In this document: positions 1-64,000 of the stretch, piece by piece
How positions within the stretch are numbered: the first letter of the stretch is position 1
How the letters are laid out: every line of letters starts with the position of its first letter
From: Lytechinus pictus
Taxonomy: Eukaryota
NCBI RefSeq assembly: GCF_037042905.1
Contig: NC_087263.1
Coordinates: 1,488,001-1,552,000, forward strand
Reading direction: 5' to 3'
DNA length: 64,000 nucleotides
The notes under the pieces: generated by a model
Told to the model about the DNA's origin: nothing
What the model saw: the letters and a program-made list of their open reading frames with translations, nothing else
Database searches by the model: none
Position numbers and translations under genes: made by a program

Positions 1-226
1 GTAAATACGATAAGTTAAAATACAATATTTTATGAGAATAATAATAAGATGGTAAGTAATAGCGAGATATAATAAAAAGATGACAGAGATACAGGACGAT
101 ACTTAAAACTCAAAAGAAAACAAAGACATGATGAAGAATAGAGGGGAGAGAGAAGGAACAAAGTACTGAAAGGGGAGCGAGAGAGGGAGGGCAAAGATAA
201 GTGGGGAGAGACAGAGAGAGAGGGAG

Positions 227-265
<39 letters not shown>

Positions 266-304
266 TATATATGTAGAGAGAAAGGGTCAGAAAGAGAGAG
301 GGGG

Positions 305-1412
305 CAGTGGCGTACCGTGGGTCACGGCATTGGGGGGGCACCAGCAAAAAAATTTGAGTCACTTAGGGAGCGCGCGAAGCGCGCTCAGTTGCCAGGTATA
401 CTGACCTAATAGAGACATTTTAAGGACAAGCAGTGCCATTAAACAGATATTTATCTCACTGATTAGATAATGCGAGCGCGAAGTGCGAGCTGAAAATTGT
501 TGATATTCAGACCTAAAAAAGGACATTATAAGCAAGTTTTTTGTAATCATGATCCGTCTCGCTAAACAAACAATGCGAGCGCGAAGCGCGAGCTGAAATT
601 TTTGTATACATTGACCCAAACAGGGACATTTTAAGGACTATATTTTAGGAATCCATTTAGAGTATAAATATCTCAGCATAGTAATCTAATGCTAGTGCAA
701 TCCTTTGCTGATTTTGTTAGAATTACATCTAAACACATGAAGCACTTTTTGTAGTCATTGTAATCATGATTATCATACGCATCTCACTAATCAAATACTG
801 CGAGCGCGAAGGCTTGTTTGTAGGAATTCACGAAGACCGTACGTATTTTACTAACCAAATGATGCGAGTGCGAAGCGCGAGCTGAAAATTTTTGATATTC
901 AGATCAGAAAAATTGACAATTTAAGGACAGATTTTATGAATTTATGAAGAGCAGACATCTCACCAATCAACTAATGCGAACGTTAGCACGGACAGGAAAT
1001 GTTTTATATTAAGACCTTAAAATAGGGCAATCACTTTAAGTAGCCATGAAAAAGAAGCAAATGTCACTACATAAAACAATAATAACTCGAATTGCGAGTA
1101 AATATATTTGGTGTATATTGTTTTGAAAACGGCAGGTTTTAGTACAACAGGATCATATATCCCGTTAAACAGTCTATGCGAGCACCAGGAACAATGAAGA
1201 CATAGGCCCTTAGCAAATAATGTTTCATAACGTTATGAAAAAATGCTTCTCATGTAATATAACATAACATAATATAATATAACATTTCAATGAACAATAA
1301 TTTATTCTTTCCCCACTACGTTTCTCTTCCTTTCTCCCTCTTTTTCTCCTTTTCCCCGTTTTTTTTTTTTTTTTTTTTTTTTTTGCCAGCCGATGGGGGG
1401 GGGGCACGTGCC
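305..1412. mobile_element. Non-autonomous DNA transposon (CAGTGGCGTA-type end) with internal GCGAGCGCGAAGCGCGAGCTGAAA repeats
   Basis: Starts cagtggcgtaccg. The internal motif recurs near 370, 473, 575, 800 and 865. The right end appears truncated by the adjacent LINE. Confidence 0.55.
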
Positions 1413-1439
1413 CTAACTTAATAGCGTGACTTAATAGCG

Positions 1440-4200
1440 TGCTTATACAATACTAAAAATATACAAACTAATTAATTACTTTGGTAAGACAGTAGCAGAA
1501 ATATTTTTAGTTTTCTCTTAAAGGAGTGGATGGAGCGGGCCTGTTGAACATTTTTATGGAGGGAATTCCAAAATTTGGGGGCGGTGAAAATAAAAGTATT
1601 TTAAGCAAAACGAGTTATAGGTAGATGAAAGTTATCGGCTTGTCTGGTAGGATATCTATGAAAATTGTTATTTTGAGAAAACACATCATGAAATGCAAAA
1701 GGAACCATACTGTTTTTATTAATGTACATAAACTGTCCAAGCTGAAATTGGTATAAGTCTTGAATCTTTAAAATTTTATATTAAAAGAAAAGCGGATCAG
1801 TGTGAGAACGGGGGTGTGAGAATGAATACGAAGGGCCTTTTTTTGTAATAATAATATTTTGTTAAGTAAACTTTGGTGGGTATTGCCCCAAACAAGGATC
1901 CCATAGTTGATATATGGTAATATAGGAGAAGAATATAATGCGAGTAGAGAAGTAACAGGAATTAACGTTTTCAACCTATTTATGATGCCTATATTTCGGG
2001 ATATTGTTTTACAATTATTATCAATATGGCATTTCCAGGAGAGTTTTTTTTTTTTCTACATGAACTCCCCAAAAATTAATTGAGGAGACACTTTCCAATT
2101 GAAATCTTCAATAAAAATGTCAACAGGTAAATTTGAAAAAATGTTATTATCATTCAAAAAATTAATTGTTCGGGTATATATGAGTTTCTCCAGAATTTTA
2201 GAAAGACATGGTAGTAGGGAGATAGGTCGATAATTGCTAATATTTAGTCTATCTCCTTTCTTATAAATGGGAATGACTTTTGCAATTATCATGGAATCAG
2301 GAACTTGTCCATGAAGTAAAGACAAATTGAAAATGTAAGCAAGAGGATCAACAATAAATGGAATTATAGTTGTAAGTATAACGTTATTGATATCATCATA
2401 ACCAGAGCTTCTTTTATTATCAAGATTAGAAACAATATCCATAATTTCATGAGGGGATGTCGGGGTCAAATATATTGAATTTGGATTGGGTGTGCCAAGA
2501 AATTCGGTGAATTGTTTGTATGAGGGCGCTATATTCATAGCCAGGTTATTTCTGATCAATGAAAAATGGTCATTAAATATATTAGCGATGTTGAGAGGCT
2601 GTTGAATAATCTCGTTGTTTGATTTAACTTCTGAAATAACATCTTTATTTTCTGAGACATTCATAGCTTGCTTGAGAATTTTCCAAGTGTTTCGCATATC
2701 ATGTTTATGTAGTTGTAATTTATTTCGAAGTATCTTTTCTTTTCGATACGAATGATTTTAGTCAAAGTGTTTTTATAAGATGTGTATTTCAATTTGGTAT
2801 TTTCCGTTACTTTTGCTTTATATTTATAATAAAAATTATTTTTTCGATTAATTGGATTTGGAAATCCAAGGTAGTCTCGGGGACTTTTTATAATTCATCT
2901 TGTCATTTCTCCGTTTAGGAAGGTGAATGTCAAATTGACCTAAAAGCAACTCGCAAAATTTATCGTAACAAGAGTTAACCTCTTCTATGTCATAAATACA
3001 ATATAATAATAATATAATAATATAGAGTATTTATATTGCGCACATATCCACCTTGTTAGGTGCTCATGGCGCTCTTATATTACTCGGCTAAGCTAGGCGT
3101 TCATAGCGCACACAGCTTTTTAAGGAATTACTTCCTACCGGAAGACCAATCCATACTTTCAAGACTAGCACTTAATCTGTTTAAATTGCTTGGATTGACG
3201 CTACCTCGTGAGGAACAAGCACCTCGTCGAAAAGACGGTTGTGCTAGTTTGTAAGAAGTCATAATAGGATAATGATCGGTAATATCGGACAAAATTATGC
3301 ATAAATCAGGATGAGGTATAATTAGAGAAGATGTTGTCAATTAGCGTAGCAGATAAGTTTGCGACACGAGTTGGTTTGGAGACAAGTGGTAGGAAAGAGG
3401 CCGCTAAGAAAAATTCAACGAGCTCGTGTGCAATGTTATTGTTTGTAAATTTTAGTATATTTATATTGAAGTCCCCCATAATAAAACAATCTTTGTTGGT
3501 AAGAGTGGAACAATTTAACAAGTCAGATAAATACGAGGTAAAATAATTTGCATTGGAATTTGGAGGTCGATAAACGACACCTACAATTACATTCCTGGCA
3601 CCAGATATTTCAATTTCTATAAAAAGGACTCAATAAATTCATTGACAATAGAAATGTCCTCATGGAAAGAATAGCGAAAACTGTGATGAATGTATAGAGC
3701 AACGCCTCCACCTGTTCTACCCACTCTGTTTTTGTTATGGGAGGATAGTGTCCTGTGATAGCCATGTCTCTGTAAGACAAAGGTTTTGGAATTGGATTAT
3801 TCAAAATTAAGTGTAGGTCATCAAAGTGCTTACTCAAGCTTCTTATGTTCAAATGAAGTAAGGAGAATGCATCGGATTGAAGCTTCTTAACAATGTCGTT
3901 AAATTGAAAAATAGTTACGTATTTACAAAGGGAAGTATGTGCAGGATCATTGCTATCGAATTCAAATTGAAGTTCTTCAGCCGATTAGTTGATGATGTCA
4001 GTAATGAAATTATTGTATGTACCTGTATAGGGTTTGAAGGAGTTATGTAAGTGGGTGGAGATCTAAACAAATCAAACAATTCGTCATCTGTAAGAGTATT
4101 AAAAGCTAAATCAGTATTCACACTGGTCATTTGGAGCAAGGAATTATAATATGTTGAAGAGAATAGTTGCCAGAACTGAATAGCCATTATTCGTGCTTTC
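1440..4200 (-). mobile_element. Degenerate CR1/L2-clade LINE (endonuclease plus partial RT, internally deleted)
   Basis: EN motifs NIRSL, YRPP, IMGDFNIN, TLIDNIF and DHYPI. RT N-terminus AKVIPIYKKGD/NYRPISLL (2056..2697). C-terminus LPYINYGILVWG..LQKKALR (1768..1974). The QGS/YADD core is missing. Confidence 0.9.
3004..3141 (-). mobile_element. 5'-truncated SINE/L2-type 3' tail with (TTA)n end
   Basis: tatttatattgcgcacatatccaccttgttaggtgctc next to (aat)n. The same tail recurs at 15886, 17357, 18829, 20296 and ~33199. Confidence 0.65.
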
Positions 4201-6214
4201 TTTGATCGAGGGGTAAAGCAACATGAAGAAGGGGGGGGGGGGTGATAGAGTGAGAGAGAGACTGAGTGTGTGTGTAAGAAAGAGTGAGAAAACGAAAGAA
4301 TTAAGAATGAAATAGAGAGCAAGAGAATGAAAATGAGAGAGAAAGGTTTAGAGGGGTAAGAAATCGGACGAGGGACAATGTCTTACAAAAAGACAAACAC
4401 AAATTCAGGTAAAATGGAAGGAAGGGAATTAAAGAAGAGGGCGAAAGTGAAAATGATGAAAAGAAGACAAAACAAAAACAACAGAATAAAATCGAGATGG
4501 GGCACAGTTAAAAGGTGACTACTAGATGTGTAAACAAAGAATGTAATGAATGCAACAGAGAACGATCACGTGTAAAACTGAAATAATATAAACTGCGGAT
4601 ACCCCATGGGGAGAGAGAGAGCAAGTTGCTTTAAAAAATACCTAAAACAAGTGTATGGACCGACTAGGCCCGGCATATCTTTATAAGTAAATCAAACTTA
4701 AATTTTACGGAATGTGATTAGAATTACAACGCCATGTACAATAAATTTCCATAAGGTTTATTTTCTTTTCTTTTCGGGGGGGGGGGGTTACAAAAAAGCA
4801 TCTGCCTTATAGCAATGAACTCAGGTTGAAAGACTTAACATATGATCATTCAGTTGATGGGGAAAATATAACAATAATTTATTAATTTATAAAGAGTAGA
4901 GCTGAGGATTCCTTTCGATTTTTAATACATTACACATGGTGTATTGTAAGAGAATTCACGAATTATGACAATTCTGACAAGCAAATAAAGGGTTTGCTAT
5001 GGTTTCAACGCAATTTCAATCTATAGTTATACTATACTCAAGGCTAGCGTACTTATGTCACAAAGCACTATCGAGGAATAATGAGCACGCCATATATCAT
5101 TTGGAACGTACAGAGCTTAATTTGAAACAGTTCTTTTGCATTATCACAACATTGATAGTTCATTTTCCATGGATTTAGGCTGTGACAAAGCATGTCTATC
5201 GTCTCCTATACATCAATGTGTTGAGAATGATAACTTAATGAAATTCATTTGTCGTATTGGTAAATCAAAGTTGTCGCCGATTAATATGTTATCTTTAGCT
5301 TTGCTTTCTGATTCATCTCAATAATACGAATTGTTTTGACAATATCTGGTTTGTAATTGAAATAAAATATGTTTAGGTTAGAATTTATACAATTTGCAAA
5401 GTAAGACAAACAAATTGTCATCCGAAGTAAGGAGGTTTCCATCAATAATGGAAAAGCTAATTTATTCATATCCTTTTATTATGCGCAATAAATGAAGAAT
5501 ATATACAATCAAACTTCTAGTTACTTCATCAAAGACCCTAAGCTACAATACAAGTTAGATTTCAAATTTTAAATAGATTATTCAGCATCATCAGAATTTG
5601 CAATTGATATATAGGCCTATAATATATACATAAAGCAGTTCAAATCTATATGATAATAAAATCATCATTTCTTTCTGCATTATATACAAGTTCTGCAGTC
5701 AAATACATATTTCTTCAAATAAATACATTTGAAGTAATAAATTTCAGCTGTCAAAAATGCATACAAAATTGTTTTTACTTAAATTCAAATAGTTCAATAT
5801 ATTTTAGATTAAGTCACACAGAGTTTTAATAATTTTTATAAAACCTAAAAAAAAATTGTTCATTAAATATTCAGCATCACCTATTACTTACATATGTAAA
5901 ATAAAAATACATCAACTTATATTAGTTCTTGTATACATTAAATGGCAATATTTCATATATAATCTCATAGAAAAACAAAATTCAGAATAAGTTATTCAAT
6001 TATTATTTTTCTTCTTGTAACGCACCATTGAAGTATCGGGGAGGTGAATTAACTCCAAATAGTTTTGTAAAAATATTGTATTTTTAATAAAGACTTGTAA
6101 CGCATTTTACACCGTCATACCCTCTCTTTCTTCATATATAGTTTCATCTACCAAGCCAATTAATATTTTCTTTGATTGGAAAACTAGATTATAAAAAGAT
6201 AATAAGATAATATA

Positions 6215-6380
6215 ATAAATAACATTAATGAAGCTCCGATTATCTAGTCTAGTTGCCTTTATCTCCTACTGCTAAGAGGCGTTTGGTGCATTCAAGGAAT
6301 TGATGTCGGGTACCAATTCATCTCACCTGGGTGGAGTGAACACAATGTGGGTTAATATATTGCTGAAGGAAAACACACCA
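6215..6380 (-). mobile_element. Probable SINE fragment in the deaminase 3'UTR
   Basis: gggtaccaattcatctcacctgggtggagtg resembles a common invertebrate SINE core in reverse orientation, with an (aat)-rich tail on its left. Confidence 0.4.
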
Positions 6381-6716
6381 TCTCTCGTTAATTGTTGTAA
6401 TATGCCGTTACTGCATAGCAAAGAAGTTTCAAGAATATTTTTGAATAAATTTTGAATGCTAAAATGCATCCTTATTATTGATTCATAGCCATCCTTTTAT
6501 GGTTGCTAATGAAAATGAGTTGCCTCGCAACCGTTGCTATAATACTCAGTTTATTTCGGCGCAACCCCTGAAAATGTTATTGTGAACCTGTGTGCCAAGT
6601 TTTTCCTAAATTTTCCATTAATTTAGATAAGGTATTAACAGCTACTACATGTAGCAGTCTCTCCTCTGCTATTATGTGCAAAGATTCATGCTTTTAGCAC
6701 AATATAAATATCAATT

Positions 6717-7824
6717 TCATAAAAGCATTGAATATAAATACTCAGTCAACATATCTTCAGCGGCGTCTCTTTCTTCCTGAAGAGGTGGTTGACGAGGAGG
6801 CTGTCCAGGAGGTGGAACATGAGGGCGACGAGGTATCGCTGACTGTAGCTCATATTCATCTTCTTCTCCGTCATATTCATCTTCTTCTCCTTCATATTCA
6901 TCTTCTTCTTCGTCATATTCATCTTCTTGTCCGTCATATCCATCTTCTTCTCCGTCATATTCATCTTCTTCTTCGTCATATTCATCTTCTTCTCTGTCAT
7001 ATTCATCTTCTTCTCCGTCATATTCATCTTCTTCTCCGTCATATTCATCTTCTTCTCCGTCATATTTATCTTCTTCTATATATTCATCTTCTTCGTTATA
7101 TTCATCTTCTTCTCCGTCATATTCATCTTCTTCTCCGTCATATTCATCTTCTTCTTCATCATCTTCATCTTCTTCGCGCATTTTATTGTAATCCTTCATC
7201 ATCCATTCATCCTCCCAGTCACGCCACTTTCCGTACCACGTTCCATTACGAATGGCGTCCAGGTCTGTCAGGTTATGCGTCTCATCTATTTCCTGCATCT
7301 GTATGTCGTACTTGGTCAGTATCCATACCAGCTCGTCCCAGTCTTTCTTTTCGAAAGGTGACGCACGTAACTCAATAAGTTTGGGGAATGAGTTGTTTGT
7401 TTTGCAGCATATAACACATGACGGTCTTTTTATCCTATAGAATCCACTAAATCTAATCGTTACTTGTTTAAACAAGCGCTGAAGTTCCTTGAGTAGAGTG
7501 CTGCATTTATGACCTTCGTCATTACATGGCGAATAGTTTATGAACAGTTTAATGTTTGCATCATCTGGATATCCCTTTTCCTCGATGCGTTTGAGCAAAA
7601 TCTCCTCTGCGTGTAACCCACCCGGCTCGTTCCTTTCTATGATCACGTGCCTACTAACTCTGAAGTCTGTATCATCATCACCGGTGGGCTCGGTCTTGGT
7701 GATGAGACAGACGCATACAGCATGGATGTCTTTCCACTTCGCAAACCGACCCCCATACGGATGCAGGTTGCACTCAATAAACTGTTTCAGGATCTTCCAG
7801 CCATTTGAGTCTTCGTCATGAGCC
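6717..7824 (-). CDS. Terminal coding exon of an AID/APOBEC-like (APOBEC4-like) zinc-dependent cytidine deaminase with an acidic repeat tail
   Basis: The open frame (ORF 6717..7958) has N-x5-HAEE (His codon 7613-7611), LFINYSPCNDEGHKC (Cys codons 7526-7524 and 7505-7503), IRFSGFYRIKRPSC and FEKKDWDEL. A strong acceptor (tttttatttctttcctccAG, AG at 7826-7825) precedes it, giving a phase-2 intron. The ORF-track Met at 7958 lies inside a MITE, so the first ~45 aa are probably intronic. Confidence 0.85.
6849..7175 (-). repeat. Coding 21-bp tandem repeat, ~15 units, encoding (EEDEYDG)n
   Basis: The plus-strand unit tcatattcatcttcttctccg is repeated in frame within the deaminase ORF without stops. 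Confidence 0.95.
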
Positions 7825-7891
7825 CTGGAGGAAAGAAATAAAAAATGCATAACATTTACTAGACGCACAGGAAAATTTTTATGTATTAATA

Positions 7892-8029
7892 CCTTGGTCA
7901 CATTTGCTCTACGGCGGCCGTACGACGAGTCGAAAACAGCCGTTTTATTCATTTTCATTCAAATCACTATAATGTATAGCTGGTACAAAAAATGTTAAAA
8001 CGGCTGTCGTAGAGCAAATGTGACCGAGG
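7892..8029. mobile_element. MITE flanked by TA
   Basis: TIRs ccttggtcacatttgctctacg / cgtagagcaaatgtgaccgagg, with TA on each side. Confidence 0.8.
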
Positions 8030-8058
8030 TATAAGGGACCAATTAGTCGGTGAGATCT

Positions 8059-8277
8059 GGCCCTTGTTACAAAGAGTTATGATTGATCCAATGGATGGCC
8101 AGTAACGTCAATATCTACATGAATGTTTTCTAAATATGATGTATATTAGATTCATACATTCGTTTTCTTGAAAATCAATGTGCTTCTCTTCATTGTTTAC
8201 AAAGGAAAGCAATCACGATGGATTTTCATGCAGTTGTGGTTGATCGGATCAATCGTAACTTTGGAAAGCAGGGCCCT
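8059..8277. mobile_element. MITE with imperfect TIRs
   Basis: ggcccttgttacaaagagttatgattgatcc ... ggatcaatcgtaactttggaaagcagggcc. Confidence 0.65.
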
Positions 8278-8369
8278 GAGCTGAAGTTTTGTTATCATGA
8301 ACAAGTTGCGTAGATGTATGTAAATAAAGAATTGATGCAAAAGTGAAGCGTGAGTACATATATATGTAT

Positions 8370-8372
<3 letters not shown>

Positions 8373-8436
<64 letters not shown>
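8373..8436. repeat. (TA)n microsatellite
   Basis: About 30 TA units. Confidence 0.98.
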
Positions 8437-8439
<3 letters not shown>

Positions 8440-8504
8440 TTTAAAGAATAGCTATTATCTGTTCACTGTAGTCATTAACCCCTTACATTGTGTCTTTTGT
8501 TTGT

Positions 8505-8820
8505 TTCCGGCCAGCCATTAAATGGTATTACGACGCAGCTACGCAAGCACCGTGATGTCATAGAATTACCATTATTGCACCGTCGGTATTGCACCACCGT
8601 TGTGTCATCGCCGCGTATCGGGATGACTTCCGGTCGATCACACGACGCAGCGACGTTGCACGGGCATATGATACGATGCACAAAAAAAAACATTGCACCA
8701 CCGTGGCGCAATTGTCACGTGTAGGATACGATGCACAAAACAGACGTATGATTTCTGCACAGTTTCCTATTGAAAAAGTGATCTTTCTCCGCCTATATAC
8801 CAGCAGATATGTCAAGGGTC
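8505..8820. mobile_element. Diverged fragment of the Maverick-derivative arm (subterminal region)
   Basis: Matches ~49560-49960 (ttccggccagccat..aatggtattacgacgcag..gcaccaccgtggcgcaat..taggatacgatgcacaaaa). Confidence 0.85.
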
Positions 8821-9656
8821 ATTCTCAGAAAAATGCTACAATTGATGTGGGAAAAATCGTAAAAATGAAGTCTACAGAATGGGTTGAAAAATACATATTG
8901 TGAAAGTACCATGTATGAGAAAGTGGCAACAGAAAAGGGGCAAGTCGCTGTTGCGTCAATTTGAAGTACTGACCGGATTAACTCGAGCACTGTATATCAA
9001 CGTTACGGAGGTTAATCGTTAGCATTGCTCACTTATGTTACTCAATTAAATCACTTTTGAAATGATTGAAATAGAAATGCACACCATTTAGTTTTAGTGT
9101 GGTATCAATAATTTTATTTACTGAAGCCAAAATGTTTGCAAGATAGAAAAAATATTCAATATTGTTTTTCAGAAGCAGGATTTTACCAAATAACATTTAA
9201 CAAAAAGTACCATGAAAATCATCGCACATCTTTCGTTCAGTTTAATGTTCATAATTTGAATGAGGCCACCTTAAAATAACTTTCATCCATAACCTTAGAT
9301 CCTAAGTAATGCATGACCAATGCTGGGAATCCAAAGATAGTTTACCATTAAATCCTCTCGATGGCATTAAACCTTGTCAACATTCGTTACGGAAGTTAAA
9401 ATCAAATTACAAATTGCAATATTTATTTTGTTAGCTTAGGAACATCCATATTAAGGTATTGGTATAACATTTTTTATTTCTTTATTGAAGATGAATGTGG
9501 AACGCATTGCTTAATTTTCCCACCCCCCCCCCCCCCCAAAAAAAAAAAAAATGTTAAAAACACAACAGGAAACGGACAACTGTCATTTTTGTTGTCGTAC
9601 TTGTTCACAGTTGGAATGAGAAAACCGAACAACCGGGCAACAGAATTGTAGTTTAT

Positions 9657-12600
9657 TGTAGCGAACCAGTCCGCTACGGTTTTTGGTTATAATGCAGTAA
9701 ACGTAGATGGCGCTATAGCATTTGGTGCGTTAGAACTCAATGATCGACTTACGCAACGCACTGCGTAAGGCAGCTCTCGGGGACTATAAATAGCGGAGTT
9801 TCGCAGTAGAAACCCTTCGCAAAGCAGGCCGAAATCAAAAAGCCAAAAACCCAGTTCCTTGGTGGACACTAGAATACCAAGAAGCAATTAAAGAAAGAAA
9901 TAAATATAGAAATCGATTAAATAGACATTTTAGAAAGGAGGACTTGGAAATGTATCGAAAAAGAAAGCGTATGCCCAAAAAATAAAGAGACGAACACAAA
10001 AGGAATACTGGTTAAATTACTGTCAGTCTTTGAAGAGAACATCCAACTTAGGAAAAGTATGGGAAATGGTAAAAGGACTACAAAATGGTTCTGTCTCAAA
10101 ACATATATTTCCCAATTTATTAACAGAAAACAATACACCAGTAGCTAATGCTCAAGAAAAGGCAGAATTGGTTGCTAAGGCTTTTAAAACGATAGACAAT
10201 CGATTAGACAATGACGAGATTATTAGAAGAAATTCATGTGAAAATTTAATACAAAATACGATCAAAGAAAGCTGCTCCTCTGAATCACCTCTTGATGATG
10301 AATTTACATATGATGAATTAACAAGCGCTGTTAAAGAAATGAAAAATTCTGCAGCAGGAACAGATGGAATCAAACCAATTATGATACAACACCTACCGAA
10401 AATAGCTCTTTAGTTCATATTAGTTTTAGTAAACAATATTTGGAATTCCTCAATTCTACCCTCAGATTGGCATTATTCTACCCAGATCCCTGTACTTAAA
10501 CCAGGCAAAGACCCAACAAACCCTTCTTCATATCGACCTATTTCCTTGACATCAACTTTCTCCAAACTGATGGAAAGAATGGTTAAAAATAGACTTGTAT
10601 GGTTTATGGAGCGATGCAGTATCCTGACACCAACACAGGCAGGATTTAGAAAAAATTGAAGTTCTTTAGATCAGCTCCTTAGATTAGAAACGGACATACA
10701 GAAAGGATTAGCTAACAAGGAGTATGTCCTAGTTATTTTCATTGACCTTGAAAAGGCATACGACCTTTTATGGAGAAAGGGAATAGTATTTAAATGTCAT
10801 CAAGCTGGTATAAAAGGAAAAATGTTACAGTGGATTAATTCATTTTTACAAGATCGATATTGCAAGGTAAAAATTAATGGCCAGTTATCTTCACAATTTG
10901 TTCTGGAAAATGGAACGCCCCAAGGTAGTGTTATTAGTCCAATTTTGTTCAATTTAATGTTGAATGATCTAAAACTGATAGAAAAATCTGTTAAAATCTC
11001 TATGTATGCCGATGATATTGCAGTATGGTGCTCAGGCAGAAATCTTGACTTTTTACAAAAGAAAATGCAAAAAGCTATAAAAGAAATTGAACAGTGGTGC
11101 TCAACCTGGAGTATGATTATTTCACCTCAAAAGTCTGCTGTTATGATTTTTACCAATAGGCAGCATATAGAGGTAAATATTAAGGTTAAAGATAACTCTA
11201 TACCACAATACAAAGAATATAAGTTTCTGGGTATTTGGTTTGATGTGAAACTCACCTGGAAAAAGCACATCGATTATATAAAACTCAGATGTTCAAAAAG
11301 AATCAATTTGTTACGGTGTATAGCAGGAACAAGTTGGGGAAATAATAAAACGATTCTTTATATAATATACAAAGGTCTTATTAGATCCATATTAGACTAC
11401 GGATGTGAGTTATACGGCTCGGCTAGCCTTTCGCTAAAACAAGAATTAGATTCAATCCAATATCAGTCACTGAAAATAATAACTGGTGCAGTATATAACC
11501 CTGCCCTTGAAGCACTACAGGTAGAATGTGGTGAAAGACCTTTACAACTAAGAAGAGAACTGTCTGTTGACAAATACATGTTTTATCTTTTAACAAACAG
11601 AGATAGTCATCATCCTACTTTAGAAATTATTGAACCTTCCTGGTATACTGATACATTTACTTGGAAATCAGGTCGTGGACCCTTTGTAGTCAGAGCATGT
11701 AAGCCAAATGAAGAGATCCAAATTGAACAACTAAGCCAAAGAATATTACGAGAACCTTTTTGGTCATATGAAATACCTAGTATATCTTACTATATCCATA
11801 AGATTATCAATAAACAACGTAACTTAGTACAAGATATGAAAAACTGTGTCTCAGAAAGGATACATACAAGATGGAAAGGTCACTTAAATATCTACACTGA
11901 TGGATCAAAACAAGAAGACAAGAGAACCGGCTCTGCTTTTTATATACCAGAACTGGATATTAAAAGATTCTATAGATTAAATTCTGTAAGTATAATGAGA
12001 GCCGAATTAACAGCAATAGTAATGGCACTTGATTGGCTAGGAGATAACAGAGGTATGTCCGTGGTAATTTTTACAGATTCGTTGTCTGCTCTTCAAGCAC
12101 TTGAAAGCAATCGTATACAAAACAATCTTATTGTTGATATCTTGTATAAAATCAAAGTTTTACAATTATCAGATATTTATGTCAATTTTGAATGGATACC
12201 ATACCATTGTGGTATTAACGGGAACGATGTGGCAGACCTTTTAGCAAAAAAAGGAACATCAAAAGAACAAGTTGAATTAAACATTCCATATATCAAAGAG
12301 GAATGGAAAACCCACATGTCTTTGATTTATAAAGAAATCTGGCAGGCTCAATGGGTATCCTCATCTAAAGGAAGACATTTATTTAGCATCCAACCCAACG
12401 TGGCAGATACAATTAGTTATCAAGGTCTCATTCGGTTTGAAGAGACTATGTTACACCGTTTAAGACTCGGAAAATGTAAATTGAATTATTATCTGTATAA
12501 ATTTAATCAACATGAAAATGGTCTATGTTCCCATTGTCAGGTTCCTGAGACAATAGAACATTTTTTACTACAATGTAAGAAATATGAAAGTGGAAGAAGA

Positions 12601-13579
12601 ATTATGCAAAGAAGCCTGAAATTAAACAAGCCAATATCAGATCTGGCAACATTATTGGGAAGAAATGCAGATTATAAAGTCATCCTGAATTACGTGAAAA
12701 AAACAAAGAGATTCGAATAAGAATATTCCACTGATCTCTCTCCATCTCTTTCTCTCTCTCTCATCCTTTTGTTCTGATGATTAGTGATAATTCTTAGACT
12801 ACTAAAATTGAGCTTCGACCTAGCTTCTTATATACGTTTGCATACTATGAAGTACAAAAACGCACAATTTAATGGTGGTGGTAACTAATCATAATTATAT
12901 TGCACCTCGCTATATGACAGGTCAGACTAGTCTAACGCCGAGGACATTGATGCGGGAATTAAGCAACTAACTCGACTCGGAAACGACCTGGCGCAGATAA
13001 TCTACCAGATTGAAGAGCGCCAACTTAACTCCAACACCAACCAACCCGATCTCGTCACTTCGACGGCGGCTGAGGTCGGAGTCGGACGAAGAACTCCCTG
13101 CGCTCCTCTCCAACTGGGCTGAATCAAGAAAAGGTTTGGAAATGAACATTGCTCGCTTAATTTCTACTACTGCAAATACAATTCTGTATAATTGGTGACG
13201 GTGTTAATGGTGATAACATGTAAGAGATGCTGAATGTATAATTAAATTATGACCGTTGTCATAAACCAAATGTAATCATCGTCTCCAATCTGTGTGATCT
13301 ATGGAATCCGATTGACTTCTACAGTATAAGCCTTCCCATAGAGATTATACAGCCCCAATAGAAATCCTCTGTTCAGACTACCCCTCAACACTCCACCCCC
13401 ATATATTTTGGGAAAACGGAACACGCCCGGGTCTCTACATTACGCCATGTATACAGATATAAGGAAACCGCTCGCATTAAGGATGGCTAGTAATTCATCA
13501 ACGGATGAAGGTGATAGAGGCAAGGGACAAGCCGGCCCCCCAGCATCCAGGATCCGTTCAAAGATGGAGGGCCGCCACA
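9657..13579 (+). mobile_element. Gypsy solo LTR (TGTA...CACA, TSD TTAT) interrupted by a LINE
   Basis: 9657-9810 and 13049-13579 align to the LTR at 44943-45833. TTAT lies at 9653-9656 and 13580-13583. TATA box ctataaata at ~9784. Confidence 0.92.
9810..12978 (+). mobile_element. 5'-truncated I/Nimb-clade LINE (RT, RNase H, CCHC) with premature stops
   Basis: PVPWW, SYRPISLTS, DLEKAYD, GTPQGSVISP, YADD; RNase H IYTDGSK/RAELTAI/FTDSLS/WIPxHxGIxGN; CSHC-x8-H-x4-C; 3' end ttaagcaactaactc. Stops at 10411 and ~10657. Confidence 0.92.
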
Positions 13580-14195
13580 TTATCTTAAAAGTTTCTGGCC
13601 CTAAGTAATCCTAAGCAAGATCGTAAGCAATGCATGACCAATTCTGGGAATCCCAAGATACTTTACCATCAAATCCTCGAGTGGCATTTACCCTTGTCAA
13701 TCCTCGTTACGGAAGTTAAATCGAGTTAAAAATTGTAGTATTTGTTAGCTAAGGAAAATCCATATATACATGTAGGTATTCGTATAACCTTTTTTTTAAA
13801 ATAAAGATAAATGTGGAACGCATAGCTTAATTTGCCACCCTCCCCCCCCCCAAAAAAAAAATGTGAAAAACATAACAGGAAACGGAAACTGTTATTTTAT
13901 TGTCGTTCTTGTTCACAGTTGGAATGAGAAAACCGAATAACCGGGCCACAGAATTGCAGTTCATCTTTAAAGTTTCTGGCAAAAAACAATAACAATCGCA
14001 GTCTCGTAACCAGGATGAGTTCTCTGGGTTACGAGGAATCCCACCGCTTGCCAATAGCCAAAAAAAGATAGAAAAAAGAAGAAAAAATATATAAAAAAGG
14101 ACATGGGGGAAAAAATAATAAAAAAGTAAGGTGAATGAAACAAGAGGCTAAAAATTCACAAATACATAAATTATTAACGGAATCTATATGATCTA

Positions 14196-15883
14196 TTGAA
14201 ACCAGTAGATGACTCCTTTAAATCAACTTCATTCATCCGCAGTACAGATGGTGATAACATGAAACACTATACAGTCAAGGATGATTCTTTATTCTTTTCA
14301 TTTATTCTATTCCATTTCAATGTAGATAGGTTCAGATATTGTATAAACAACATATTTTGATACAAAGGTAAAATAATGTAAGTTATGTTCTCAAATTATG
14401 TTGTAATAACAAACTAATTGTTAACTGTTCATTGTTAATATTAAAGTGAAGTCCTCGTTTTTCTATTTCTTCGCTTAACTTAATGGATTGTAGCACATGT
14501 CTATGGATGGCATTCAGAAAATATGAACACAATGAAGTTCAAACTGTCATTTATGTTGACGGCGTTTTCTTGGATTATTATTATTGAGTCGACAAGCTGA
14601 TGTTTGTGCCTTTAGTTGTAGACTCCATCTTCACCCTCCGTTTCTTCTCCACCATCGTCATCGTCACCTTGATACTGGAATAAACCATCGATTTGTGAAC
14701 CATGCCTGGCTAACACTCTCTGTACGACTTTCCGGAATTCCATGCCATTCTCTAATCTTTCCGTGAGATCGGACACGATTTCATGATTGATGTCAGCGTC
14801 TTCGAGGTAAACGTTCTGCTGCAAGAACTGAGAGTAAAGATCGAAAAAGATGCGTTTGACTGCCCACATTAGTTTCACGTGAGCCTTTGCTTTAGCGTCT
14901 TCTTCTTCCATTCCTTCTGAGATGTATTAGTGATATTTTTCGTCTCTCAAGTCCTTGGTGGCCGTCATGGCTTTCTCTAACCATCCTCGATAAGCGAGGT
15001 TGTCTTCAGTTTCTTCCATGTTTGCTATCATTGACCGTCGATTCGTGTCCATCGCTTTCTGATACACTCGTTTCGGAATCATCGTTGGATTCTTCAACTC
15101 TTTGCATTTGGGAGGGTGGGTCAGAGTCTTCATCTTCACTCGTTTCTTCTCCAGTATCATGCTCATTTTGTTCATGCCTCTGCGTATCATACTTCCTACT
15201 AAAAGTTTTATCGCATCGTGAACAAGCGTAACGGTTGGACATATCCAACGTATTCATGTCGACTCAATGATTATTTGTTGGGAAATAATGAAGAAAATTA
15301 ACGTTCAACCTTGTAATTATACGTAATCATGAAACGCACGCGAAGGTACTTTGATCCTTACGGATTCTTACAGACTTTTACGGATTCTTACGGATGTTTA
15401 CGGATTTTTACGGATTCTTACGGATGTTTACGGATTTTTACGGATTCTTACGGATGTTTATGGATTCTTACGGATTCTACGGATTAATCAATGCTTTCAT
15501 ATAATCTCAAGGAAAATATGTTCATCCACGTTGGAATGACCCATGCAGCATGGATCATTCCAACGTGGATCCGTAAGGATCCGTAAAAATCTGTAAGAAT
15601 CCATAAGAATCCGTAAAAATCCGTAATGATCCGTAAGAATCCGTAAGAATCCTTAAGGATCCGTAAAAATCCGTAAGGATCCGTAAGAATCCGTAAGAAT
15701 CCGTAAACATCCGTAAGAATCCGTAAACATCCGTAAGAATCCGTAAGGATCCGTAAGAATCCGTAAACATCCGTAAGAATCCGTAAGAATCCGTAAACAT
15801 CCGTAAGAATCCGTAAGAATCCGTAAGGATCTGTAAACATCCGTAAGAATCCGTAAAAATCCGTAAACATCCGTAAGAATCCG
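14196..15883 (-). mobile_element. Older truncated copy of the fold-back Maverick derivative (broken C2H2 ORF plus inverted satellites)
   Basis: Aligns to the arm at 50238-51400. The zinc-finger ORF is fragmented (15006..15257, 14927..15190, 14612..14911). Satellites at 15350-15482 and 15568-15883 are in opposite orientations. Confidence 0.92.
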
Positions 15884-15885
15884 TA

Positions 15886-18800
15886 TATAGGGTATTTATA
15901 TTGCGCACATATCCACCTTGTTAGGTGCTCAAGGCGCTCCTAATTGCTAATGTTATGGCAAGTAAAATAAAACAAAACGATAATCCTGAAGGAATCATTA
16001 TTCCAGGAGAAAATGGAACCCAGTGTTCATAAAAAGAAATCAAAATATCGCAGCCTGCCTATGATGCAGTAATTTTTGTGAGTTCTGTTAATTCTGGTAA
16101 TATTGCGATAAAAGATATAAGGCAATTTGGAGAAATTGCAGGCCCTAAATTTAATTTAACAAAAACTCATGCAGTGTGAGATTATTAATAGTTATAAAGA
16201 TATACCCGGATTTCTGCAATATTACGTTCATGAAAACGAATGTTCCCTGTGCTGAAGCTGTCTGTGTGGACTTTCAGACACTCAAATGCACGGGACTAAC
16301 CAGTATGTCCCACAATAATTTGTAAATGCCGTTGTTCATGAGTCATCTATGTTAATCACAAATATGTCTCATTATCAAGAGCATTGGTAACCATGGTAAC
16401 AGTGCGGAGAAAATCAATCAGAGCCGAAGAAGTTGCATGACCAGCACGGAACCCGTATTGATGTAGAGATAATATATTGCACTTGTTTATGAAATCAAAA
16501 ATCTATTATGTATACAATTTTCTAAAATCTTTGAAAAAATTGGCAAGACTGATATGGGTCTGTAATTTCAAACATTTTCATTCGGACCATTTTTACTTAC
16601 TGGAACATAGTTACAGACTGCATTTTTTCCAATAACGTAAAAAAGAGCTAATCACATTCCACATGTTCATTCAAGCGTGAACGTTTAATTAAACGCCTTC
16701 GAATCATTGACGCATGTTAATTGGTCATGAACATAACGAAAAAGTTGATAAAAGATCAGTTTCAGTTACCAAAATAAAACAATACTTGCCTATGATATTT
16801 GAAAATCGTATTTTCAATAAATGTTCATTGAACCGTGAAACGATGAATATTGTTGAAGATACTCTTCCTAAAAATATATGTCATCATATTCTATCATTAA
16901 ATTGATAAAAATGTGTTTAAAAAAATCAAATTATAGCAAATTTTGACTTGTGTTTATTCAATCGTAAAATTTAACCAAAAAAGTTGTATCGTCTTTTAGA
17001 AAGTACCTTTTACAAGCCTTCTGACTATTTTTCATGATGAGAATTTGGAATCGGTTCCAATAAAATGGAATCAAAGTCATGATATTTGGCTTGTGACTTT
17101 TGAAAAGTGACATTTTTGCCTTCTGACGGTGCTCACTGAAGCATGACGTAAAATACGTCCATAACATTTACTCAGATGGTAGCTTATAAAATTACCTACA
17201 CACTCATGTAAAAATATATCAAAAACTCGCGTTGGTTCGGAAATCATTTATGTTTGTTTGTTCAAGGGGGGACTTACTTTTTTTGTGTGTATAGAACAAG
17301 GTGTAAGACAAGGCTGCCCACTCTCTTACTGTTTTTATTATTAATAATAATAATAATATAGGGTATTTATATCGCGCACATATCCACCTTGTTAGGTGCT
17401 CAAGGCGCTCCTAATTGCTGATGTTATGACAAGTAAAATAAAACAAAACGATAATCCTGAAGGAATCATTATTCCAGGAGAAAATGGAACCCAGTGTTCA
17501 TAAAAAGAAATCAAATATCACAGCTTGCTGATGATGCAGTAATTTTTGTGAGTTCTGTTAATTCTGGTAATATTGCGATAAAAGATATAAGGCAATTTGG
17601 AGAAATTGCAGGCCCTAAACTTAATTTAACAAAAACTCATGCAGTGTGAGATTATTAATAGTTATAAAGATATACCCGGATTTCTGCAATATTACGTTCA
17701 TGAAAACGAATGTTCCCTGTGCTGAAGCTGTGTGTGTGTGGACTTTCAGACACTCAAATGCACGGGACTAACCAGTATGTCCCACAATAATTTGTAAATG
17801 CCGTTGTTCATGAGTCATCTATGTTAATCACAAATATGTCTCATTATCAAGAGCATTGGTAACCATGGTAACAGTGCGGAGAAAATCAATCAGAGCCGAA
17901 GAAGTTGCATGACCAGCACGGAACCCGTATTGATGTAGAGATAATATATTGCACTTGTTTATGAAATCAAAAATCTATTATGTATACAATTTTCTAAAAT
18001 CTTTGAAAAAATTGGCAAGACTGATATGGGTCTGTAATTTCAAACATTTTCATTCGGACCATTTTTACTTACTGGAACATAGTTACAGACTGCATTTTTT
18101 CCAATAACGTAAAAAAGAGCTAATCACATTCCACATGTTCATTCAAGCGTGAACGTTTAATTAAACGCCTTCGAATCATTGACGCATGTTAATTGGTCAT
18201 GAACATAACGAAAAAGTTGATAAAAGATCAGTTTCAGTTACCAAAATAAAACAATACTTGCCTATGATATTTGAAAATCGTATTTTCAATAAATGTTCAT
18301 TGAACCGTGAAACGATGAATATTGTTGAAGATACTCTTCCTAAAAATATATGTCATCATATTCTATCATTAAATTGATAAAAATGTGTTTAAAAAAATCC
18401 AATTATAGCAAATTTTGACTTGTGTTTATTCAATCGTAAAATTTAACCAAAAAAGTTGTATCGTCTTTTAGAAAGTACCTTTTACAAGCCTTCTGACTAT
18501 TTTTCATGATGAGAATTTGGAATCGGTTCCAATAAAATGGAATCAAAGTCATGATATTTGGCTTGTGACTTTTGAAAAGTGACATTTTTGCCTTCTGACG
18601 GTGCTCACTGAAGCATGACGTAAAATACGTCCATAACATTTACTCAGATGGTAGCTTATAAAATTACCTACACACTCATGTAAAAATATATCAAAAACTC
18701 GCGTTGGTTCGGAAATCATTTATGTTTGTTTGTTCAAGGGGGGACTTACTTTTTTTGTGTGTATAGAACAAGGTGTAAGACAAGGCTGCCCACTCTCTTA

Positions 18801-21175
18801 CTGTTTTTATTATTAATAATAATAATAATATAGGGTATTTATATCGCGCACATATCCACCTTGTTAGGTGCTCAAGGCGCTCCTAATTGCTGATGTTATG
18901 GCAAGTAAAATAAAACAAAACGATAATCCTGAAGGAATCATTATTCCAGGAGAAAATGGAACCCAGTGTTCATAAAAAGAAATCAAATATCACAGCTTGC
19001 TGATGATGCAGTAATTTTTGTGAGTTCTGTTAATTCTGGTAATATTGCGATAAAAGATATAAGGCAATTTGGAGAAATTGCAGGCCCTAAACTTAATTTA
19101 ACAAAAACTCATGCAGTGTGAGATTATTAATAGTTATAAAGATATACCCGGATTTCTGCAATATTACGTTCATGAAAACGAATGTTCCCTGTGCTGAAGC
19201 TGTGTGTGTGTGGACTTTCAGACACTCAAATGCACGGGACTAACCAGTATGTCCCACAATAATTTGTAAATGCCGTTGTTCATGAGTCATCTATGTTAAT
19301 CACAAATATGTCTCATTATCAAGAGCATTGGTAACCATGGTAACAGTGCGGAGAAAATCAATCAGAGCCGAAGAAGTTGCATGACCAGCACGAAACCCGT
19401 ATTGATGTAGAGATAATATATTGCACTTGTTTATGAAATCAAAAATCTATTATGTATACAATTTTCTAAAATCTTTGAAAAAATTGGCAAGACTGATATG
19501 GGTCTGTAATTTCAAACATTTTCATTCGGACCATTTTTACTTACTGGAACATAGTTACAGACTGCATTTTTTCCAATAACGTAAAAAAGAGCTAATCACA
19601 TTCCACATGTTCATTCAAGCGTGAACGTTTAATTAAACGCCTTCGAATCATTGACGCATGTTAATTGGTCATGAACATAACGAAAAAGTTGATAAAAGAT
19701 CAGTTTCAGTTACCAAAATAAAACAATACTTGCCTATGATATTTGAAAATCGTATTTTCAATAAATGTTCATTGAACCGTGAAATGATGAATATTGTTGA
19801 AGATACTCTTCCTAAAAATATCTGTCATCATATTCTATCATTATATTGATAAAAATGTGTAAAAAAAATCCAATTATAGCAAATTTTGACTTGTGTTTAT
19901 TCAATCGTAAAATTTAACCAAAAAAGTTGTACCGTCTTTTAGAAAGTACCTTTTACAAGCCTTCTGACTATTTTTCATGATGAGAATTTGGAATCGGTTC
20001 CAATAAAATGGAATCAAAGTCATGATATTTGGCTTGTGACTTTTGAAAAGTGACATTTTTGCCTTCTGACGGTGCTCACTGAAGCATGACGTAAAATACG
20101 TCCATAACATTTACTCAGATGGTAGCTTATAAAATAACCTACACACTCATGTAACAACAATCAAAAACTCGCATTGGTTCGGAAATTATTGATGTTTGTT
20201 CAAGGGGGACTTACTTTTTTGTTGTGTATAGGACAAGGTGTAAGACAAGGCTGCCCAGGCTCTCTTACTGTTTTTATTAATAATAATAATAATAATATAG
20301 GGTATTTATATTGCGCACATATCCACATTGTTAGGTGCTCAAGGCGCTCCTAATTGCTGATGTTATGGCAAGTAAAATAAAACAAAACGATAATACTGAA
20401 GGAATCATTATTCCAGGAGAAAATGGAACCCAGTGTTCATAAAAAGAAATCAAAATATCACAGCTTGCCTATGATGCAATAATTTTTGTGAGTTCTGTTA
20501 ATTCTGGTAATATTGCGATAAAAGATATAAGGCAATTTGGAGAAATTTCAGGCCCTAAACTTAATTTAACAAAAACTCATGCAGTGTGAGATTATTAGTA
20601 GTTATAAAGATATACCCGGATTTCTGCAATATTACGTTCATGAAAACGACTGTTCCCTGTGCTGAAGCTGTGTGTGTGGACTTTCAGACACTCAAATGCA
20701 CGGGACTAACCATTATGTCCCACAATAATTTGTAAATGCCGTTGTTCATGAGTCATCTATGTTAATCACAAATATGTCTCATTATCAAGAGCATTTGTAA
20801 CCATGGTAACAGTGCGGAGAAAATCAATCAGAGCCGAAGAAGTTGCATGACCAGCACGGAACCCGTATTGATGTAGAGATAATATATTGCACTTGTTCAT
20901 GAAATCCAATAATCTATTATGTATACACTTTTCTAAAATCTTTGAAAAAAATGGCAACTTATGGGTCTGTAATTTCAAACATTTTCATTCGGCACATTTG
21001 TACTTACTGGAACAACACGAGCAATCTCTAATTCATCAGTTAATATACCGAGATCTAAACACTGATTGAATATTGCACAAAAGGGTTGACATAAAATATG
21101 TATTGATTTCTTTATAACATTGTTACTTATATCATCATACCCAGGACTGCAATCACTTGTTATGTTTGACACAAT
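15886..21175. repeat. Tandem array of ~1472-bp chimeric units (~3.6 copies)
   Basis: Unit starts at 15886, 17357, 18829 and 20296; near-identical short ORFs at 16714/18186/19658. Each unit is SINE tail + Tx1 RT piece + inverted CR1 RT piece + DNA-transposon right end. Confidence 0.97.
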
Positions 21176-22510
21176 CTTAAAGAGAAAAAAAGGCAGGGGC
21201 AAAATGTTCACGAAACAAAACTAGATTGGTTGCAAAGTTGGTAATTTGTTTGTTTATGCATGATCCATTTTCGCTTATGGCAGTTTGTTGTATGTTTTTT
21301 TCTTTCATTTTGGACAAGCATAGCTTTTTAAGGATTTTGTATTTCAATACTTGTGAAAAAAGGAATATATGTTTTTAAAATGTGATATTTTATTTAAATT
21401 CACAAATATCGCAAGAAATAAATTAAGTTTGGAAAAGAAAAACGAAGACAACTGATTGTATATTCGAAAATACTCATGCAACAAGAATATGCTGATACAT
21501 ATTGTATTAATATACATGTAAACTATTTGTGCTTTTGCAACTGACAGTCAGATGGCCATTGGTAATAGTTGATACTGATTTGAATCATTCTTATTTCTCT
21601 TCGAAAGAAATATCGAAGTTGAAATATACATTTTTTTTTCATTCTTCGAAATCGTCTGTTTAGGGACGACAGCTATAAAAGAAATTATTAATTACATAGA
21701 TTTGGTTTGGAGTGAACATTTGGCAGTTTTGCCGATTGTTGCAAAAGTAATGACTTATTGATATTACTGTGAAGAATTAAAATTGAAGGTTCCTTCATTA
21801 TTTTTTTATCCTCTTGGATTCTTGGCCTGTTAAAAAAATTCATGCTAGGAAGAAAAAGTTTAGAAAGAAAACATGAATCGAAATTTAAAAACTTGGAGTG
21901 TATATTGAAAAATGAGGACATTTATAATGAAGAGGGAATTATTATGTAACAGTAAATTTTGCTGGCCTAATTTTATGTAATCTGTACTCGTACTTTTGGT
22001 TTTCCATACTTTATTGTTTACATTTAACTTGTTTATTTCCATTCCAACTCATCTCATCCTTCTTTCCATCCTCACAATCCACATACATTGTCATGATCTC
22101 ATCCTTCATTCCATCTCCACAATACATCTCACATAGCAACACAGGTTCATTGCATTTCATTCTTTCATTCGGTTTCCCCTCAGTCATGCTTCCTGGTGTT
22201 CCATTAGCTTTCCACTCCACATGGTCTTATTGTTTAATTCTCATTAGGATTCAGTTTAACTCATGATCACCCTTCTCTATTCTCTGATTGGTTCTTATTT
22301 TTAAATAGGGTTAGTTCATTTTCGAGTTCATACCATTTTCCTTGTATTTGACTGGTTGATTTCTATGATTATCCAATGTGGGTACATTGGCAGAACTTCC
22401 CAGAAGATAAGATTGAAAATTAAAGTCAGTGCTGATCTGGACTTCATCGTGTTAACTTCTGATTTATTCTGTGTTCACCCTATCTTCAGTTTAATAATTT
22501 TGGTTTAATT

Positions 22511-23400
22511 CAGGGGCGTAGACAACGGGGGGGGGGGGGGGGGGTGAGGGGGATGCATCCCCCACCTCACAAGGTGGGGGGGGTGGCATGTACAATCATC
22601 CCCCCCAGGTTTTGGGGAATGATATTTGGTTACTTAATAAGTCATACTGATGATAATAATAGTAATAATAATAATTATAACAATTATAATATTAATAATA
22701 ATAATAATACTGTTTATGTTTTTTTGTATCTGTATGTTAATGAGCCGCCAGCCAATGTCCATCTATGGATACTACATGTATGCCTGTTTCTTTGAGGTAT
22801 AAAAAAGCATAGTATGTACGTATTCATTATGCTTTATAATGAACAGACATATTGTTATTTGTTTGTTGTTTATGTGTTCTATTCACAAATGGCCAGAGGC
22901 TGTTTTCATTCATAACCACATACCCATATCAAGACAACAAAGACTATACCTGCGTGTACACAGTTGACATTGGTTTTTTTTCTGAAGAGGTGTAACAGCA
23001 AAATTCACAGAGATAAATAAATAAGTAGTGTGGTTCAATATGCAATGCTATGTGTCAGTCCATTCTGTATTCGTATGCCACGGTGTGTAGATCTTGTCGA
23101 TGTATGTCTGTCCATTCAAGGCGTAGTATGTGTGTGGTGCGCGCACCCGTGTGTGTGTGTGTGTATGTGTGTGTGTGCGTGCACGCTTGTGTGTGTTATT
23201 TTACCTCATTAAGTATGCATCAGATTGCACGATTTCAAGTTCAAAATTGCAAAAGCTCCCTACCGTGGGAGGGGGGACACCCCCCTCCCACATCCTCCCC
23301 CCGCTCGGTCGCTTCGCTCCCTCGCTCGGGCGCTTTGCGCCCTCACTAGCGTTGCAGCCCAGTCATCCCCCCCAGGTGTACGAACCTGTCTACGCCACTG
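22511..23400. mobile_element. Non-autonomous hAT-like element with 8-bp TSD GTTTAATT
   Basis: TIRs caggggcgtagaca / tgtctacgccactg. gtttaatt at 22503-22510 and 23401-23408. Confidence 0.9.
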
Positions 23401-26323
23401 GTTTAATTAAAGTAAGGAGAGCTTTGGAGATTGAATTTACAGGAGAGCATAGGAGACTTAAGTGCAAGAGTTTATGATATTGGAAGTGTACAAACGGTCA
23501 TGTTACAGCACCAACAGCATGAAATGTAGAAACTGTAAACAGACTGGCCACGTATACAACACTTGCACATCAAACGGAGACACAGCCACACCCAGCGAGT
23601 AACGTAACACCACAGCTGATCGTGAACCCGTGAGAACGCCATGAAAGCCGGACCCACATCACGTGATCAAGCCGCGACAGCCAATGGGGCTCGCCCGAAG
23701 GAGAGAATGCATACGCCACAGAGGTATACACAACAAGCTGACGCAACGTCACCTTCTCGCAAACAACGTCAACCACACATCACGGGCTTTCTTCGTACAC
23801 ACATCGTCACAGTCTGATGAGCAATATAACACAAAAGACGTAGCAAATGAATGCGATTTAGGAGACGAAACATCGAGCGAGGCCGACCAGTTTCAATCGC
23901 CTTTCTCACCTGAAACCCCGACACCGAAAAATTCCAACAAAAAACCTCCGAAGCGGAAAAGAAAGGATCAAACACAGGAAGATAAATTGATCGAAACAAA
24001 TGATGGAAAAGAATGAAAGAACGCCGGAAAACTCAACCCTACTAGCATGGCTATTAACTCGGTCGATTTCGGTCAATGTCAGAGGAATACGAAATAAAAA
24101 GAAACGAGAAAAAATATTCAAATGGTTAGGCTTTCAAAAATATATCGTTTTGATGCAAAAAAAAATATAACCAAGGACCTTGGACCAATATTAAATATAG
24201 AAAGAAAATGTTCATTATTTTTTAACAATGGTACCAACCATTCAAAGGGTGTTTTAATTGGAATAAATGATGGTTTACCTATATAAATCATAGAATGTAT
24301 TAGACAGCCCGGTGGCCGTGTGATTGGTATTTGATTATCTTACAGCAATAAGTTTTATTTTATTGTAAATGTTTATGCTCTGACAAAACCATCGGAAAAG
24401 TCGAATTTTTAAAGGTTTACTTTCATGACTGAAAGCACAAGTACATAAAGATGATTTGCTATTATTGGGTGGAGACTGGAATTCAGTTCAAAGTTCATGT
24501 ATGGACACCAAAGGAATAGGTTATGCATTTAAACCTAATGACCTGTTGCAAAATATATGTAAAAAGTTAAACTTAGTAGACATCTGGATAAAATGTCACC
24601 CTTCACTCAAACAATTTACTTGGCGGCAATACTTACTTGGCTATTACTACCGATTAGACTATTGGTTGATATCATATAATTTATGTTCATTTGTTCATTC
24701 CGCAAATATAAGACCCATTCTGAAATGTGATCACAACGCTGTGTCTCTAAAACTTACAATTTCATCTTCAGGTAAGGGCAAAGGTATATGGAAATTAAAT
24801 AACTCACTTCTTAGAAACGACATATTTAAAGAAACAATCAGAAATATCATAAAGAAAGTAAAACTAAAATATAAAAACTATAATGATCAAATGTTATGGG
24901 ATTTATGCAAGATTAAGATCAAAGAATATTCAATAAAATACTCAAAGACAATACAGAAGAATAGAAACCAAATAAATAATACCTTGCAAAGTAAGCTTGA
25001 AATCCTTTCGGAAGCAAATGATGCTCACCCGAGTGACAATAATCTCACTGAACTTAACGATATTACTAAGCAGATTGATAAATTAATTGAAGATAAATGT
25101 AAAGGTGCCTTTGTGAGACCCCGTGACAAATGGATGGAAGAAAGCGAAAAATCATCAAAATATTTTCTCAACTTGGAAAAAAGGAACGGGATAAAGAAGC
25201 ATCTAGACTTTTTGAAACGGGATAAAGATGTCATTTTTGAGGAAGAAGCCATTTTAAAAGAAATCTATGAATACTACCAAAATCTATATTCAAATAAGAA
25301 TAATGTTCTTGTAACAGAAATATATGATTATTTGAATGATGTTTAGTTTACTACCCTGTCGGAATAAGAAGCTGACCTTTGTGAAGGTTTACTTACAGAA
25401 TCCGAGTGTTACAAAGTATTGAAGTCAATGAAAAGTAACAAGACTCCAGGTAGTGATGGATTATCAGCAGAGTTTTATCAATGTTTTGGCTGGGCATAAA
25501 GTATATGGTTATCAATAGTTTGAATGAAGGTTACAGAAAGAATAAGATATCAGAATCTCAAAAGCAAGGTATTTTGAAATTGTAACATAAAAAAGGTGAC
25601 AGAGGTTTACTTGACAATTGGCGTCCTATATCACTTCTAAACATCGATTACAAAATTGCAGCCAAAGTCATTTGTTGACGTCTTCAACGTGTTATCGATA
25701 AAATCTAAGGATCAAACTGGTTATCTAAAATTGCGTTCAGCTTCAGAAAATGTTCGTTTAGTTGAAAATGTAACTGATCTTTGTTCACTGGTAAATTCCA
25801 GGTTCCAGGTTATTTCATATATTTAGATTTCAAAAAAGCTTTTGATAATGTTAACCATCAATCTTTATTTCAGTTATTACATGAATTGAAATTCAAAGAT
25901 TCACTTATTAATTGAATTAAAGTTCTGTATAATGATGCTTCCGGAATAAGAGTGATTAATAACGGGTGGATGCCACAAAATATACACAACAAAAAAAGTA
26001 AGTCCCCCTAAATCAAATTGCTGTAACTTTTGAACAGAATTATTTTGAGATATGATATTTCGGAGGTGGTTTTATACACTCATTGAGCAACCCCTAGGGA
26101 AAAATGAGATTTATCGGTTGAGTCAGGCATGATTAATTAAAGATTGAATCAAAAATGACCATTTTTGAAAGTCACAAGAGTCGTTTTTCAGATTATGCAA
26201 ATACAAAGTTGGGCAAAAGTTGTTGTTAGGTGAGTTGTGTTAATACTGTTTTACAATCCATCATTTAGCCACTCCACACACAATTTGATATCGTATGTTC
26301 ATGGTTGAGAGATCACAATATTG

Positions 26324-26462
26324 CAGGGGCTGCAGAAGCGGGGTGAGGGGATGGGGGCTAGGGGCCCACCACTTTTTTCCAAAAGCATGTACAAAAATGT
26401 AAAAATGACCACTTTTGGCTAGGCCCCTCCCCCACACTTTGAAAACCGTTCCGTGGGCCCTG
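26324..26462. mobile_element. Short MITE (5-bp flanking repeat TATTG); a related copy lies inverted at ~38355-38513
   Basis: caggggc ... gggccctg flanked by tattg. Shares tttgaaaaccgttccg with 38363-38378 (reverse complement). Confidence 0.6.
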
Positions 26463-26730
26463 TATTGTGACGTATCATAACAGGGGTTTTTGTTAGCATC
26501 CTCTACAACTTATTAGTTCATATCAAAATTTAAAAATGTCGGTGGCTCCCCCCATTATAGGCCCCTCCCCATTTTTAAATTATGGATCCACCCCTTATTT
26601 GTCCATGAATTAAACTGATCATGATAATTTTTTAGGAAAAGAACACATTTATGACGTGTAAAGAGTATTCATTCCTAAGTTTTTGAATATGCTCGCTCAA
26701 CCATGAAAAAGTTAAAAGTTCGGAAAGTGT

Positions 26731-29700
26731 GTTTGTTTGTTTATGTTTGTTTATTTATTATCCGATTATTAAAAAACATGAAATATAAATTAGATAAATA
26801 CATAACATAAATGGCATTAATAGAAATAAACAAAATGAATTGCAAATGAATAGATAGAATAAAATAATCGAAAGGATTGCCCATTTCAGAGTTATTGACA
26901 TAAATCACTCTGGTCTTCCATGGGGTCCATAAAAAAAATATATTAAAATACATTGCAATACAAGGAAAATTTGATATTGAAAAAAAAAAGAAAAAAAAAG
27001 GTATGAAAGAAAAAAAAAGATATATATATAAAACATATATAATTGAATGTATCAATTAATAACCCCCACCAACAATACATATTATCAAACCAAAACCTAC
27101 TTTATCACCCCCCCCCCCCCCCCCTCTGTGTGAGCAGCAATAGAGATGCTAACATATGTGGTTTATAAATCAACCAAGTATTCATCTATTAGTCTATTGA
27201 ATTCCTTAAGTGTGCCAGATTGGCGAATTCTTATCGGTAATTCATTGTATAACACAGTTGCACGATACATAAAAGTTCGTTTGCAATTGTTGGTTCGCGG
27301 TTTAGGAAGAGCCAACAGGCCTGACGTTCTGAAGTTATATTTGTTTTCCTTAATAACAAAGTTCTCCTTCATATACCCAGGAGCCAAATCATGCATTATT
27401 TTATACATAAATGATAACATGTGTCTCTTTCTTCGCTTACATAGTTGTTCCCAGTCCAGCAGACTATGAAGTTCAGAAATAGATTTATGTTCATATGGGT
27501 TTATGCCTAAAATTATTCTAGATGCTTTGTTTTGGAGTTTTTGAAGTTGTTCTAACAAAGTCATACTGGTGGATTGCCAGACTACATCAGCATAGTCAAA
27601 ATGGGGTAAAACAACAGTGTTGTATATTATATTCAAGTTTGAAGTACTCATAAAGTGTCTAAGTCTACACAAGAAATTTATCATTTTTCCTATCTTCTTA
27701 CACATGTTATCTACCTGCAGATTCCATTTCAATTCTGAGTCAACAAGAACACCGAGATATTTGAAACTTTTAACTTGAGTTAAGCGAACACCATTTAAGT
27801 TTAAATCTATACAACCATTCTTAGTAAGCATTTTTTTTTCGAGCCTATCAACATACAAACAGTTTTGTCACAATTTATTCTTAACTTGTTTTTCTTCATC
27901 CACGATTCTAGTACTTTCAATTCCTTATTCATTGTTGTTTGTAAAACTCGTGGTTCTTCATGTGAAAAATATACCACAGAATCGTCTGCATATAAATGTA
28001 CAGAACATTTGTTGAAACATTTGGGCAAATCGTTAATAAATATAAGGAACAACAGTGGACCTAATAAGGACCCTTGTGGAACACCGAATTTGAGAGGCTG
28101 TTCCTCTGACATTGCATCATTTACTGATGTGATAATTGTTCTACCTGATAAGTAACTTTTGAACCAGTTAAGAGCTATATCAGTAATCCCAATTTTCTCA
28201 AGCTTATGCAAGAGGATCTTATGATCCACAGTGTCGAATGCTTTTTGCAGGTCTACAAAAACAGTTCCAGTGTACATTTTGTTATCAAGAGATCTGAGCC
28301 ATTCATCTGTAACCTTAATCAGGGCAGTGCATGTCGAGTGCTTAGATCTAAATCCTGATTGTTCTTTTGTTAAAATAATATTTGCATGAAGATAATGAAT
28401 TGTTTGCTGTTGAATGACCTTTTCCAAAAGTTTAGAGACCCATGGCAATAGCGAAATTGGTCTATAATTGTCCGGTTGTGTTTTATCACCTTTTTTAAAT
28501 AATGGTAATATCTTGGTATATATATTTTCCAACGTTTAGGGACTATACCTTCTGTAATGGATTTATTTATCAGAAATGTCAAGGATCTAAGCACTACTGG
28601 AGCAGCTGCTTTCAAAATGAATGAACTAATGCCATCAATGCCAACAGATTTTTTATTTTTTAAAGAATAAATTAATTTCAACACATCGATTTCTGACGCT
28701 GGAGATAGAACAAAAGTTTCACGAAATGTACCTGTATTTCCATTGCAATTAGTTTCTATAACGTCATTAAAGTTTTCAGCACCAGCCCTTAATTTTTCAG
28801 CAATACTTGCAAAGTGATTGTTAAAATCATTTGCTAGAGTGATATTATCATGTGCATTACTTATAAGAGGTGGAGAGGAGCTTCTATTTGGTACAAAAGA
28901 TTTCAAAATTTTCCAAGATTTGTTTCGGTCCTTACATTCACTTAATTTCTCAGAATAATACTTCTTTTTATTTTTCCTAATCTCTAATGTGACTTTATTT
29001 CTTAAGCGTCTATATTCATTCCAGTAAACATCCTGTTTTTGTGCCTTGCCTTATTTTTCATTTTATCACGAGATTTTATAAGTTCAAATATTGAATCATT
29101 AAGCCAAGGGGAATGTTTCTTTCTCACACGCTTGGTTTTCATAGGCATGTGTTTGTTGACAACCTCTAACAGAAGCTCCTCCCATTTGTTAACTGCTGTA
29201 TCAATGTTATCACAACCTTCAACATCATTCCAATTTTGAGCTCTTAGATCTGCTGTGAATAAATCCATATCAATTCCATTAGATTTTCTAAATGTAACAT
29301 ATTTTGGACTCGATTGGAGACTTTTACAAGATTTCCATGATAAATAGCTCATTGAGTGATCACTTAAACCATTATCAATTACACCAAAGGCATTTATTTT
29401 ATCAAGGCAATTTGTGACCATGTGATCGACAAGTGTCGATGTCTCATTTGTTACCCTTGTATATTGAACTGTATTAATCTGATGCATACCATGTATGTTA
29501 TTTATCTGTAAGTATTTCTTTCTTTCACCTGTTGTTGGATGTTTGCTAATATCAATATTAATATCACCCATCAAGATTTCAGAGTAATTAAAAGCATCCA
29601 TAAAAGTTAACAAATTGTCATATGCTGAAAGGATATCACTCTTCGAGTTAGGTGGTCGATACCAATTTAAAAGTAGCAATTGTTTAGAATTTTTCAGATT

Positions 29701-31549
29701 AATAGAAATCAGAATGGCTTCAAGATTTTCCATGGAGTTGTGAGACAGTTGCTGATGGTCAATATTATTGCAAATGTACGTAGCAACACCACCTCCATTC
29801 CTGTCTCTGCGTATCACAGTATAATTAGGTATATTAATTTCATGACTGCTAATGCTATCATCTAGTCTTGTTTCATTCAATGCACAGATATCAATGTTGT
29901 TACTGTACAGTATTGATTTGACTTCGTCCAAGTGTTTGAGTAGGCTGACAACATTCAACTGAATACATCTCATGCCCTTAGTATTTAACAATTGATTATA
30001 TTTCAAATCATTGGTCATATTTACCCTTTCATTTAAATTTTCACATAAATCTTCAGAAGTAGTGGATGATATTGATATATCGTAGAATGGTAACCCTGTA
30101 GGATACATCTGGAGCATTCCCAATCAACAAACTGCACTAAAGTATTAGTATATAAATTTGAAGTTACACTAGTACATGACAAATGAATCCATTTCCGACA
30201 AGTAGTACAAAGTAATCCCTTTTGGTTGACTTTAACAGAGTTCTCACATATTCCACAAGGAAACTTCTTACCCATCACACACACTAAATCCCAACTAAAA
30301 TGATGAAGTAAAATGAAGTAAAAGAATTCAACACTTTAACAACTTAACACACATTAATAATAAAAGTGTCTAAAAATATCCCTGTAAATGATGCGTATCT
30401 CCCAGGAATTTAGGTCTGGCAAGTCACTAAATGATTCACTCTAAGAGTGACTTTCACAATCATCATCATCGTAAGTTTTTAGCTTCTTCTACAGATCTTA
30501 CAAGTTTCTTGACGGTTGACCCATTGCTTGAAAGAAGAGCAACAAAAATGCGCCCGTCGGTGGACCACGCTGCTGAGACTTTTGCTGATTCTCTTGCAGT
30601 CTTCAAGATGGTATAATTTGCTGCCGTAAGGTCCTCTGAGATTGAAATCCCCGAGTTTTTCAGCTTTCGACGCGCATGTAGTACAGCCTGACGAACACGA
30701 TATGTTGCGAATTTGACTATAATTGGTCTGGGGTGGGTCACTTTACCAGATGACGATGACACCTTACTTGCCCACGACGATGACTTGGAAGTTGATGACG
30801 ATGCAGCCAAAGAACTATGAGCAGCTGAGGCAGTCAGGCCATCTTGTGAGGTATCAGGTTCAGATACATTCCGGGTCTTCGACGATCCAATTCGATGACT
30901 ACGATCGGCATCTTTGATGTTCAGCTCAACTCCAAGTTTCTCATGTGCAATATTAAGAATAATGTTATCTGTATTTTCTCCATTTGTCTCAGCAATTCCA
31001 AAAACCCTTACGCAGTTTCTTCTTGAATATTGTTCTGCACTCGAGATATACTTCGAAGGGTAGATATTTGCTCTGATTGCTCAGATAGCTTTTTCTCCAA
31101 CTCACAAATCTTCTTTGATTTAGTGTCATGTTCAACAAGCAAAGACATGATGTTAGATTCATTCACATCAATTCGAGAAGACAGCTTACCTAGTTCTTGT
31201 TGGAGCACTTTAAATTCTTCCCTAACAGCTTCCTTTACGTTTTTTTTTACAAGGTCTAGAAATTCATGATGCTGAGTCAGTTCAGTAACAAGGCTCTGTT
31301 GAGGTGGTTGAGATTGAGAGGAGTCCAATTGCTGCTGAGACTGTCTCGTCTGTCTAGTAGAAGCACTAAGTTTTGACATTGTTGTACAGTGTTTGCGATC
31401 CTAGTATTACTGGCAATCAGTGTAAAATATTTGGCGGCAAACACTGAATACGCTAGTTCATCGGTTTCGATTCATGCAACGCATCAGACCACGGCGATAA
31501 CAATGGCATGTGTGTAGCAATGCAAAACCTTTCCCGATGTTAACGCAGC
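26731..31549 (-). mobile_element. Near-full-length CR1-clade LINE (ORF1; PHD-EN-RT ORF2; frameshifted), candidate TSD GAAAGTGT
   Basis: ORF1 coiled coil and PRPIIVKF..ISEDLT (31008..31379, 30466..30810); PHD CGIC..CTTCRKWIHLSC..CSRC (30033..30284); EN (29002..30123); RT DLQKAFDTV, GVPQGSLLGP, YADD (27807..28532); (AAAC)n tail; gaaagtgt at 26723-26730 and 31550-31557. Confidence 0.93.
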
Positions 31550-33639
31550 GAAAGTGTACGTAAGTTGACCAGGAACCAAGCCGACACCAGCCCGATGGAG
31601 AAGAGCCACCTTCAGTACATTCACCTATCGACAGTTCGCCTGCGTTCAGCGTTCACCAATAAGTGTAGAATTCATCCAAATTTTGCCATCAAATGATGCT
31701 ATATGTTTCCTGGGGACATTTTACATCGATGAAATAACACTTCCGTTTACATATCTAATGAAGTCCGGCAAAAATACAATAAAAACTGCAGATTTTTAGC
31801 AAGAAAACCTGAGCATTTACAGACGTGACCTATTGCGTTGTCTTTTGACAAGATTGTGTGGTGATAGAAATGATGGATGATAAAAACAACAGCAATTAAA
31901 GTCACATTTGAAACCGAATTTGCCCCAAATATTCACCTTAGTATCCTTTAAAATGAGTCTGTGACATTTAAAATACCTATTTCCCCACTTTGATGCGTGC
32001 TCACTCATCCATGAATAAACAAATCGATTTCATTTTTGCACAGAATTCTGCCCATAGGTTAATGAACATTACCGCCAAATGACATTGCTAATGACAGCCT
32101 TGAAAAAAAATATTGAATAAGGGGTTACTTATTCTTAAACATATGCACCCATAATGTACACAAGTCTATGAGAGAGGAAGTCCAAATTTTAACAAATATG
32201 AAATAAGGGTTTGTTTCATGGACGGTTTTTGTTACTTCTGCCAACAATCATTTCATGAAACTTCGCACATGGCTTCAGAGTAACATTATCCAAAAGGCAC
32301 GCACACCAAAATAATACTTCGATACGGCACAGAGTGGGGCCAAGCCCTTGAACTTTCTTCTCATTTGCATAATTTTCGAATATTGTGCTCACTGATGCAT
32401 TACACATCGGGATTTTCATAAAAATCAAATCAAATGAACCATGCAACGAGGTTTGTGACAGATATTCATAGTTACAGATTGCATTTTTTCCAATAACGTA
32501 AAAAAGAGCTAATCATATTCCACATGTTAATTCAAGCGTGAATGTTTAATTAAACGCCTATGAATCATTGACGCATGTTAATTGGTCATGAACATAACGA
32601 AAAAGTTGATAAAAGATCAGTTTCAGTTACCAAAAAAAAAAACAATGGCCTATGATATTTGTTTTCAATAAATGTTCATTGAACCGTGAAACGATGAATA
32701 TTGTTGAAGATACTCTTCCCAAAAATAACTGTCATTATATTCTATAATTTTTACTGATAAAATGTGTAAAAAATCTAATTACAGCAAATTTTGACTTGTG
32801 TTTATTCAACCATGAAAGTTAACCAAAAAGTTGTATCGTCTTTTAGAAAGTACCTTTTACAAGCCTCCTGACTATTTTTCATGATGAGAATTTGGAATCA
32901 GTTCCAATAAAATGGAATCAAAGTCATGATATTTGTGACTATTGAAAAGTGACATTTTTGCCTTCTGACGGTGCTCACTGAAGCATGACGTAAAATACGT
33001 CCATAGCATTTACTCAGATGGTAGCTTATAAAATTACCTACACACTCATGTAAAAATATATCAAAAACTCGCGTTGGTTCGGAAATCATTTATGTTTGTT
33101 TGTTCAAGGGGGGACTTACTTTTTTTGTGTGTATAGAACAAGGTGTAAGACAAGGCTGCCCACTCTCTTACTGTTTTTATTATTAATAATAATAATAATA
33201 TAGGGTATTTATATCGCGCACATATCCACCTTGTTAGGTGCTCAAGGCGCTCCTAATTGCTGATGTTATGGCAAGTAAAATAAAACAAAACGATAATCCT
33301 GAAGGAATCATTATTCCAGGAGAAAATGGAACCCAGTGTTCATAAAAAGAAATCAAAATATCGCAGCCTGCCTATGATGCAGTAATTTTTGTGAGTTCTG
33401 TTAATTCTGGTAATATTGCGATAAAAGATATAAGGCAATTTGGAGAAATTGCAGGCCCTAAACTTAATTTAACAAAAACTCATGCAGTGTGAGATTATTA
33501 ATAGTTATAAAGATATACCCGGATTTCTGCAACATTACGTTCATGAAAACGAATGTTCCCTGTGCTGAAGCTGTGTGTGTGTGGACTTTCAGACACTCAA
33601 ATGCACGGGACTAACCAGTATGTCCCACAATAATTTGTA

Positions 33640-34560
33640 AATGCCGTTGTTCATGAGTCATCTATGTTCATCACAAACATGTCTCATTATCAAGAGCATT
33701 GGTAACCATGGTAACAGTGCGGAGAAAATCAATCAGAGCCGAAGAAGTTGCATGACCAGCACGGAACCCGTATTGATGTAGAGATAATATATTGCACTTG
33801 TTCATGAAATCCAATAATCTATTATGTATACACTTTTCTAAAATCTTTGAAAAAAATGGCAAGACTGATATGGGTTTGTAATTTCAAACATTTTCATTCG
33901 GAACATTTGTACTTACTGGAACAACACGAGCAATATTTAATTCATCAGTTAATTTACCAAGATCTAAACACTGATTGAATATTGCACAAAGGGGTTGACA
34001 TAAAATATGTATTGATTTCTTTATATTCTTTGTTACTTATATCATCATACCCAGGACTGCAATCACTTTTTATGTTTGACACAAATCCATGATCTCGGTA
34101 CAAGTGATTGGTTGGGAAAAAAAAAACAAGTCCTTGGATTTTTATCCAAATATCTACAAAAATTCAAATCTAAATTATTGTAATGATCAACAGGAAAAAT
34201 CATTTCAGTTACAATATTGACAAAATGTCAATTGAATACATTACAAATAGCAGAGGTATCATAGAATACCTGGTTATTACATTAAAAAAAATCAATACTT
34301 TTTATTTGCACGACCCATTGCACAATTGACTAATTTAACTAATATATTAAAAAGGTAGATGATTACCGATGTCAGTTATTAATATTCCCGATTCAACTTT
34401 GTCTACATGTATATCATTATATTATCAATTACAGAGATTGTGTCATCCGTGATTCTGGTAGGATGGTCAATCAATGGATACATATGATGTGATAACAATA
34501 AATTAAGGAAATTATCAACATATTGCACTTTACCCATATTTTTGCATTGAAAATTAATAT
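33640..34560 (-). mobile_element. Old CR1/L2 fragments (also at ~43340-44270 and in the tandem array)
   Basis: FSKILEKCIHNRLLDF..QYGFRAGHATSSALIDF; PTRITDDTISVIDNI. Confidence 0.8.
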
Positions 34561-34641
34561 GTAAAAGATATTGTCTATAGTGACGAAGAGTGATGTTGAG
34601 CCAAGTGCTGAAAGAATGTGTGAGGGCAGTTGTTATGCACA

Positions 34642-37600
34642 ACTGGTCGTTTTTATAGTATTTTTCCTATAGGCCTTCTGGTGTTGACTTGTTTTGAGGT
34701 TTTCCCAACCTGAGATACTTTTCAAAATCACAGAGTATACATTTGCAGCAATGATGGTAGTGGTCCCGTTGGACAAAGTACACGTAGGGTAAATTTCACT
34801 AAATATAAAATATAAATATTTTTTATTATACCAATGTTGCGTGAAATAGTTTTACATATGTTATCTATGTGAAATTTCCATGAGAGCTTATTATCGACTG
34901 TTATTCCAAGAAACTTAATATGGGATACATTTTCCAAGGGAGTTCCATCCAAAATAATATCAACAGGAAGTGTATTTATGGAGTTGCTAAACAATTATAT
35001 GTCAATGATATATCAAATACTTCGGCCTTATTATCGTTTATCCTCTTTGCAGATGATACTAATATTTTGTATGCTCACACAGAACTAGAAACTGTAATAT
35101 CTACTTTAAATGTTGAATTATGTAAAGTATCTACTTAGTTCAAATGCAACAAATTGTCATTAAATAAAAACAAAACACATTTTATGCACTTTAAGCATTA
35201 CAATACACATGCTGTTAACAATACAATAACGATAAATATTGATAACGTATCTCTACAGCAAAAACAACATTCAAAGTTTCTAGGGGTAACTATTGATGAA
35301 ACTTTATCCTGGAATAATCATTTAAGCCAAGTCACAACTTCCGTGTCCAAAGGTGTTGGAATAATTTCCAAATTAAAATACATATTACCTGAAAAAACTC
35401 TCTTTTTACTTTATAATGTTTTGGTGCTTCCTCACATATCATATTGTAATATAGTTTGGGGTAATTGTGGTAAAACGAAACTTAATCCGATTTTCTTATT
35501 ACAAAAAAGAGCAGTCCGTATTTGCACAGGATCACAATATCTTGCTAGATCTAATCCTTTATTTTTTAAATTAAAAACATTAAAAATTTGAGATATAAAT
35601 ACATTTCATGCTGCTATATTCATGTTCAAATACTAAGAGGGATTACTTTCCCCTTCCTTTCAAAATATGTCCACCCTGAACAACACCATCCATTCTTATC
35701 CAACACGAAACTCCACAAACTTTCATTTAACAAATCCAAAACTAATAATAACACACAAATCAATTAGACATTACGGTGCGGATTTGTGGAATGATTTATC
35801 ACATGACATTAAGCTATGCACATCACTTTATTCATTCAAAGCTGTTCTAAAAAATACGCTGTCAAGCTATAATTTCTAAAATCTTTCTGTGTACCCAAAC
35901 AACTGATAATCCCCCCCCCCCCTTGCACATGCACACTCGCACACCTGCACTTGCACTTTCACTTTTATCAACGTTATTGATCTTCTCTCAATCAAATTTC
36001 TCTTCTCTATCCACTTTTGATATATTCCTATTATTTTGTGCAATAAAAGATCTCTTTTATTGCACCATACAGTCTGGTTTTCTATCCCCTTTCCTTTCGA
36101 GGCCTCCATCACTTTCAAGCTCCAAGCTTAAGATGGAGGTCTCCCACATTTCTATATATATGTTCAGTAATTAAAGAAAATGTATATATAGATATAATTT
36201 CACAGTACAGTTGATATTTTATAATGATTAATGTGCATTATTCATTATGTTTAAAAAAATATTTGCCTAATATGTAATATTGAAAAAAAAAATTACACTT
36301 GTATATTCTTTGTTTTTGTTTTGAAATGTGGAAATAAAATAAATCAAATCAAATCAAACATGTATTTTGTTTTTTGAAGATTTAGTGACAATTTATTTGC
36401 TCTTATTCATTCGGTAACATTTTCTAGTTCAGAGTTGATTATATTAGCAAGGTGAAGAGGATTTTTATGTGAAAAAAATAAGTTAGAGTCGTCCGCAAAG
36501 AGAATGAAAGAAAGAACGTCTGATGATCTACAAAAATCAATAATATAAACTATAAACAAAATTCGGGCCTAAAAGACTACCCTGGGGAACTCCACAATTA
36601 TTTTTTTTCATTTGAGAATTGCAACCGTTTAAAAAGACATATTGCTTCCTATTCAAGAGGTAGCTCCTGAACCACTCCAAGGCCTTCCCACGCACTCCAT
36701 AATGATGTAATTTGTTAAGTAAAATATCATGATTAATGGTGTCGAAGGCCTTGGAGAAGTCCAGGAACAAACCAATTAAATGAGAAGATTTATCGATTGA
36801 ATGTGCCGCTTTTTCAATGAAACTCAATAAAGCATGTGTGGTGCTATGCTTTTCCCTAAATCCAAATTGGGAATTTTAAAGAATATTATTGGATTTGAAA
36901 AAAATTACAGTTCTTTTATAAATAATCTTTTCAAGTATTTTCGACAATGTAGATAACAAAGAAATAGGGCGGTAATTATTAACATCTAATTTATCACCCT
37001 TTTTAAACAGGGGAATGACTTTTGCAATTTTCATGCTCTCGGGGACAATGCCGTTAAGAAGTGACAGATTGAATATATGAGTTAGGGGATCCGCAATTGA
37101 CGATATTACCCCCTTAAGGAGAAAATTATTGATGTCATCATGTCCTGTACTTTTTTTAGAACTAAAATCAGAGACAATATTAATTATCTCCTGATTATAA
37201 GTTGGAGCGAGAAACATTGAACTAGAATTTGGTGGGCCTAAAAATTCAGAAAAGTGTTTTGTTGCGGGAGGAATATTACTTGCAAGATTTTCCCCAATTG
37301 AAGAAAAGTGATTATTCAGGATACTACAAATTGGGTGGGAATCTTCAAAAATAACATCGCCAGATCTAATTTTTGTAATATTAGATTTGATATATTCATT
37401 GCTTGTTTTAAAACTTTCCATGTATTTTGCATATCACGCTTGTAAAGTTGTAACTGATTAGTAAAATATCTTTTCTTTTCTAAACGTATAATTTTTGTCA
37501 ATGTATTTTTGTAAGAAGTATATTTAAGCTTGGATTGCTCAGAGCGTTTCATTTTATATTTATAATATATATTATTCTTCCTATTTATCAAACGCAAGAG

Positions 37601-37905
37601 CGATTTGGAAATCCATGGGAGCTTCGGTGATTTTTTGTAGTTAGATGTCTTATCTCTAAGTTTTGGAATATGAGTGTCAAAGTGTAAATTAAATTTCCCC
37701 ATCCAGTGGAACAGTAATCAAATTGTGACTTTATAACAGATTTTATATTATTTGTAAATAACAGCTGACATTTTAGACTCCATTTTTGAAAGCGATCTTT
37801 GACTTTTGGACATACTAGGCCGAATGTATACTAGTCCTAATGTATTTTGACACTGGAAACCTTGATGGTTTAAACACAAAAATAATAGCTCTCAGGCGGG
37901 TATGA
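34642..37905. mobile_element. Cluster of CR1/L2 RT fragments in both orientations (plus ~34995-36358; minus 34810-34994 and 36360-37705)
   Basis: LFADDTN, KFLGVTIDETLSW, LPHISYCNIVWG (plus); NYRPISLL, DFSKAFDTINH, GVPQGSLLGP (minus). The block is absent from the sister segment at ~44340. Confidence 0.88.
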
Positions 37906-38674
37906 AATGAGCTGTTCGTTTTGCAGCCATTTTAGAATCAATTTTCTTCGAGGTAACCTGGAGTCCCACTTCTGTTCACTCTTACCGTGTGTATCACAAA
38001 ATCATTTTACACCCTGAATTGAATATGCATCAAAATTAGATGTTTATTGTATTTATAGGTGAATTATGCCAATTTTCAGGTAATGGCAGATTTTGGTGGA
38101 TGTTCTAACTTAGGTCAAATAGTACCAAAACCGTTCAAAAACAATTCTTTGCAATTTGTTCGGAAAATGAAGGGTATTTTTGATATAAATTGACCCGTCT
38201 ATCGGCAGGCATGTACAGGGGAAGATAAAATGTGCATCACAATTGAGTATTATCAAATGTTACAAGTAAAAAGGTAAAACAATTCACTCCATTGTCATTT
38301 TGAATAGAAAAAATGAGAGAAGAGTAGAAATAAATATAAAATATCTATCATTACAGCGACCGCGGAACGGTTTTCAAAGTTGGGGGCTTAGGCAAAAATG
38401 GGGGGGGGGGGGCTGACCACGCAAAAAATTTAAATTATGTGGTCATTTTTACGTTTTTGTACATGGGTTTGGAAAAAAAGTGAAGGGGGGGGGGGTTAAG
38501 TCCCATCCCCCAGTATGTAGTATAAGGTATACTTACGCAGACCCTATTGCAAATCAAAATCAATTCCGGACCCGATATTTGCTTCCTTAAACTGTAGCTA
38601 TATTATAAATATCAGTAGGCAAACCTTTATAGTACAAGAACATTGTTACTTTCAACATTAAATGCGTTAATTAA

Positions 38675-39252
38675 AGGGAAATGAAACCTTTTGAACATGT
38701 AGGCTTGTGTCGAAACAGAAAAATCATAAAATAGGAACAAAGAAAGATTGAGAAAAATTGGACAAACAATGAGAAAGTTATGAGCATTTGAATATTGCAA
38801 TCACTAATTCTATGAAGATCCCCCATAGGCAATGTGACAATGATGTGTGATGTCTCATGTGAACAACTTTCCCCTTGATGGACTATAAAATACCCTCAAA
38901 ATGTCTCTTTTTGCTTTTTCTTATGGTGATACAAACCCTTTATCCCTGATATATTTTTTAAAAATCTGTATTACATGCTTTTCTATAGAAAGAACACAAG
39001 ATCTACTGATAGATGTGATAAAAGAGGCATTTTAAGTGAAATATGTACTAAAGTAATTGGAGAGTTGCTCACAAGTCACACATCTTTTCGCATTGCCAAT
39101 TTGAGGATCTCCACAGCATTAGTGATCGCAATATTCAAATGCTCATAACTTTCTCATTATTTGTCCGAATTTTTCTCAAAATTTCATTGATCTGTTTCTT
39201 TGATTTTTCTGTTTTCACACAAGCTATCTTGTTCCAAAGGTTTCATTCTCCT
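38675..39252. mobile_element. Palindromic MITE with TTAA TSD and AGG...CCT ends (Kolobok-like)
   Basis: ttaa|agggaaatgaaacctttt ... aaaggtttcattctcct|ttaa, with long imperfect inverted arms (aaagttatgagcatttgaatattgc / gcaatattcaaatgctcataacttt). Confidence 0.85.
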
Positions 39253-39739
39253 TTAAGTTTGTTTGGACTGTATTAATTGTTTCAAATGAAAAGGGTCTAG
39301 GAACGAAAACTATCATACGTTAGTCACGTGACGTTGTACACAGAAATATGCCATGTTCTGCCTGCTCGATCTCAAAGTTTGGGAGAAAAATGAGATGTAA
39401 TCATTATACCAGTTATACCAGTCATAAAGTATCGTACATCAAACTGTGGGTAATCTTTTTGGCATTGAGATGACAATCAATCTCGACCCTTTTAACCCTT
39501 AGGGATACTCCAGTGGGAAAACAAAGATGCCAATGTCTCGAAAATATGGGTGGTTTCAGACTGTTTGCCATAGCAAGAGTTGTGAACATGGACACTTTCA
39601 AATGAACAGCGAGACGTAAATAGTAAATTAATTGTAATAATATTTACATCAAATTAATGGAATTGGAAAAAATGTTCACACTATTATCACTCTGGTGTGA
39701 GATTATTGTGTTTTCTTTTCTTTTCCTCGTTCAGAGGTA

Positions 39740-40265
39740 CTTTATTCTTTATATTCCTTTCTCATTTTAACATTTCCTTCCGAGGCACAGTGATTTACAA
39801 AACAGGTTACATATAAACATGTAATAGACATCGACTGTTTAATCTAAAATGTAATAAAGATGAAATTTCTCTGTAACGTTATAGCTCTTCGAACATTTGA
39901 ATTAAATGAACATTGGATTTAAATCGCCATTTTACATAAAAAAGTATCTCTTTCTTGAACTCATACCAAATTGAATATATATTAAAATCTCTTCCTTCCA
40001 TCTTATACATGACATAGGATTTGTATATTGCATACTGTGCAAATATCATAAACAAATTAACCAACGTAAACTTGCGATCGTGAATTTTGTATCCAATGAA
40101 CAACGTCGTTTCATTAATAGGAATTGTAATTTTAAACATAAATTAAAGAGAATTCTTTATCTTTATCCAAGAATTGGCAACAGGATTACATTCTAACATA
40201 ATATGAAAAAAAGGTTTCTTCAGGGTTTCTTCTGCTTCACAGAACATACAAGATGTGTCATTGGC
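39740..40265 (-). mobile_element. 3' end of a Tx1/L1-like LINE
   Basis: CMFCEAEETL..ECNPVANSW and NLFMIFAQYAIYK C-terminal motifs. Confidence 0.75.
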
Positions 40266-40279
40266 TAATTTCCAACGAC

Positions 40280-43190
40280 ATAAATGCACCAACAGCATGA
40301 AATGTAGAAACTGTAAACAGACCGGCCACGTAAGCAACACTTGCACATCAAACGGAGACACAGCCACACCCAGCGAGTTACGTAACACCACAGCTGATCG
40401 TGAACCCCGTGAGAACGCCATGAAAGCCGGATCCACATCACGTGATCAAGCCGCGACAGCCAATGGGGCTCGCCCGAAGGAGAGAATGCATACGCCACAG
40501 AGGCGTACACAACAAGCTGACGCACCGTCACCTTCTCGCAAACAACGTCAACCACACATCACGGGCTTTCTTCGTACACACACATCGCCACAGTCTGATG
40601 AGCAATACAACACAACAGACGTAGCAAATGAATGCGATTTAGGAGACGAAACATCGAGCGAGGCAGACCAGTTTCAATCGCCTTTCTCACCTGAAACCCC
40701 GACACCGAAAAATCCAACAAAAAACCTCCGAAGCGGAAAAAAAAAGAAAGACCAAACACAGGAAGATAAATTGATGGAAACGAATGATGGAAACAAATGA
40801 AAGAACAACGGAAAACTCAACCCTACTAACATGGCTAATAACTCAGTCAATTTCGGTCAATGTGAGAGGAATACGAAATAAAAAGAAACGAGAAAAAATC
40901 TTCAAAGGGTTAGGTTTTCAAAAATACGATATCGTTTTGATGCAAAAAATATTATAACCATGGACCTTGGACCAATATTAAATATAGAAAGAAAATGTTC
41001 ATTATTTTTTTAACAACGGTACCGACCATTCAACGGGTGTTTTAATTGGAATAAAGATAGCCCGGTGGCCGTGTGATTGGTATTTGATTATCTTACAGCA
41101 ATAATTTTATTTTATTGTGAATATTTATGATCCAACAAAACCATCGGAAAAGTCGAATTTTTTAAGGTTTACTTTCATGACTGAAAGCACACGTACATAA
41201 AGATGATTTGCTATTATTGGGTGGAGACTGGAATTCAGTTCAAAGTTCATGTATGGACACCCAAGGAATAAGTTATGCATATAAACCTAATGACATGTTG
41301 CAAAATATATGTAAAAAGTTGAAGTAGACATCTGGAGAAAATGTCACCCTTCACTCAAACAATTTACTTGGCGGCAGTACTTACTTGGCTATTACTCCCG
41401 ATTAGACTATTGGTTGATACCATATAATTTATGTTCATTTGTACATTCCGGAGATATAAGACCCATTCTGAAATGTGATCACAACGCTGTGTCTCTAAAA
41501 CTTACAATTTCATCTTCAGGTAAGGGCAAAGGTATTTATTTATTATTTATTGGTATATATGCACATAAAAATTGACCAGCAGCACAAGCTGAAAGGGTCA
41601 ATTTACAAAAATTCACGAAGTAAAATATACATATATAACAAAGCAAATAAATAAAAATGTAATTACAGTATTCTGCGTCAAAACGTATCTCCAATTAAAA
41701 GATGTATCTCATAAATAGAAGTTTGATAAAGAGATAAATAAGCCAATGGGAAGAGGGAGAGAGAAGATGAAGAAGAGAGAGAGAGAAATGGAAGTAATGG
41801 AAAGAAAGAGAGGGAGAGAGGGGGTATGTCCTCCAAATAGAACGAGAAAATTGAGTGAGGTAGAGAGAAAAACAGAAAGTGGTGAAGAAGAGGAGGGTGA
41901 CATGGAAAACATAGAAGCAAATATATTGTCAATTATGATTGACATAAAGATATGAATATCCTACTATGTTACTAAGCAGATTGATAAATTAATTGAAGAT
42001 AAAAGTAAAGGTGCCTTTGTGAGATCCCGTGAAAAATGGATGGAAGAAAGCGAAAAATCATCAAAATATTTTCTCAACTTGGAAAAAAGGAACGGGATAA
42101 AGAAACATCTAGACTTTTTGAAACGGGATAAAGATGTCATTTTTGAGGAAGAAACTATTTTAAAAGAAAAATCTATGAATACTACCAAAATCTATGTTCA
42201 AATAAGAATAATGTTCTTGTAACAGAAATATATGATTATTTCAATGATGTTGAGTTTACTACCCTGTCAGAAGAAGAAGCTGACCTTTACGAAGGTTTAC
42301 TTACAGAATCCGAGTGTTACAAAGCATTGAAGTCAATGAAAGGTAACAAGACTCCAGGTAGCGATGGATTATCAGCAGAGTTTTTATCAATGTTTTTGGC
42401 AAGATATAAAATATATGGTTATCAATAGTTTGAATGAAGGTTACAGACAGAATAAGATGTCAGAATCTCAAAAGCAAGGTATTTTGAAATTGTAACATAA
42501 AAAACAGGTGACAGAGGTTTACTTGACAATTGGCGTCATATATCCCTCCTAAACATTGATTACAAAATTGCAGCCAAAGTCATTTTTTCACGTCTTCAAC
42601 GTGTTATCGATAAAATCATTTCTAAGGATCAAATTGGTTATCTAAAATTGCGTTCAGCTTCAGAAAATGTTCGTTTAGTTGAAGATGTAATTGATCTTTG
42701 TTCGCACCTAAATTCCAGGTTCCAGGCCATTTCATTTTTTTAGATAAAAAAAAAAGCTTTTGATAATGTTAACCATAATCTTTATTTCAGTTATTACATG
42801 AATTGAAATTCAAAGATTCTCTTATTAATTGAATTAAAGTTCTGTATAATGATGCTTCCGGATTAAGAGTGATTAATAACGGATGGATGTCACCAAATTT
42901 CAAAAAAGAACAAGGTGTAAGACAAGGCTGCCCACTCTCTTGCTGTTTTTATTCATTACTGATGTTATGGCAAGTAAAATAAAACGAAACGATAATATTG
43001 AAGGAATCATTATTCCAGGAGAAAATGGAACCCAGTGTTCAGAAAAGAAATCAAAATATCACAGCCTGCTGATGATGCAGTAATTTTTGTGAGTTCTGTT
43101 AATTCTGGTAATATTGCGATAAAAGATATAAGGCAATTTGGAGAAATTGCAGGCCCTAAACTTAATTTAACAAAAACTCATGCAGTGTGA
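40280..43190 (+). mobile_element. Degenerate Tx1/L1-clade LINE, copy B (segmental duplicate of copy A), with an unrelated insertion at ~41535-41965
   Basis: Collinear with 23505-25980 and 33136-33490, and lacks the Tc1-like and SINE-tail insertions. Confidence 0.9.
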
Positions 43191-45084
43191 GATTATTAAT
43201 AGTTATAAAGATATACCCGGATTTCTGCAATATTACGTTCATGAAAACGACTGTTCCCTGTGCTGAAGCTGTGTGTGTGGACTTTCAGACACTCAAGTGC
43301 ACGCGACTAACCATTATGTCCCACAATGATTTGTAAATGCCGTTGTTCATGAGCCATCTGTTAATCGCAAATGGGTCTCATTACCAAGGGCATTGGTAAC
43401 CATGGTAACAGTGCGGAGAAAATCAATCAGAGCCGAAGAAGTTGCATGACCAGCACGGAACCCGTATTGATGTAGAGATAATATATTGCACTTGTTCATG
43501 AAATCCAATAATCTATTATATATACACTTTTCTAAAATCTTTTAAAAAATTGGCAAGACTGATATGGGTCTGTAATTTCAAACTTTTTCATTCGGAACAT
43601 TTGTACTTACTGGAACAACACGAGCAATCTTTAATTCATCAGTTAATATACCGAGATCTAAACATTGATTGAATATTGCACAAAGGGGTTGACATAAAAT
43701 ATGTATTGATTTCTTTATATTCTTTGTTACTTATATCATCATACCCAGGATGCAATCACTTTTTATGTTTGACACAAATCCATGATCTCGGTACAAGTGA
43801 TTGGTTTGGAAAAAAAAAACATGTCCTTGGATTTTTATCCAAATATCTACAAAAATTCAAATCTAAATTATTGTAATGATCAACAGGAAAATTCATTTCA
43901 GTTACAATATTGACAAAATATCAATTGAATACATTACAAATAGCAGAGTTATCATAAAATACCTGGTTATTACATTTATAAAAATTAATATTGTACTTTT
44001 TATTTGCACGACCCATTGCACAATTGACTAATTTTAGCTAATATAGTAAAAAGGTAGATGATCACTGATGTCAGTTATTAATATTTCTGATTCATTTTTG
44101 TCTTCATGTATATCATTATATTATCAATTACAGAGATTGTGTCATCCGTGATTCTGGTAGGATGGTCAACCAATGGATACATATGATGTGGTAACAATAA
44201 ATTACGGAAATTATCAACATATTGCACTTTACCCACGTTTTTGTATTGAAAATTAATATGTAAAATATATTGTCTATAGTGACGAAGAGTGATGTTGAGC
44301 CAAGTGCTGAAAGAATGTGTGAGGGCAGTTGTTATGCACAATGAAATGAGCTGTTCGTTTTGCAACCATTTTAGAATCGATTTTCTGAAGCGATCTTCGA
44401 GGTAACCTGGAGTGCCGCTTCTCTTCAATCTTACCGTGTGTATCACAAAATCATTTTACACCCTGCATGGAATATGCATTAAAATTAGATATTTATGGTA
44501 TTTGTGGATGATAGTTGAAATATGCTAATTTTTCAGGTAATGGCAGATTTGGTGGATGTTCTTACTTAGGTCAAATGGTACTAAAAACCGTTAAAAAACC
44601 ATTTGTTGCAATTTGTTCGGGAAATAAAGGGTATTTTGGGCATATATTGACCCGTCTATTGGCAGGCATGTACAGGGGAAGAAATATTGTGCATCACAAA
44701 TGAGTATTATCATATGTTACACGTAAAAAGGTAAAACAATTAACTCCATCGTTATTTTAAATAGAAAAACATGACAGAAGAGTTGCATAGATATTAAATA
44801 TCTATCAATATATTATAATTAAGAAATACTCACATGTTTCTTGATTGCACGTCCTATTCACAATAGGTAGGCTGATACCACTCTATTTTGGATATCAGGA
44901 CTAAGACGCTACTTAAATGAATGAAATAAAAGAAGGAAATACTGTAGCGAACCCGCCCGCTTCGGTTTTGGTTATAACGCACTAAACGTATGGCGCTATA
45001 GCTTTTGGTGCGTTAGAACTTAATGGTCGACGGACGCAATGCAGCTCTCGGAGACTATAAATAGCAGAGTTTCGCAGTGTTCTC

Positions 45085-45264
45085 GTCTGGGCGTTGTGGC
45101 GTGCGCCTGTAATTCAAGCTATGTGGGGAAGTGAAAAATTGATGCAGAGGTTCGGGGTTTCAGCCCCGGTCACGTCTTTCGGATGGTGACGTTAAAGGTC
45201 GGTCCCATGACGTTAATTATCACATCTGATTGATAAACGTCTGAAAAAAAACTCAGATACACAC
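45085..45264 (+). mobile_element. SINE-like insertion with a 7SL/Alu-like head
   Basis: ctgggcgttgtggcgtgcgcctgtaattcaagcta. Flanked by direct repeat gttctc(gtc) at 45079 and 45265, and absent from the sister LTR. Confidence 0.6.
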
Positions 45265-45965
45265 GTTCTCGTCACTTCGACGCTGGCTGAGGTCGGAGTC
45301 GGGCGACGAACTCCCTGCGCAGTTCCTCTACAACTAGGCTGAATCAAGAAAAGGTTTGGAAATGAACAACGTTCGCTTAATTTGTACTAGTAACGAATGC
45401 AAATACAATTATAGATAATTGGTGACGGTGTTAAATGTGATAACCTGTACAAATGCTGATCGACTGATGATGTATAATTAAATTATGACCGTTGTCATAT
45501 ACCAAATGTAATCATCGTCTCCTACCTGTGTGATCTATGGAATCCAATAGACTTCTACAGTATAAGCCTACCTATAGAGATTATACAGCTCCAATAGAAA
45601 TTCCCTGTTATTTTATATTCACCTGTTCACACTCCCTCTCAACAACTCCACCCCCATATATATTGGGAAAACGGAACACACCCGGGTCTCTACATAACGC
45701 CATATATACAGATATAAGGAAACCGCTCGCAGTAAGGATGGCTAGTACTCATCAACGGATGAAGGTGATAGAGGCAAGGGACAGGCCGGCCCCCCAGCAT
45801 CCAGGAGCGGTTCCAAGACAGTGGGCCGCCACACAAATTGTGTGAGAAGTGGGATGGAGAACGAGAGGACATCTGGAACAGATGGCAGCAATTCTTCAGG
45901 GGATGAATCAGTTTCTATACATTCCGGTATCAAGTTCTCTACCAGTGAGATGAAGCAGAAGAAAT

Positions 45966-47081
45966 ATGGAGATCGCACAGATGAGGAAAAATCAAGCCAA
46001 GTTAGCTCAGGACGAGATGATGAAACAGCAAGCCAATGCCCAGGTCATGATGATGCAACAGGTTCAAGCTATGCAATCACAGTTGGAGAAGCTGCTTTTG
46101 TCATTCTCTAATGAGCAAAGTAAGCCTACCAGACATGCCAGACGGAGACGAAGAAAACTGAGCGCTCGGGGAAGCACATATAGGTCTACACAAACAGCAT
46201 CATCAACCGAGGAGGAGGAAGTCCCATCCAATACTACTTTACGGAATAGTAGATGCAATCCTATTGATTCACCAGTACAAAATGCTGCCAGGGAAACGGC
46301 ATCAACAGCGGTGCAACCAACTGTTGTTAGGGGACCCTCCAATAATGACAGTAGGCTCCACGCCATAATCCATCAAGCATTTAAAGATACACTCCAACAT
46401 GGGCAGACGTCTAAACCAAGGTCATCACAGGACGCCCAACAGAAGCCTAGGGGTACCCACTTTTTCAAACCAGACAAATATGATGGATGTTCATCATGGA
46501 TTGATTACAGCAAACATTTCGACTCATGCCAAGCAGTGAAGGGTTGGGATAATAAAGAAGCGGGGAGGATCCTGCCATCATGCTTAAGAGGTCAGGCCCA
46601 AAGGCTGCTACGGGAACAAAGGCAGACAGTAGGCTTCAATGATCTGAAGAGAATGCTGGCCAACCGGTTCTCAGATAATAAACAGGCTGAGAATCATCTA
46701 CTAGAGCTGAAGCAAAGACAGAGACAGGAGGGCGAGACACTCAACATGCTCAAGGAGCTTGCGCAAAACATCAAGGAGCTCACCGCATTGGCCTATCCAG
46801 AGCTGGACTTTGATGTCCGTGACAGACTGGCGAAGGGTCACTTCATCGATGCCCTTGTGAAACCCAAGCTCAGAGAGGCAGTGTTCAACAACCAATGTAA
46901 GACATTGGATGATAATGTACATGCTGCAGTGGTAGCTGAAGTCTTCCATCATTCTGAGGATCAGAGAAGGAGCAGGAAACCTAAGTACAGCAGGGCAATG
47001 ACAAAGAAGAATGAGGAAGTTAAAGCAACTGAATCAATCTCCGAAGTAAAAGCCCTGATACCTGGGTTGGAAGAAAAATAA
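45966..47081 (+). CDS. gag: Gypsy Gag (degenerate; the zinc knuckle CYYCGKKGDMKRRC lies beyond the stop, at ~47186-47227)
   Basis: KPDKYDG..W..Y..HF..C...GW, CLRGQAQ, RQRQEGETL..LA..I..L...AYP, HFIDAL. Confidence 0.85.
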   Translation: MEIAQMRKNQAKLAQDEMMKQQANAQVMMMQQVQAMQSQLEKLLLSFSNEQSKPTRHARRRRRKLSARGSTYRSTQTASSTEEEEVPSNTTLRNSRCNPIDSPVQNAARETASTAVQPTVVRGPSNNDSRLHAIIHQAFKDTLQHGQTSKPRSSQDAQQKPRGTHFFKPDKYDGCSSWIDYSKHFDSCQAVKGWDNKEAGRILPSCLRGQAQRLLREQRQTVGFNDLKRMLANRFSDNKQAENHLLELKQRQRQEGETLNMLKELAQNIKELTALAYPELDFDVRDRLAKGHFIDALVKPKLREAVFNNQCKTLDDNVHAAVVAEVFHHSEDQRRSRKPKYSRAMTKKNEEVKATESISEVKALIPGLEEK

Positions 47082-47418
47082 GCAGAGGCAATCAGGACCG
47101 CACAACAGCCGCAACCTCAGACTGTGGTATCTAGTGACAAGCAACAGCAGCAGCAGGGGAATTCAAATAATAGTTCGATGGTAGCTGCTACTACTGTGGA
47201 AAGAAAGGCGACATGAAGAGGAGGTGCAAAAAGAGGAGGAGGGATGAGGTTCAGATTCACCAAGCCGCGCAGGGCTCAACAAACGAAGTAAGGTCGCCCC
47301 AGGGGGCGTGGCGCGGCCGAGGAACCTGGAAGCACCAGCCCCTCAACACCACATACTACACAGCCAATAGTTACAACTAGGTACAATGGAGAAGTCAACA
47401 AGGGGAATTTAGAAGGAC

Positions 47419-47994
47419 ATGTGTGTGCCAGTCACTATCGGTGGGACACAGCTAAGTTTTCTGGTAGACACAGGAGCAACGGATACATACATATCCAAGG
47501 AAGGCTATGGGAAACTACAAGAGAAGTCTACAATTCAAACTACTACAGAGAATGTTATGCTTGCCGACGGCTTACACCTAGAGGTGGATGGAAAGATCCA
47601 CACAGAAGTGATGATAGGCCAGGGGAAGGCAAGGATCACTCTGATCGTCGCTGATATCTGTAGCGATGGAGTCTTAGGCATGGATAATCTTCTGCTGTTA
47701 GGAGCAAGGCTTAACTTGGAGACTGCTACAATGGAAACCAAGTGGGGTTCAGTTCAGTGTCGCCATGAAGACAACACTAGAACTTGCTTCCGCATCATAG
47801 CTACTGAGATGTACACCATACCGGCAGGCCGAGAAGGCATCATTACAGGAAAACTACTGGACGGGGTTTCGAAACATCAAATGATAGACGTCAACTTACA
47901 CAGAAAGGCATCATCTTGGCCAGGACCCTCATCAGAACTGGTAATGGAGCAGTCCCAGTTAGAGTGTACAGCCCTAAAGCATCCCAACGTGTGA
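47419..47994 (+). pseudogene. pol: Gypsy aspartic protease (5' part of pol)
   Basis: FLVDTGATDTYI and VLGMDNL motifs, followed by frameshift and stops. Confidence 0.88.
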
Positions 47995-48231
47995 TAAAGA
48001 AAGGGACAGAGCTAGGACATCTGACATCAGTATCCGAACCAGATACCCAGGCATCTTAGCTTTCCAGTGAGGAGATTGATCTACCAGAGTACTTAACTGA
48101 TTTGTACGAGCGGAGTATACAAGAGGTGCCAGAGCAGTACCATGCACCTATTGCTTAGATACTGACTACATACCATGATGTCTTTTCCAAAGGAGAATAT
48201 GATTTGGGAAAAACTAATCTGGTGAAGCAAA

Positions 48232-49216
48232 CAGTTTTAAATGAGATGGAGTAACAGCAAATAAAATCCCTATGAACAAGGCTAAAAACCGCCAGTATAA
48301 GGTATGTCAGGCATGCACTTTGCTCAACATCTCTTGCAATTGTGTAAACAAATGATTCCCGCAAGACTCCGCAACTACAGGTCTTTATAAAGGGAAATAT
48401 GCTAATGTGGTGATAATTACTTTTTCGCCGCATCTTGGTCTGGTTATATGTGTAGTACATAATTCGGAGGCATGCAAAATAAACTCTGCAATATGTCCTG
48501 AAATATTACTCAAAGTTACTCGACTGGGCATGTGCGGGCACTCATCTGGCAAATACAATAATGCATAACAATATTCCACCGACCACATTTGAAATTTTTA
48601 TTCGCCGCAAACGATCGGAAGTGTTAAAATCTGGTTGCAGTAAAGGTATAATTCTTACTTTTTACACTAATAAATGATTAATTGATATAATATGGGCATA
48701 TATCTTGTCATGCATTCAAATTTCAATTTGTTTATTAATATATTTGTTTATTATTTTCTTTTACCTTGTTATTTTTTAATAACTATATCGCCTTATATCT
48801 TATCTCCTTCTTCCATTGGGGCCTATAACTCACAAGCTATGCTTTCAACTTAGGCCTCTCCATTTTTCACTGATTTAAATTCTTATTGCGTATAATTTTT
48901 GTTTCAAGAACCATTTATTTCAACTCAAGATAATTATGTTATACTCATGTCAAGCATGTAAACGTCTATATATGAATTATGGAAATAAACTAAACAGAAA
49001 CCGAAACTGAAACTGAAACTAATATGAAAAATGGAAAATTTATACAAATGGATATTCGTAAAATTCAACTCCTCCGATTTCTTCGCCGAAACTGGCGGCT
49101 TCAAAGACGGACATCAGAAGGGTCCTTACTGCCGTTCTTTCTTTTGTGCTTCTTTAAAAATGAACAGCGGCTTGAATAAATTTGTTGCCTGTTGGAACTC
49201 CAGTCATAGAATCTTG
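48232..49216. mobile_element. Unclassified insertion in Gypsy pol, containing a CR1-type 3' tail (~48650-49020)
   Basis: Interrupts pol between DLGKTNLVK and IKQRPRKHP. The ends are weakly inverted (cagttttaaatgagatggagt / actccagtcatagaatcttg). Confidence 0.5.
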
Positions 49217-49288
49217 TTGATCAAACAGAGGCCACGGAAACATCCATTTGGACAGCGAGAAGTAGTTATAGGTGAGACCTCATCCTAT

Positions 49289-49522
49289 TTGACCTTTGAC
49301 CCGGTCATGACCTTTGACCCATGCCCTATGACCTTTGACCCATGCCCTTTTACCACATGACCTTTAACCTGGTCAGCCTTTGACCTTTGACCCGGTCAGC
49401 CATGACCTTTAGTCCGGTCAGCCTTTGACCTTTAGCCTGTCAGCCTTTGACCTTTAGCCCGGTCAGCTATGACCTTCGACCCGGTCAGCCATGACCTTAG
49501 ACCGGTCAGCCATGACCTTTAC
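49289..49522. repeat. Subterminal TGACCTT(TGACC) repeat array; mirror copy at 54512-54698
   Basis: More than 12 TGACCT hexamers, several arranged as TGACCTTTGACC. Confidence 0.9.
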
Positions 49523-50657
49523 CCCGTTCAGACCACACGACCCGATGGTTGACCCAGACTTCCGGCCAGCCATGAAATGGTATTACGACGCAGTTACGCA
49601 ACCACCGTGATGTCATAGAATTACCCTTATCGCACCATCGGTATTGCACCACCGTGGCGCAATCGTCAAGTATAGGATACGATGCACAAAAAGACATCTA
49701 TACAGTTTCTTATTCAAAAAGCGATTATTCTCCGCCTATATACCGGCGGATATGTCAACCGCCTCGCATGACTTCACCAGCTACGCAACCACCGTGATGT
49801 CATCCCGGGAATTACCCTTATCGCGCCATATCGGTATTGCACCACCGTGGCGCAATCGTCATCGCCACGTATAGGATACGATGCACAAAAAAGATATATG
49901 ATTTCTATACAGTTAAAAAGTGAAAAGTTATCTTTCTCTACCTACCAGCAGGTATGTCAAGTGCCTCGCTGTTCACGAATCGATCACCCCATGCATGGCC
50001 AACGCGCGTGATTGAACCTGGGATAGCTATTGGAAAGGTGAAACCCGACTCTCTCTGCCTCTTATTACAACAATGATTGGTAATCCAACATGTGATTATA
50101 ATCATGACATCTCAGGCTCTACTCATTCCATACATTTCCCCATCAAAACTCTCTGACTTTTTCATACTATTTTGTTAATACTTTTCATTTTAACTCACAT
50201 GACCTGCCCGGCTCTCTGACTCGCAAAAAGTATACTATATTGAAACCAGTAGATGACTCCTTAAAATCAACTTCATTCATCCGCAGTACAAATGGTGATA
50301 ACATGAAACACGATATAGTCAAGGATGATTCTTTATTCTTATCATTTATTCTATTCCATTTCAATGTAGATAGGTTCAGATAGTGTATAAACAGCAGATT
50401 TTGATACAAAGGTAAAATAATGTAAGTTATGTTCTCAAATTATGTTGTAATAACAAAATAATTGTTAACTGTTCATTGTTAATATTAAAGCGAAGTTCTC
50501 GTTTTTCTATTTCTTCGCTTAACTCAATGGATTGTAACACATGTCTATGGATGGCATTCAGAAAATATGAACACAATGAAGTTCAAACTGTCATTTATGT
50601 TGACGGCGTTTTCTTGGATTATTATTATTCGACAAGCTGATGTTTGTGCCTTTAGTT

Positions 50658-51299
50658 TTAAACTCCATCTTCACCCTCCGTTTCTTCTCCACCATCATCA
50701 TCGTCATCGTCACCTTGATACTGGAATAAACCATCGAATTGTGAACCATGCCTGGCTAACACTCTCTGTACGGCTTTCCGGAATGCCATGCCATTCTCTA
50801 ATCTTTCCGAGAGATCGGACACGATTTCACGATTGATGTCAGCGTCTTCGAGGTACACGTTCTGCTGCAAGAACTGAGAGTAAAGATCGAAAAAGATGCG
50901 TTTGACTGCCCAGAGTAGTTTCACGTGAGCCTTTGCTTTAGCGTCTTCTTCTTCCATTCCTTCTGAGATGTATTTCTGATATTTTTCGTTTCTCAAGTCC
51001 TCGGTGGTTGTCATGGCTTGCTCTAACCATCCTCGATAAGCGAGGTTGTCTTCAGTTTCTTCCATGTTTGCTGTCATTGACGATTCGTGTCCATCGCTTT
51101 CTGATACGCTCGTTTCGGAATCATCGTTGGATTCTTCAACTCTTTGCATTTGAGAGGGTGGGTCGGAGTCTTCATCTTCACTCGTTTCTTCTCCAGTATC
51201 ATGCTCATTTTGTTCATGCCTCTGCATATCAAACTTCCTACTAAAGGTTTTATCGCATCGTGAACAAGCGTAACGGTTGGACATATCCAACGTATTCAT
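50658..51299 (-). CDS. C2H2 zinc finger, acidic linker and helical domain protein (left arm, intact, ~213 aa from the first ATG)
   Basis: YACSRCDKTFSRKFDMQRHEQNEH. The frame is open to the stop at 50658. Confidence 0.75.
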   Translation of the reverse strand: MNTLDMSNRYACSRCDKTFSRKFDMQRHEQNEHDTGEETSEDEDSDPPSQMQRVEESNDDSETSVSESDGHESSMTANMEETEDNLAYRGWLEQAMTTTEDLRNEKYQKYISEGMEEEDAKAKAHVKLLWAVKRIFFDLYSQFLQQNVYLEDADINREIVSDLSERLENGMAFRKAVQRVLARHGSQFDGLFQYQGDDDDDDGGEETEGEDGV

Positions 51300-51390
51300 G
51301 CTGACTCGATGATTATTTGTTGGGAAATGAAGAAAATTAACGTTCAACCTTGTAATAATACGTAATCATGAAACGCACGCGAAGGTACTT

Positions 51391-52643
51391 TGATTCTTGC
51401 GGATTTTTACGGATTCTTACCGATTTTTACGGATTCTTACGGATTTTTACGGATTCTTACGGATTTTTACGGATTCTTACGGATTTTTACGGATTTTTAC
51501 GAATTTTTACGGATTCTTATCGATTCTTACAGATTTTTACGGATTCTTACGGATTTTTACGGATTCTTACGGATTCTTACGGATCCTTACGGATTCTTAC
51601 GGATTTTTACGGATTTTTACTGATTTTTTACGGATTTTTACGGATTCTTACGGATTCTTACGGATTCTTACGGATCCTACGGATTTTTACAGATTTTTAC
51701 AGATTTTTACAGATTTTTTACGGATTTTTACGGATTCTTACGGATTCTTACGGATCCTTACGGATTCTTACGGATTTTTACGGATCCTTATGGATTCTTA
51801 CGGATTTTTGCGGATTTTTACGGATCCTTACGGATTCTTACGGATTTTTACGGATCCTACTGCTTCTTACGGATTTTTACAGATTTTTACAGATTTTTAC
51901 GGATCCTTATGGATTCTTACGGATTCTTACGGATTTTTGCGGATCCTTACGGATTCTTACGGATTCTTATGGATTCTTACGGATTTTTATGGACTCGGGT
52001 CCCATATGCGGCATGGGTCATTCCAACGTGGATGAACATACATGTATTTTCCTTGAGAATATATGAAAGATTATATGAAAGCATCAATTAATCCGTAGAA
52101 TCCATAAAAATCCGTAAGAATCCGTAAAAATCCGTAAGAATCCGTAAGAATCCGCAAAAATCCGTAAGAATCCGTAAGAATCCATAAGGATCCGTAAAAA
52201 TCCGTAAGAATCCGTAAGGATCCATAAGGATCCGTAAAAATCCGTAAGAATCCGTAAGGATCCGTAAAAATCTGTAAAAAATCTGTAAAAATCTGTAAAA
52301 ATCCGTAAGAAGCCGTAGGATCCGTAAGAATCCGTAAGAATCCGTAAGAATCCGTAAAAATCCGTAAGAATCCGTAAAAATCCGTAAAAAATCTGTAAAA
52401 ATCTGTAAAAATCCGTAAGAATCCGTAGGATCCGTAAGAATCCGTAAGAATCCGTAAGAATCCGTAAGAATCCGTAAGAATCCGTAAGAATCCGTAAAAA
52501 TCCGTAAGAATCGATAAGAATCCGTAAAAATTCGTAAAAATCCGTAAAAATCGGTAAGAATCCGTAAAAATCCGTAAGAATCCGTAAAAATCCGTAAGAA
52601 TCCGTAAAAATCGGTAAGAATCCGTAAAAATCCGCAAGAATCA
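51391..52643. repeat. Inverted pair of 10-bp satellites, (GGATTCTTAC)n 51391-51992 and (GTAAGAATCC)n 52091-52643, around a ~100-bp spacer
   Basis: Directly visible; variants ggatttttac and ggatccttac. Confidence 0.97.
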
Positions 52644-52734
52644 AAGTACCTTCGCGTGCGTTTCATGATTACGTATTATTACAAGGTTGAAAGTTAATTT
52701 TCTTCATTTCCCAACAAATAATCATCGAGTCAGC

Positions 52735-53376
52735 ATGAATACGTTGGATATGTCCAACCGTTACGCTTGTTCACGATGCGATAAAACCTTTAGTAGGAAG
52801 TATGATATGCAGAGGCATGAACAAAATGAGCATGATACTGGAGAAGAAACGAGTGAAGATGAAGACTCCGACCCACCCTCTCAAATGCAAAGAGTTGAAG
52901 AATCCAACGATGATTCCGAAACGAGCGTATCAGAAAGCGATGGACACGAATCGTCAATGACAGCAAACATGGAAGAAACTGAAGACAACCTCGCTTATCG
53001 ATGATGGTTAGAGCAAGCCATGACAACCACCGAGGACTTGAGAGACGAAAAATATCAGAAATACATCTCAGAAGGAATGGAAGAAGAAGACGCTAAAGCA
53101 AAGGCTCACGTGAAACTACTCTGGGCAGTCAAACGCATCTTTTTCGATCTTTACTCTCAGTTCTTGCAGCAGAACGTGTACCTCGAAGACGCTGACATCA
53201 ATCGTGAAATCGTGTCCGATCTCTCGGAAAGATTAGAGAATGGCATGGCATTCCGGAAAGCCGTACAGAGAGTGTTAGCCAGGCATGGTTCACAATTCGA
53301 TGGTTTATTCCAGTATCAAGGTGACGATGACGATGATGATGGTGGAGAAGAAACGGAGGGTGAAGATGGAGTTTAA
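52735..53376 (+). pseudogene. Mirror copy of the C2H2 protein with one premature stop
   Basis: GGA>TGA at 53002-53004; otherwise near-identical to the left-arm copy. Confidence 0.8.
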
Positions 53377-54893
53377 AACTAAAGGCACAAACATCAGCTT
53401 GTCGAATAATAATAATCCAAGAAAACGCCGTCAACATAAATGACAGTTTGATCTTCATTGTGTTCATATTTTCTGAATGCCATCCATAGACATGTGTTAC
53501 AATCCATTGAGTTAAGCGAAGAAATAGAAAAACGAGAACTTCGCTTTAATATTAACAATGAACAGTTAACAATTATTTTGTTATTACAACATAATTTGAG
53601 AACATAACTTACATTATTTTACCTTTGTATCAAAATCTGCTGTTTATACACTATCTGAACCTATCTACATTGAAATGGAATAGAATAAATGATAAGAATA
53701 AAGAATCATCCTTGACTATATCGTGTTTCATGTTATCACCATTTGTACTGCGGATGAATGAAGTTGATTTTAAGGAGTCATCTACTGGTTTCAATATAGT
53801 ATACTTTTTGCGAGTCAGAGAGCCGGGCAGGTCATGTGAGTTAAAATGAAAAGTATTAACAAAATAGTATGAAAAAGTCAGAGAGTTTTGATGGGGAAAT
53901 GTCTGGAATGAGTAGAGCCTGAGATGTCATGATTATAATCACATGTTGGATTACCAATCATTGTTGTAATAAGAGGCAGAGAGAGTCGGGTTTCACCTTT
54001 CCAATAGCTATCCCAGGTTCAATCACGCGCGTTGGCCATGCATGGGGTGATCGATTCGTGAACAGCGAGGCACTTGACATACCTGCTGGTAGGTAGAGAA
54101 AGATAACTTTTCACTTTTTAACTGTATAGAAATCATATATCTTTTTTGTGCATCGTATCCTATACGTGGCGATGACGATTGCGCCACGGTGGTGCAATAC
54201 CGATATGGCGCGATAAGGGTAATTCCCGGGATGACATCACGGTGGTTGCGTAGCTGGTGACGTCATGCGAGGCGGTTGACATATCCGCCGGTATATAGGC
54301 GGAGAATAATCGCTTTTTAAATAAGAAACTGTATAGATGTCTTTTTGTGCATCGTATCCTATACTTGACGATTGCGCCACGGTGGTGCAATACCGATGGT
54401 GCGATAAGGGTAATTCTATGACATCACGGTGGTTGCGTAACTGCGTCGTAATACCATTTCATGGCTGGCCGGAAGTCTGGGTCAACCATCGGGTCGTGTG
54501 GTCTGAACGGGGTAAAGGTCATGGCTGACCGGACTAAAGGTCATGGCTGACCGGGTCGAAGGTCATAGCTGACCGGGCTAAAGGTCAAAGGCTGACAGGC
54601 TAAAGGTCAAAGGCTGACCGGACTAAAGGTCATGGCTGACCGGGTCAAAGGCTGACCAGGTTAAAGGTCATGTGGTAAAAGGGCATGGGTCAAAGGTGAA
54701 ATAGGATGAGGTCTCACCTATAACTACTGCGAGATGAAATTAGGAAGCATGTCAACAATCTTCTGGACAGGGAACTTATCGAGCCTTCAGACAGTCCGTG
54801 GGCAGCTAACATCGTCTTAGTCAGGAAGAAAGATGGTTCCCAACGCTTCTGTGTTGATTACAGGCAACTGAATAGTATTACCATGAAAGATGC

Positions 54894-57800
54894 ATCTCAT
54901 TTCAGTCTCCTTTCTTCACACAAACAAAAGCAAACAAAATTGTTTGTTATATTTGTAATCAATTTGTTTAATAATTGTTTTACTCTTGGGAGAGTGCGGT
55001 CACCGACACGTCAAACACAAATAACACATTCGTTCTCAAATTAACAACACCTTGAAAACATAATGCAACAATTGGCATCTAACTCAGCTTGCATGCTGAT
55101 TTGAATTACAAAGACTATACTAACATTGCTCTCGTATATAACATGTATAATGGTTGCATATTCATGGAACATCAATATTTGAAATCTTAGTGGTCGTATG
55201 TCAGTTACACTGAACTGAACGATGCCTTTCCGTAATAATTAGAATTATGAAACGATAATCAAAATATTGAATTATCGAATCTTAGAAATTGAGTTATCAT
55301 TCAACTTGATAACTGTAAGATTTTGCTTGCGTACTGCAAGCAAAACCATGGACCTTGAGATAAACCAAATAAGGAAAATTCTCTGAAATTCCTATCCGAC
55401 CCCATTAAGGCGATCGAGCAAACAAAGAAAATAGCTCCAAGGTCATCCTACATTTTTACTAACCTTTCTGATTTTTGTACAGAAATAAATTGTTTGACCC
55501 CCTAAAAATATGGTTTTATAAATCTTTGCGATAAAAGAATTCTTGGGGGGGGGGAAATATGCTACTGCCCTGTATGGTGTGATGACCGCGAATGAAAGCT
55601 AACCCCGAAATCTCCCTTCCACCTAACATAGCAACAATAGCATGTTGCGTAATCACATGCAATTCAACATTCCCCCTCAAATGAGATAACAATTCTCTTT
55701 CTATACAATGCTAAGAGAATTTTACAATCTCATTTCAGTCTCCTTTCTTCACACAAAAAAAGCAAACAAAATTGTTTCTTATATTTGTAATCAATTTGTT
55801 TACTTTTTACTCTTGGGAGAGTGCGGTCACCGACACCTCAAACACAAATAATGCGAGGTAAAAGATCGAATGGGATCAAAATGAGTAATTATACTAACTA
55901 GTATTAACTATAGTATTAACATATTTGTACGCCAATGTTGTACATTTGAACTTCCAAACTATAAAAAGTACAACCATAAAATTATTTACTATTTGTCTTT
56001 ACGCATGAAAAACCAGAGTAAGACAAATGTGACGAAAGATCTATTACCATTTTCAGCACAGTGAAAATTAAAACAAAATTATCCCATAAAAACAAAATCA
56101 GCACGAAAGAGCTGGACCTTTTGACATATGCTTAAAATGTTATAAATCAGAGATTCATTGCTCTTGCTGGAAATTGAATCTTTTCCGTATATGTCCTTTG
56201 CCGTGCAAAACATCTCTCATTAACGAAGCTTGAAGCGGCTTCCGATGCTCGACCAGCTCGTAAACTGTGCGTTCCGAGTGTGGAAGGATCCTGGCCCCCT
56301 TTATCTGCTACCAGCTGAGCTAAGTCTGAAGACGTTGCTGGTTCTTTTGGTGATTTTGATTTTGCTAAGCTTCAACGAGATTCATCAACGGCCGATTTGA
56401 TGATAGAGCTATCAGTAGGAGGTGGTGAGATATCTGCCAGAGTATGTGCCCATCGTATACTATGGCGGTGTCGATCGGAGAAATACTTGCTGCGGATTTC
56501 GCCAAGTGTTGAACGTATAAGACTAGATGTAATGGCCTCACGGGAAATGCCTGTAGATCGTGTTGGTTTGTGAATAACTTCTAACGCTTCCAGCCACCAA
56601 AGTACTTGCCCATAGTAGCAGGTGCCTTGGACTTCGAAACGGAATCTTGTGGAGAGGACGATAACTCAAGAAGATACATGTTGGTTGAAATCTTTGTGTG
56701 TGAATAACTGATTCGGCCCATGTTCCAGAGATAAGAACTTTATTCTGAAAAAGTAATGGCAGTAAATGAAGTTGCAAATTGGGACAATTTTCTGACGAGA
56801 CTAAATTGCGGACGTGTATAACGGCTATCATTGCTTTCTTTGATACCAAAAAACAAAGGATTACACAGCTTAAGATAATACTTCAGATTTGAAAATATTT
56901 GCAATATGTATTGCTGCCGATTTTTCGATCAAGATGTGAAGGACAATTGCTCGAACTATAAATGATATAGATTCGCCGATTTTGCTAAACCTGAAATTAT
57001 TATTGTTTTTAATTTATCAAAAACAAATTTCAAAGATAATTTCGTAGGTCATATAATAAAAGCACTGAATATCGACATCCAATCTTTGACTCTGAATATC
57101 AGCATATAATGTATCGCAATTGTAATCCAAATTATATAACTCAGTTCGTCAACAATACAACTACATAAGTATTCATGACGTCAATCTTTGTATAAGCATG
57201 TGCCGCTCATGGGCTAAAATCCAAAACTGTCTTTGTATAAGATCCATTATTATTTTGTATAATCATGTGCCGCTCATGGGCTAAAATCCATAACTGTCTT
57301 TGTATAAGATCTATTACTATTTTGCATAAGCATGTGCCGCTCATGGGCTAAAATCCATAACTGTTTTTGTATAAGACCCATTACTATTTTGTATAATCAT
57401 GTGCCGCTCATGGGCTAAAATCCATAACTGTCTTTGTTTAAGATCTATTACTATTTTGTATAATCATGTGCCGCTCATGGGCTAAAATCCATAACTGTCT
57501 TTGTATAAGATCCATTACTATTTTGTATAATCATGTGCCGCTCATGGGCTAAAATCCATAACTGTCTTTGTATAAGATCCATTACTATTTTGTATAATCA
57601 TGTGCCGCTCATGGGCTAAAATCCATAACTGTCTTTGTATAAGATCCATTACTATTTTGTATAATCATGTGCCGCTCATGGGCTAAAATCCATAACTGTC
57701 TTTGTATAAGATCCATTATTATTTTGTATAAGCATGTGCCTCTCATGGGCTAAGCATGTGCCACTCATGGGCTAATAATGTGCCGCTCATGGGCTAAGGT

Positions 57801-59640
57801 CTATAACTATCTCTCATGGACACGGAATATTCCGAGTGCAAAATATTTGTAATTCTAAAAATTAAATCAATCATATACCATACAAAATGATACAGTGTTT
57901 AATTTTGTCTGTCATGGATCCGATATTTACAAATGGTTATAACGTATCATGCAATCGTAAAAGTTTTTTGTGTCTGAACCTTCAGAAATCAATTCAAATT
58001 AATTCAAATTTCCATATGGTCACTCGTGGACAAGAGGAGTGGACTCATGCCGTTGGAAAGTCATATCTCAAAACGATTAATTTGAAAAGTAGTGGACCGT
58101 TAAACAAACGTTTGTCTGATTTAGTATGCGTAAATCTTGAATGGTAGGCAGCACGATGTGTGCTAACAAAAAAATTCCGAAAATGACCGAAGTCTGGCGA
58201 GAGGACTGGCCAAAAGGCAGTCTATATACGGCCATTGAGGCACTATGACGGTACTGATTGTAATCCGATAAAGGTTTTTGTGTCCAAGCCTTCAGAAATT
58301 AATTCAAATTACCATATTGTCACTCGTGGACAGGAGGACCATTGGAAAGTCATTTCTCAAAACGAATAATTTGAAAAGTAGTGGACCGTTAAACAAACGC
58401 GTGCCTGATTTGTACCCAATAACCTGCCCTCTGCGTAGTATGCGTAAATCTTGAATGGTAGGCAGCACGATGTGTGCTAACAAAATTTTCGAAAATGACA
58501 GAAGTCTAGCGAAAGGACTGGCTAAAAGGCAGTCTGGGGCCATTGAGGCAATATGACAGTACCGATTGCTTTATACTTCATCATGTGTTTTTCGGCATTC
58601 AATACTATATCATGTATATGCAGACACCGGTGGGCATACCCAATAGTTCTTCCCGGCCCAGTCTTGTGTGAGACAATCGGCAGGTTCGCAACTGGAATTC
58701 CAGTACGGCAGTACCTCAATTGAAACGTGGTAATTGTGAATTTTTATGTGATGCAAACCTGTCTTCCGAGTGTGGACCGAAACATATATCGATCATTACG
58801 AATACTTTACGATTTAAAGACCAATCATCTGGATCAATGATCCTACTTAATTCATCTGCCCGCTGGTACCATCGCGCGGAAGCCATGATTGTGGCTCGAA
58901 AGTAACATTGAATTCCAGACATGTGTTGTATAATTGAATACTCAAATTTCATGCAAAAAAGAATTAGTGCTAGCACTGAAATTATTCTGTACGCATTTTG
59001 GCTGTCGGAATACCATTTCAACTTATGACCAGCTAGTTTTGGTGCCAAGGATCTTAGAACATAAAAAATAGCACGAAGTTCACGGTCAGTGTTGAACTTA
59101 ATTTCCTTTTGTTCTGAAAAAGGCGGACCGCAGACTATAGAGAAGAGTGAATCGTTGAATTTTACTGAAAAAGCCCCCGTAACCCGACACGCTAGCGACT
59201 AATTATACTCACCCCTGCTGAAGTAGCAAAAAGAAAAGGCTTGATGGTTGCCATTGACGGAAACCAAGTTTTTGTGCCAAAAATCAAGTTCGACCTTAAT
59301 ACCTGCGCGACAACAAAACTCCACCTGACCAGGAATCACGTGACTCCACAGTCCTGCACATGTATTGAGAAAAGCCTAGCGAGGGACCCAATGGCTTTGA
59401 ATTCTAAAATGATTAAACCAGCAGTGCTTGCAATTTCTCTGGTAGGGAAAATTGCATAGAAACTGTATAAATCAGCAAGCCTAACCACTGACCCGATTGT
59501 TGGGGGAGTAAAAAGGCTTTTAGAATCGCTAGCTGACTTTAAATCCTGACAAGCCAAAATCTTTTCGAACAATCTGACTTGCAGCGAGATACCCTATCGG
59601 CATAAGACTTGAAATCGTCGTCGATATAAAGAATTGCGCT
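54894..59640 (-). mobile_element. Degenerate DIRS/PAT-type tyrosine-recombinase retrotransposon (RT end, RNase H, methyltransferase-like domain, YR, split direct repeats)
   Basis: ILYIDDD (~59635); REIASTAGLII; KWYSDSQNA; ADELSRIIDPDDW..GPHSEDRFASHKNSQLPRFN; GTVILPQWP; YR motif LGTHSLRAG..SEAA (~56235-56285); ~125-bp direct repeats at 54894-55023 and 55727-55851. Confidence 0.85.
57186..57800. repeat. 67-bp minisatellite (~8.5 units) ending in 22-bp subunits
   Basis: catgtgccgctcatgggctaa at 57197, 57264, 57331, 57398, 57465, 57532, 57599, 57666 and 57733, then variants at 57755 and 57777. Confidence 0.97.
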
Positions 59641-60039
59641 ATGGCAGGGGGGTGAAACTCCGCTTCTGCATCCGGTCAGACATGGGGAAATTTTCGAAGG
59701 TCAAAAGTGCACACTGCTCCCTTTTTTTGCGTACAAGCCTATGGACAACGCAACTTCATGGCACACCAGCGAAACGGAGGCGTGGTCACAATTGTCCTGC
59801 GCGCACAGCGTAAAAATATGCAAATAAGTTTATTGTCACTAATTAGCATAATGCGCGACGTTATTGCTTATGAAATGAATTTATAGAGCTAGCTGCGTCT
59901 TTAAGGTGGATTACGTCATTCCTTCCCCCCCCCCCCTTTCACTTTCACAGGTATTGATAAGCCTTATATAATCAATATAAGGGGGCATCAAGAATGTCAT
60001 TAAAAAAATATTAACTATATACCTCTCAAAGTCGGTTAC

Positions 60040-60167
60040 CAGTAGCGGACCATGACCCGGAGGAGACAAAGCATTGGGGGGGGGGCACTGCATTGTTCAC
60101 AGACAATGCAGTGCCCCCCCCCCCCCCCACCAATGCTTTGTCTCCTCCGGGTCACGGTCCGCCTCTG
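60040..60167. mobile_element. Hairpin MITE with 8-bp TSD TCGGTTAC (hAT-like)
   Basis: The whole element is an inverted repeat (gcggaccatgacccggaggagacaaagcattgg..gcactgcattgt / acaatgcagtgc..ccaatgctttgtctcctccgggtcacggtccgc). TSD at 60032-60039 and 60168-60175. Confidence 0.92.
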
Positions 60168-61079
60168 TCGGTTACTGAAATATCAAGTAATTTTTTTTCA
60201 GTATTTGCTGACAAGAAATAGCATGCTAATTTAATAGGGGGCAGTTCACACAAATTGCCAGATTTCTCTAAAGAGTGTCTTCCCAAATCTGCACATTTGT
60301 AAATCAGTAACAAAATTGCTTATTGTCTATTGTTGTGAAGTGCTAGCTGTGTTCTATTTCCAACAATTTTTTTTTATTTGCAGAGCTAATTTAGTTCATA
60401 ATATAGGACATCGACAATACAGTGTTATAAGAACAAAAAGAGATTAAAAACGAACAAAACAGTACAACTTTTTACTTCCCCCAAAAACAAATTTAAGATT
60501 AATGTCCAGCACTACAGGTCCTTGTTTCATAAAGACTTCAATTATGGTAAATTTGCCCCAATTGTAACTAGCAACTAGCATGGCAACCTCACTGTTGATT
60601 TGTTGCTTTAATGTTTCCATGGTAATTACCAGAATGGCAAAGTTAGAATGGTGGTTAGTCTTAATGAAATGGGGTCCAGGAGTGAGAGTGATTTCTTAAT
60701 CCTTTGTTCTGTCACCTTGTTTTTTTTTTAGAATTTCTTATTGTCTTATGTATGTCTGTAGGCATGTATGTTACATAGCCCCGACCTCAGTAAAGGCCCA
60801 TTCTGAATTGATTTTATTAACAGAATACAAACTATAAATAGCAATAAAAGTTCTTTCACTACTATAAGTGCTACATTTAGATGATTAGAACATTAATAAT
60901 GGGTGGGTAGGTGTGCCCTATGGAAAAATATGTTAATCTTGTGTGAAACCTATGGACCTAAATATGTATACTCCAATGTTTATTTTTCTAAAGATGTGTA
61001 TTTCACGCAACATTCAATATGTATTGACAATATTCAAATTCATTCAATTTTTAAAATGTGTAATTGTGATTAATTAACT

Positions 61080-61149
61080 ACTTGTTATGAACTTGGCCTC
61101 CATATTTCTTCCTAATCTGCCCTGGTGGTACTCAAAGAGCCTGCGAAAC
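61080..61149 (-). other. Candidate exon carrying a possible start codon (AAAT-ATG-GAG at 61103-61101; MEAKFIT)
   Basis: Acceptor tctttctctttttgtttaccatgcAG (61151-61150). The donor is weak or ambiguous. Confidence 0.3.
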
Positions 61150-61681
61150 CTGCATGGTAAACAAAAAGAGAAAGACCAAAATGAGCTGCTGATATAATTA
61201 TCCAGTTTATTAAGAAGTTTTTAAGTTTTTAAAACTTTTTAATAGGTCCTACTCTTCCATGCAATATTATTTAGATAATGCACATGTAGTAATCTATAAT
61301 GTATACTGTATAGGCAGATAAAAATCATAGATCACTATTTATAGATCTTTATTCATAATCTTTTTGATTAAGTGTGCAAACTAATTCAAATATATATCAT
61401 AAGATTACTCTTGATATTTTGTCCTTTTTTATTTCTGTCTACAGAGTAACTGAGTTTTAAAGTGATTTCATGTATGACTAATATAGATAAGAGACATGAA
61501 TAATAAGTATGCATTGATGAGAATGGAAATACTGGTGAATCTGAATCCAAATAAATATTAACTCACAATGGAGCTTTACTATATGGGATAACATAATTCA
61601 GAAAAAGTTGCTGTAGCCCTCCAACCACCCCCCCCCCGCCAAAAAAAGGAAATAGGGGTCTTTTTTTAAAAACAAGCATAC

Positions 61682-61806
61682 CTTGCAAGTTTTCAGTTCA
61701 GATATCCTATTCCTTATCAGATTGTTACTCTTGGTGATGTGTAAATGGTAGCTGACTTTATACTTCTGACTAGGCTGGGACTGCTAAGAACTTGATCCCA
61801 TTGGAT
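61682..61806 (-). other. Candidate spliced exon, non-coding (5'UTR)
   Basis: Acceptor tattttgtgtattttgaattgcAG (61808-61807) and donor CAAG|GTATGC (61681-61680). All three frames contain stops. Confidence 0.45.
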
Positions 61807-63332
61807 CTGCAATTCAAAATACACAAAATACTTTACAGTTTAGAATTTTAGAGATGATAAACAAAATTACTCTTTTTGAACAATACTTTCAAAATTTCCA
61901 GCTAGTCATATCCTAAGCCTATGAATATTCCCAGCAAGAAAAAAGCTGGTCTTGACCGAAAACTTCCTTCTCTCTGTAACATGTTCCACTGACGAAATAG
62001 ACATACCTGGCTCTGTTTCCACTGACCATCTTCATTGTCAATAAGAGTCAGTAAATGGTTCAAGCATACATGGCCTACTATCGCGAGACGCGAGGCCTTT
62101 TGTCAATCTTCAATATATATACACCAAGCCAGCTTTGACAGATGTAGGATAATTATTATTTGTGTGATACTTTGGCTCTCGCTCATTCACCAGTGCGAAA
62201 CAATTATTTATTTTTTGCACTCGTCTATAAACATGGGAATCTCTACATCTAATTGAGTTCCTCTTTAAGTTTGATTTTGATTTTTAAAAAAGGTTAGCTT
62301 GCTCGCAAGTTTAAATGACCCTTTGCCTTTCACCTTAAAAAGGGTCAAGTGAGGAAGACAATGAAGATAAATAAATTGGATCAGCCCCTCTCTATGCTTA
62401 TACTTATAAAATTCAAAATGGGGCACTATCAATTTTCTAAACCCTTCCCATAAAAATTTCATACTCATGGTATAAGATAATTGAACAGTTTGAAACCTGA
62501 CAAAGAAATGCTGCCCCCCCCCCAAAAAAAAAAAAAAAAAAAAATCATTTAACTCCGTGCTAGAGTCTAATTATAATTTTAGTCCAACGATCAGTGACTA
62601 GAATAAAGTTAACTTAAATCTTCGTAGGAAAAAAGGTCAAACCAGACAGATCTAGAATTTCACTTTTAGAAATCTAGATGCAAGTTAGACCTATCCTAGG
62701 CTAGGCCTTACATAGATAGGGCTAACTTAGGGCCTTTCTTTCGTAGAAAAAGACGAAGTCTAACGTTAAAATCTGTCTCAAATCATTCCATGACCATGCT
62801 TGGCAAATGCAGAGAATTATATTGATCCATATAAAGATGAAATAGCGGTGTAAAAAATCATTAGGCCCAGGCCAAACTTTAAACTTCAACTCAAGCTTGT
62901 TAGACACTAAAATTCCCAACACCTATGACCTAGTCTACATCGGCAATTTCGCAGCCGGCTGGCACCGGCGGTATCAATGGCCGTATCCCGCTCTGACTAT
63001 ATTATTTGGCTTAAATTTGATACAGCTTTGCAGTTACTGAATAAGTCCACATCTACACCTGATATTTGACAATAGAACTGAAATACAGATTTAATAAGGA
63101 CGGATATGAAGCATTCCAATCAACCAACTTAGTTCTACGAAAAACTGTATTATTTTCTGAGAAAATGTGTCAGTCGATCAGATCTGAGATATATTTGGGA
63201 TCTGAAAAAAGAAATAGAAAAATGGAAATTGTGGTTTACGTACACATATAAGGCCCTGACTGCGACGCCGAACCCCAGCAAACACATTACAATTACAACT
63301 GAGATCAAAGCACGAAATTGAACTTAACTTAC

Positions 63333-63830
63333 TTTTATTTGTATGGAATGCCATAACTTTGATGTAGATGTTCCCTCAAAGATTTTCTGCTCAACTGAAT
63401 TTCACTCAGAAATCATGATTCCGGACACTAATTCTATGAACAGATAATTAGTGTTGCTATTGTATTTCAAAAAGTTGAATTTCGCAGAGTCAAAAAGAAC
63501 GACACTTCGCACAGATATCGTAGGGAATTGTGGGACGGAATAAAATGTTTAATGCATGAGGACATGAATAAAACATTAGCGTTTTATCCAATCATACAAG
63601 TGCATTATGCGTACTTTGACGTCATTACTCATGAATTAAACATTGACCTTCCAAAATCAACCTTCAAATTGGCCAAATGGCAGCCTTGTTTGTTATGTAC
63701 AAAACCTATGGAAAATAAAAAACGCGCGAAAAGAGTTCCCTCTCTAGCTCCCTTCGGGAGCTTACGTACGTAAGATCGTATCTCTGTGCGCTATGGCCTA
63801 TAGAACGCCATCTTGTGACTAATGGCCTAA
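63333..63830 (-). promoter_or_regulatory. Candidate first exon and promoter of a minus-strand gene
   Basis: Donor AAAA|GTAAGT at 63332-63327, palindromic CRE TGACGTCA at 63617-63624, YY1-like CGCCATCTT at 63806-63814, and unique non-repetitive context with several CpGs. Confidence 0.35.
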
Positions 63831-64000
63831 GCATTTTCGTGAAACAATGACTAGCTGTATTGAGACCTTTTGAATGGTAAACAAATGCAAACGGGTGCCA
63901 AACTCCCCAAATTTCCATCTAAAACCTAAGAATATCTACATCTGATGTAGTTCAGTATGGTAATAACCGGATTCCAAATCGAAAGTGAAGAAAAAGAAAT

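Follow-up and report, generated by a model that had tools for sequence, protein, structure and literature searches.

Among the remains of transposons on one Lytechinus pictus contig, the minus strand of the 64,000-nucleotide stretch analysed here (the window) carries a long open reading frame with deaminase motifs. The locus raises two questions: whether this frame is the coding exon of a real gene and, if so, what kind of deaminase it encodes. A preliminary description had noted an open exon of about 1.1 kb with HAEE and SPC-x6-C intact and the catalytic glutamate retained, lying among decayed transposable-element ORFs. Both observations hold, since 368 codons are open from 7823 down to 6720 with the motifs located as listed below, and in the ORFs nearby only pieces of reverse transcriptase/RNase H, LINE-type endonuclease and aspartyl protease remain. 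The account that we consider probable is a real gene of two exons that encodes an AID/APOBEC-like zinc deaminase, one that is not secreted, with this frame as its principal coding exon.

The mechanical ORF spans 6717..7958 on the minus strand (413 aa), its stop lying at 6717-6719. Position 7824 is preceded by a canonical acceptor: 7825-7845 (minus strand) is a polypyrimidine tract with CAG at its end. The boundary there is kept in the paralogues and in Lytechinus variegatus; 7825-7958 was rejected as coding sequence, since it is intron upstream of this acceptor. We propose a gene of two exons in which the start codon is split as AT|G, exon 1 being a candidate some 37 kb upstream. Its features are as follows.

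6717..7824, minus strand: coding part of exon 2, in which the final G of the split ATG is followed by 368 codons and a stop codon; predicted protein 369 aa
44834..44960, minus strand: candidate exon 1, 5' untranslated apart from the AT of the start codon at its end, then a GTGAGT donor; 5' limit uncertain
7825..44833, minus strand: proposed intron 1, 37,009 nt, GT...AG, with transposon remains throughout
6153..6716, minus strand: probable 3' UTR, from a contig of sequencing run X1 and similarity to L. variegatus
7152..7823, minus strand: AID/APOBEC deaminase domain, spanning residues 1-224 of the exon product
7602-7613, minus strand: HAEE, with zinc ligand His71 and catalytic Glu73, where helix 2 begins
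7503-7532, minus strand: SPCNDEGHKC (PC-x6-C), with zinc ligands Cys100 and Cys107 and a 6-residue loop-5 spacer
7743-7766, minus strand: LHPYGGRF, loop 1, in which His21 (7761-7763) is a proposed second-metal ligand
7404-7427, minus strand: RPSCVICC, loop 7, in which Cys136, Cys139 and Cys140 are the remaining proposed second-metal ligands
6850..7175, minus strand: acidic (EEDEYDG)n tract, an in-frame 21-nt tandem repeat of 15.8 copies (TRF)
6720..6849, minus strand: Pro-rich C-terminal tail, 29 of 42 residues identical to the L. variegatus orthologue (P0001)

A counterpart of exon 1 of L. variegatus was located in the window by blastn at word size 7 (default blastn gave no match). The candidate is homologous to that exon, which likewise ends in ...CAT|GTGAGTATT, and also to exon 1 of the paralogues L002 and L003, with the AT|GTGAGT donor in common. 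The predicted join leads from ...AAACAT (44834) to GGCTCATGAC (7824), a splice that we infer from sequence, and the NCBI CDS of the L. variegatus gene opens with a 2-nt piece in exon 1. Six other sites (16308, 17780, 19252, 20711, 33623 and 43312), each a 37-44-nt match to the promoter region of the paralogues, were rejected as exon 1 because they are dispersed or tandem repeats. The 64-kb window contains no second deaminase exon. Several Logan-derived relatives seem to begin with signal peptides; these were likewise rejected as true N-termini, being translated intron polypyrimidine tracts.

An AlphaFold2 model of the exon product (pLDDT 88.7, pTM 0.87), an analysis that the preliminary description had suggested, has its domain elements in the order a1-b1-b2-a2-b3-a3-b4-a4-b5-a5-a6, which is the full APOBEC fold; C-terminal helices 5 and 6 separate APOBECs from CDA/TadA. 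VIA-align superimposed model residues 5-219 on APOBEC3H (5w3v_D) with Z 17.4 and an rmsd of 2.6 A over 171 of the 183 APOBEC3H residues, and the 50 matches listed are all APOBEC3 or AID. Every one of the best Foldseek matches in the PDB and Swiss-Prot is likewise an AID/APOBEC. A search of PDB sequences with the single sequence gave no match, a family profile being needed, and a word-based protein search gave one match only. When the PDB was searched by hmmsearch with the family profile, 59 APOBEC/AID chains (APOBEC3, APOBEC2, APOBEC1 and AID) ranked before any other deaminase, the best being APOBEC3G chains (E 1.5e-16, a match well outside chance) and the first other deaminase T4 dCMP deaminase (E 2.4e-3). 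The nearest ESM-Atlas clusters are molluscan and of APOBEC type. As modelled, the exon product is a true AID/APOBEC fold with an intact catalytic centre. The initial assignment to AID/APOBEC-like deaminases is thus borne out, the best profile and fold matches being polynucleotide deaminases and not CDA, dCMP or tRNA deaminases.

The catalytic centre is well kept within the family. Among 29 members, H71, E73 and C100 are conserved in at least 90% and C107 is invariant; one relative, P0002, is clearly dead, with PAL in place of HAE. The spacer from HxE to PC is 25 residues, and His71 lies 29 residues from Cys100. In this centre His71, Cys100 and Cys107 are the zinc ligands, with Glu73 as the proton shuttle, and the enzyme would be expected to turn cytosine into uracil in DNA or RNA that is single-stranded. 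The AlphaFold2 model places His21 in the loop that joins helix 1 to strand 1, and RPSCVICC between strand 4 and helix 4. The loop-1 His is present in 25 of the 29 members and most of them have three or more Cys/His in loop 7; three members are devoid of loop-7 Cys, two of which are also without the loop-1 His. A lophotrochozoan-echinoderm clade of classical AID/APOBECs with a loop-1 His and three loop-7 Cys/His as metal-binding residues is set out in the clade definitions of Krishnan et al. 2018 PNAS (PMC5889660), and at the sequence level the loop-1 His and three loop-7 Cys found here match its predicted second-metal signature. A second, structural zinc would tie together loops 1 and 7, the loops that would read target sequence context. 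The preliminary description had also likened an FYRIKRPSCxxCC segment to invertebrate AID/APOBEC-like proteins, and its RPSC-x2-CC indeed fits the second-metal insert as defined in PMC5889660.

The likeness to this clade, as PMC5889660 defines it, extends further: both have the APOBEC fold, an HxE/PCxnC centre and the same loop-1 and loop-7 ligands, and both show an occurrence in echinoderms, molluscs or brachiopods, lineage-specific expansion in tandem clusters and occasional catalytically dead members. The relatives that can be named come from L. variegatus, Crassostrea gigas and Lingula, that is, from echinoderms and lophotrochozoans only. There are also differences. PMC5889660 names clades in which an insert separates the catalytic cysteines, and this one is not listed there, whereas PCx6C occurs here in about half of the members, and a 15-unit acidic repeat is, against that clade, a feature of this gene and its near copy. 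We infer the placement from the definition of the clade in PMC5889660 and not from its alignment. The protein is a newly found member of the invertebrate AID/APOBEC branch recognized in 2018, not a new enzyme class.

An 'FPYG' motif lies upstream in APOBEC4, and the HPYG of the present protein had, together with PC-x6-C, been taken in the preliminary description as an APOBEC4-type signature. Human APOBEC4, whose motif is HxEx30PCx6C, showed no detectable deaminase activity in standard assays (PMC4889046). It has in common with this protein the AID/APOBEC fold, PCx6C and a putative extra metal-binding insert, but the spacer between HxE and PC is x30 in human APOBEC4 and x25 here, and the insert, in the account given in PMC5889660, draws on loop 1 for two Cys and a His and on loop 3 for one Cys, whereas here loops 1 and 7 would be used. 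No Cys occurs in loop 3 (NEPGGL, residues 65-70); the cluster of Cys is in loop 7. The Pfam APOBEC4 profile (PF18775) gives 12.8 bits where 27.2 is the cut-off, by fold the APOBEC4 models come 21st and 30th, and PCx6C and PCx2C alternate between sister gene clusters within the family. A special relationship to APOBEC4 finds no support, given this x6/x2 switching among sister paralogues and the low rank by profile and fold; judged from sequence, 'HPYG' is better read as loop 1 with the His ligand of the putative second metal site. Of the dual kinship first suggested, the tie to the invertebrate clade stands through its signature and the tie to APOBEC4 is unsupported.

On the probable reading given at the outset, the enzyme would serve to defend the animal against viruses or transposons. 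We put forward, as a doubtful proposal, that the enzymes encoded on C19 (the cluster of this gene and its near copy) are active polynucleotide mutators, their preference set by a zinc-braced clamp of loops 1 and 7 and by a variable loop-5 insert swapped between paralogues, with the young acidic Tyr-periodic tail acting as a restraining nucleic-acid mimic and the cluster still diversifying in an arms race with viruses or transposons. A relative with a measured activity is LaAIDL1 of the brachiopod Lingula anatina (AWK77801.1; 29% identity over 159 aa, E 5e-10), a mutator in E. coli assays (Liu et al. 2018, PMC5956068). It has in common with the present protein the R-x-SC...C-x-C loop 7 and the loop-1 His, and differs in its two deaminase domains, its PCxxC spacing and the lack of an acidic repeat. 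SpAIDL1-9 resemble the present family as a multi-copy, polymorphic AID/APOBEC-like family of a sea urchin with a small first coding exon (Liu et al. 2018); some are immune-induced and some active (PMC5956068). SpAIDL1, however, has 193 aa and a PCxxC centre (H86/E88/C123/C126) against 369 aa and PCx6C here, with 37 rather than 29 residues from His to Cys and 67 rather than more than 115 residues after the second Cys. By its published description the SpAIDL family is probably another clade.

Alternatively, the protein may keep the fold and zinc site of its family and yet be no mutator, serving as a nucleic-acid binder or as an enzyme on another substrate in the manner of APOBEC4, APOBEC2 or the 'inactive' SpAIDLs. 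This alternative, which we regard as unlikely, draws on the PCx6C that the protein has in common with human APOBEC4, inactive in the assay (PMC4889046), on the mutator assays in which only SpAIDL1 and SpAIDL2 of five SpAIDLs were significant (PMC5956068) and on the long acidic tail, which could hinder nucleic-acid binding. It is opposed by the retention across the family of all four catalytic residues, the Glu included, unlike in the dead P0002, by the activity of LaAIDL1 from the same clade (PMC5956068) and by the distance of APOBEC4 by both profile and fold.

The family occupies nine loci in the genome, eight of them open and one (L008) with a stop; C19, C17 and C2 carry tandem clusters and C8 one isolated locus. 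Its copies change fast, through unequal crossing-over, gene conversion and indels that keep the frame. Comparison of L001 with L002 gave a dN/dS of 2.2-3.0, and positive selection was rejected as its cause, since the differences are patches from L003-type sequence. The acidic 21-nt repeat is present in L002 and absent from both L003 and the L. variegatus orthologue; the (EEDEYDG)n tract arose by a minisatellite expansion that is young and specific to the lineage. A loop-5 patch marks L002, a longer loop 7 marks L003, and a C17 copy has PCxxC.

The positional orthologue in L. variegatus is LOC121405687 (XP_041452520-22, 'uncharacterized protein'), orthology being assigned because the 3' flank is 86-91% identical; 6153..6716 is 86.5% identical to the 3' region of the L. 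variegatus gene. The two have in common the two-exon plan, split ATG, PCx6C, loop 7 type and Pro-rich tail. The proteins are 66-69% identical against 86-91% for the DNA flanks, and LOC121405687 differs in having no acidic repeat, a longer loop 7 and a first intron of about 10 kb rather than 37 kb. All six indels that separate them are in frame, and in a neutral simulation at 0.1 substitutions per site the probability of 368 codons staying open was 0.0035; the frame is in much better condition than neutral decay would permit. A dN/dS near 1, named in the preliminary description as a sign against the gene, was found in part, the value against the orthologue being 0.66 with a bootstrap range of 0.44-1.10 and thus not clearly below 1, while the preservation of the frame speaks against neutrality.

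The same description had asked for a transcript at 7824, and here one contig is the answer. This Logan contig, from run X1, is identical to 7419-7824, departs from the genome exactly at 7824 and continues for 127 unmatched letters; another X1 contig covers 6153-6879 and is identical to it throughout. Exon 2 is present in contigs of eight runs from two studies, which we guess to be RNA because their coverage is patchy and confined to exons. The runs with exon 2 contain 0.28-0.39 of the words of 44640-44990, an exon-sized portion. In raw RNA-seq from three runs of the same species (X9-X11), of each of which about 6% was read, zero reads fell on the exon, the reads within the window coming solely from intron repeats, and a protein search with the first 135 residues for partial transcript-derived proteins showing the splice found nothing.

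These observations bear on whether the gene is a recently disabled or unused copy, separated from its promoter by 37 kb of transposon insertions and drifting towards a pseudogene. The zero reads in three runs are in keeping with such a fate, as are the dN/dS values of 0.66-1.2 against orthologue and paralogues, the stop in L008 and an intron that diverges from that of the paralogues from 7845 on and is filled with transposable elements (RVT_1/RNase_H at 10822-12717, RVT_1 at 27810-28532, endonuclease at 29005-30123). The 368-codon ORF is nevertheless intact and none of its indels breaks the frame (under neutrality, P of about 0.004 or less), the exon appears in those eight runs with one contig whose match stops exactly at the acceptor, the exon-1 homologue retains its AT|GT donor, and the catalytic and metal-site residues are all present. 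We therefore consider decay distinctly improbable and a real two-exon gene the better account of the locus.

Descent from bacterial XOO_2897-like toxin deaminases or from CDA/dCMP deaminases, rather than from AID/APOBEC, is extremely improbable: although XOO_2897-deam is the best single Pfam match of this protein (31.6-32.8 bits against a cut-off of 27), the sole family above cut-off for the whole 368-aa exon product (31.6) and, as PF14440, the only NCBI-derived annotation of the L. variegatus protein, its match spans profile positions 16-78 of 101, which is the HAE-PC core only (63 positions), while APOBEC_N passes with the deaminase domain alone (26.1 bits against 25, a marginal score), the 29 relatives match NAD1 and APOBEC_N in 27 cases each, SNAD4 in 26 and XOO_2897 in 12, the six-helix APOBEC fold aligns to APOBEC3H at Z 17.4, dCMP deaminase comes up in the family-profile search only at E 2.4e-3, and the gene is a spliced animal gene without toxin modules or toxin-delivery domains.

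In conclusion, for the metal-binding clade the locus provides a gene model that is clean and complete, and does so in a genus of sea urchins used in the laboratory. Invertebrate AID/APOBEC-like enzymes are scarcely studied, those assayed being five SpAIDLs and two LaAIDLs. If the reading of the C19 enzymes as mutators is true, they would offer a compact deaminase scaffold of natural origin that differs from the vertebrate ones in base editors. This gene, its near-identical chimeric copy, the diverged neighbour and the cross-species orthologue make up a natural series in which loop 5, loop 7 and the acidic tail account for most of the differences, and the series bears on the existence of the proposed second zinc site, on any effect of PCx6C on activity or target preference, and on the rate at which such clusters turn over.

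The coding exon of L001, the deaminase gene of the window, lies on the minus strand and remains open for 368 codons, from 7823 to 6720, before a stop at 6717-6719. Its mechanical open reading frame on that strand is longer (6717..7958, 413 amino acids), the portion upstream of 7824 being intron; positions 7825-7845 hold a polypyrimidine tract with CAG at its end, and exon 2 opens with GGCTCATGAC. The preliminary description had seen intact HAEE and SPC-x6-C zinc ligands, together with HPYGGRF and RPSCxxCC, in an exon standing open among decayed transposon ORFs. Each motif was indeed found, the acidic (EEDEYDG)n tract gives way to a tail rich in Pro, and the nearby ORFs are transposon fragments:

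7743-7766, minus strand, LHPYGGRF motif in the L001 exon
7602-7613, minus strand, HAEE motif in the L001 exon
7503-7532, minus strand, SPCNDEGHKC, the PC-x6-C motif in the L001 exon
7404-7427, minus strand, RPSCVICC motif in the L001 exon
6850-7175, minus strand, 21-nt tandem repeat of 15.8 copies coding for the acidic (EEDEYDG)n tract
10822-12717, reverse transcriptase/RNase H ORF fragment, transposon remnant
27810-28532, reverse transcriptase ORF fragment, transposon remnant
29005-30123, LINE-type endonuclease ORF fragment, transposon remnant
47419-47991, aspartyl protease ORF fragment, transposon remnant

An ORF at 51368-52063 drew the Pfam families GhoS and Rho_RNA_bind without any passing stretch and is probably low-complexity noise. 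Between 16308 and 20754 one short motif turns up four times (16308, 17780, 19252 and 20711), and the spacing of ∼1,472 nt suggests a tandem repeat with a long unit; it is found again at 33623 and 43312, and also directly upstream of exon 1 in the tandem neighbours of L001, the paralogues L002 and L003.

Profile and fold comparisons place the protein among the AID/APOBECs. Searched singly against Pfam, the whole protein scored 31.6 bits with XOO_2897-deam (cut-off 27), with APOBEC_N, NAD1 and SNAD4 slightly below their own cut-offs; the domain alone passed APOBEC_N (26.1 against 25). Searched exhaustively with phmmer, 1.84 billion representatives yielded only 22 relatives, those named coming from L. 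variegatus, Crassostrea gigas and Lingula anatina (AID-like deaminase 1). When 29 family domains were aligned, APOBEC_N and NAD1 each matched 27, SNAD4 26 and XOO_2897 12. The resulting family profile found 59 APOBEC3, APOBEC2, AID and APOBEC1 chains among all PDB sequences (top 1.5e-16), the first enzyme from outside AID/APOBEC being T4 dCMP deaminase (2.4e-3). A confident AlphaFold2 model (pLDDT 88.7, pTM 0.87) contains all APOBEC elements in order; its top Foldseek matches in PDB and Swiss-Prot are exclusively AID/APOBEC, and residues 5-219 align with APOBEC3H over 171 residues (VIA-align, Z 17.4, rmsd 2.6 Å). The closest ESM-Atlas clusters are molluscan and APOBEC-type. Top matches to nucleotide or tRNA deaminases, the first outcome that the preliminary description had named as refuting, were therefore not seen.

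The metal-site signature locates the gene more narrowly. Among the classical AID/APOBECs, Krishnan et al. (2018; PMC5889660) described a lophotrochozoan and echinoderm clade marked by one His in loop 1 and three Cys/His in loop 7. In the L001 model Cys136, Cys139 and Cys140, all within RPSCVICC, fall in loop 7, and the HPYG motif, judged from sequence, supplies the loop-1 half of a putative second zinc site. Of 29 relatives, 25 have the loop-1 His, and most have at least three Cys/His in loop 7; the loop-7 Cys is absent in three, one with Pro replacing the His and one without that region. The earlier guess of a second zinc thus agrees with the published description of the clade. LaAIDL1, of the same type, was a mutator in E. 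coli (PMC5956068) and shares 29% identity with L001 (E 5e-10). The SpAIDL proteins of that study, by their published description, differ in spacings and sizes and probably belong to another clade. One Logan-derived relative, P0002, reads PAL for HAE and SPS for SPC and looks like a naturally dead copy; a comparable one is reported from Evechinus (PMC5889660).

A special link to APOBEC4 is not supported. The resemblance noted in the preliminary description is real, human APOBEC4 carrying HxEx30PCx6C (PMC4889046). However, the Pfam APOBEC4 model scored 12.8 bits against 27.2, APOBEC4 models ranked 21st and 30th by fold, and the extra metal site of APOBEC4 uses loops 1 and 3 (PMC5889660), whereas loop 3 of L001 has no Cys. 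The spacer is moreover labile: x6 in 16, x2 in 12 and x4 in one of the 29 domains, the C19 cluster (x6) being sister to the C17 cluster (x2) with support 94/93. On these alignments PCx6C appears to be a common state of the clade and no evidence for APOBEC4 ancestry.

The nearest protein to the L001 product among 5.8 billion is L. variegatus LOC121405687 (66% identity), and DNA 3′ of the exon is 86-91% identical between the two loci, making L001 the positional orthologue of that gene. The L. variegatus protein keeps the Pro-rich tail but lacks the acidic repeat, a young insertion that L001 has in common only with its near-copy L002. The orthologue also guided the gene model. Its NCBI coding sequence opens with a 2-nt piece; exon 1 ends ...CTCAT followed by GTGAGTATT, and exon 2 starts G GCT CGC..., giving M-A-R-K. 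Exon 2 of L001 opens G GCT CAT GAC, so that the same split start codon would yield M-A-H-D-E-D; the sequence before the catalytic motif offers no alternative Met. A sensitive search of the window found an exon 1 homologue at ∼44960-44834 (minus strand), ending ...AAACAT followed by GTGAGTATT. The proposed model has a GT...AG intron of 37,009 nt and a protein of 369 amino acids. The candidate region is genome-unique below 44940; at 44940-44990 it adjoins one end of an element dispersed in at least 40 copies (86-92% identity), and transcription may therefore start inside or next to a SINE-like element.

Evidence for a transcript spliced at 7824, whose absence was to count against the gene, is indirect and divided. 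Three same-species raw RNA-seq runs, ∼6% of each read, gave zero reads on the exon. Eight runs, drawn from two studies, have contigs that contain 57-79% of its sampled words, and in one of these runs, X1 (assumed RNA), 6153-6879, 7179-7444 and 7419-7824, comprising exon and 3′ region, are covered with zero differences while unique intron bins have depth 0. A 533-nt X1 contig matches 7419-7824 and then departs from the genome precisely at the predicted acceptor, its remaining 127 letters having no place in 6100-12099. We predicted that the runs, if RNA, would contain only an exon-sized fraction of 44640-44990; those with the exon contain 0.28-0.39 of the words of that stretch, none of them reaching half. 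This coverage fits a spliced exon 1-exon 2 transcript, the join being inferred. Within the intron, fold-back, MITE-like repeats at 7885-8260 draw hundreds of RNA reads, many with loose ends and 'opposite strands' joints (8095/8232), which implies that the genome transcribes members of this repeat family at some locus.

Searches of the genome with APOBEC_N and with the family profile found nothing beyond nine family loci: three in tandem on C19 (L001, L002, L003), three on C17, one on C8 and two on C2. Eight are open; the ninth, L008 (G000:C2:21138320-21139018), has a lone in-frame TAA past the PC motif and is probably a pseudogene or a premature-stop allele. L002 (G000:C19:1463808-1473799) reads as a chimera: it matches L003 at 99-100% identity over the promoter, exon 1, the intron and ∼60 nt at the start of exon 2, and from 7762 onwards, 3′ flank included, it is practically the same as L001 except for a loop 5/helix 3 patch (7465-7564). 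L003-L002-L001 is the gene order expected from unequal crossing-over between L003 and L001, if the copy is not an assembly artefact. Two adjacent L. variegatus copies (L012:26100-27000 and L012:19052-19852, on one genomic stretch) have identical N-terminal and differing C-terminal halves, which points to gene conversion there.

Divergence is uneven. Protein identity with L. variegatus is 69% for L001 and 96% for L009, another family locus (against XP_041457445), and the L001 coding domain, at 78% DNA identity, lies below its 3′ flank. Synonymous divergence is higher in the domain (0.26) than in the tail (0.06), indicating exchange among paralogues. The dN/dS ratio against the respective orthologue is 0.66 (bootstrap 0.44-1.10) for the L001 domain and 0.75 for L003, and about 1.0-1.4 among some paralogues, values near the 1 that the preliminary description had named as adverse. 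Neutral decay is nonetheless unlikely, since neutral simulations at 0.1 substitutions per site left 368 codons open in 0.35% of trials, the six indels that separate L001 from the orthologue all preserve the frame, and catalytic and metal-site residues are kept from urchins to oysters. Fast-evolving clusters of defence genes typically show this pattern.

The L001 enzyme would hydrolytically deaminate cytosine in single-stranded DNA or RNA, depending on a zinc held by His71, Cys100 and Cys107, with Glu73 as proton shuttle and a second, structural zinc bracing loops 1 and 7. In APOBECs these loops read neighbouring bases. Lacking a signal peptide, the protein would act intracellularly; by analogy, an anti-virus or anti-transposon role is plausible, and one idea is that the acidic tail is an autoinhibitory nucleic-acid mimic. 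Our data establish the fold, ligands, clade signature and gene structure of L001, a real and probably functional gene that was correctly observed. It is a new, uncharacterised member of the clade that Krishnan et al. described in 2018 and does not connect APOBEC4 with the invertebrate enzymes. Its interest is moderate and lies mainly in a well-defined natural series, suited to probing the loop-5 insert, the putative second zinc site and the fast turnover of the cluster.

What the first reader, a model, noticed from the sequence alone, without database searches (positions are those of the whole stretch)
6717..7175. Deaminase fused to a ~110-aa acidic, Tyr-periodic tail (EEDEYDG)x15, then a Pro-rich linker and a terminal helix
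Seen: a frame-preserving 21-bp VNTR gives a strongly polyanionic tail with a Tyr roughly every 7 residues, followed by PRRPHVPPPGQPPRQPP and an amphipathic end (AAEDMLTEYLYSMLL). Unit-length variants (18-nt units) also keep the frame. Inference: regular aromatic residues on an acidic backbone resemble a ssDNA/RNA mimic that could autoinhibit the basic substrate groove (RIKRP, KWK). The DEY repeats are also candidate tyrosine-kinase sites, and the terminal helix may be an export or docking signal, by analogy to the AID C-terminal NES. Repeat number could tune mutator activity. I do not know of this architecture in the family.
Basis: inference. Interest (0 to 1): 0.75.

Follow-up and report, generated by a model that had tools for sequence, protein, structure and literature searches.

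The report
Young polyacidic repeat tail on deaminase
A sea-urchin-type AID/APOBEC-like DNA/RNA-editing enzyme gene has recently grown an in-frame 21-base repeat that adds a 109-residue, extremely acidic, tyrosine-dotted tail; the tail is real and unusual for the family, but what it does is untested.

Summary
On the minus strand, 6849-7175 is a 21-bp coding minisatellite: 12 units of 21 nt and 2 of 18 nt after a D/E seed. It encodes 109 residues (79 D/E, 15 Tyr spaced 7 or 6 apart, net charge about -77). It lies between a confidently folded AID/APOBEC-like deaminase core and a Pro-rich linker with a terminal helix.

- The 413-aa ORF start is false. Its first 45 codons are intron and high-copy repeat. 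A splice acceptor sits at 7826-7825, and the real protein is about 369 aa with a split ATG (by homology). No signal peptide is seen.
- The array is young and lineage-specific. All units use the same codons. It is absent from the Lytechinus variegatus orthologue, which keeps the flanking C-terminal peptide (23 of 26 identical), and from six of the seven other paralogues found.
- The array is shared only with a copy 31 kb away that is about 1% diverged and looks like an unequal-crossover hybrid.

Transcript-like contigs are spliced exactly at the acceptor and cover both array flanks. Three raw RNA runs show no expression.

The most likely effect is electrostatic damping or autoinhibition of nucleic-acid binding (inferred, untested); a neutral passenger is nearly as likely. 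One distant family member has an independent polyacidic, Tyr-dotted tail at the same position.

The parts
6717..7824 (-). Large terminal coding exon of the deaminase gene. It holds the last base of a split ATG, 368 codons and the stop at 6717-6719.
   Evidence: Acceptor at 7826-7825. Five paralogues share the same cag|G GCT junction. The L. variegatus RefSeq protein starts M-A-R-K-C-D at the equivalent point. An X1 contig matches 7419-7824 with 0 mismatches and then leaves the window exactly at 7824.
7825..7958 (-). Intron 3' end with a repeat-derived pseudo-N-terminus. The in-frame ATG at 7958 creates the misleading 413-aa ORF.
   Evidence: Residues 1-41 of the ORF hit more than 100 places in the genome. 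The paralogues align only from ORF residue about 39 to 48 onward.
7176..7823 (-). AID/APOBEC-like deaminase core plus conserved helical C-terminal extension (residues 1-216). Features: HAE 71-73, PC 99-100, C107, loop-1 H21, loop-7 C136/C139/C140.
   Evidence: Pfam. AF2 pLDDT above 90 for most of residues 11-220. Top Foldseek matches are APOBEC3H, APOBEC3F and AID. Conserved columns.
6849..7175 (-). Coding 21-bp minisatellite giving a 109-aa polyanionic, Tyr-periodic disordered segment (residues 217-325).
   Evidence: Absent from the orthologue and the other paralogues.
6777..6848 (-). Pro-rich linker (residues 326-349), conserved with the L. variegatus orthologue.
   Evidence: 23 of 26 identical residues across the segment that follows the array. 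pLDDT below 50.
6720..6776 (-). C-terminal amphipathic helix (residues 350-368). Its last 10 residues fit the class 1a NES pattern.
   Evidence: AF2 helix 348-367 at pLDDT about 70. Pattern match in this protein and in the orthologue.
6153..6716 (-). Probable 3' UTR.
   Evidence: X1 contig covers 6153-6879 continuously with 0 mismatches. ATTAAA at 6088 and AATAAA at 6555 on the minus strand. The exact 3' end was not determined.

Best explanation
Shown here:
- The stretch is the 3' third of the main coding exon of a classical, non-secreted AID/APOBEC-like cytidine deaminase of an echinoderm. It belongs to the group with a His in loop 1 and a Cys-rich loop 7.
- A 21-bp coding minisatellite has expanded from a short D/E seed, exactly between the deaminase's last conserved helix and a conserved Pro-rich and NES-like C-terminal peptide.
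- The expansion inserts a 109-residue polyanion of charge about -77 with a Tyr every 7th residue, predicted disordered.
- The expansion is evolutionarily very recent. It was then copied once by unequal crossing-over, which made a hybrid gene 31 kb away.

Inferred, not shown:
- The array is translated.
- It acts like the D/E-repeat tails of other nucleic-acid-binding proteins. The tethered polyanion competes with and repels nucleic acid at the deaminase's binding surface.
- This would lower non-specific binding and so restrain a potentially genotoxic mutator until something neutralises or displaces the tail.
- Because any change in unit number keeps the frame, tail length can vary without destroying the protein.
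For: Anatomy:
- Repeat structure and composition.
- The array is in frame, and the peptide downstream of it is conserved with L. variegatus in the same frame (23/26 identical). The reading frame must therefore run through the array.
- There is no GT dinucleotide in the array on the coding strand, so no canonical donor site lies inside it.
- Both indels among units are 3-nt multiples.

Recency:
- All units use the same codons, and every difference between units is nonsynonymous.
- The array is absent from the orthologue, from L003-L007 and from L008, whose locus has no open frame of 180 aa or more.
- The pattern occurs only in the two genes.
- The two copies' tails have equal length and differ at 2 adjacent bases.

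Duplication:
- L002's upstream 9.7 kb is 99% identical to L003's upstream.
- L002's gene body and 7.3 kb downstream are 98.4-99.3% identical to this gene.

Deaminase identity:
- Pfam, profile search with 197 relatives, AF2 core, Foldseek top matches APOBEC3H/3F/AID.

Transcription:
- X1 contigs cover 6153-6879, 7179-7444 and 7419-7824 with 0 mismatches. The last leaves the genome exactly at the acceptor. Coverage drops to 0 at 8301-8700 and to 0-0.78 at 10301-10900, as expected for RNA.

Mechanism by analogy:
- D/E repeats in DNA/RNA-binding proteins cause autoinhibition through intramolecular electrostatics (PMC10250230, abstract).
- A distant family member, P0073 (25% identity in the core), carries an independent D/E tail of about 115 aa with DEDY, GDEY and GEEY motifs starting at the same position. 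This suggests recurrent acquisition.
Against: - No functional data of any kind.
- The core is not basic overall (net charge -4, pI 6.0).
- AF2 places the array as low-confidence coil.
- Youth, codon homogeneity and absence from the orthologue fit a neutral slippage product equally well.
- Three raw RNA-seq runs (about 6% of each sampled) give zero depth over 6501-7700, so expression is at best restricted.
- X1 is only guessed to be RNA, and its contigs break at both array edges. The array itself is not seen contiguously in a transcript.
- Exon 1 was not located, so the start codon rests on homology.
Confidence: 0.45

Rival explanations
1. Neutral passenger. The array is a recent replication-slippage or unequal-exchange expansion in an already disordered, tolerant linker. 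It is translated but has no selected role, and any damping of nucleic-acid binding is incidental.
For: Identical codons in all units and only nonsynonymous differences between units. Absent from the orthologue and the other paralogues. The fast-evolving family shows many different tails: basic, Pro-rich, short acidic. The insertion site is a low-confidence linker.
Against: Two in-frame copies are retained with the conserved C-terminal peptide. There is an independent polyacidic, Tyr-dotted tail at the same position in P0073. A -77 charge next to a nucleic-acid enzyme is unlikely to be without biochemical effect.
Confidence: 0.3
2. Polycation-binding module. The acidic array binds basic partners, such as histones or other nuclear basic proteins, or basic viral or retroelement nucleocapsid proteins. 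It would then target the deaminase or act as a chaperone rather than folding back on its own core.
For: Composition alone (72% D/E). The core is not basic overall, which weakens an intramolecular target. The analogy to acidic histone-chaperone tails comes from general knowledge and was not tested here.
Against: No partner was identified. No homology to any chaperone. The Atlas search gave nothing.
Confidence: 0.1
3. Phosphotyrosine scaffold. The 15 acid-flanked Tyr are substrates of acidophilic tyrosine kinases, and phosphorylation recruits SH2/PTB proteins or switches the tail.
For: All 15 Tyr codons are intact, with Tyr at a regular 7- or 6-residue spacing and acidic residues on both sides. 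P0073 also carries D/E-flanked Tyr.
Against: Tyr conservation across units is not significant: by my own calculation, about 0.2 chance that 10 substitutions all miss the Tyr codon. There are no kinase or phosphoproteome data. Nothing here tests it.
Confidence: 0.07
4. Not a functional protein segment. Either this copy lacks a usable first exon or start codon, or the gene is silent or decaying, and the open frame only reflects youth.
For: Zero depth in three raw RNA runs. Exon 1 was not found, and this gene's upstream region shares no homology with that of L002 or L003. A high-copy repeat sits right at the acceptor. The metal-binding loop 7 is 6-8 residues shorter than in L003 and the orthologue.
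Against: The frame is intact over 368 codons with all catalytic and Zn residues. X1 contigs specific to this copy (0 mismatches where L002 differs) are spliced at the acceptor. Related sea-urchin deaminases are reported as tightly regulated and variable between individuals (PMC5956068).
Confidence: 0.08

Closest known systems
Classical invertebrate AID/APOBEC-like deaminases: the lophotrochozoan-echinoderm clade with a metal-chelating insert from loops 1 and 7 (Krishnan et al. 2018, PMC5889660)
   Same: HAE...PC...C zinc motif. A His in loop 1 and three Cys in loop 7. Lineage-specific tandem expansions with mosaic paralogues. Found in echinoderms. APOBEC-like fold.
   Different: Word searches of that paper's main text for 'acidic' and 'low-complexity' found no occurrence. 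Here loop 7 is shortened, and a 109-aa acidic minisatellite-coded tail is inserted before the C-terminal peptide.
SpAIDL1-9 of Strongylocentrotus purpuratus (Liu et al. 2018, PMC5956068)
   Same: Sea-urchin AID/APOBEC-like genes. Multi-copy, polymorphic, tightly regulated, with mutator activity in E. coli for some members.
   Different: The two SpAIDLs whose sizes are given are about 193-194 aa and were found via APOBEC_N. This protein has about 216 core residues with a long helical extension, and its own best Pfam hit is XOO_2897-deam. A direct comparison was not possible because no SpAIDL sequence was on hand.
D/E-repeat acidic tails of nucleic-acid-binding proteins, such as HMGB1 (PMC10250230)
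   Same: A long, disordered, strongly negative segment tethered to a nucleic-acid-binding domain. The known effect is intramolecular electrostatic autoinhibition.
   Different: Here the tail has a strict heptad-like unit with Tyr and Gly, is coded by a young VNTR, and sits on an enzyme whose core is not basic overall. No interaction has been shown.
AID C-terminal nuclear export signal
   Same: A Leu-rich class 1a-type pattern at the extreme C terminus of a deaminase (the AID NES itself is from general knowledge).
   Different: Pattern match only. No sequence homology to the AID tail. Export was not tested.
P0073, an unnamed family member from a public transcriptome assembly
   Same: A deaminase core of the same family with a long D/E-rich tail carrying acid-flanked Tyr, starting right after the same conserved helix.
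   Different: 25% identity in the core. Its tail is built from trinucleotide-type D/E runs, not a 21-bp unit. The origin is independent.

Membership tests
AID/APOBEC-like deaminases (AADs) | Zinc-coordinating H[AVS]E ... PCx(n)C motif | tested here: met
   H71-A-E73, P99-C100 and C107. These columns are at least 90% conserved across 83 relatives.
AID/APOBEC-like deaminases (AADs) | APOBEC-type deaminase fold | tested here: met
   AF2 core pLDDT above 90 for most of residues 11-220. The 50 listed Foldseek PDB hits are APOBEC3, AID, APOBEC1 and APOBEC2 entries, with E-values from 6e-7 to 3e-5 and probability 1.00.
AID/APOBEC-like deaminases (AADs) | Match to curated AAD profile HMMs above threshold | tested here: inconclusive
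   This protein alone: APOBEC_N 24.0 bits (cut-off 25), NAD1 24.1 (cut-off 27), SNAD4 23 (cut-off 27). Only XOO_2897-deam passes, at 31.4 (cut-off 27). At family level, 80 of 83 aligned relatives match NAD1 and APOBEC_N at E <= 1e-3.
AID/APOBEC-like deaminases (AADs) | Polynucleotide cytosine deaminase activity | not testable with these tools
   Needs a mutator or in vitro assay.
Lophotrochozoan-echinoderm metal-binding AAD clade (PMC5889660) | Metal-chelating His in loop 1 plus three Cys/His in loop 7 | tested here: met
   H21 lies between helix 8-17 and strand 36-46. C136, C139 and C140 lie between strand 120-125 and helix 146-151. The clade definition was read. Metal binding itself was not shown.
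Secreted AADs (SNADs) | N-terminal signal peptide | tested here: not met
   The N-terminus inferred by homology is M-A-H-D-E-D-S, acidic and not hydrophobic. The orthologue starts MARKCDDDSDV, and L007 has its own in-exon Met without a hydrophobic stretch. Caveat: exon 1 of this copy was not located.
Coding minisatellite (VNTR) | Head-to-tail units whose length is a multiple of 3, in frame | tested here: met
   21-nt and 18-nt units.
Coding minisatellite (VNTR) | Copy-number variation among alleles or individuals | not tested
   The two genomic copies have equal length.
D/E-repeat autoinhibitory tails | Long, strongly negative disordered tract tethered to a nucleic-acid-binding domain | tested here: met
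   79 of 109 residues are D/E, charge -77, coil in AF2.
D/E-repeat autoinhibitory tails | Intramolecular contact with the binding surface that lowers ligand affinity | not testable with these tools
   Core net charge is -4. The monomer model is not informative for the array.
Class 1a leucine-rich NES | Phi-xxx-Phi-xx-Phi-x-Phi pattern in an accessible segment | tested here: met
   Residues 359-368 here and 256-265 in the orthologue. This is a loose pattern, and CRM1 dependence cannot be tested here.

The most novel reading that the evidence does not exclude
The array is a genetically tunable rheostat. It would be a length-variable, nucleic-acid-mimicking polyanion, possibly switched by tyrosine phosphorylation. 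It gates substrate access of a mutator deaminase in an invertebrate immune system. Such acidic gates would have arisen convergently in separate AID/APOBEC-like lineages (this gene pair and P0073).
Probability: 0.12. Interest if true: 0.75.

Novelty: new variant of a known kind. Interest (0 to 1): 0.42.

Why it matters
AID/APOBEC enzymes are dangerous to their own genome, and how invertebrates restrain them is unknown. A polyanionic tail on such an enzyme, encoded by a repeat that can change length without breaking the frame, would be a simple built-in brake or filter that can be tested directly. A second, independent acidic tail in the family hints that this may be a recurring solution. If the tail is only slippage debris, the locus still documents how fast these immune-type genes evolve. 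It shows a coding minisatellite birth, an unequal-crossover hybrid gene and patchy gene conversion, all within 55 kb.

Tried and rejected
- The 413-aa ORF start (ATG at 7958) is rejected. It is intronic and repeat-derived.
- Other-frame ORFs over the array are frame-shifted readings of the same repeat, with no conservation. These are 216 aa and 144 aa on the plus strand and 105 aa on the minus strand.
- The secreted, tyrosine-sulfated reading is rejected because no signal peptide is seen.
- PDB sequence search of the core: no hit.
- Exact-protein look-up of the L. variegatus homologue: not on record.
- ESM Atlas look-alikes of the tail: none usable.
- Word-indexed protein search with the last 54 residues: nothing. 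No further species or transcript fragments with this tail were found.
- Complex prediction, core 1-225 against the C-terminal 43 residues: 'no answer' (score 0.00, controls not run). This is not evidence either way.
- Locating exon 1 by homology: 14 kb upstream of this gene was compared with 10 kb upstream of L002, L003, L004 and L005. Only repeats were shared.
- Raw RNA runs X17-X19: zero depth over the gene body. Reads on 7700-8300 come from other copies of the repeat, since 85-91% of them run on into unlike sequence.
- Paper searches for acidic tails on APOBEC-type deaminases found nothing relevant.
- Pfam family names printed looked mismatched to their accession numbers, so they were not used.

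Full report
**Observation**

The window is AT-rich animal DNA full of retroelement fragments. It lies on contig C19 of an 812-Mb genome.

On the minus strand, ORF 6717..7958 (413 aa) contains a 21-bp tandem array at 6850-7175. Tandem Repeats Finder gives 15.8 copies, 90% matches and score 526.

Read unit by unit, the array has three parts:
- a 12-residue D/E seed ending in Tyr;
- twelve 21-nt units, mostly DGEEDEY;
- two 18-nt units.

Together these make 109 residues with 50 Glu, 29 Asp, 15 Tyr and 10 Gly. Tyr spacing is 7 or 6, and the net charge is -77.

A two-unit DNA pattern occurs 26 times in the genome, all within this array and one other array on the same contig. The reversed control gives 0.

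**Gene model**

The first 41 residues of the ORF match more than 100 scattered genomic sites, so they come from a high-copy repeat.

Just downstream is a polypyrimidine tract and CAG, so the exon starts at 7824. Five paralogues share the same cag|G GCT junction. The L. variegatus RefSeq homologue begins M-A-R-K-C-D at that point. The start codon is therefore most likely split (AT|G).

The protein is then M plus 368 residues, with an acidic N-terminus that is not signal-like.

I could not locate exon 1. The 14 kb upstream shares only repeats with the upstream regions of the paralogues.

**Family**

- This protein alone passes only the XOO_2897-deam Pfam threshold. It sits just under the APOBEC_N, NAD1 and SNAD4 thresholds.
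- A profile of eight homologues (seven encoded in this genome plus the L. variegatus protein) finds 197 relatives.
- Of 83 aligned members, 80 match NAD1 and APOBEC_N.
- H71, E73, S98, P99, C100, C107, R133 and C136 are at least 90% conserved.
- AF2 with this alignment gives a confident core, with pLDDT above 90 for most of residues 11-220.
- All 50 listed Foldseek PDB matches are APOBEC3, AID, APOBEC1 and APOBEC2 entries.
- His21 in loop 1 and Cys136/139/140 in loop 7 fit the lophotrochozoan-echinoderm metal-binding clade of classical AADs described in PMC5889660.
- The best-scoring database relatives, and the only named ones among those looked up, are two L. variegatus proteins. The genome is therefore from an echinoderm, most likely another sea urchin.

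**Origin of the tail**

In the alignment of paralogues and the L. variegatus protein, the array is a clean insertion. On one side is the end of the long last helix (...DYNKMR plus a few D/E). On the other is the peptide ELQSxIPRR..VPPPGQPPRQPPLQE. That peptide is 23 of 26 identical between the two species and stays in frame.

The orthologue has only 'DDE' at the insertion site. Paralogues L003-L007 lack the array, and the eighth copy, L008 (one internal stop), shows no open frame of 180 aa or more. They carry short acidic, Pro-rich or basic tails instead.

All units use the same codons, and all ten differences between units are nonsynonymous. This points to a very recent expansion rather than long maintenance.

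**The second copy**

L002 lies 31 kb away and has the same tail. The tails have equal length and differ at 2 adjacent bases.
- Its gene body and at least 7.3 kb downstream are 98.4-99.3% identical to this gene.
- Its 9.7 kb upstream is 99% identical to the upstream of the third tandem gene, L003.
- A 100-bp patch at 7466-7565 carries 10 differences where L002 looks L003-like.

This is the pattern expected from unequal crossing-over between two paralogues, with some added gene conversion. A mis-assembled haplotype cannot be fully excluded.

**Is the tail expressed?**

- Three raw RNA-seq runs of the same species label, each about 6% sampled, give zero depth over 6501-7700. The reads they place on 7700-8300 belong to other copies of the repeat.
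- Run X1 consists of assembled contigs and is only guessed to be RNA. Its coverage falls to zero at 8301-8700 and to 0-0.78 at 10301-10900.
- X1 has contigs at 6153-6879, 7179-7444 and 7419-7824 with no mismatches.
- The last of these continues for 127 letters unlike the window, leaving exactly at 7824, the predicted acceptor.
- It is specific to this copy, because L002 differs in that interval.
- The contigs stop at both edges of the array, as k-mer assemblies do at repeats. The array is therefore not seen contiguously in a transcript, but nothing shows it being skipped.
- The array has no GT dinucleotide on the coding strand.

I read this as low or restricted expression of a spliced mRNA that includes the tail. 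That agrees with the tightly regulated, individual-variable expression reported for other sea-urchin AID-like genes (PMC5956068).

**Mechanism**

Shown:
- a folded deaminase core with an intact active site;
- a disordered polyanion (AF2 coil, pLDDT 55-65);
- a very low-confidence Pro-rich linker;
- a terminal helix at pLDDT about 70.

Inferred: a -77 tail tethered to a polynucleotide enzyme should compete with or repel nucleic acid. D/E repeats do this in other DNA/RNA-binding proteins (PMC10250230).

Against a simple 'basic groove' picture, the core has net charge -4 and pI 6.0, like its tail-less paralogues.

The extreme C-terminus fits the class 1a NES pattern in both this protein and the orthologue, despite different residues. 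This is a modest point in favour of an export or docking signal.

A docking test of the C-terminal 43 residues on the core gave no answer.

Secretion, and with it tyrosine sulfation, is unlikely given the N-terminus. Tyrosine phosphorylation and binding of basic partners remain open and untested.

**Comparison and novelty**

Echinoderm AADs, their tandem expansions and their mosaic paralogues are known (PMC5889660, PMC5956068). An acidic repeat tail is not mentioned in either paper's main text.

Among the 150 best family hits, only P0073 has a comparable tail. It has about 115 residues rich in D/E with acid-flanked Tyr, starting right after the same conserved helix. Its core is 25% identical, and its tail is built from trinucleotide-type runs, so its origin is independent. 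A few other members have short acidic ends.

I class this as a new variant of a known kind. It is interesting as a testable candidate brake on a mutator, but it may well be recent slippage with no selected role.

Noticed in passing
window 7830-8300: A high-copy repeat sits in the intron, directly against the splice acceptor. A 41-aa stretch of it matches more than 100 genomic sites. RNA reads pile up here, with 'opposite strands' joints between 8095 and 8232, which suggests a fold-back (inverted-repeat) element that is transcribed elsewhere. It supplies the false in-frame ATG.
   Followed up: partly
G000:C19:1440988-1495958 (L003, L002, L001): Three tandem deaminase genes lie on the same strand. 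The middle one looks like an unequal-crossover hybrid: its upstream 9.7 kb is 99% like L003's, and its body plus 7.3 kb downstream are about 99% like this gene. A 100-bp L003-like patch at window-equivalent 7466-7565 suggests added gene conversion.
   Followed up: partly
window 7400-7440 (loop 7 of the deaminase): Both array-bearing copies have a metal-binding loop 7 that is 6-8 residues shorter than in L003 and the L. variegatus protein. They keep three Cys. The effect on activity is unknown.
   Followed up: no
G000:C17:2317326-2444378 (L004-L006): A second cluster of three paralogues (43-46% identity) has longer PCxxC-type loops. Their C-terminal tails are Pro-rich and, in L004, net basic (+6.9) instead of acidic.
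   Followed up: no
L024 (public transcriptome contig), 117-1067: A distant family member, P0073, carries an independent Asp/Glu tail of about 115 aa with acid-flanked Tyr. The organism is not known.
   Followed up: partly
window 15353-15885, 51392-51993 and 52090-52642: Long arrays of a 10-bp satellite (GATTCTTACG and its complement) occur in opposite orientations. They generate long spurious ORFs.
   Followed up: no
window 10822-12720, 24456-25346, 27163-30123, 45966-47994: Retroelement ORFs: LINE-type reverse transcriptase with RNase H, endonuclease-like ORFs, and a gag/protease-like pair.
   Followed up: no

Follow-up and report, generated by a model that had tools for sequence, protein, structure and literature searches.

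How a 5.5-kb palindrome came to lie inside a retrotransposon, and whether it is a one-off product or a mobile family, was the question raised by the 64,000-nucleotide stretch of Lytechinus pictus DNA analysed here (the window). Positions 49261-54728 (5,468 bp) form a single inverted repeat that starts with AGTAGT and ends with ACTACT, its arms of ~2.7 kb each making up 98% of the length. The original prediction had described such arms around a non-palindromic centre of ~100 bp, and this was borne out, the centre being 96 bp long and not self-complementary. The arms are nevertheless imperfect: their unique part differs by 8 substitutions and 0 gaps per 1832 bp (0.44%), the terminal minisatellite measures 299 bp on the left vs 254 bp on the right, and the 10-bp satellite, 602 bp on the left and 553 bp on the right, shows 28 substitutions and 9 gap runs between the arms. 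Its first 12 units match almost one for one in mirror image, including rare variants.

The predicted termini and exact 6-bp target site duplication (TSD) were also found. The outermost 30 bp form a perfect terminal inverted repeat (TIR), and GCGAGA flanks the element on both sides as a direct repeat, an agreement expected for two random 6-mers of the window with P ~5e-4. When the flanks were compared on both sides, no inversion was seen to continue past the element ends. Insertion inside a Gypsy frame was confirmed as well, as the flanks, each translated alone, are consecutive pieces of the start of a Ty3/Gypsy reverse transcriptase (RT) that meet at the duplicated hexamer; the right flank matched Ty3 RT at E 3e-11, and the left flank is putatively an RT piece by its motif. 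Integration as one unit was likewise supported. Maverick ends of the form (AGT)2//(ACT)2 or (AG)3//(CT)3 and a 6-bp TSD are given in PMC8097293, and this end motif and TSD, together with the Maverick-type ATPase-derived gene described below, uphold the proposed Maverick/Polinton origin (Table 1).

Table 1. Features of the palindromic element, its flanks and related sequences, in window positions
Feature	Position	Strand	Remarks
Scrap of sub-terminal arm sequence	8505..8816	+	78-88% identity
Second family copy (copy 2), truncated, decayed, without ends	14194..15885		inner arm with broken gene, satellite, same loop, inverted satellite
Left TSD GCGAGA	49255..49260	+	direct repeat
Left terminus, (AGT)2 end motif, 30-bp perfect TIR	49261..49290	+	motif as in PMC8097293
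Sub-terminal 7/22-bp minisatellite, left arm	49308..49531		
Two diverged ~190-bp direct copies, non-coding left arm	49591..49969 (49591-49767, 49778-49969)		mirrored in right arm
Gene P0001	50658..51299	-	213 aa, open, pointing outward
Left 10-bp A/T-tract satellite	51392..51993		~60 units; begins 93 bp upstream of ATG
Non-palindromic loop	51994..52089		96 bp; kept in second copy
Right satellite array, inverted	52090..52642		~55 units
Mirror copy of the gene	52735..53376	+	in-frame stop at codon 90 (53002-53004)
Sub-terminal minisatellite, right arm	54503..54667		shorter than left
Right terminus, end (ACT)2	54699..54728	-	
Right TSD GCGAGA	54729..54734	+	direct repeat
Host-site flank, Ty3/Gypsy RT N-terminal scrap	54729..54894	+	short upstream piece at ~49220-49260

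Reading frames of at least 100 aa in the element were limited to a zinc-finger gene in each arm, its antisense or shifted frames and satellite frames; ATG-initiated frames in the outer, non-coding part of the arm reach at most 63 aa. The right-arm copy of the gene is broken by its in-frame stop, which corrects the earlier reading of it. A tblastn search of the window with 9 ATPase and ATPase-integrase proteins revealed neither an ATPase motor nor an integrase and matched the P0001 gene alone, and the ORF listing left no frames, and no room, for a polymerase, protease or capsid in the element. The original prediction that pPolB, integrase, ATPase, protease and capsid are absent stands in that none is encoded and no ATPase motor is present, but the sole gene is itself ATPase-derived.

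The P0001 protein comprises a C2H2 finger (residues 10-33), an acidic linker, a helical domain (83-194) and an acidic tail. In Maverick-type A32 packaging ATPases the homologous counterpart of this helical domain is the C-terminal tail; the motor is missing from P0001. A profile of this domain alone, made from 14 close relatives, scored P0106, P0144 and P0137, all called ATPase-bearing, at 73, 57 and 50 bits, against at most 7.2 bits for controls made by shuffling or reversal (1,005 run, of which 751 gave a score). P0144 and P0137 match Pfam Pox_A32, P0144 alone passing the cut-off; the assignment of P0106, for which Pfam gave no ATPase match, is by motif and alignment. Among the best 120 of 1,952 ATPase matches, a set enriched because the query contained the tail, the domain reached at least 30 bits in 116 with a 41-sequence profile and in 91 with the 14-sequence profile (reversed-control maximum, 8.1 bits). 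Tail-bearing ATPases were fused to an rve integrase in two gene models and to a chromodomain in two, as expected for Mavericks.

The finger resembles the N-terminal rather than the inner finger of the ATPases: an H-x4-H finger was present in 24 of 27 stand-alone proteins and 44 of 46 N-terminal ATPase fingers, whereas a terminal Cys was present in 110 of the 111 inner fingers, and the finger profile scored the N-terminal finger higher in 32 of the 39 ATPases having both, an assignment that depends on 24 residues. The gene also gave a collinear tblastn alignment to P0199 residues 321-500, which comprise the inner finger and the tail. The structure model of P0001 was confident for the finger and the helical domain (mean pLDDT 81). 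Foldseek retrieved no structural relatives at E 0.001 in BFVD or PDB, the best VIA-align Z of 6.7 corresponded to generic helices, and the Atlas structure search gave no usable match. A search for longer forms of the protein (query A5) recovered nothing but zinc-finger proteins and a single gene model that is chimeric; the ATPase fusions were obtained by the other searches. Among the runs listed, no RNA run was recorded as carrying the sequence. RNA reads of run X23 (6% of the run, 312 mapped to a reference spanning the left arm to the satellite edge) were of low depth, fell on both strands and were mostly <95% alike, with 4 reads at ≥99% identity and no start or end sites.

In a 54-row tree, the 27 grouped stand-alone proteins and 2 ATPase-bearing rows formed a single branch (support 99/99), strict monophyly of the stand-alone group appearing in 14% of bootstrap trees. 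This group had been gathered with P0001-based profiles, and five short rows were removed after the first tree, among them P0153 (H-type finger), which had fallen outside. In an unrestricted profile search, the first ATPase-bearing match came at rank ~84 of 150. The stand-alone motor-less proteins thus appear, as judged from these comparisons, to be a deep and old lineage. In the one distant pair testable, loci L001 and L002, the gene is under purifying selection (dN/dS 0.099/0.342, 157 codons, Fisher P 3e-5); selection inside the element's own family is weak (0.029/0.065, P 0.05), and broken gene copies occur in the right arm and copy 2, with a frameshift in L001.

Of 227 candidate stretches in the metagenome scan, 3 gave loci, as did 1 of 79 in the genome scan; each locus is 1.5-2.4 kb long and reaches 0.1-1.1 kb upstream of the gene. 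By tblastn, neither the window nor L001-L003 had an ATPase motor or integrase match next to the gene; L004 was viewed by eye. L001 and L002 carry an unrelated ~10-bp satellite directly upstream of the gene, and L001, a metagenome contig, has inverted, satellite-bearing arms with the gene inside an 870-bp loop between them. As the loci are short, an autonomous Maverick lineage could also carry the gene as an accessory; relatives of P0001 (P0005, P0006 and P0012) were also present on three contigs of 10.6-16.7 kb.

The element is not alone. Copy 2, which is interrupted by a 1471-bp tandem repeat, diverges from it by 3.6% and shows the same 96-bp loop between inverted satellite arrays. A public contig of run X3 begins exactly at the 49261 terminus behind a different 89-bp flank (its TSD lies out of view), and X3 contigs mostly diverge from the element by 1-5%. 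One satellite variant was found in 9 of 43 units of copy 2, in both arrays, vs 0 of 109 in the element (P 6e-6); the reciprocal variant (10 of 109 in the element vs 0 of 43 in copy 2) was non-significant (P 0.06). The 5 members of a sister family, at 70% identity, are spread over at least 4 chromosome-sized records, and two of these members bear consecutive locus tags. Two ideas about the loop were rejected: a flip-flop of the loop, its apparently opposite orientation in copy 2 being that of the element, and a head-to-head junction of ends, as the end motif is absent from it. Because the arms are ~0.4% apart while copies differ by 2-5%, and because satellite variants are common to both arms of each copy, the palindrome appears to be a maintained family trait and not the result of a single copy-back of "TIR plus first gene", as had been proposed, although gene conversion following insertion could also homogenise the arms.

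We also asked how far the element fits the known classes. It shows the end motif, 6-bp TSD and TIRs of a Maverick/Polinton, lacks the core genes of an autonomous one and is too small (5,468 bp vs about 13-25 kb), and combines such ends and TSD with Maverick-derived internal sequence, as non-autonomous Mavericks do. Its terminus recurs exactly once more with another flank, besides the decayed copy without ends. By these sequence features it is best described as a non-autonomous palindrome present in several copies and bearing the ends and TSD of a Maverick/Polinton, and the helper requirement of the original prediction is supported. In viral contigs, no autonomous element sharing the TIR was seen, the terminal 30-mer had 0 matches, and protein scans with P0001, A2, P0144, A4, A5 and A6 gave no match; nor did the phage collection. 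Literature searches, at the level of listings and text passages, showed no paper on palindromic Polintons or the P0001 gene. Repbase reportedly lists non-autonomous Polinton families, so the palindromic form may already be recorded there.

Taken together, the data suggest a palindromic element with a motor-less ATPase relative that is probably a long-standing satellite using the polymerase and integrase of a helper Maverick. The main competitor, which we regard as unlikely, is internal deletion of an autonomous Maverick with very long gene-bearing TIRs, kept alike by panhandle repair, the gene being a passenger accessory. Such a deletion would account for the ends, the TSD, the arm likeness and the old selected gene with no new function needed, and it has a precedent in butterfly polintons, for which bioRxiv 10.1101/2025.02.07.637071 describes ~2-kb TIRs with hexon and adenain doubled and mobile polB-less forms. 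Vertebrate Maverick TIRs, however, span 46-1,447 bp (PMC8097293), the gene of L001 sits in the loop and not in the arms, the loop is kept between copies 3.6% apart, and the viral-contig scans showed no helper. A recent snap-back of one local Maverick end (TIR plus adjacent gene), integrated in trans as a defective-interfering particle, was the original prediction; it fits the near-identical arms and mirrored satellite units, and in adenovirus vectors internal inverted repeats drive replication-induced rearrangement (PMC2518115). We consider a fresh event unlikely, although snap-back may be the family's first origin: the fold point, with its inverted satellites and conserved loop, recurs in the diverged copy, and no self-complementary hairpin forms its tip. 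The gene points outward, whereas the vertebrate ppolb-atp-pm-pz modules run centreward (PMC8097293); it also stems from a core gene, that of the ATPase, and is part of an old lineage of stand-alone proteins.

That the element is a classical foldback transposon of the FB/TU/Tetris type, moved by a cut-and-paste transposase and carrying a captured Maverick gene, is very unlikely. The element does share with foldbacks its long modular arms, their tandem repeats and a short middle without coding sequence, and one foldback is from sea urchin, but PMC4079207 gives a TSD of 8-10 bp for Tetris and regards most foldbacks as Mutator-like, as opposed to the 6-bp TSD, (AGT)2/(ACT)2 ends and Maverick-type gene found here. 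Palindromes are generally known to arise from long reads and amplification, so that a fold-back read or a collapsed full-length element had to be considered; we judge such an assembly artefact extremely improbable. The flanks are collinear, not inverted, and bear the TSD; the arms have private substitutions, other copies siding with the right arm at 4 of the listed differing sites and copy 2 with the left at 3 of 5; the arrays are unequal in length; copy 2 shares the inverted centre; and the public X3 contig begins at the same terminus with another flank.

Ad12 SYREC is an adenovirus symmetric recombinant, and the product of internal-inverted-repeat rearrangement in adenovirus vectors is said to have a duplicated end (Steinwaerder 1999). 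The element resembles adenovirus mini-genomes in its presumed protein-primed linear genome, duplicated end, small centre and helper dependence; those are laboratory products, neither integrated with a TSD nor known as a heritable family with a conserved gene of its own. With Mavericks/Polintons (adintoviruses; PMC8097293, PMC8502044 and PMC6431247) it shares ends, 6-bp TSD, TIRs and homology to part of an A32/FtsK-type packaging ATPase, and differs in size (5.5 kb vs 12.7-24.6 kb), in lacking polymerase, integrase, motor, protease and capsid, and in its single gene, doubled and outward. Butterfly polintons (the preprint cited above) are alike in genes doubled within long TIRs and in mobility without the full gene set, yet their core structural genes persist and their unique middle is large, unlike here. 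The foldbacks FB, TU (sea urchin), Galileo and Tetris are also non-autonomous, and use Mutator-like or other cut-and-paste transposases, with no Maverick ends or genes (PMC4079207).

In the satellite reading that we favour, the strand displaced during protein-primed strand-displacement replication would fold into a 2.7-kb hairpin, restoring a duplex origin, and repair or template switching within the hairpin would keep the arms alike. The inverted satellite arrays may represent the homology at which one ancestral end first became duplicated, and the duplex would be inserted by the helper integrase, making the 6-bp duplication. Most speculatively, because an N-terminal-type DNA-binding finger and the C-terminal tail are kept and the motor is absent, P0001 could, as an adaptor or decoy, steer or dampen packaging by the helper's machinery, possibly by way of the 10-bp arrays.

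Phage satellites such as P4 and the PICIs, small parasites encoding a partial packaging protein, hijack packaging. A bolder possibility, which we hold to be doubtful, is that palindromic satellites of animal Mavericks are old and widespread, their own hijacking protein, the motor-less ATPase, binding phased 10-bp arrays and redirecting or throttling the helper's packaging motor, as a eukaryotic counterpart of P4 and PICIs. The analogy would be functional alone; P4 and PICIs are bacterial, and no homology to the element is implied.

Virion formation and replication of animal Mavericks have been argued mostly from gene content, and the satellite-hijacker reading, if true, would be an indirect sign that these elements really package DNA. 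Young, 5.5 kb long and almost wholly made of cis sequence, the element delimits what a helper requires for copying and integration, and arm likeness within each copy is a prediction of the proposed adenovirus-like strand-displacement and panhandle cycle. If the motor-less ATPase derivative acts on packaging, Mavericks would possess true gene-bearing satellites; if it has no packaging role, it still constitutes an ATPase-derived protein family whose main domain has no Pfam model, and its gene is a marker for locating such elements across marine invertebrates.

The element forms, as predicted, one inverted repeat with AGTAGT and ACTACT ends and an exact 6-bp duplication, and its terminal inverted repeat is perfect over 30 bp. 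From either end to the centre, a minisatellite of 7/22-bp units is followed by non-coding DNA in which ~190 bp are duplicated, then by an outward-pointing gene and a 10-bp satellite (55-60 units per arm); the middle, for which about 100 non-palindromic bp had been expected, is a 96-bp loop without self-complementarity. The unique parts of the arms differ at 8 of 1,832 bases with zero gaps, and the repeat arrays hold unequal numbers of units. The left-arm gene is open and encodes 213 aa (P0001), and its right-arm counterpart is broken at codon 90 by an in-frame stop. Insertion within a Gypsy frame was borne out, the flanks being consecutive pieces of one Ty3/Gypsy reverse transcriptase (RT) start: the right flank matched Ty3 RT at E 3e-11, and the left we take to be such a piece from its motif.

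Features of the window and of locus L001, a short locus elsewhere with a relative of the P0001 gene
Feature	Position	Strand	Remarks
Whole element	49261-54728		5,468 bp; AGTAGT start, ACTACT end
Target-site duplication (TSD)	either side of element		GCGAGA, 6 bp
Copy 2	14194-15885		truncated by the 1471-bp tandem repeat
1471-bp tandem repeat	15885-21174		~3.5 copies, 97-98% identity; more copies at 32467-34642 and 42955-44341
Likely Gypsy gag-like frame and aspartic protease	45954-47991	+	Pfam E 4e-11; probably belongs, with the RT scrap around the palindrome, to one decayed retroelement
~200-bp repeat, high-copy, transcribed	49020-49219		just left of insertion; far deeper than the element in all four runs
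AID/APOBEC-like deaminase frame	6717-7958	-	Pfam XOO_2897-deam E 2e-7, APOBEC_N, SNAD4; tail of ~sixteen 21-bp repeats, EEDEYDG-type; a fragment of the element's sub-terminal arm lies ~550 bp away
Decayed non-LTR retrotransposons	27163-31400	-	several in these stretches: endonuclease and RT, RT and RNase H, and further LINE-like frames
	9934-12720	+	
	1768-3984	-	
Tandem array, 67-bp unit	57187-57798		8.5 copies, 96%
Foldback-like element of another lineage	L001 506-2229		inverted arms, degraded, containing repeats of 52 bp and 10 bp; TATA-like end; a single member of the P0001 gene family in the 870-bp loop

The palindrome is real and not single. Its inversion ends at the TSD and does not run into the flanks, 26-30 of 30 left-arm bins were covered in four public runs, and one contig from the run X3 starts exactly at 49261 with another 89-bp flank. 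Copy 2 has the inner arm of the element, 3.6% diverged, and the same loop with inverted arrays on both sides. At four of the arm differences listed, the other copies carry the right-arm base, indicating private changes after insertion. Among named proteins, those of the sea urchin Lytechinus pictus came nearest to the gene product (87-97% along part of it). A sister family at 70% has 5 members, spread over at least 4 chromosome-sized records, and the locus tags of two members follow one another. Arm likeness is maintained within each copy: the element's arms lie 0.44% apart, versus 3.6% between element and copy 2 and mostly 1-5% between element and X3 contigs. One satellite variant accounted for 9 of the 43 units in copy 2, with examples in each array, and for 0 of 109 units of the element (P 6e-6); the reciprocal variant was non-significant (P 0.06). 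Since arms are closer than copies and variants are shared between arms, each lineage appears to copy one of its arms onto the partner arm, either during replication or through later conversion.

Pfam recognized only a C2H2 finger, weakly, in P0001. When 1.84 billion representatives were searched by profile, a broad family emerged, with 276 matches at E 1e-10 or better that take in generic zinc-finger proteins. Three family proteins (P0106, P0144, P0137) carry the P0001-type helical domain at the end of an A32/IVa2-like ATPase, two further ones begin within the last stretch of the ATPase, and a helical-domain-only profile scored the three fusions at 50-73 bits (control maximum, 7.2). Searching with these fusions gave 1,952 matches; named proteins among the best 120 were almost all from molluscs, and 116 of those 120, a set enriched for the helical domain by the query, had it with a score of at least 30 bits (a narrower profile gave 91). 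Two gene models had the ATPase joined to an rve integrase and two to a chromodomain, which is in keeping with Mavericks, in which ATPase and integrase are described as core genes (PMC8502044, PMC6431247). The N-terminal finger often present in Maverick-type ATPases was H-x4-H in 44 of 46, and the inner finger Cys-ending in 110 of 111; stand-alone proteins, with finger and helical domain and without the motor, were of the H-x4-H type in 24 of 27. A profile of their finger favoured the N-terminal over the inner ATPase finger (32/39). These comparisons indicate that the element's gene is Maverick-derived, the simplest reading being an ATPase gene from which the motor would have been deleted. A plain C-terminal split of the ATPase gene may be the alternative, since in tblastn the element's gene was also collinear with the ATPase from the inner finger onward. 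Maverick-type ATPases (P0248, P0262) and the stand-alone gene (locus L004) also occurred under bacterial or symbiont assembly labels, probably as host DNA carried over. In four sea-urchin gene models (P0014, P0018, P0175, P0002), the first 65-90 codons of the element are either joined to a sialyltransferase or kinase or duplicated, which suggests exon capture or mis-annotation at insertions.

A 54-row tree united 27 stand-alone proteins with 2 rows bearing the ATPase on one branch with support 99/99, but strict monophyly of the stand-alone group appeared in 14% of bootstrap trees. After a first 99-row tree, one row had been relabelled and five short ones set aside (among them an H-type-finger protein outside the stand-alone branch). 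The dN/dS was 0.29 between two distant relatives (L001 versus L002; P 3e-5) and 0.45 between element and copy 2 (P 0.05). The gene thus belongs to an old lineage and is no fresh scrap. The four other loci read for gene neighbourhood were all short; ATPase motor and integrase had no match in L001-L003, and none was evident in L004. Directly upstream of the gene lay a ~10-bp satellite unrelated to the element's in L001 and L002, and a 21-bp repeat in L003; in L001 the gene sits within a loop, flanked by inverted satellite-bearing arms.

Mavericks are thought to replicate in an adenovirus-like manner, protein-primed from repeated end motifs (PMC8097293). On that model a helper polymerase would copy the element, the displaced strand would fold into a long hairpin in which the origin is restored and the arms correct each other, and a helper integrase would insert the duplex with its 6-bp duplication. 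For the helper's packaging motor, P0001 might be an adaptor or a decoy; fold searches with its predicted structure gave no match. Internal inverted repeats are described as driving replication-induced rearrangement of adenovirus vectors (PMC2518115), so the inverted satellite arrays may be where the element arose.

An assembly artefact is scarcely credible, given an inversion that stops at the TSD, a second copy with the same loop and inverted arrays, and the X3 contig with its other flank. A classical foldback is very unlikely, the element's 6-bp TSD differing from the 8-10 bp of Tetris foldbacks (PMC4079207). The element also lies outside autonomous Mavericks in core genes and size, and works like non-autonomous ones. 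Its derivation by deletion from a long-TIR Maverick is possible but doubtful; in butterflies, polintons with genes in ~2-kb TIRs and mobile ones lacking polB are described (bioRxiv 10.1101/2025.02.07.637071). The literature we searched, which did not extend to the founding Polinton paper, Repbase or preprint supplements, described neither palindromic Polintons nor the P0001 gene. The original prediction, a snap-back mini-genome copied from one Maverick end, was supported as to Maverick origin, for which the ATPase-derived gene adds evidence, but a recent snap-back is improbable in view of the old gene lineage and the diverged copy with the same loop. We therefore lean towards a maintained satellite lineage of Mavericks, and the predicted fold-back may have been the birth of the family.
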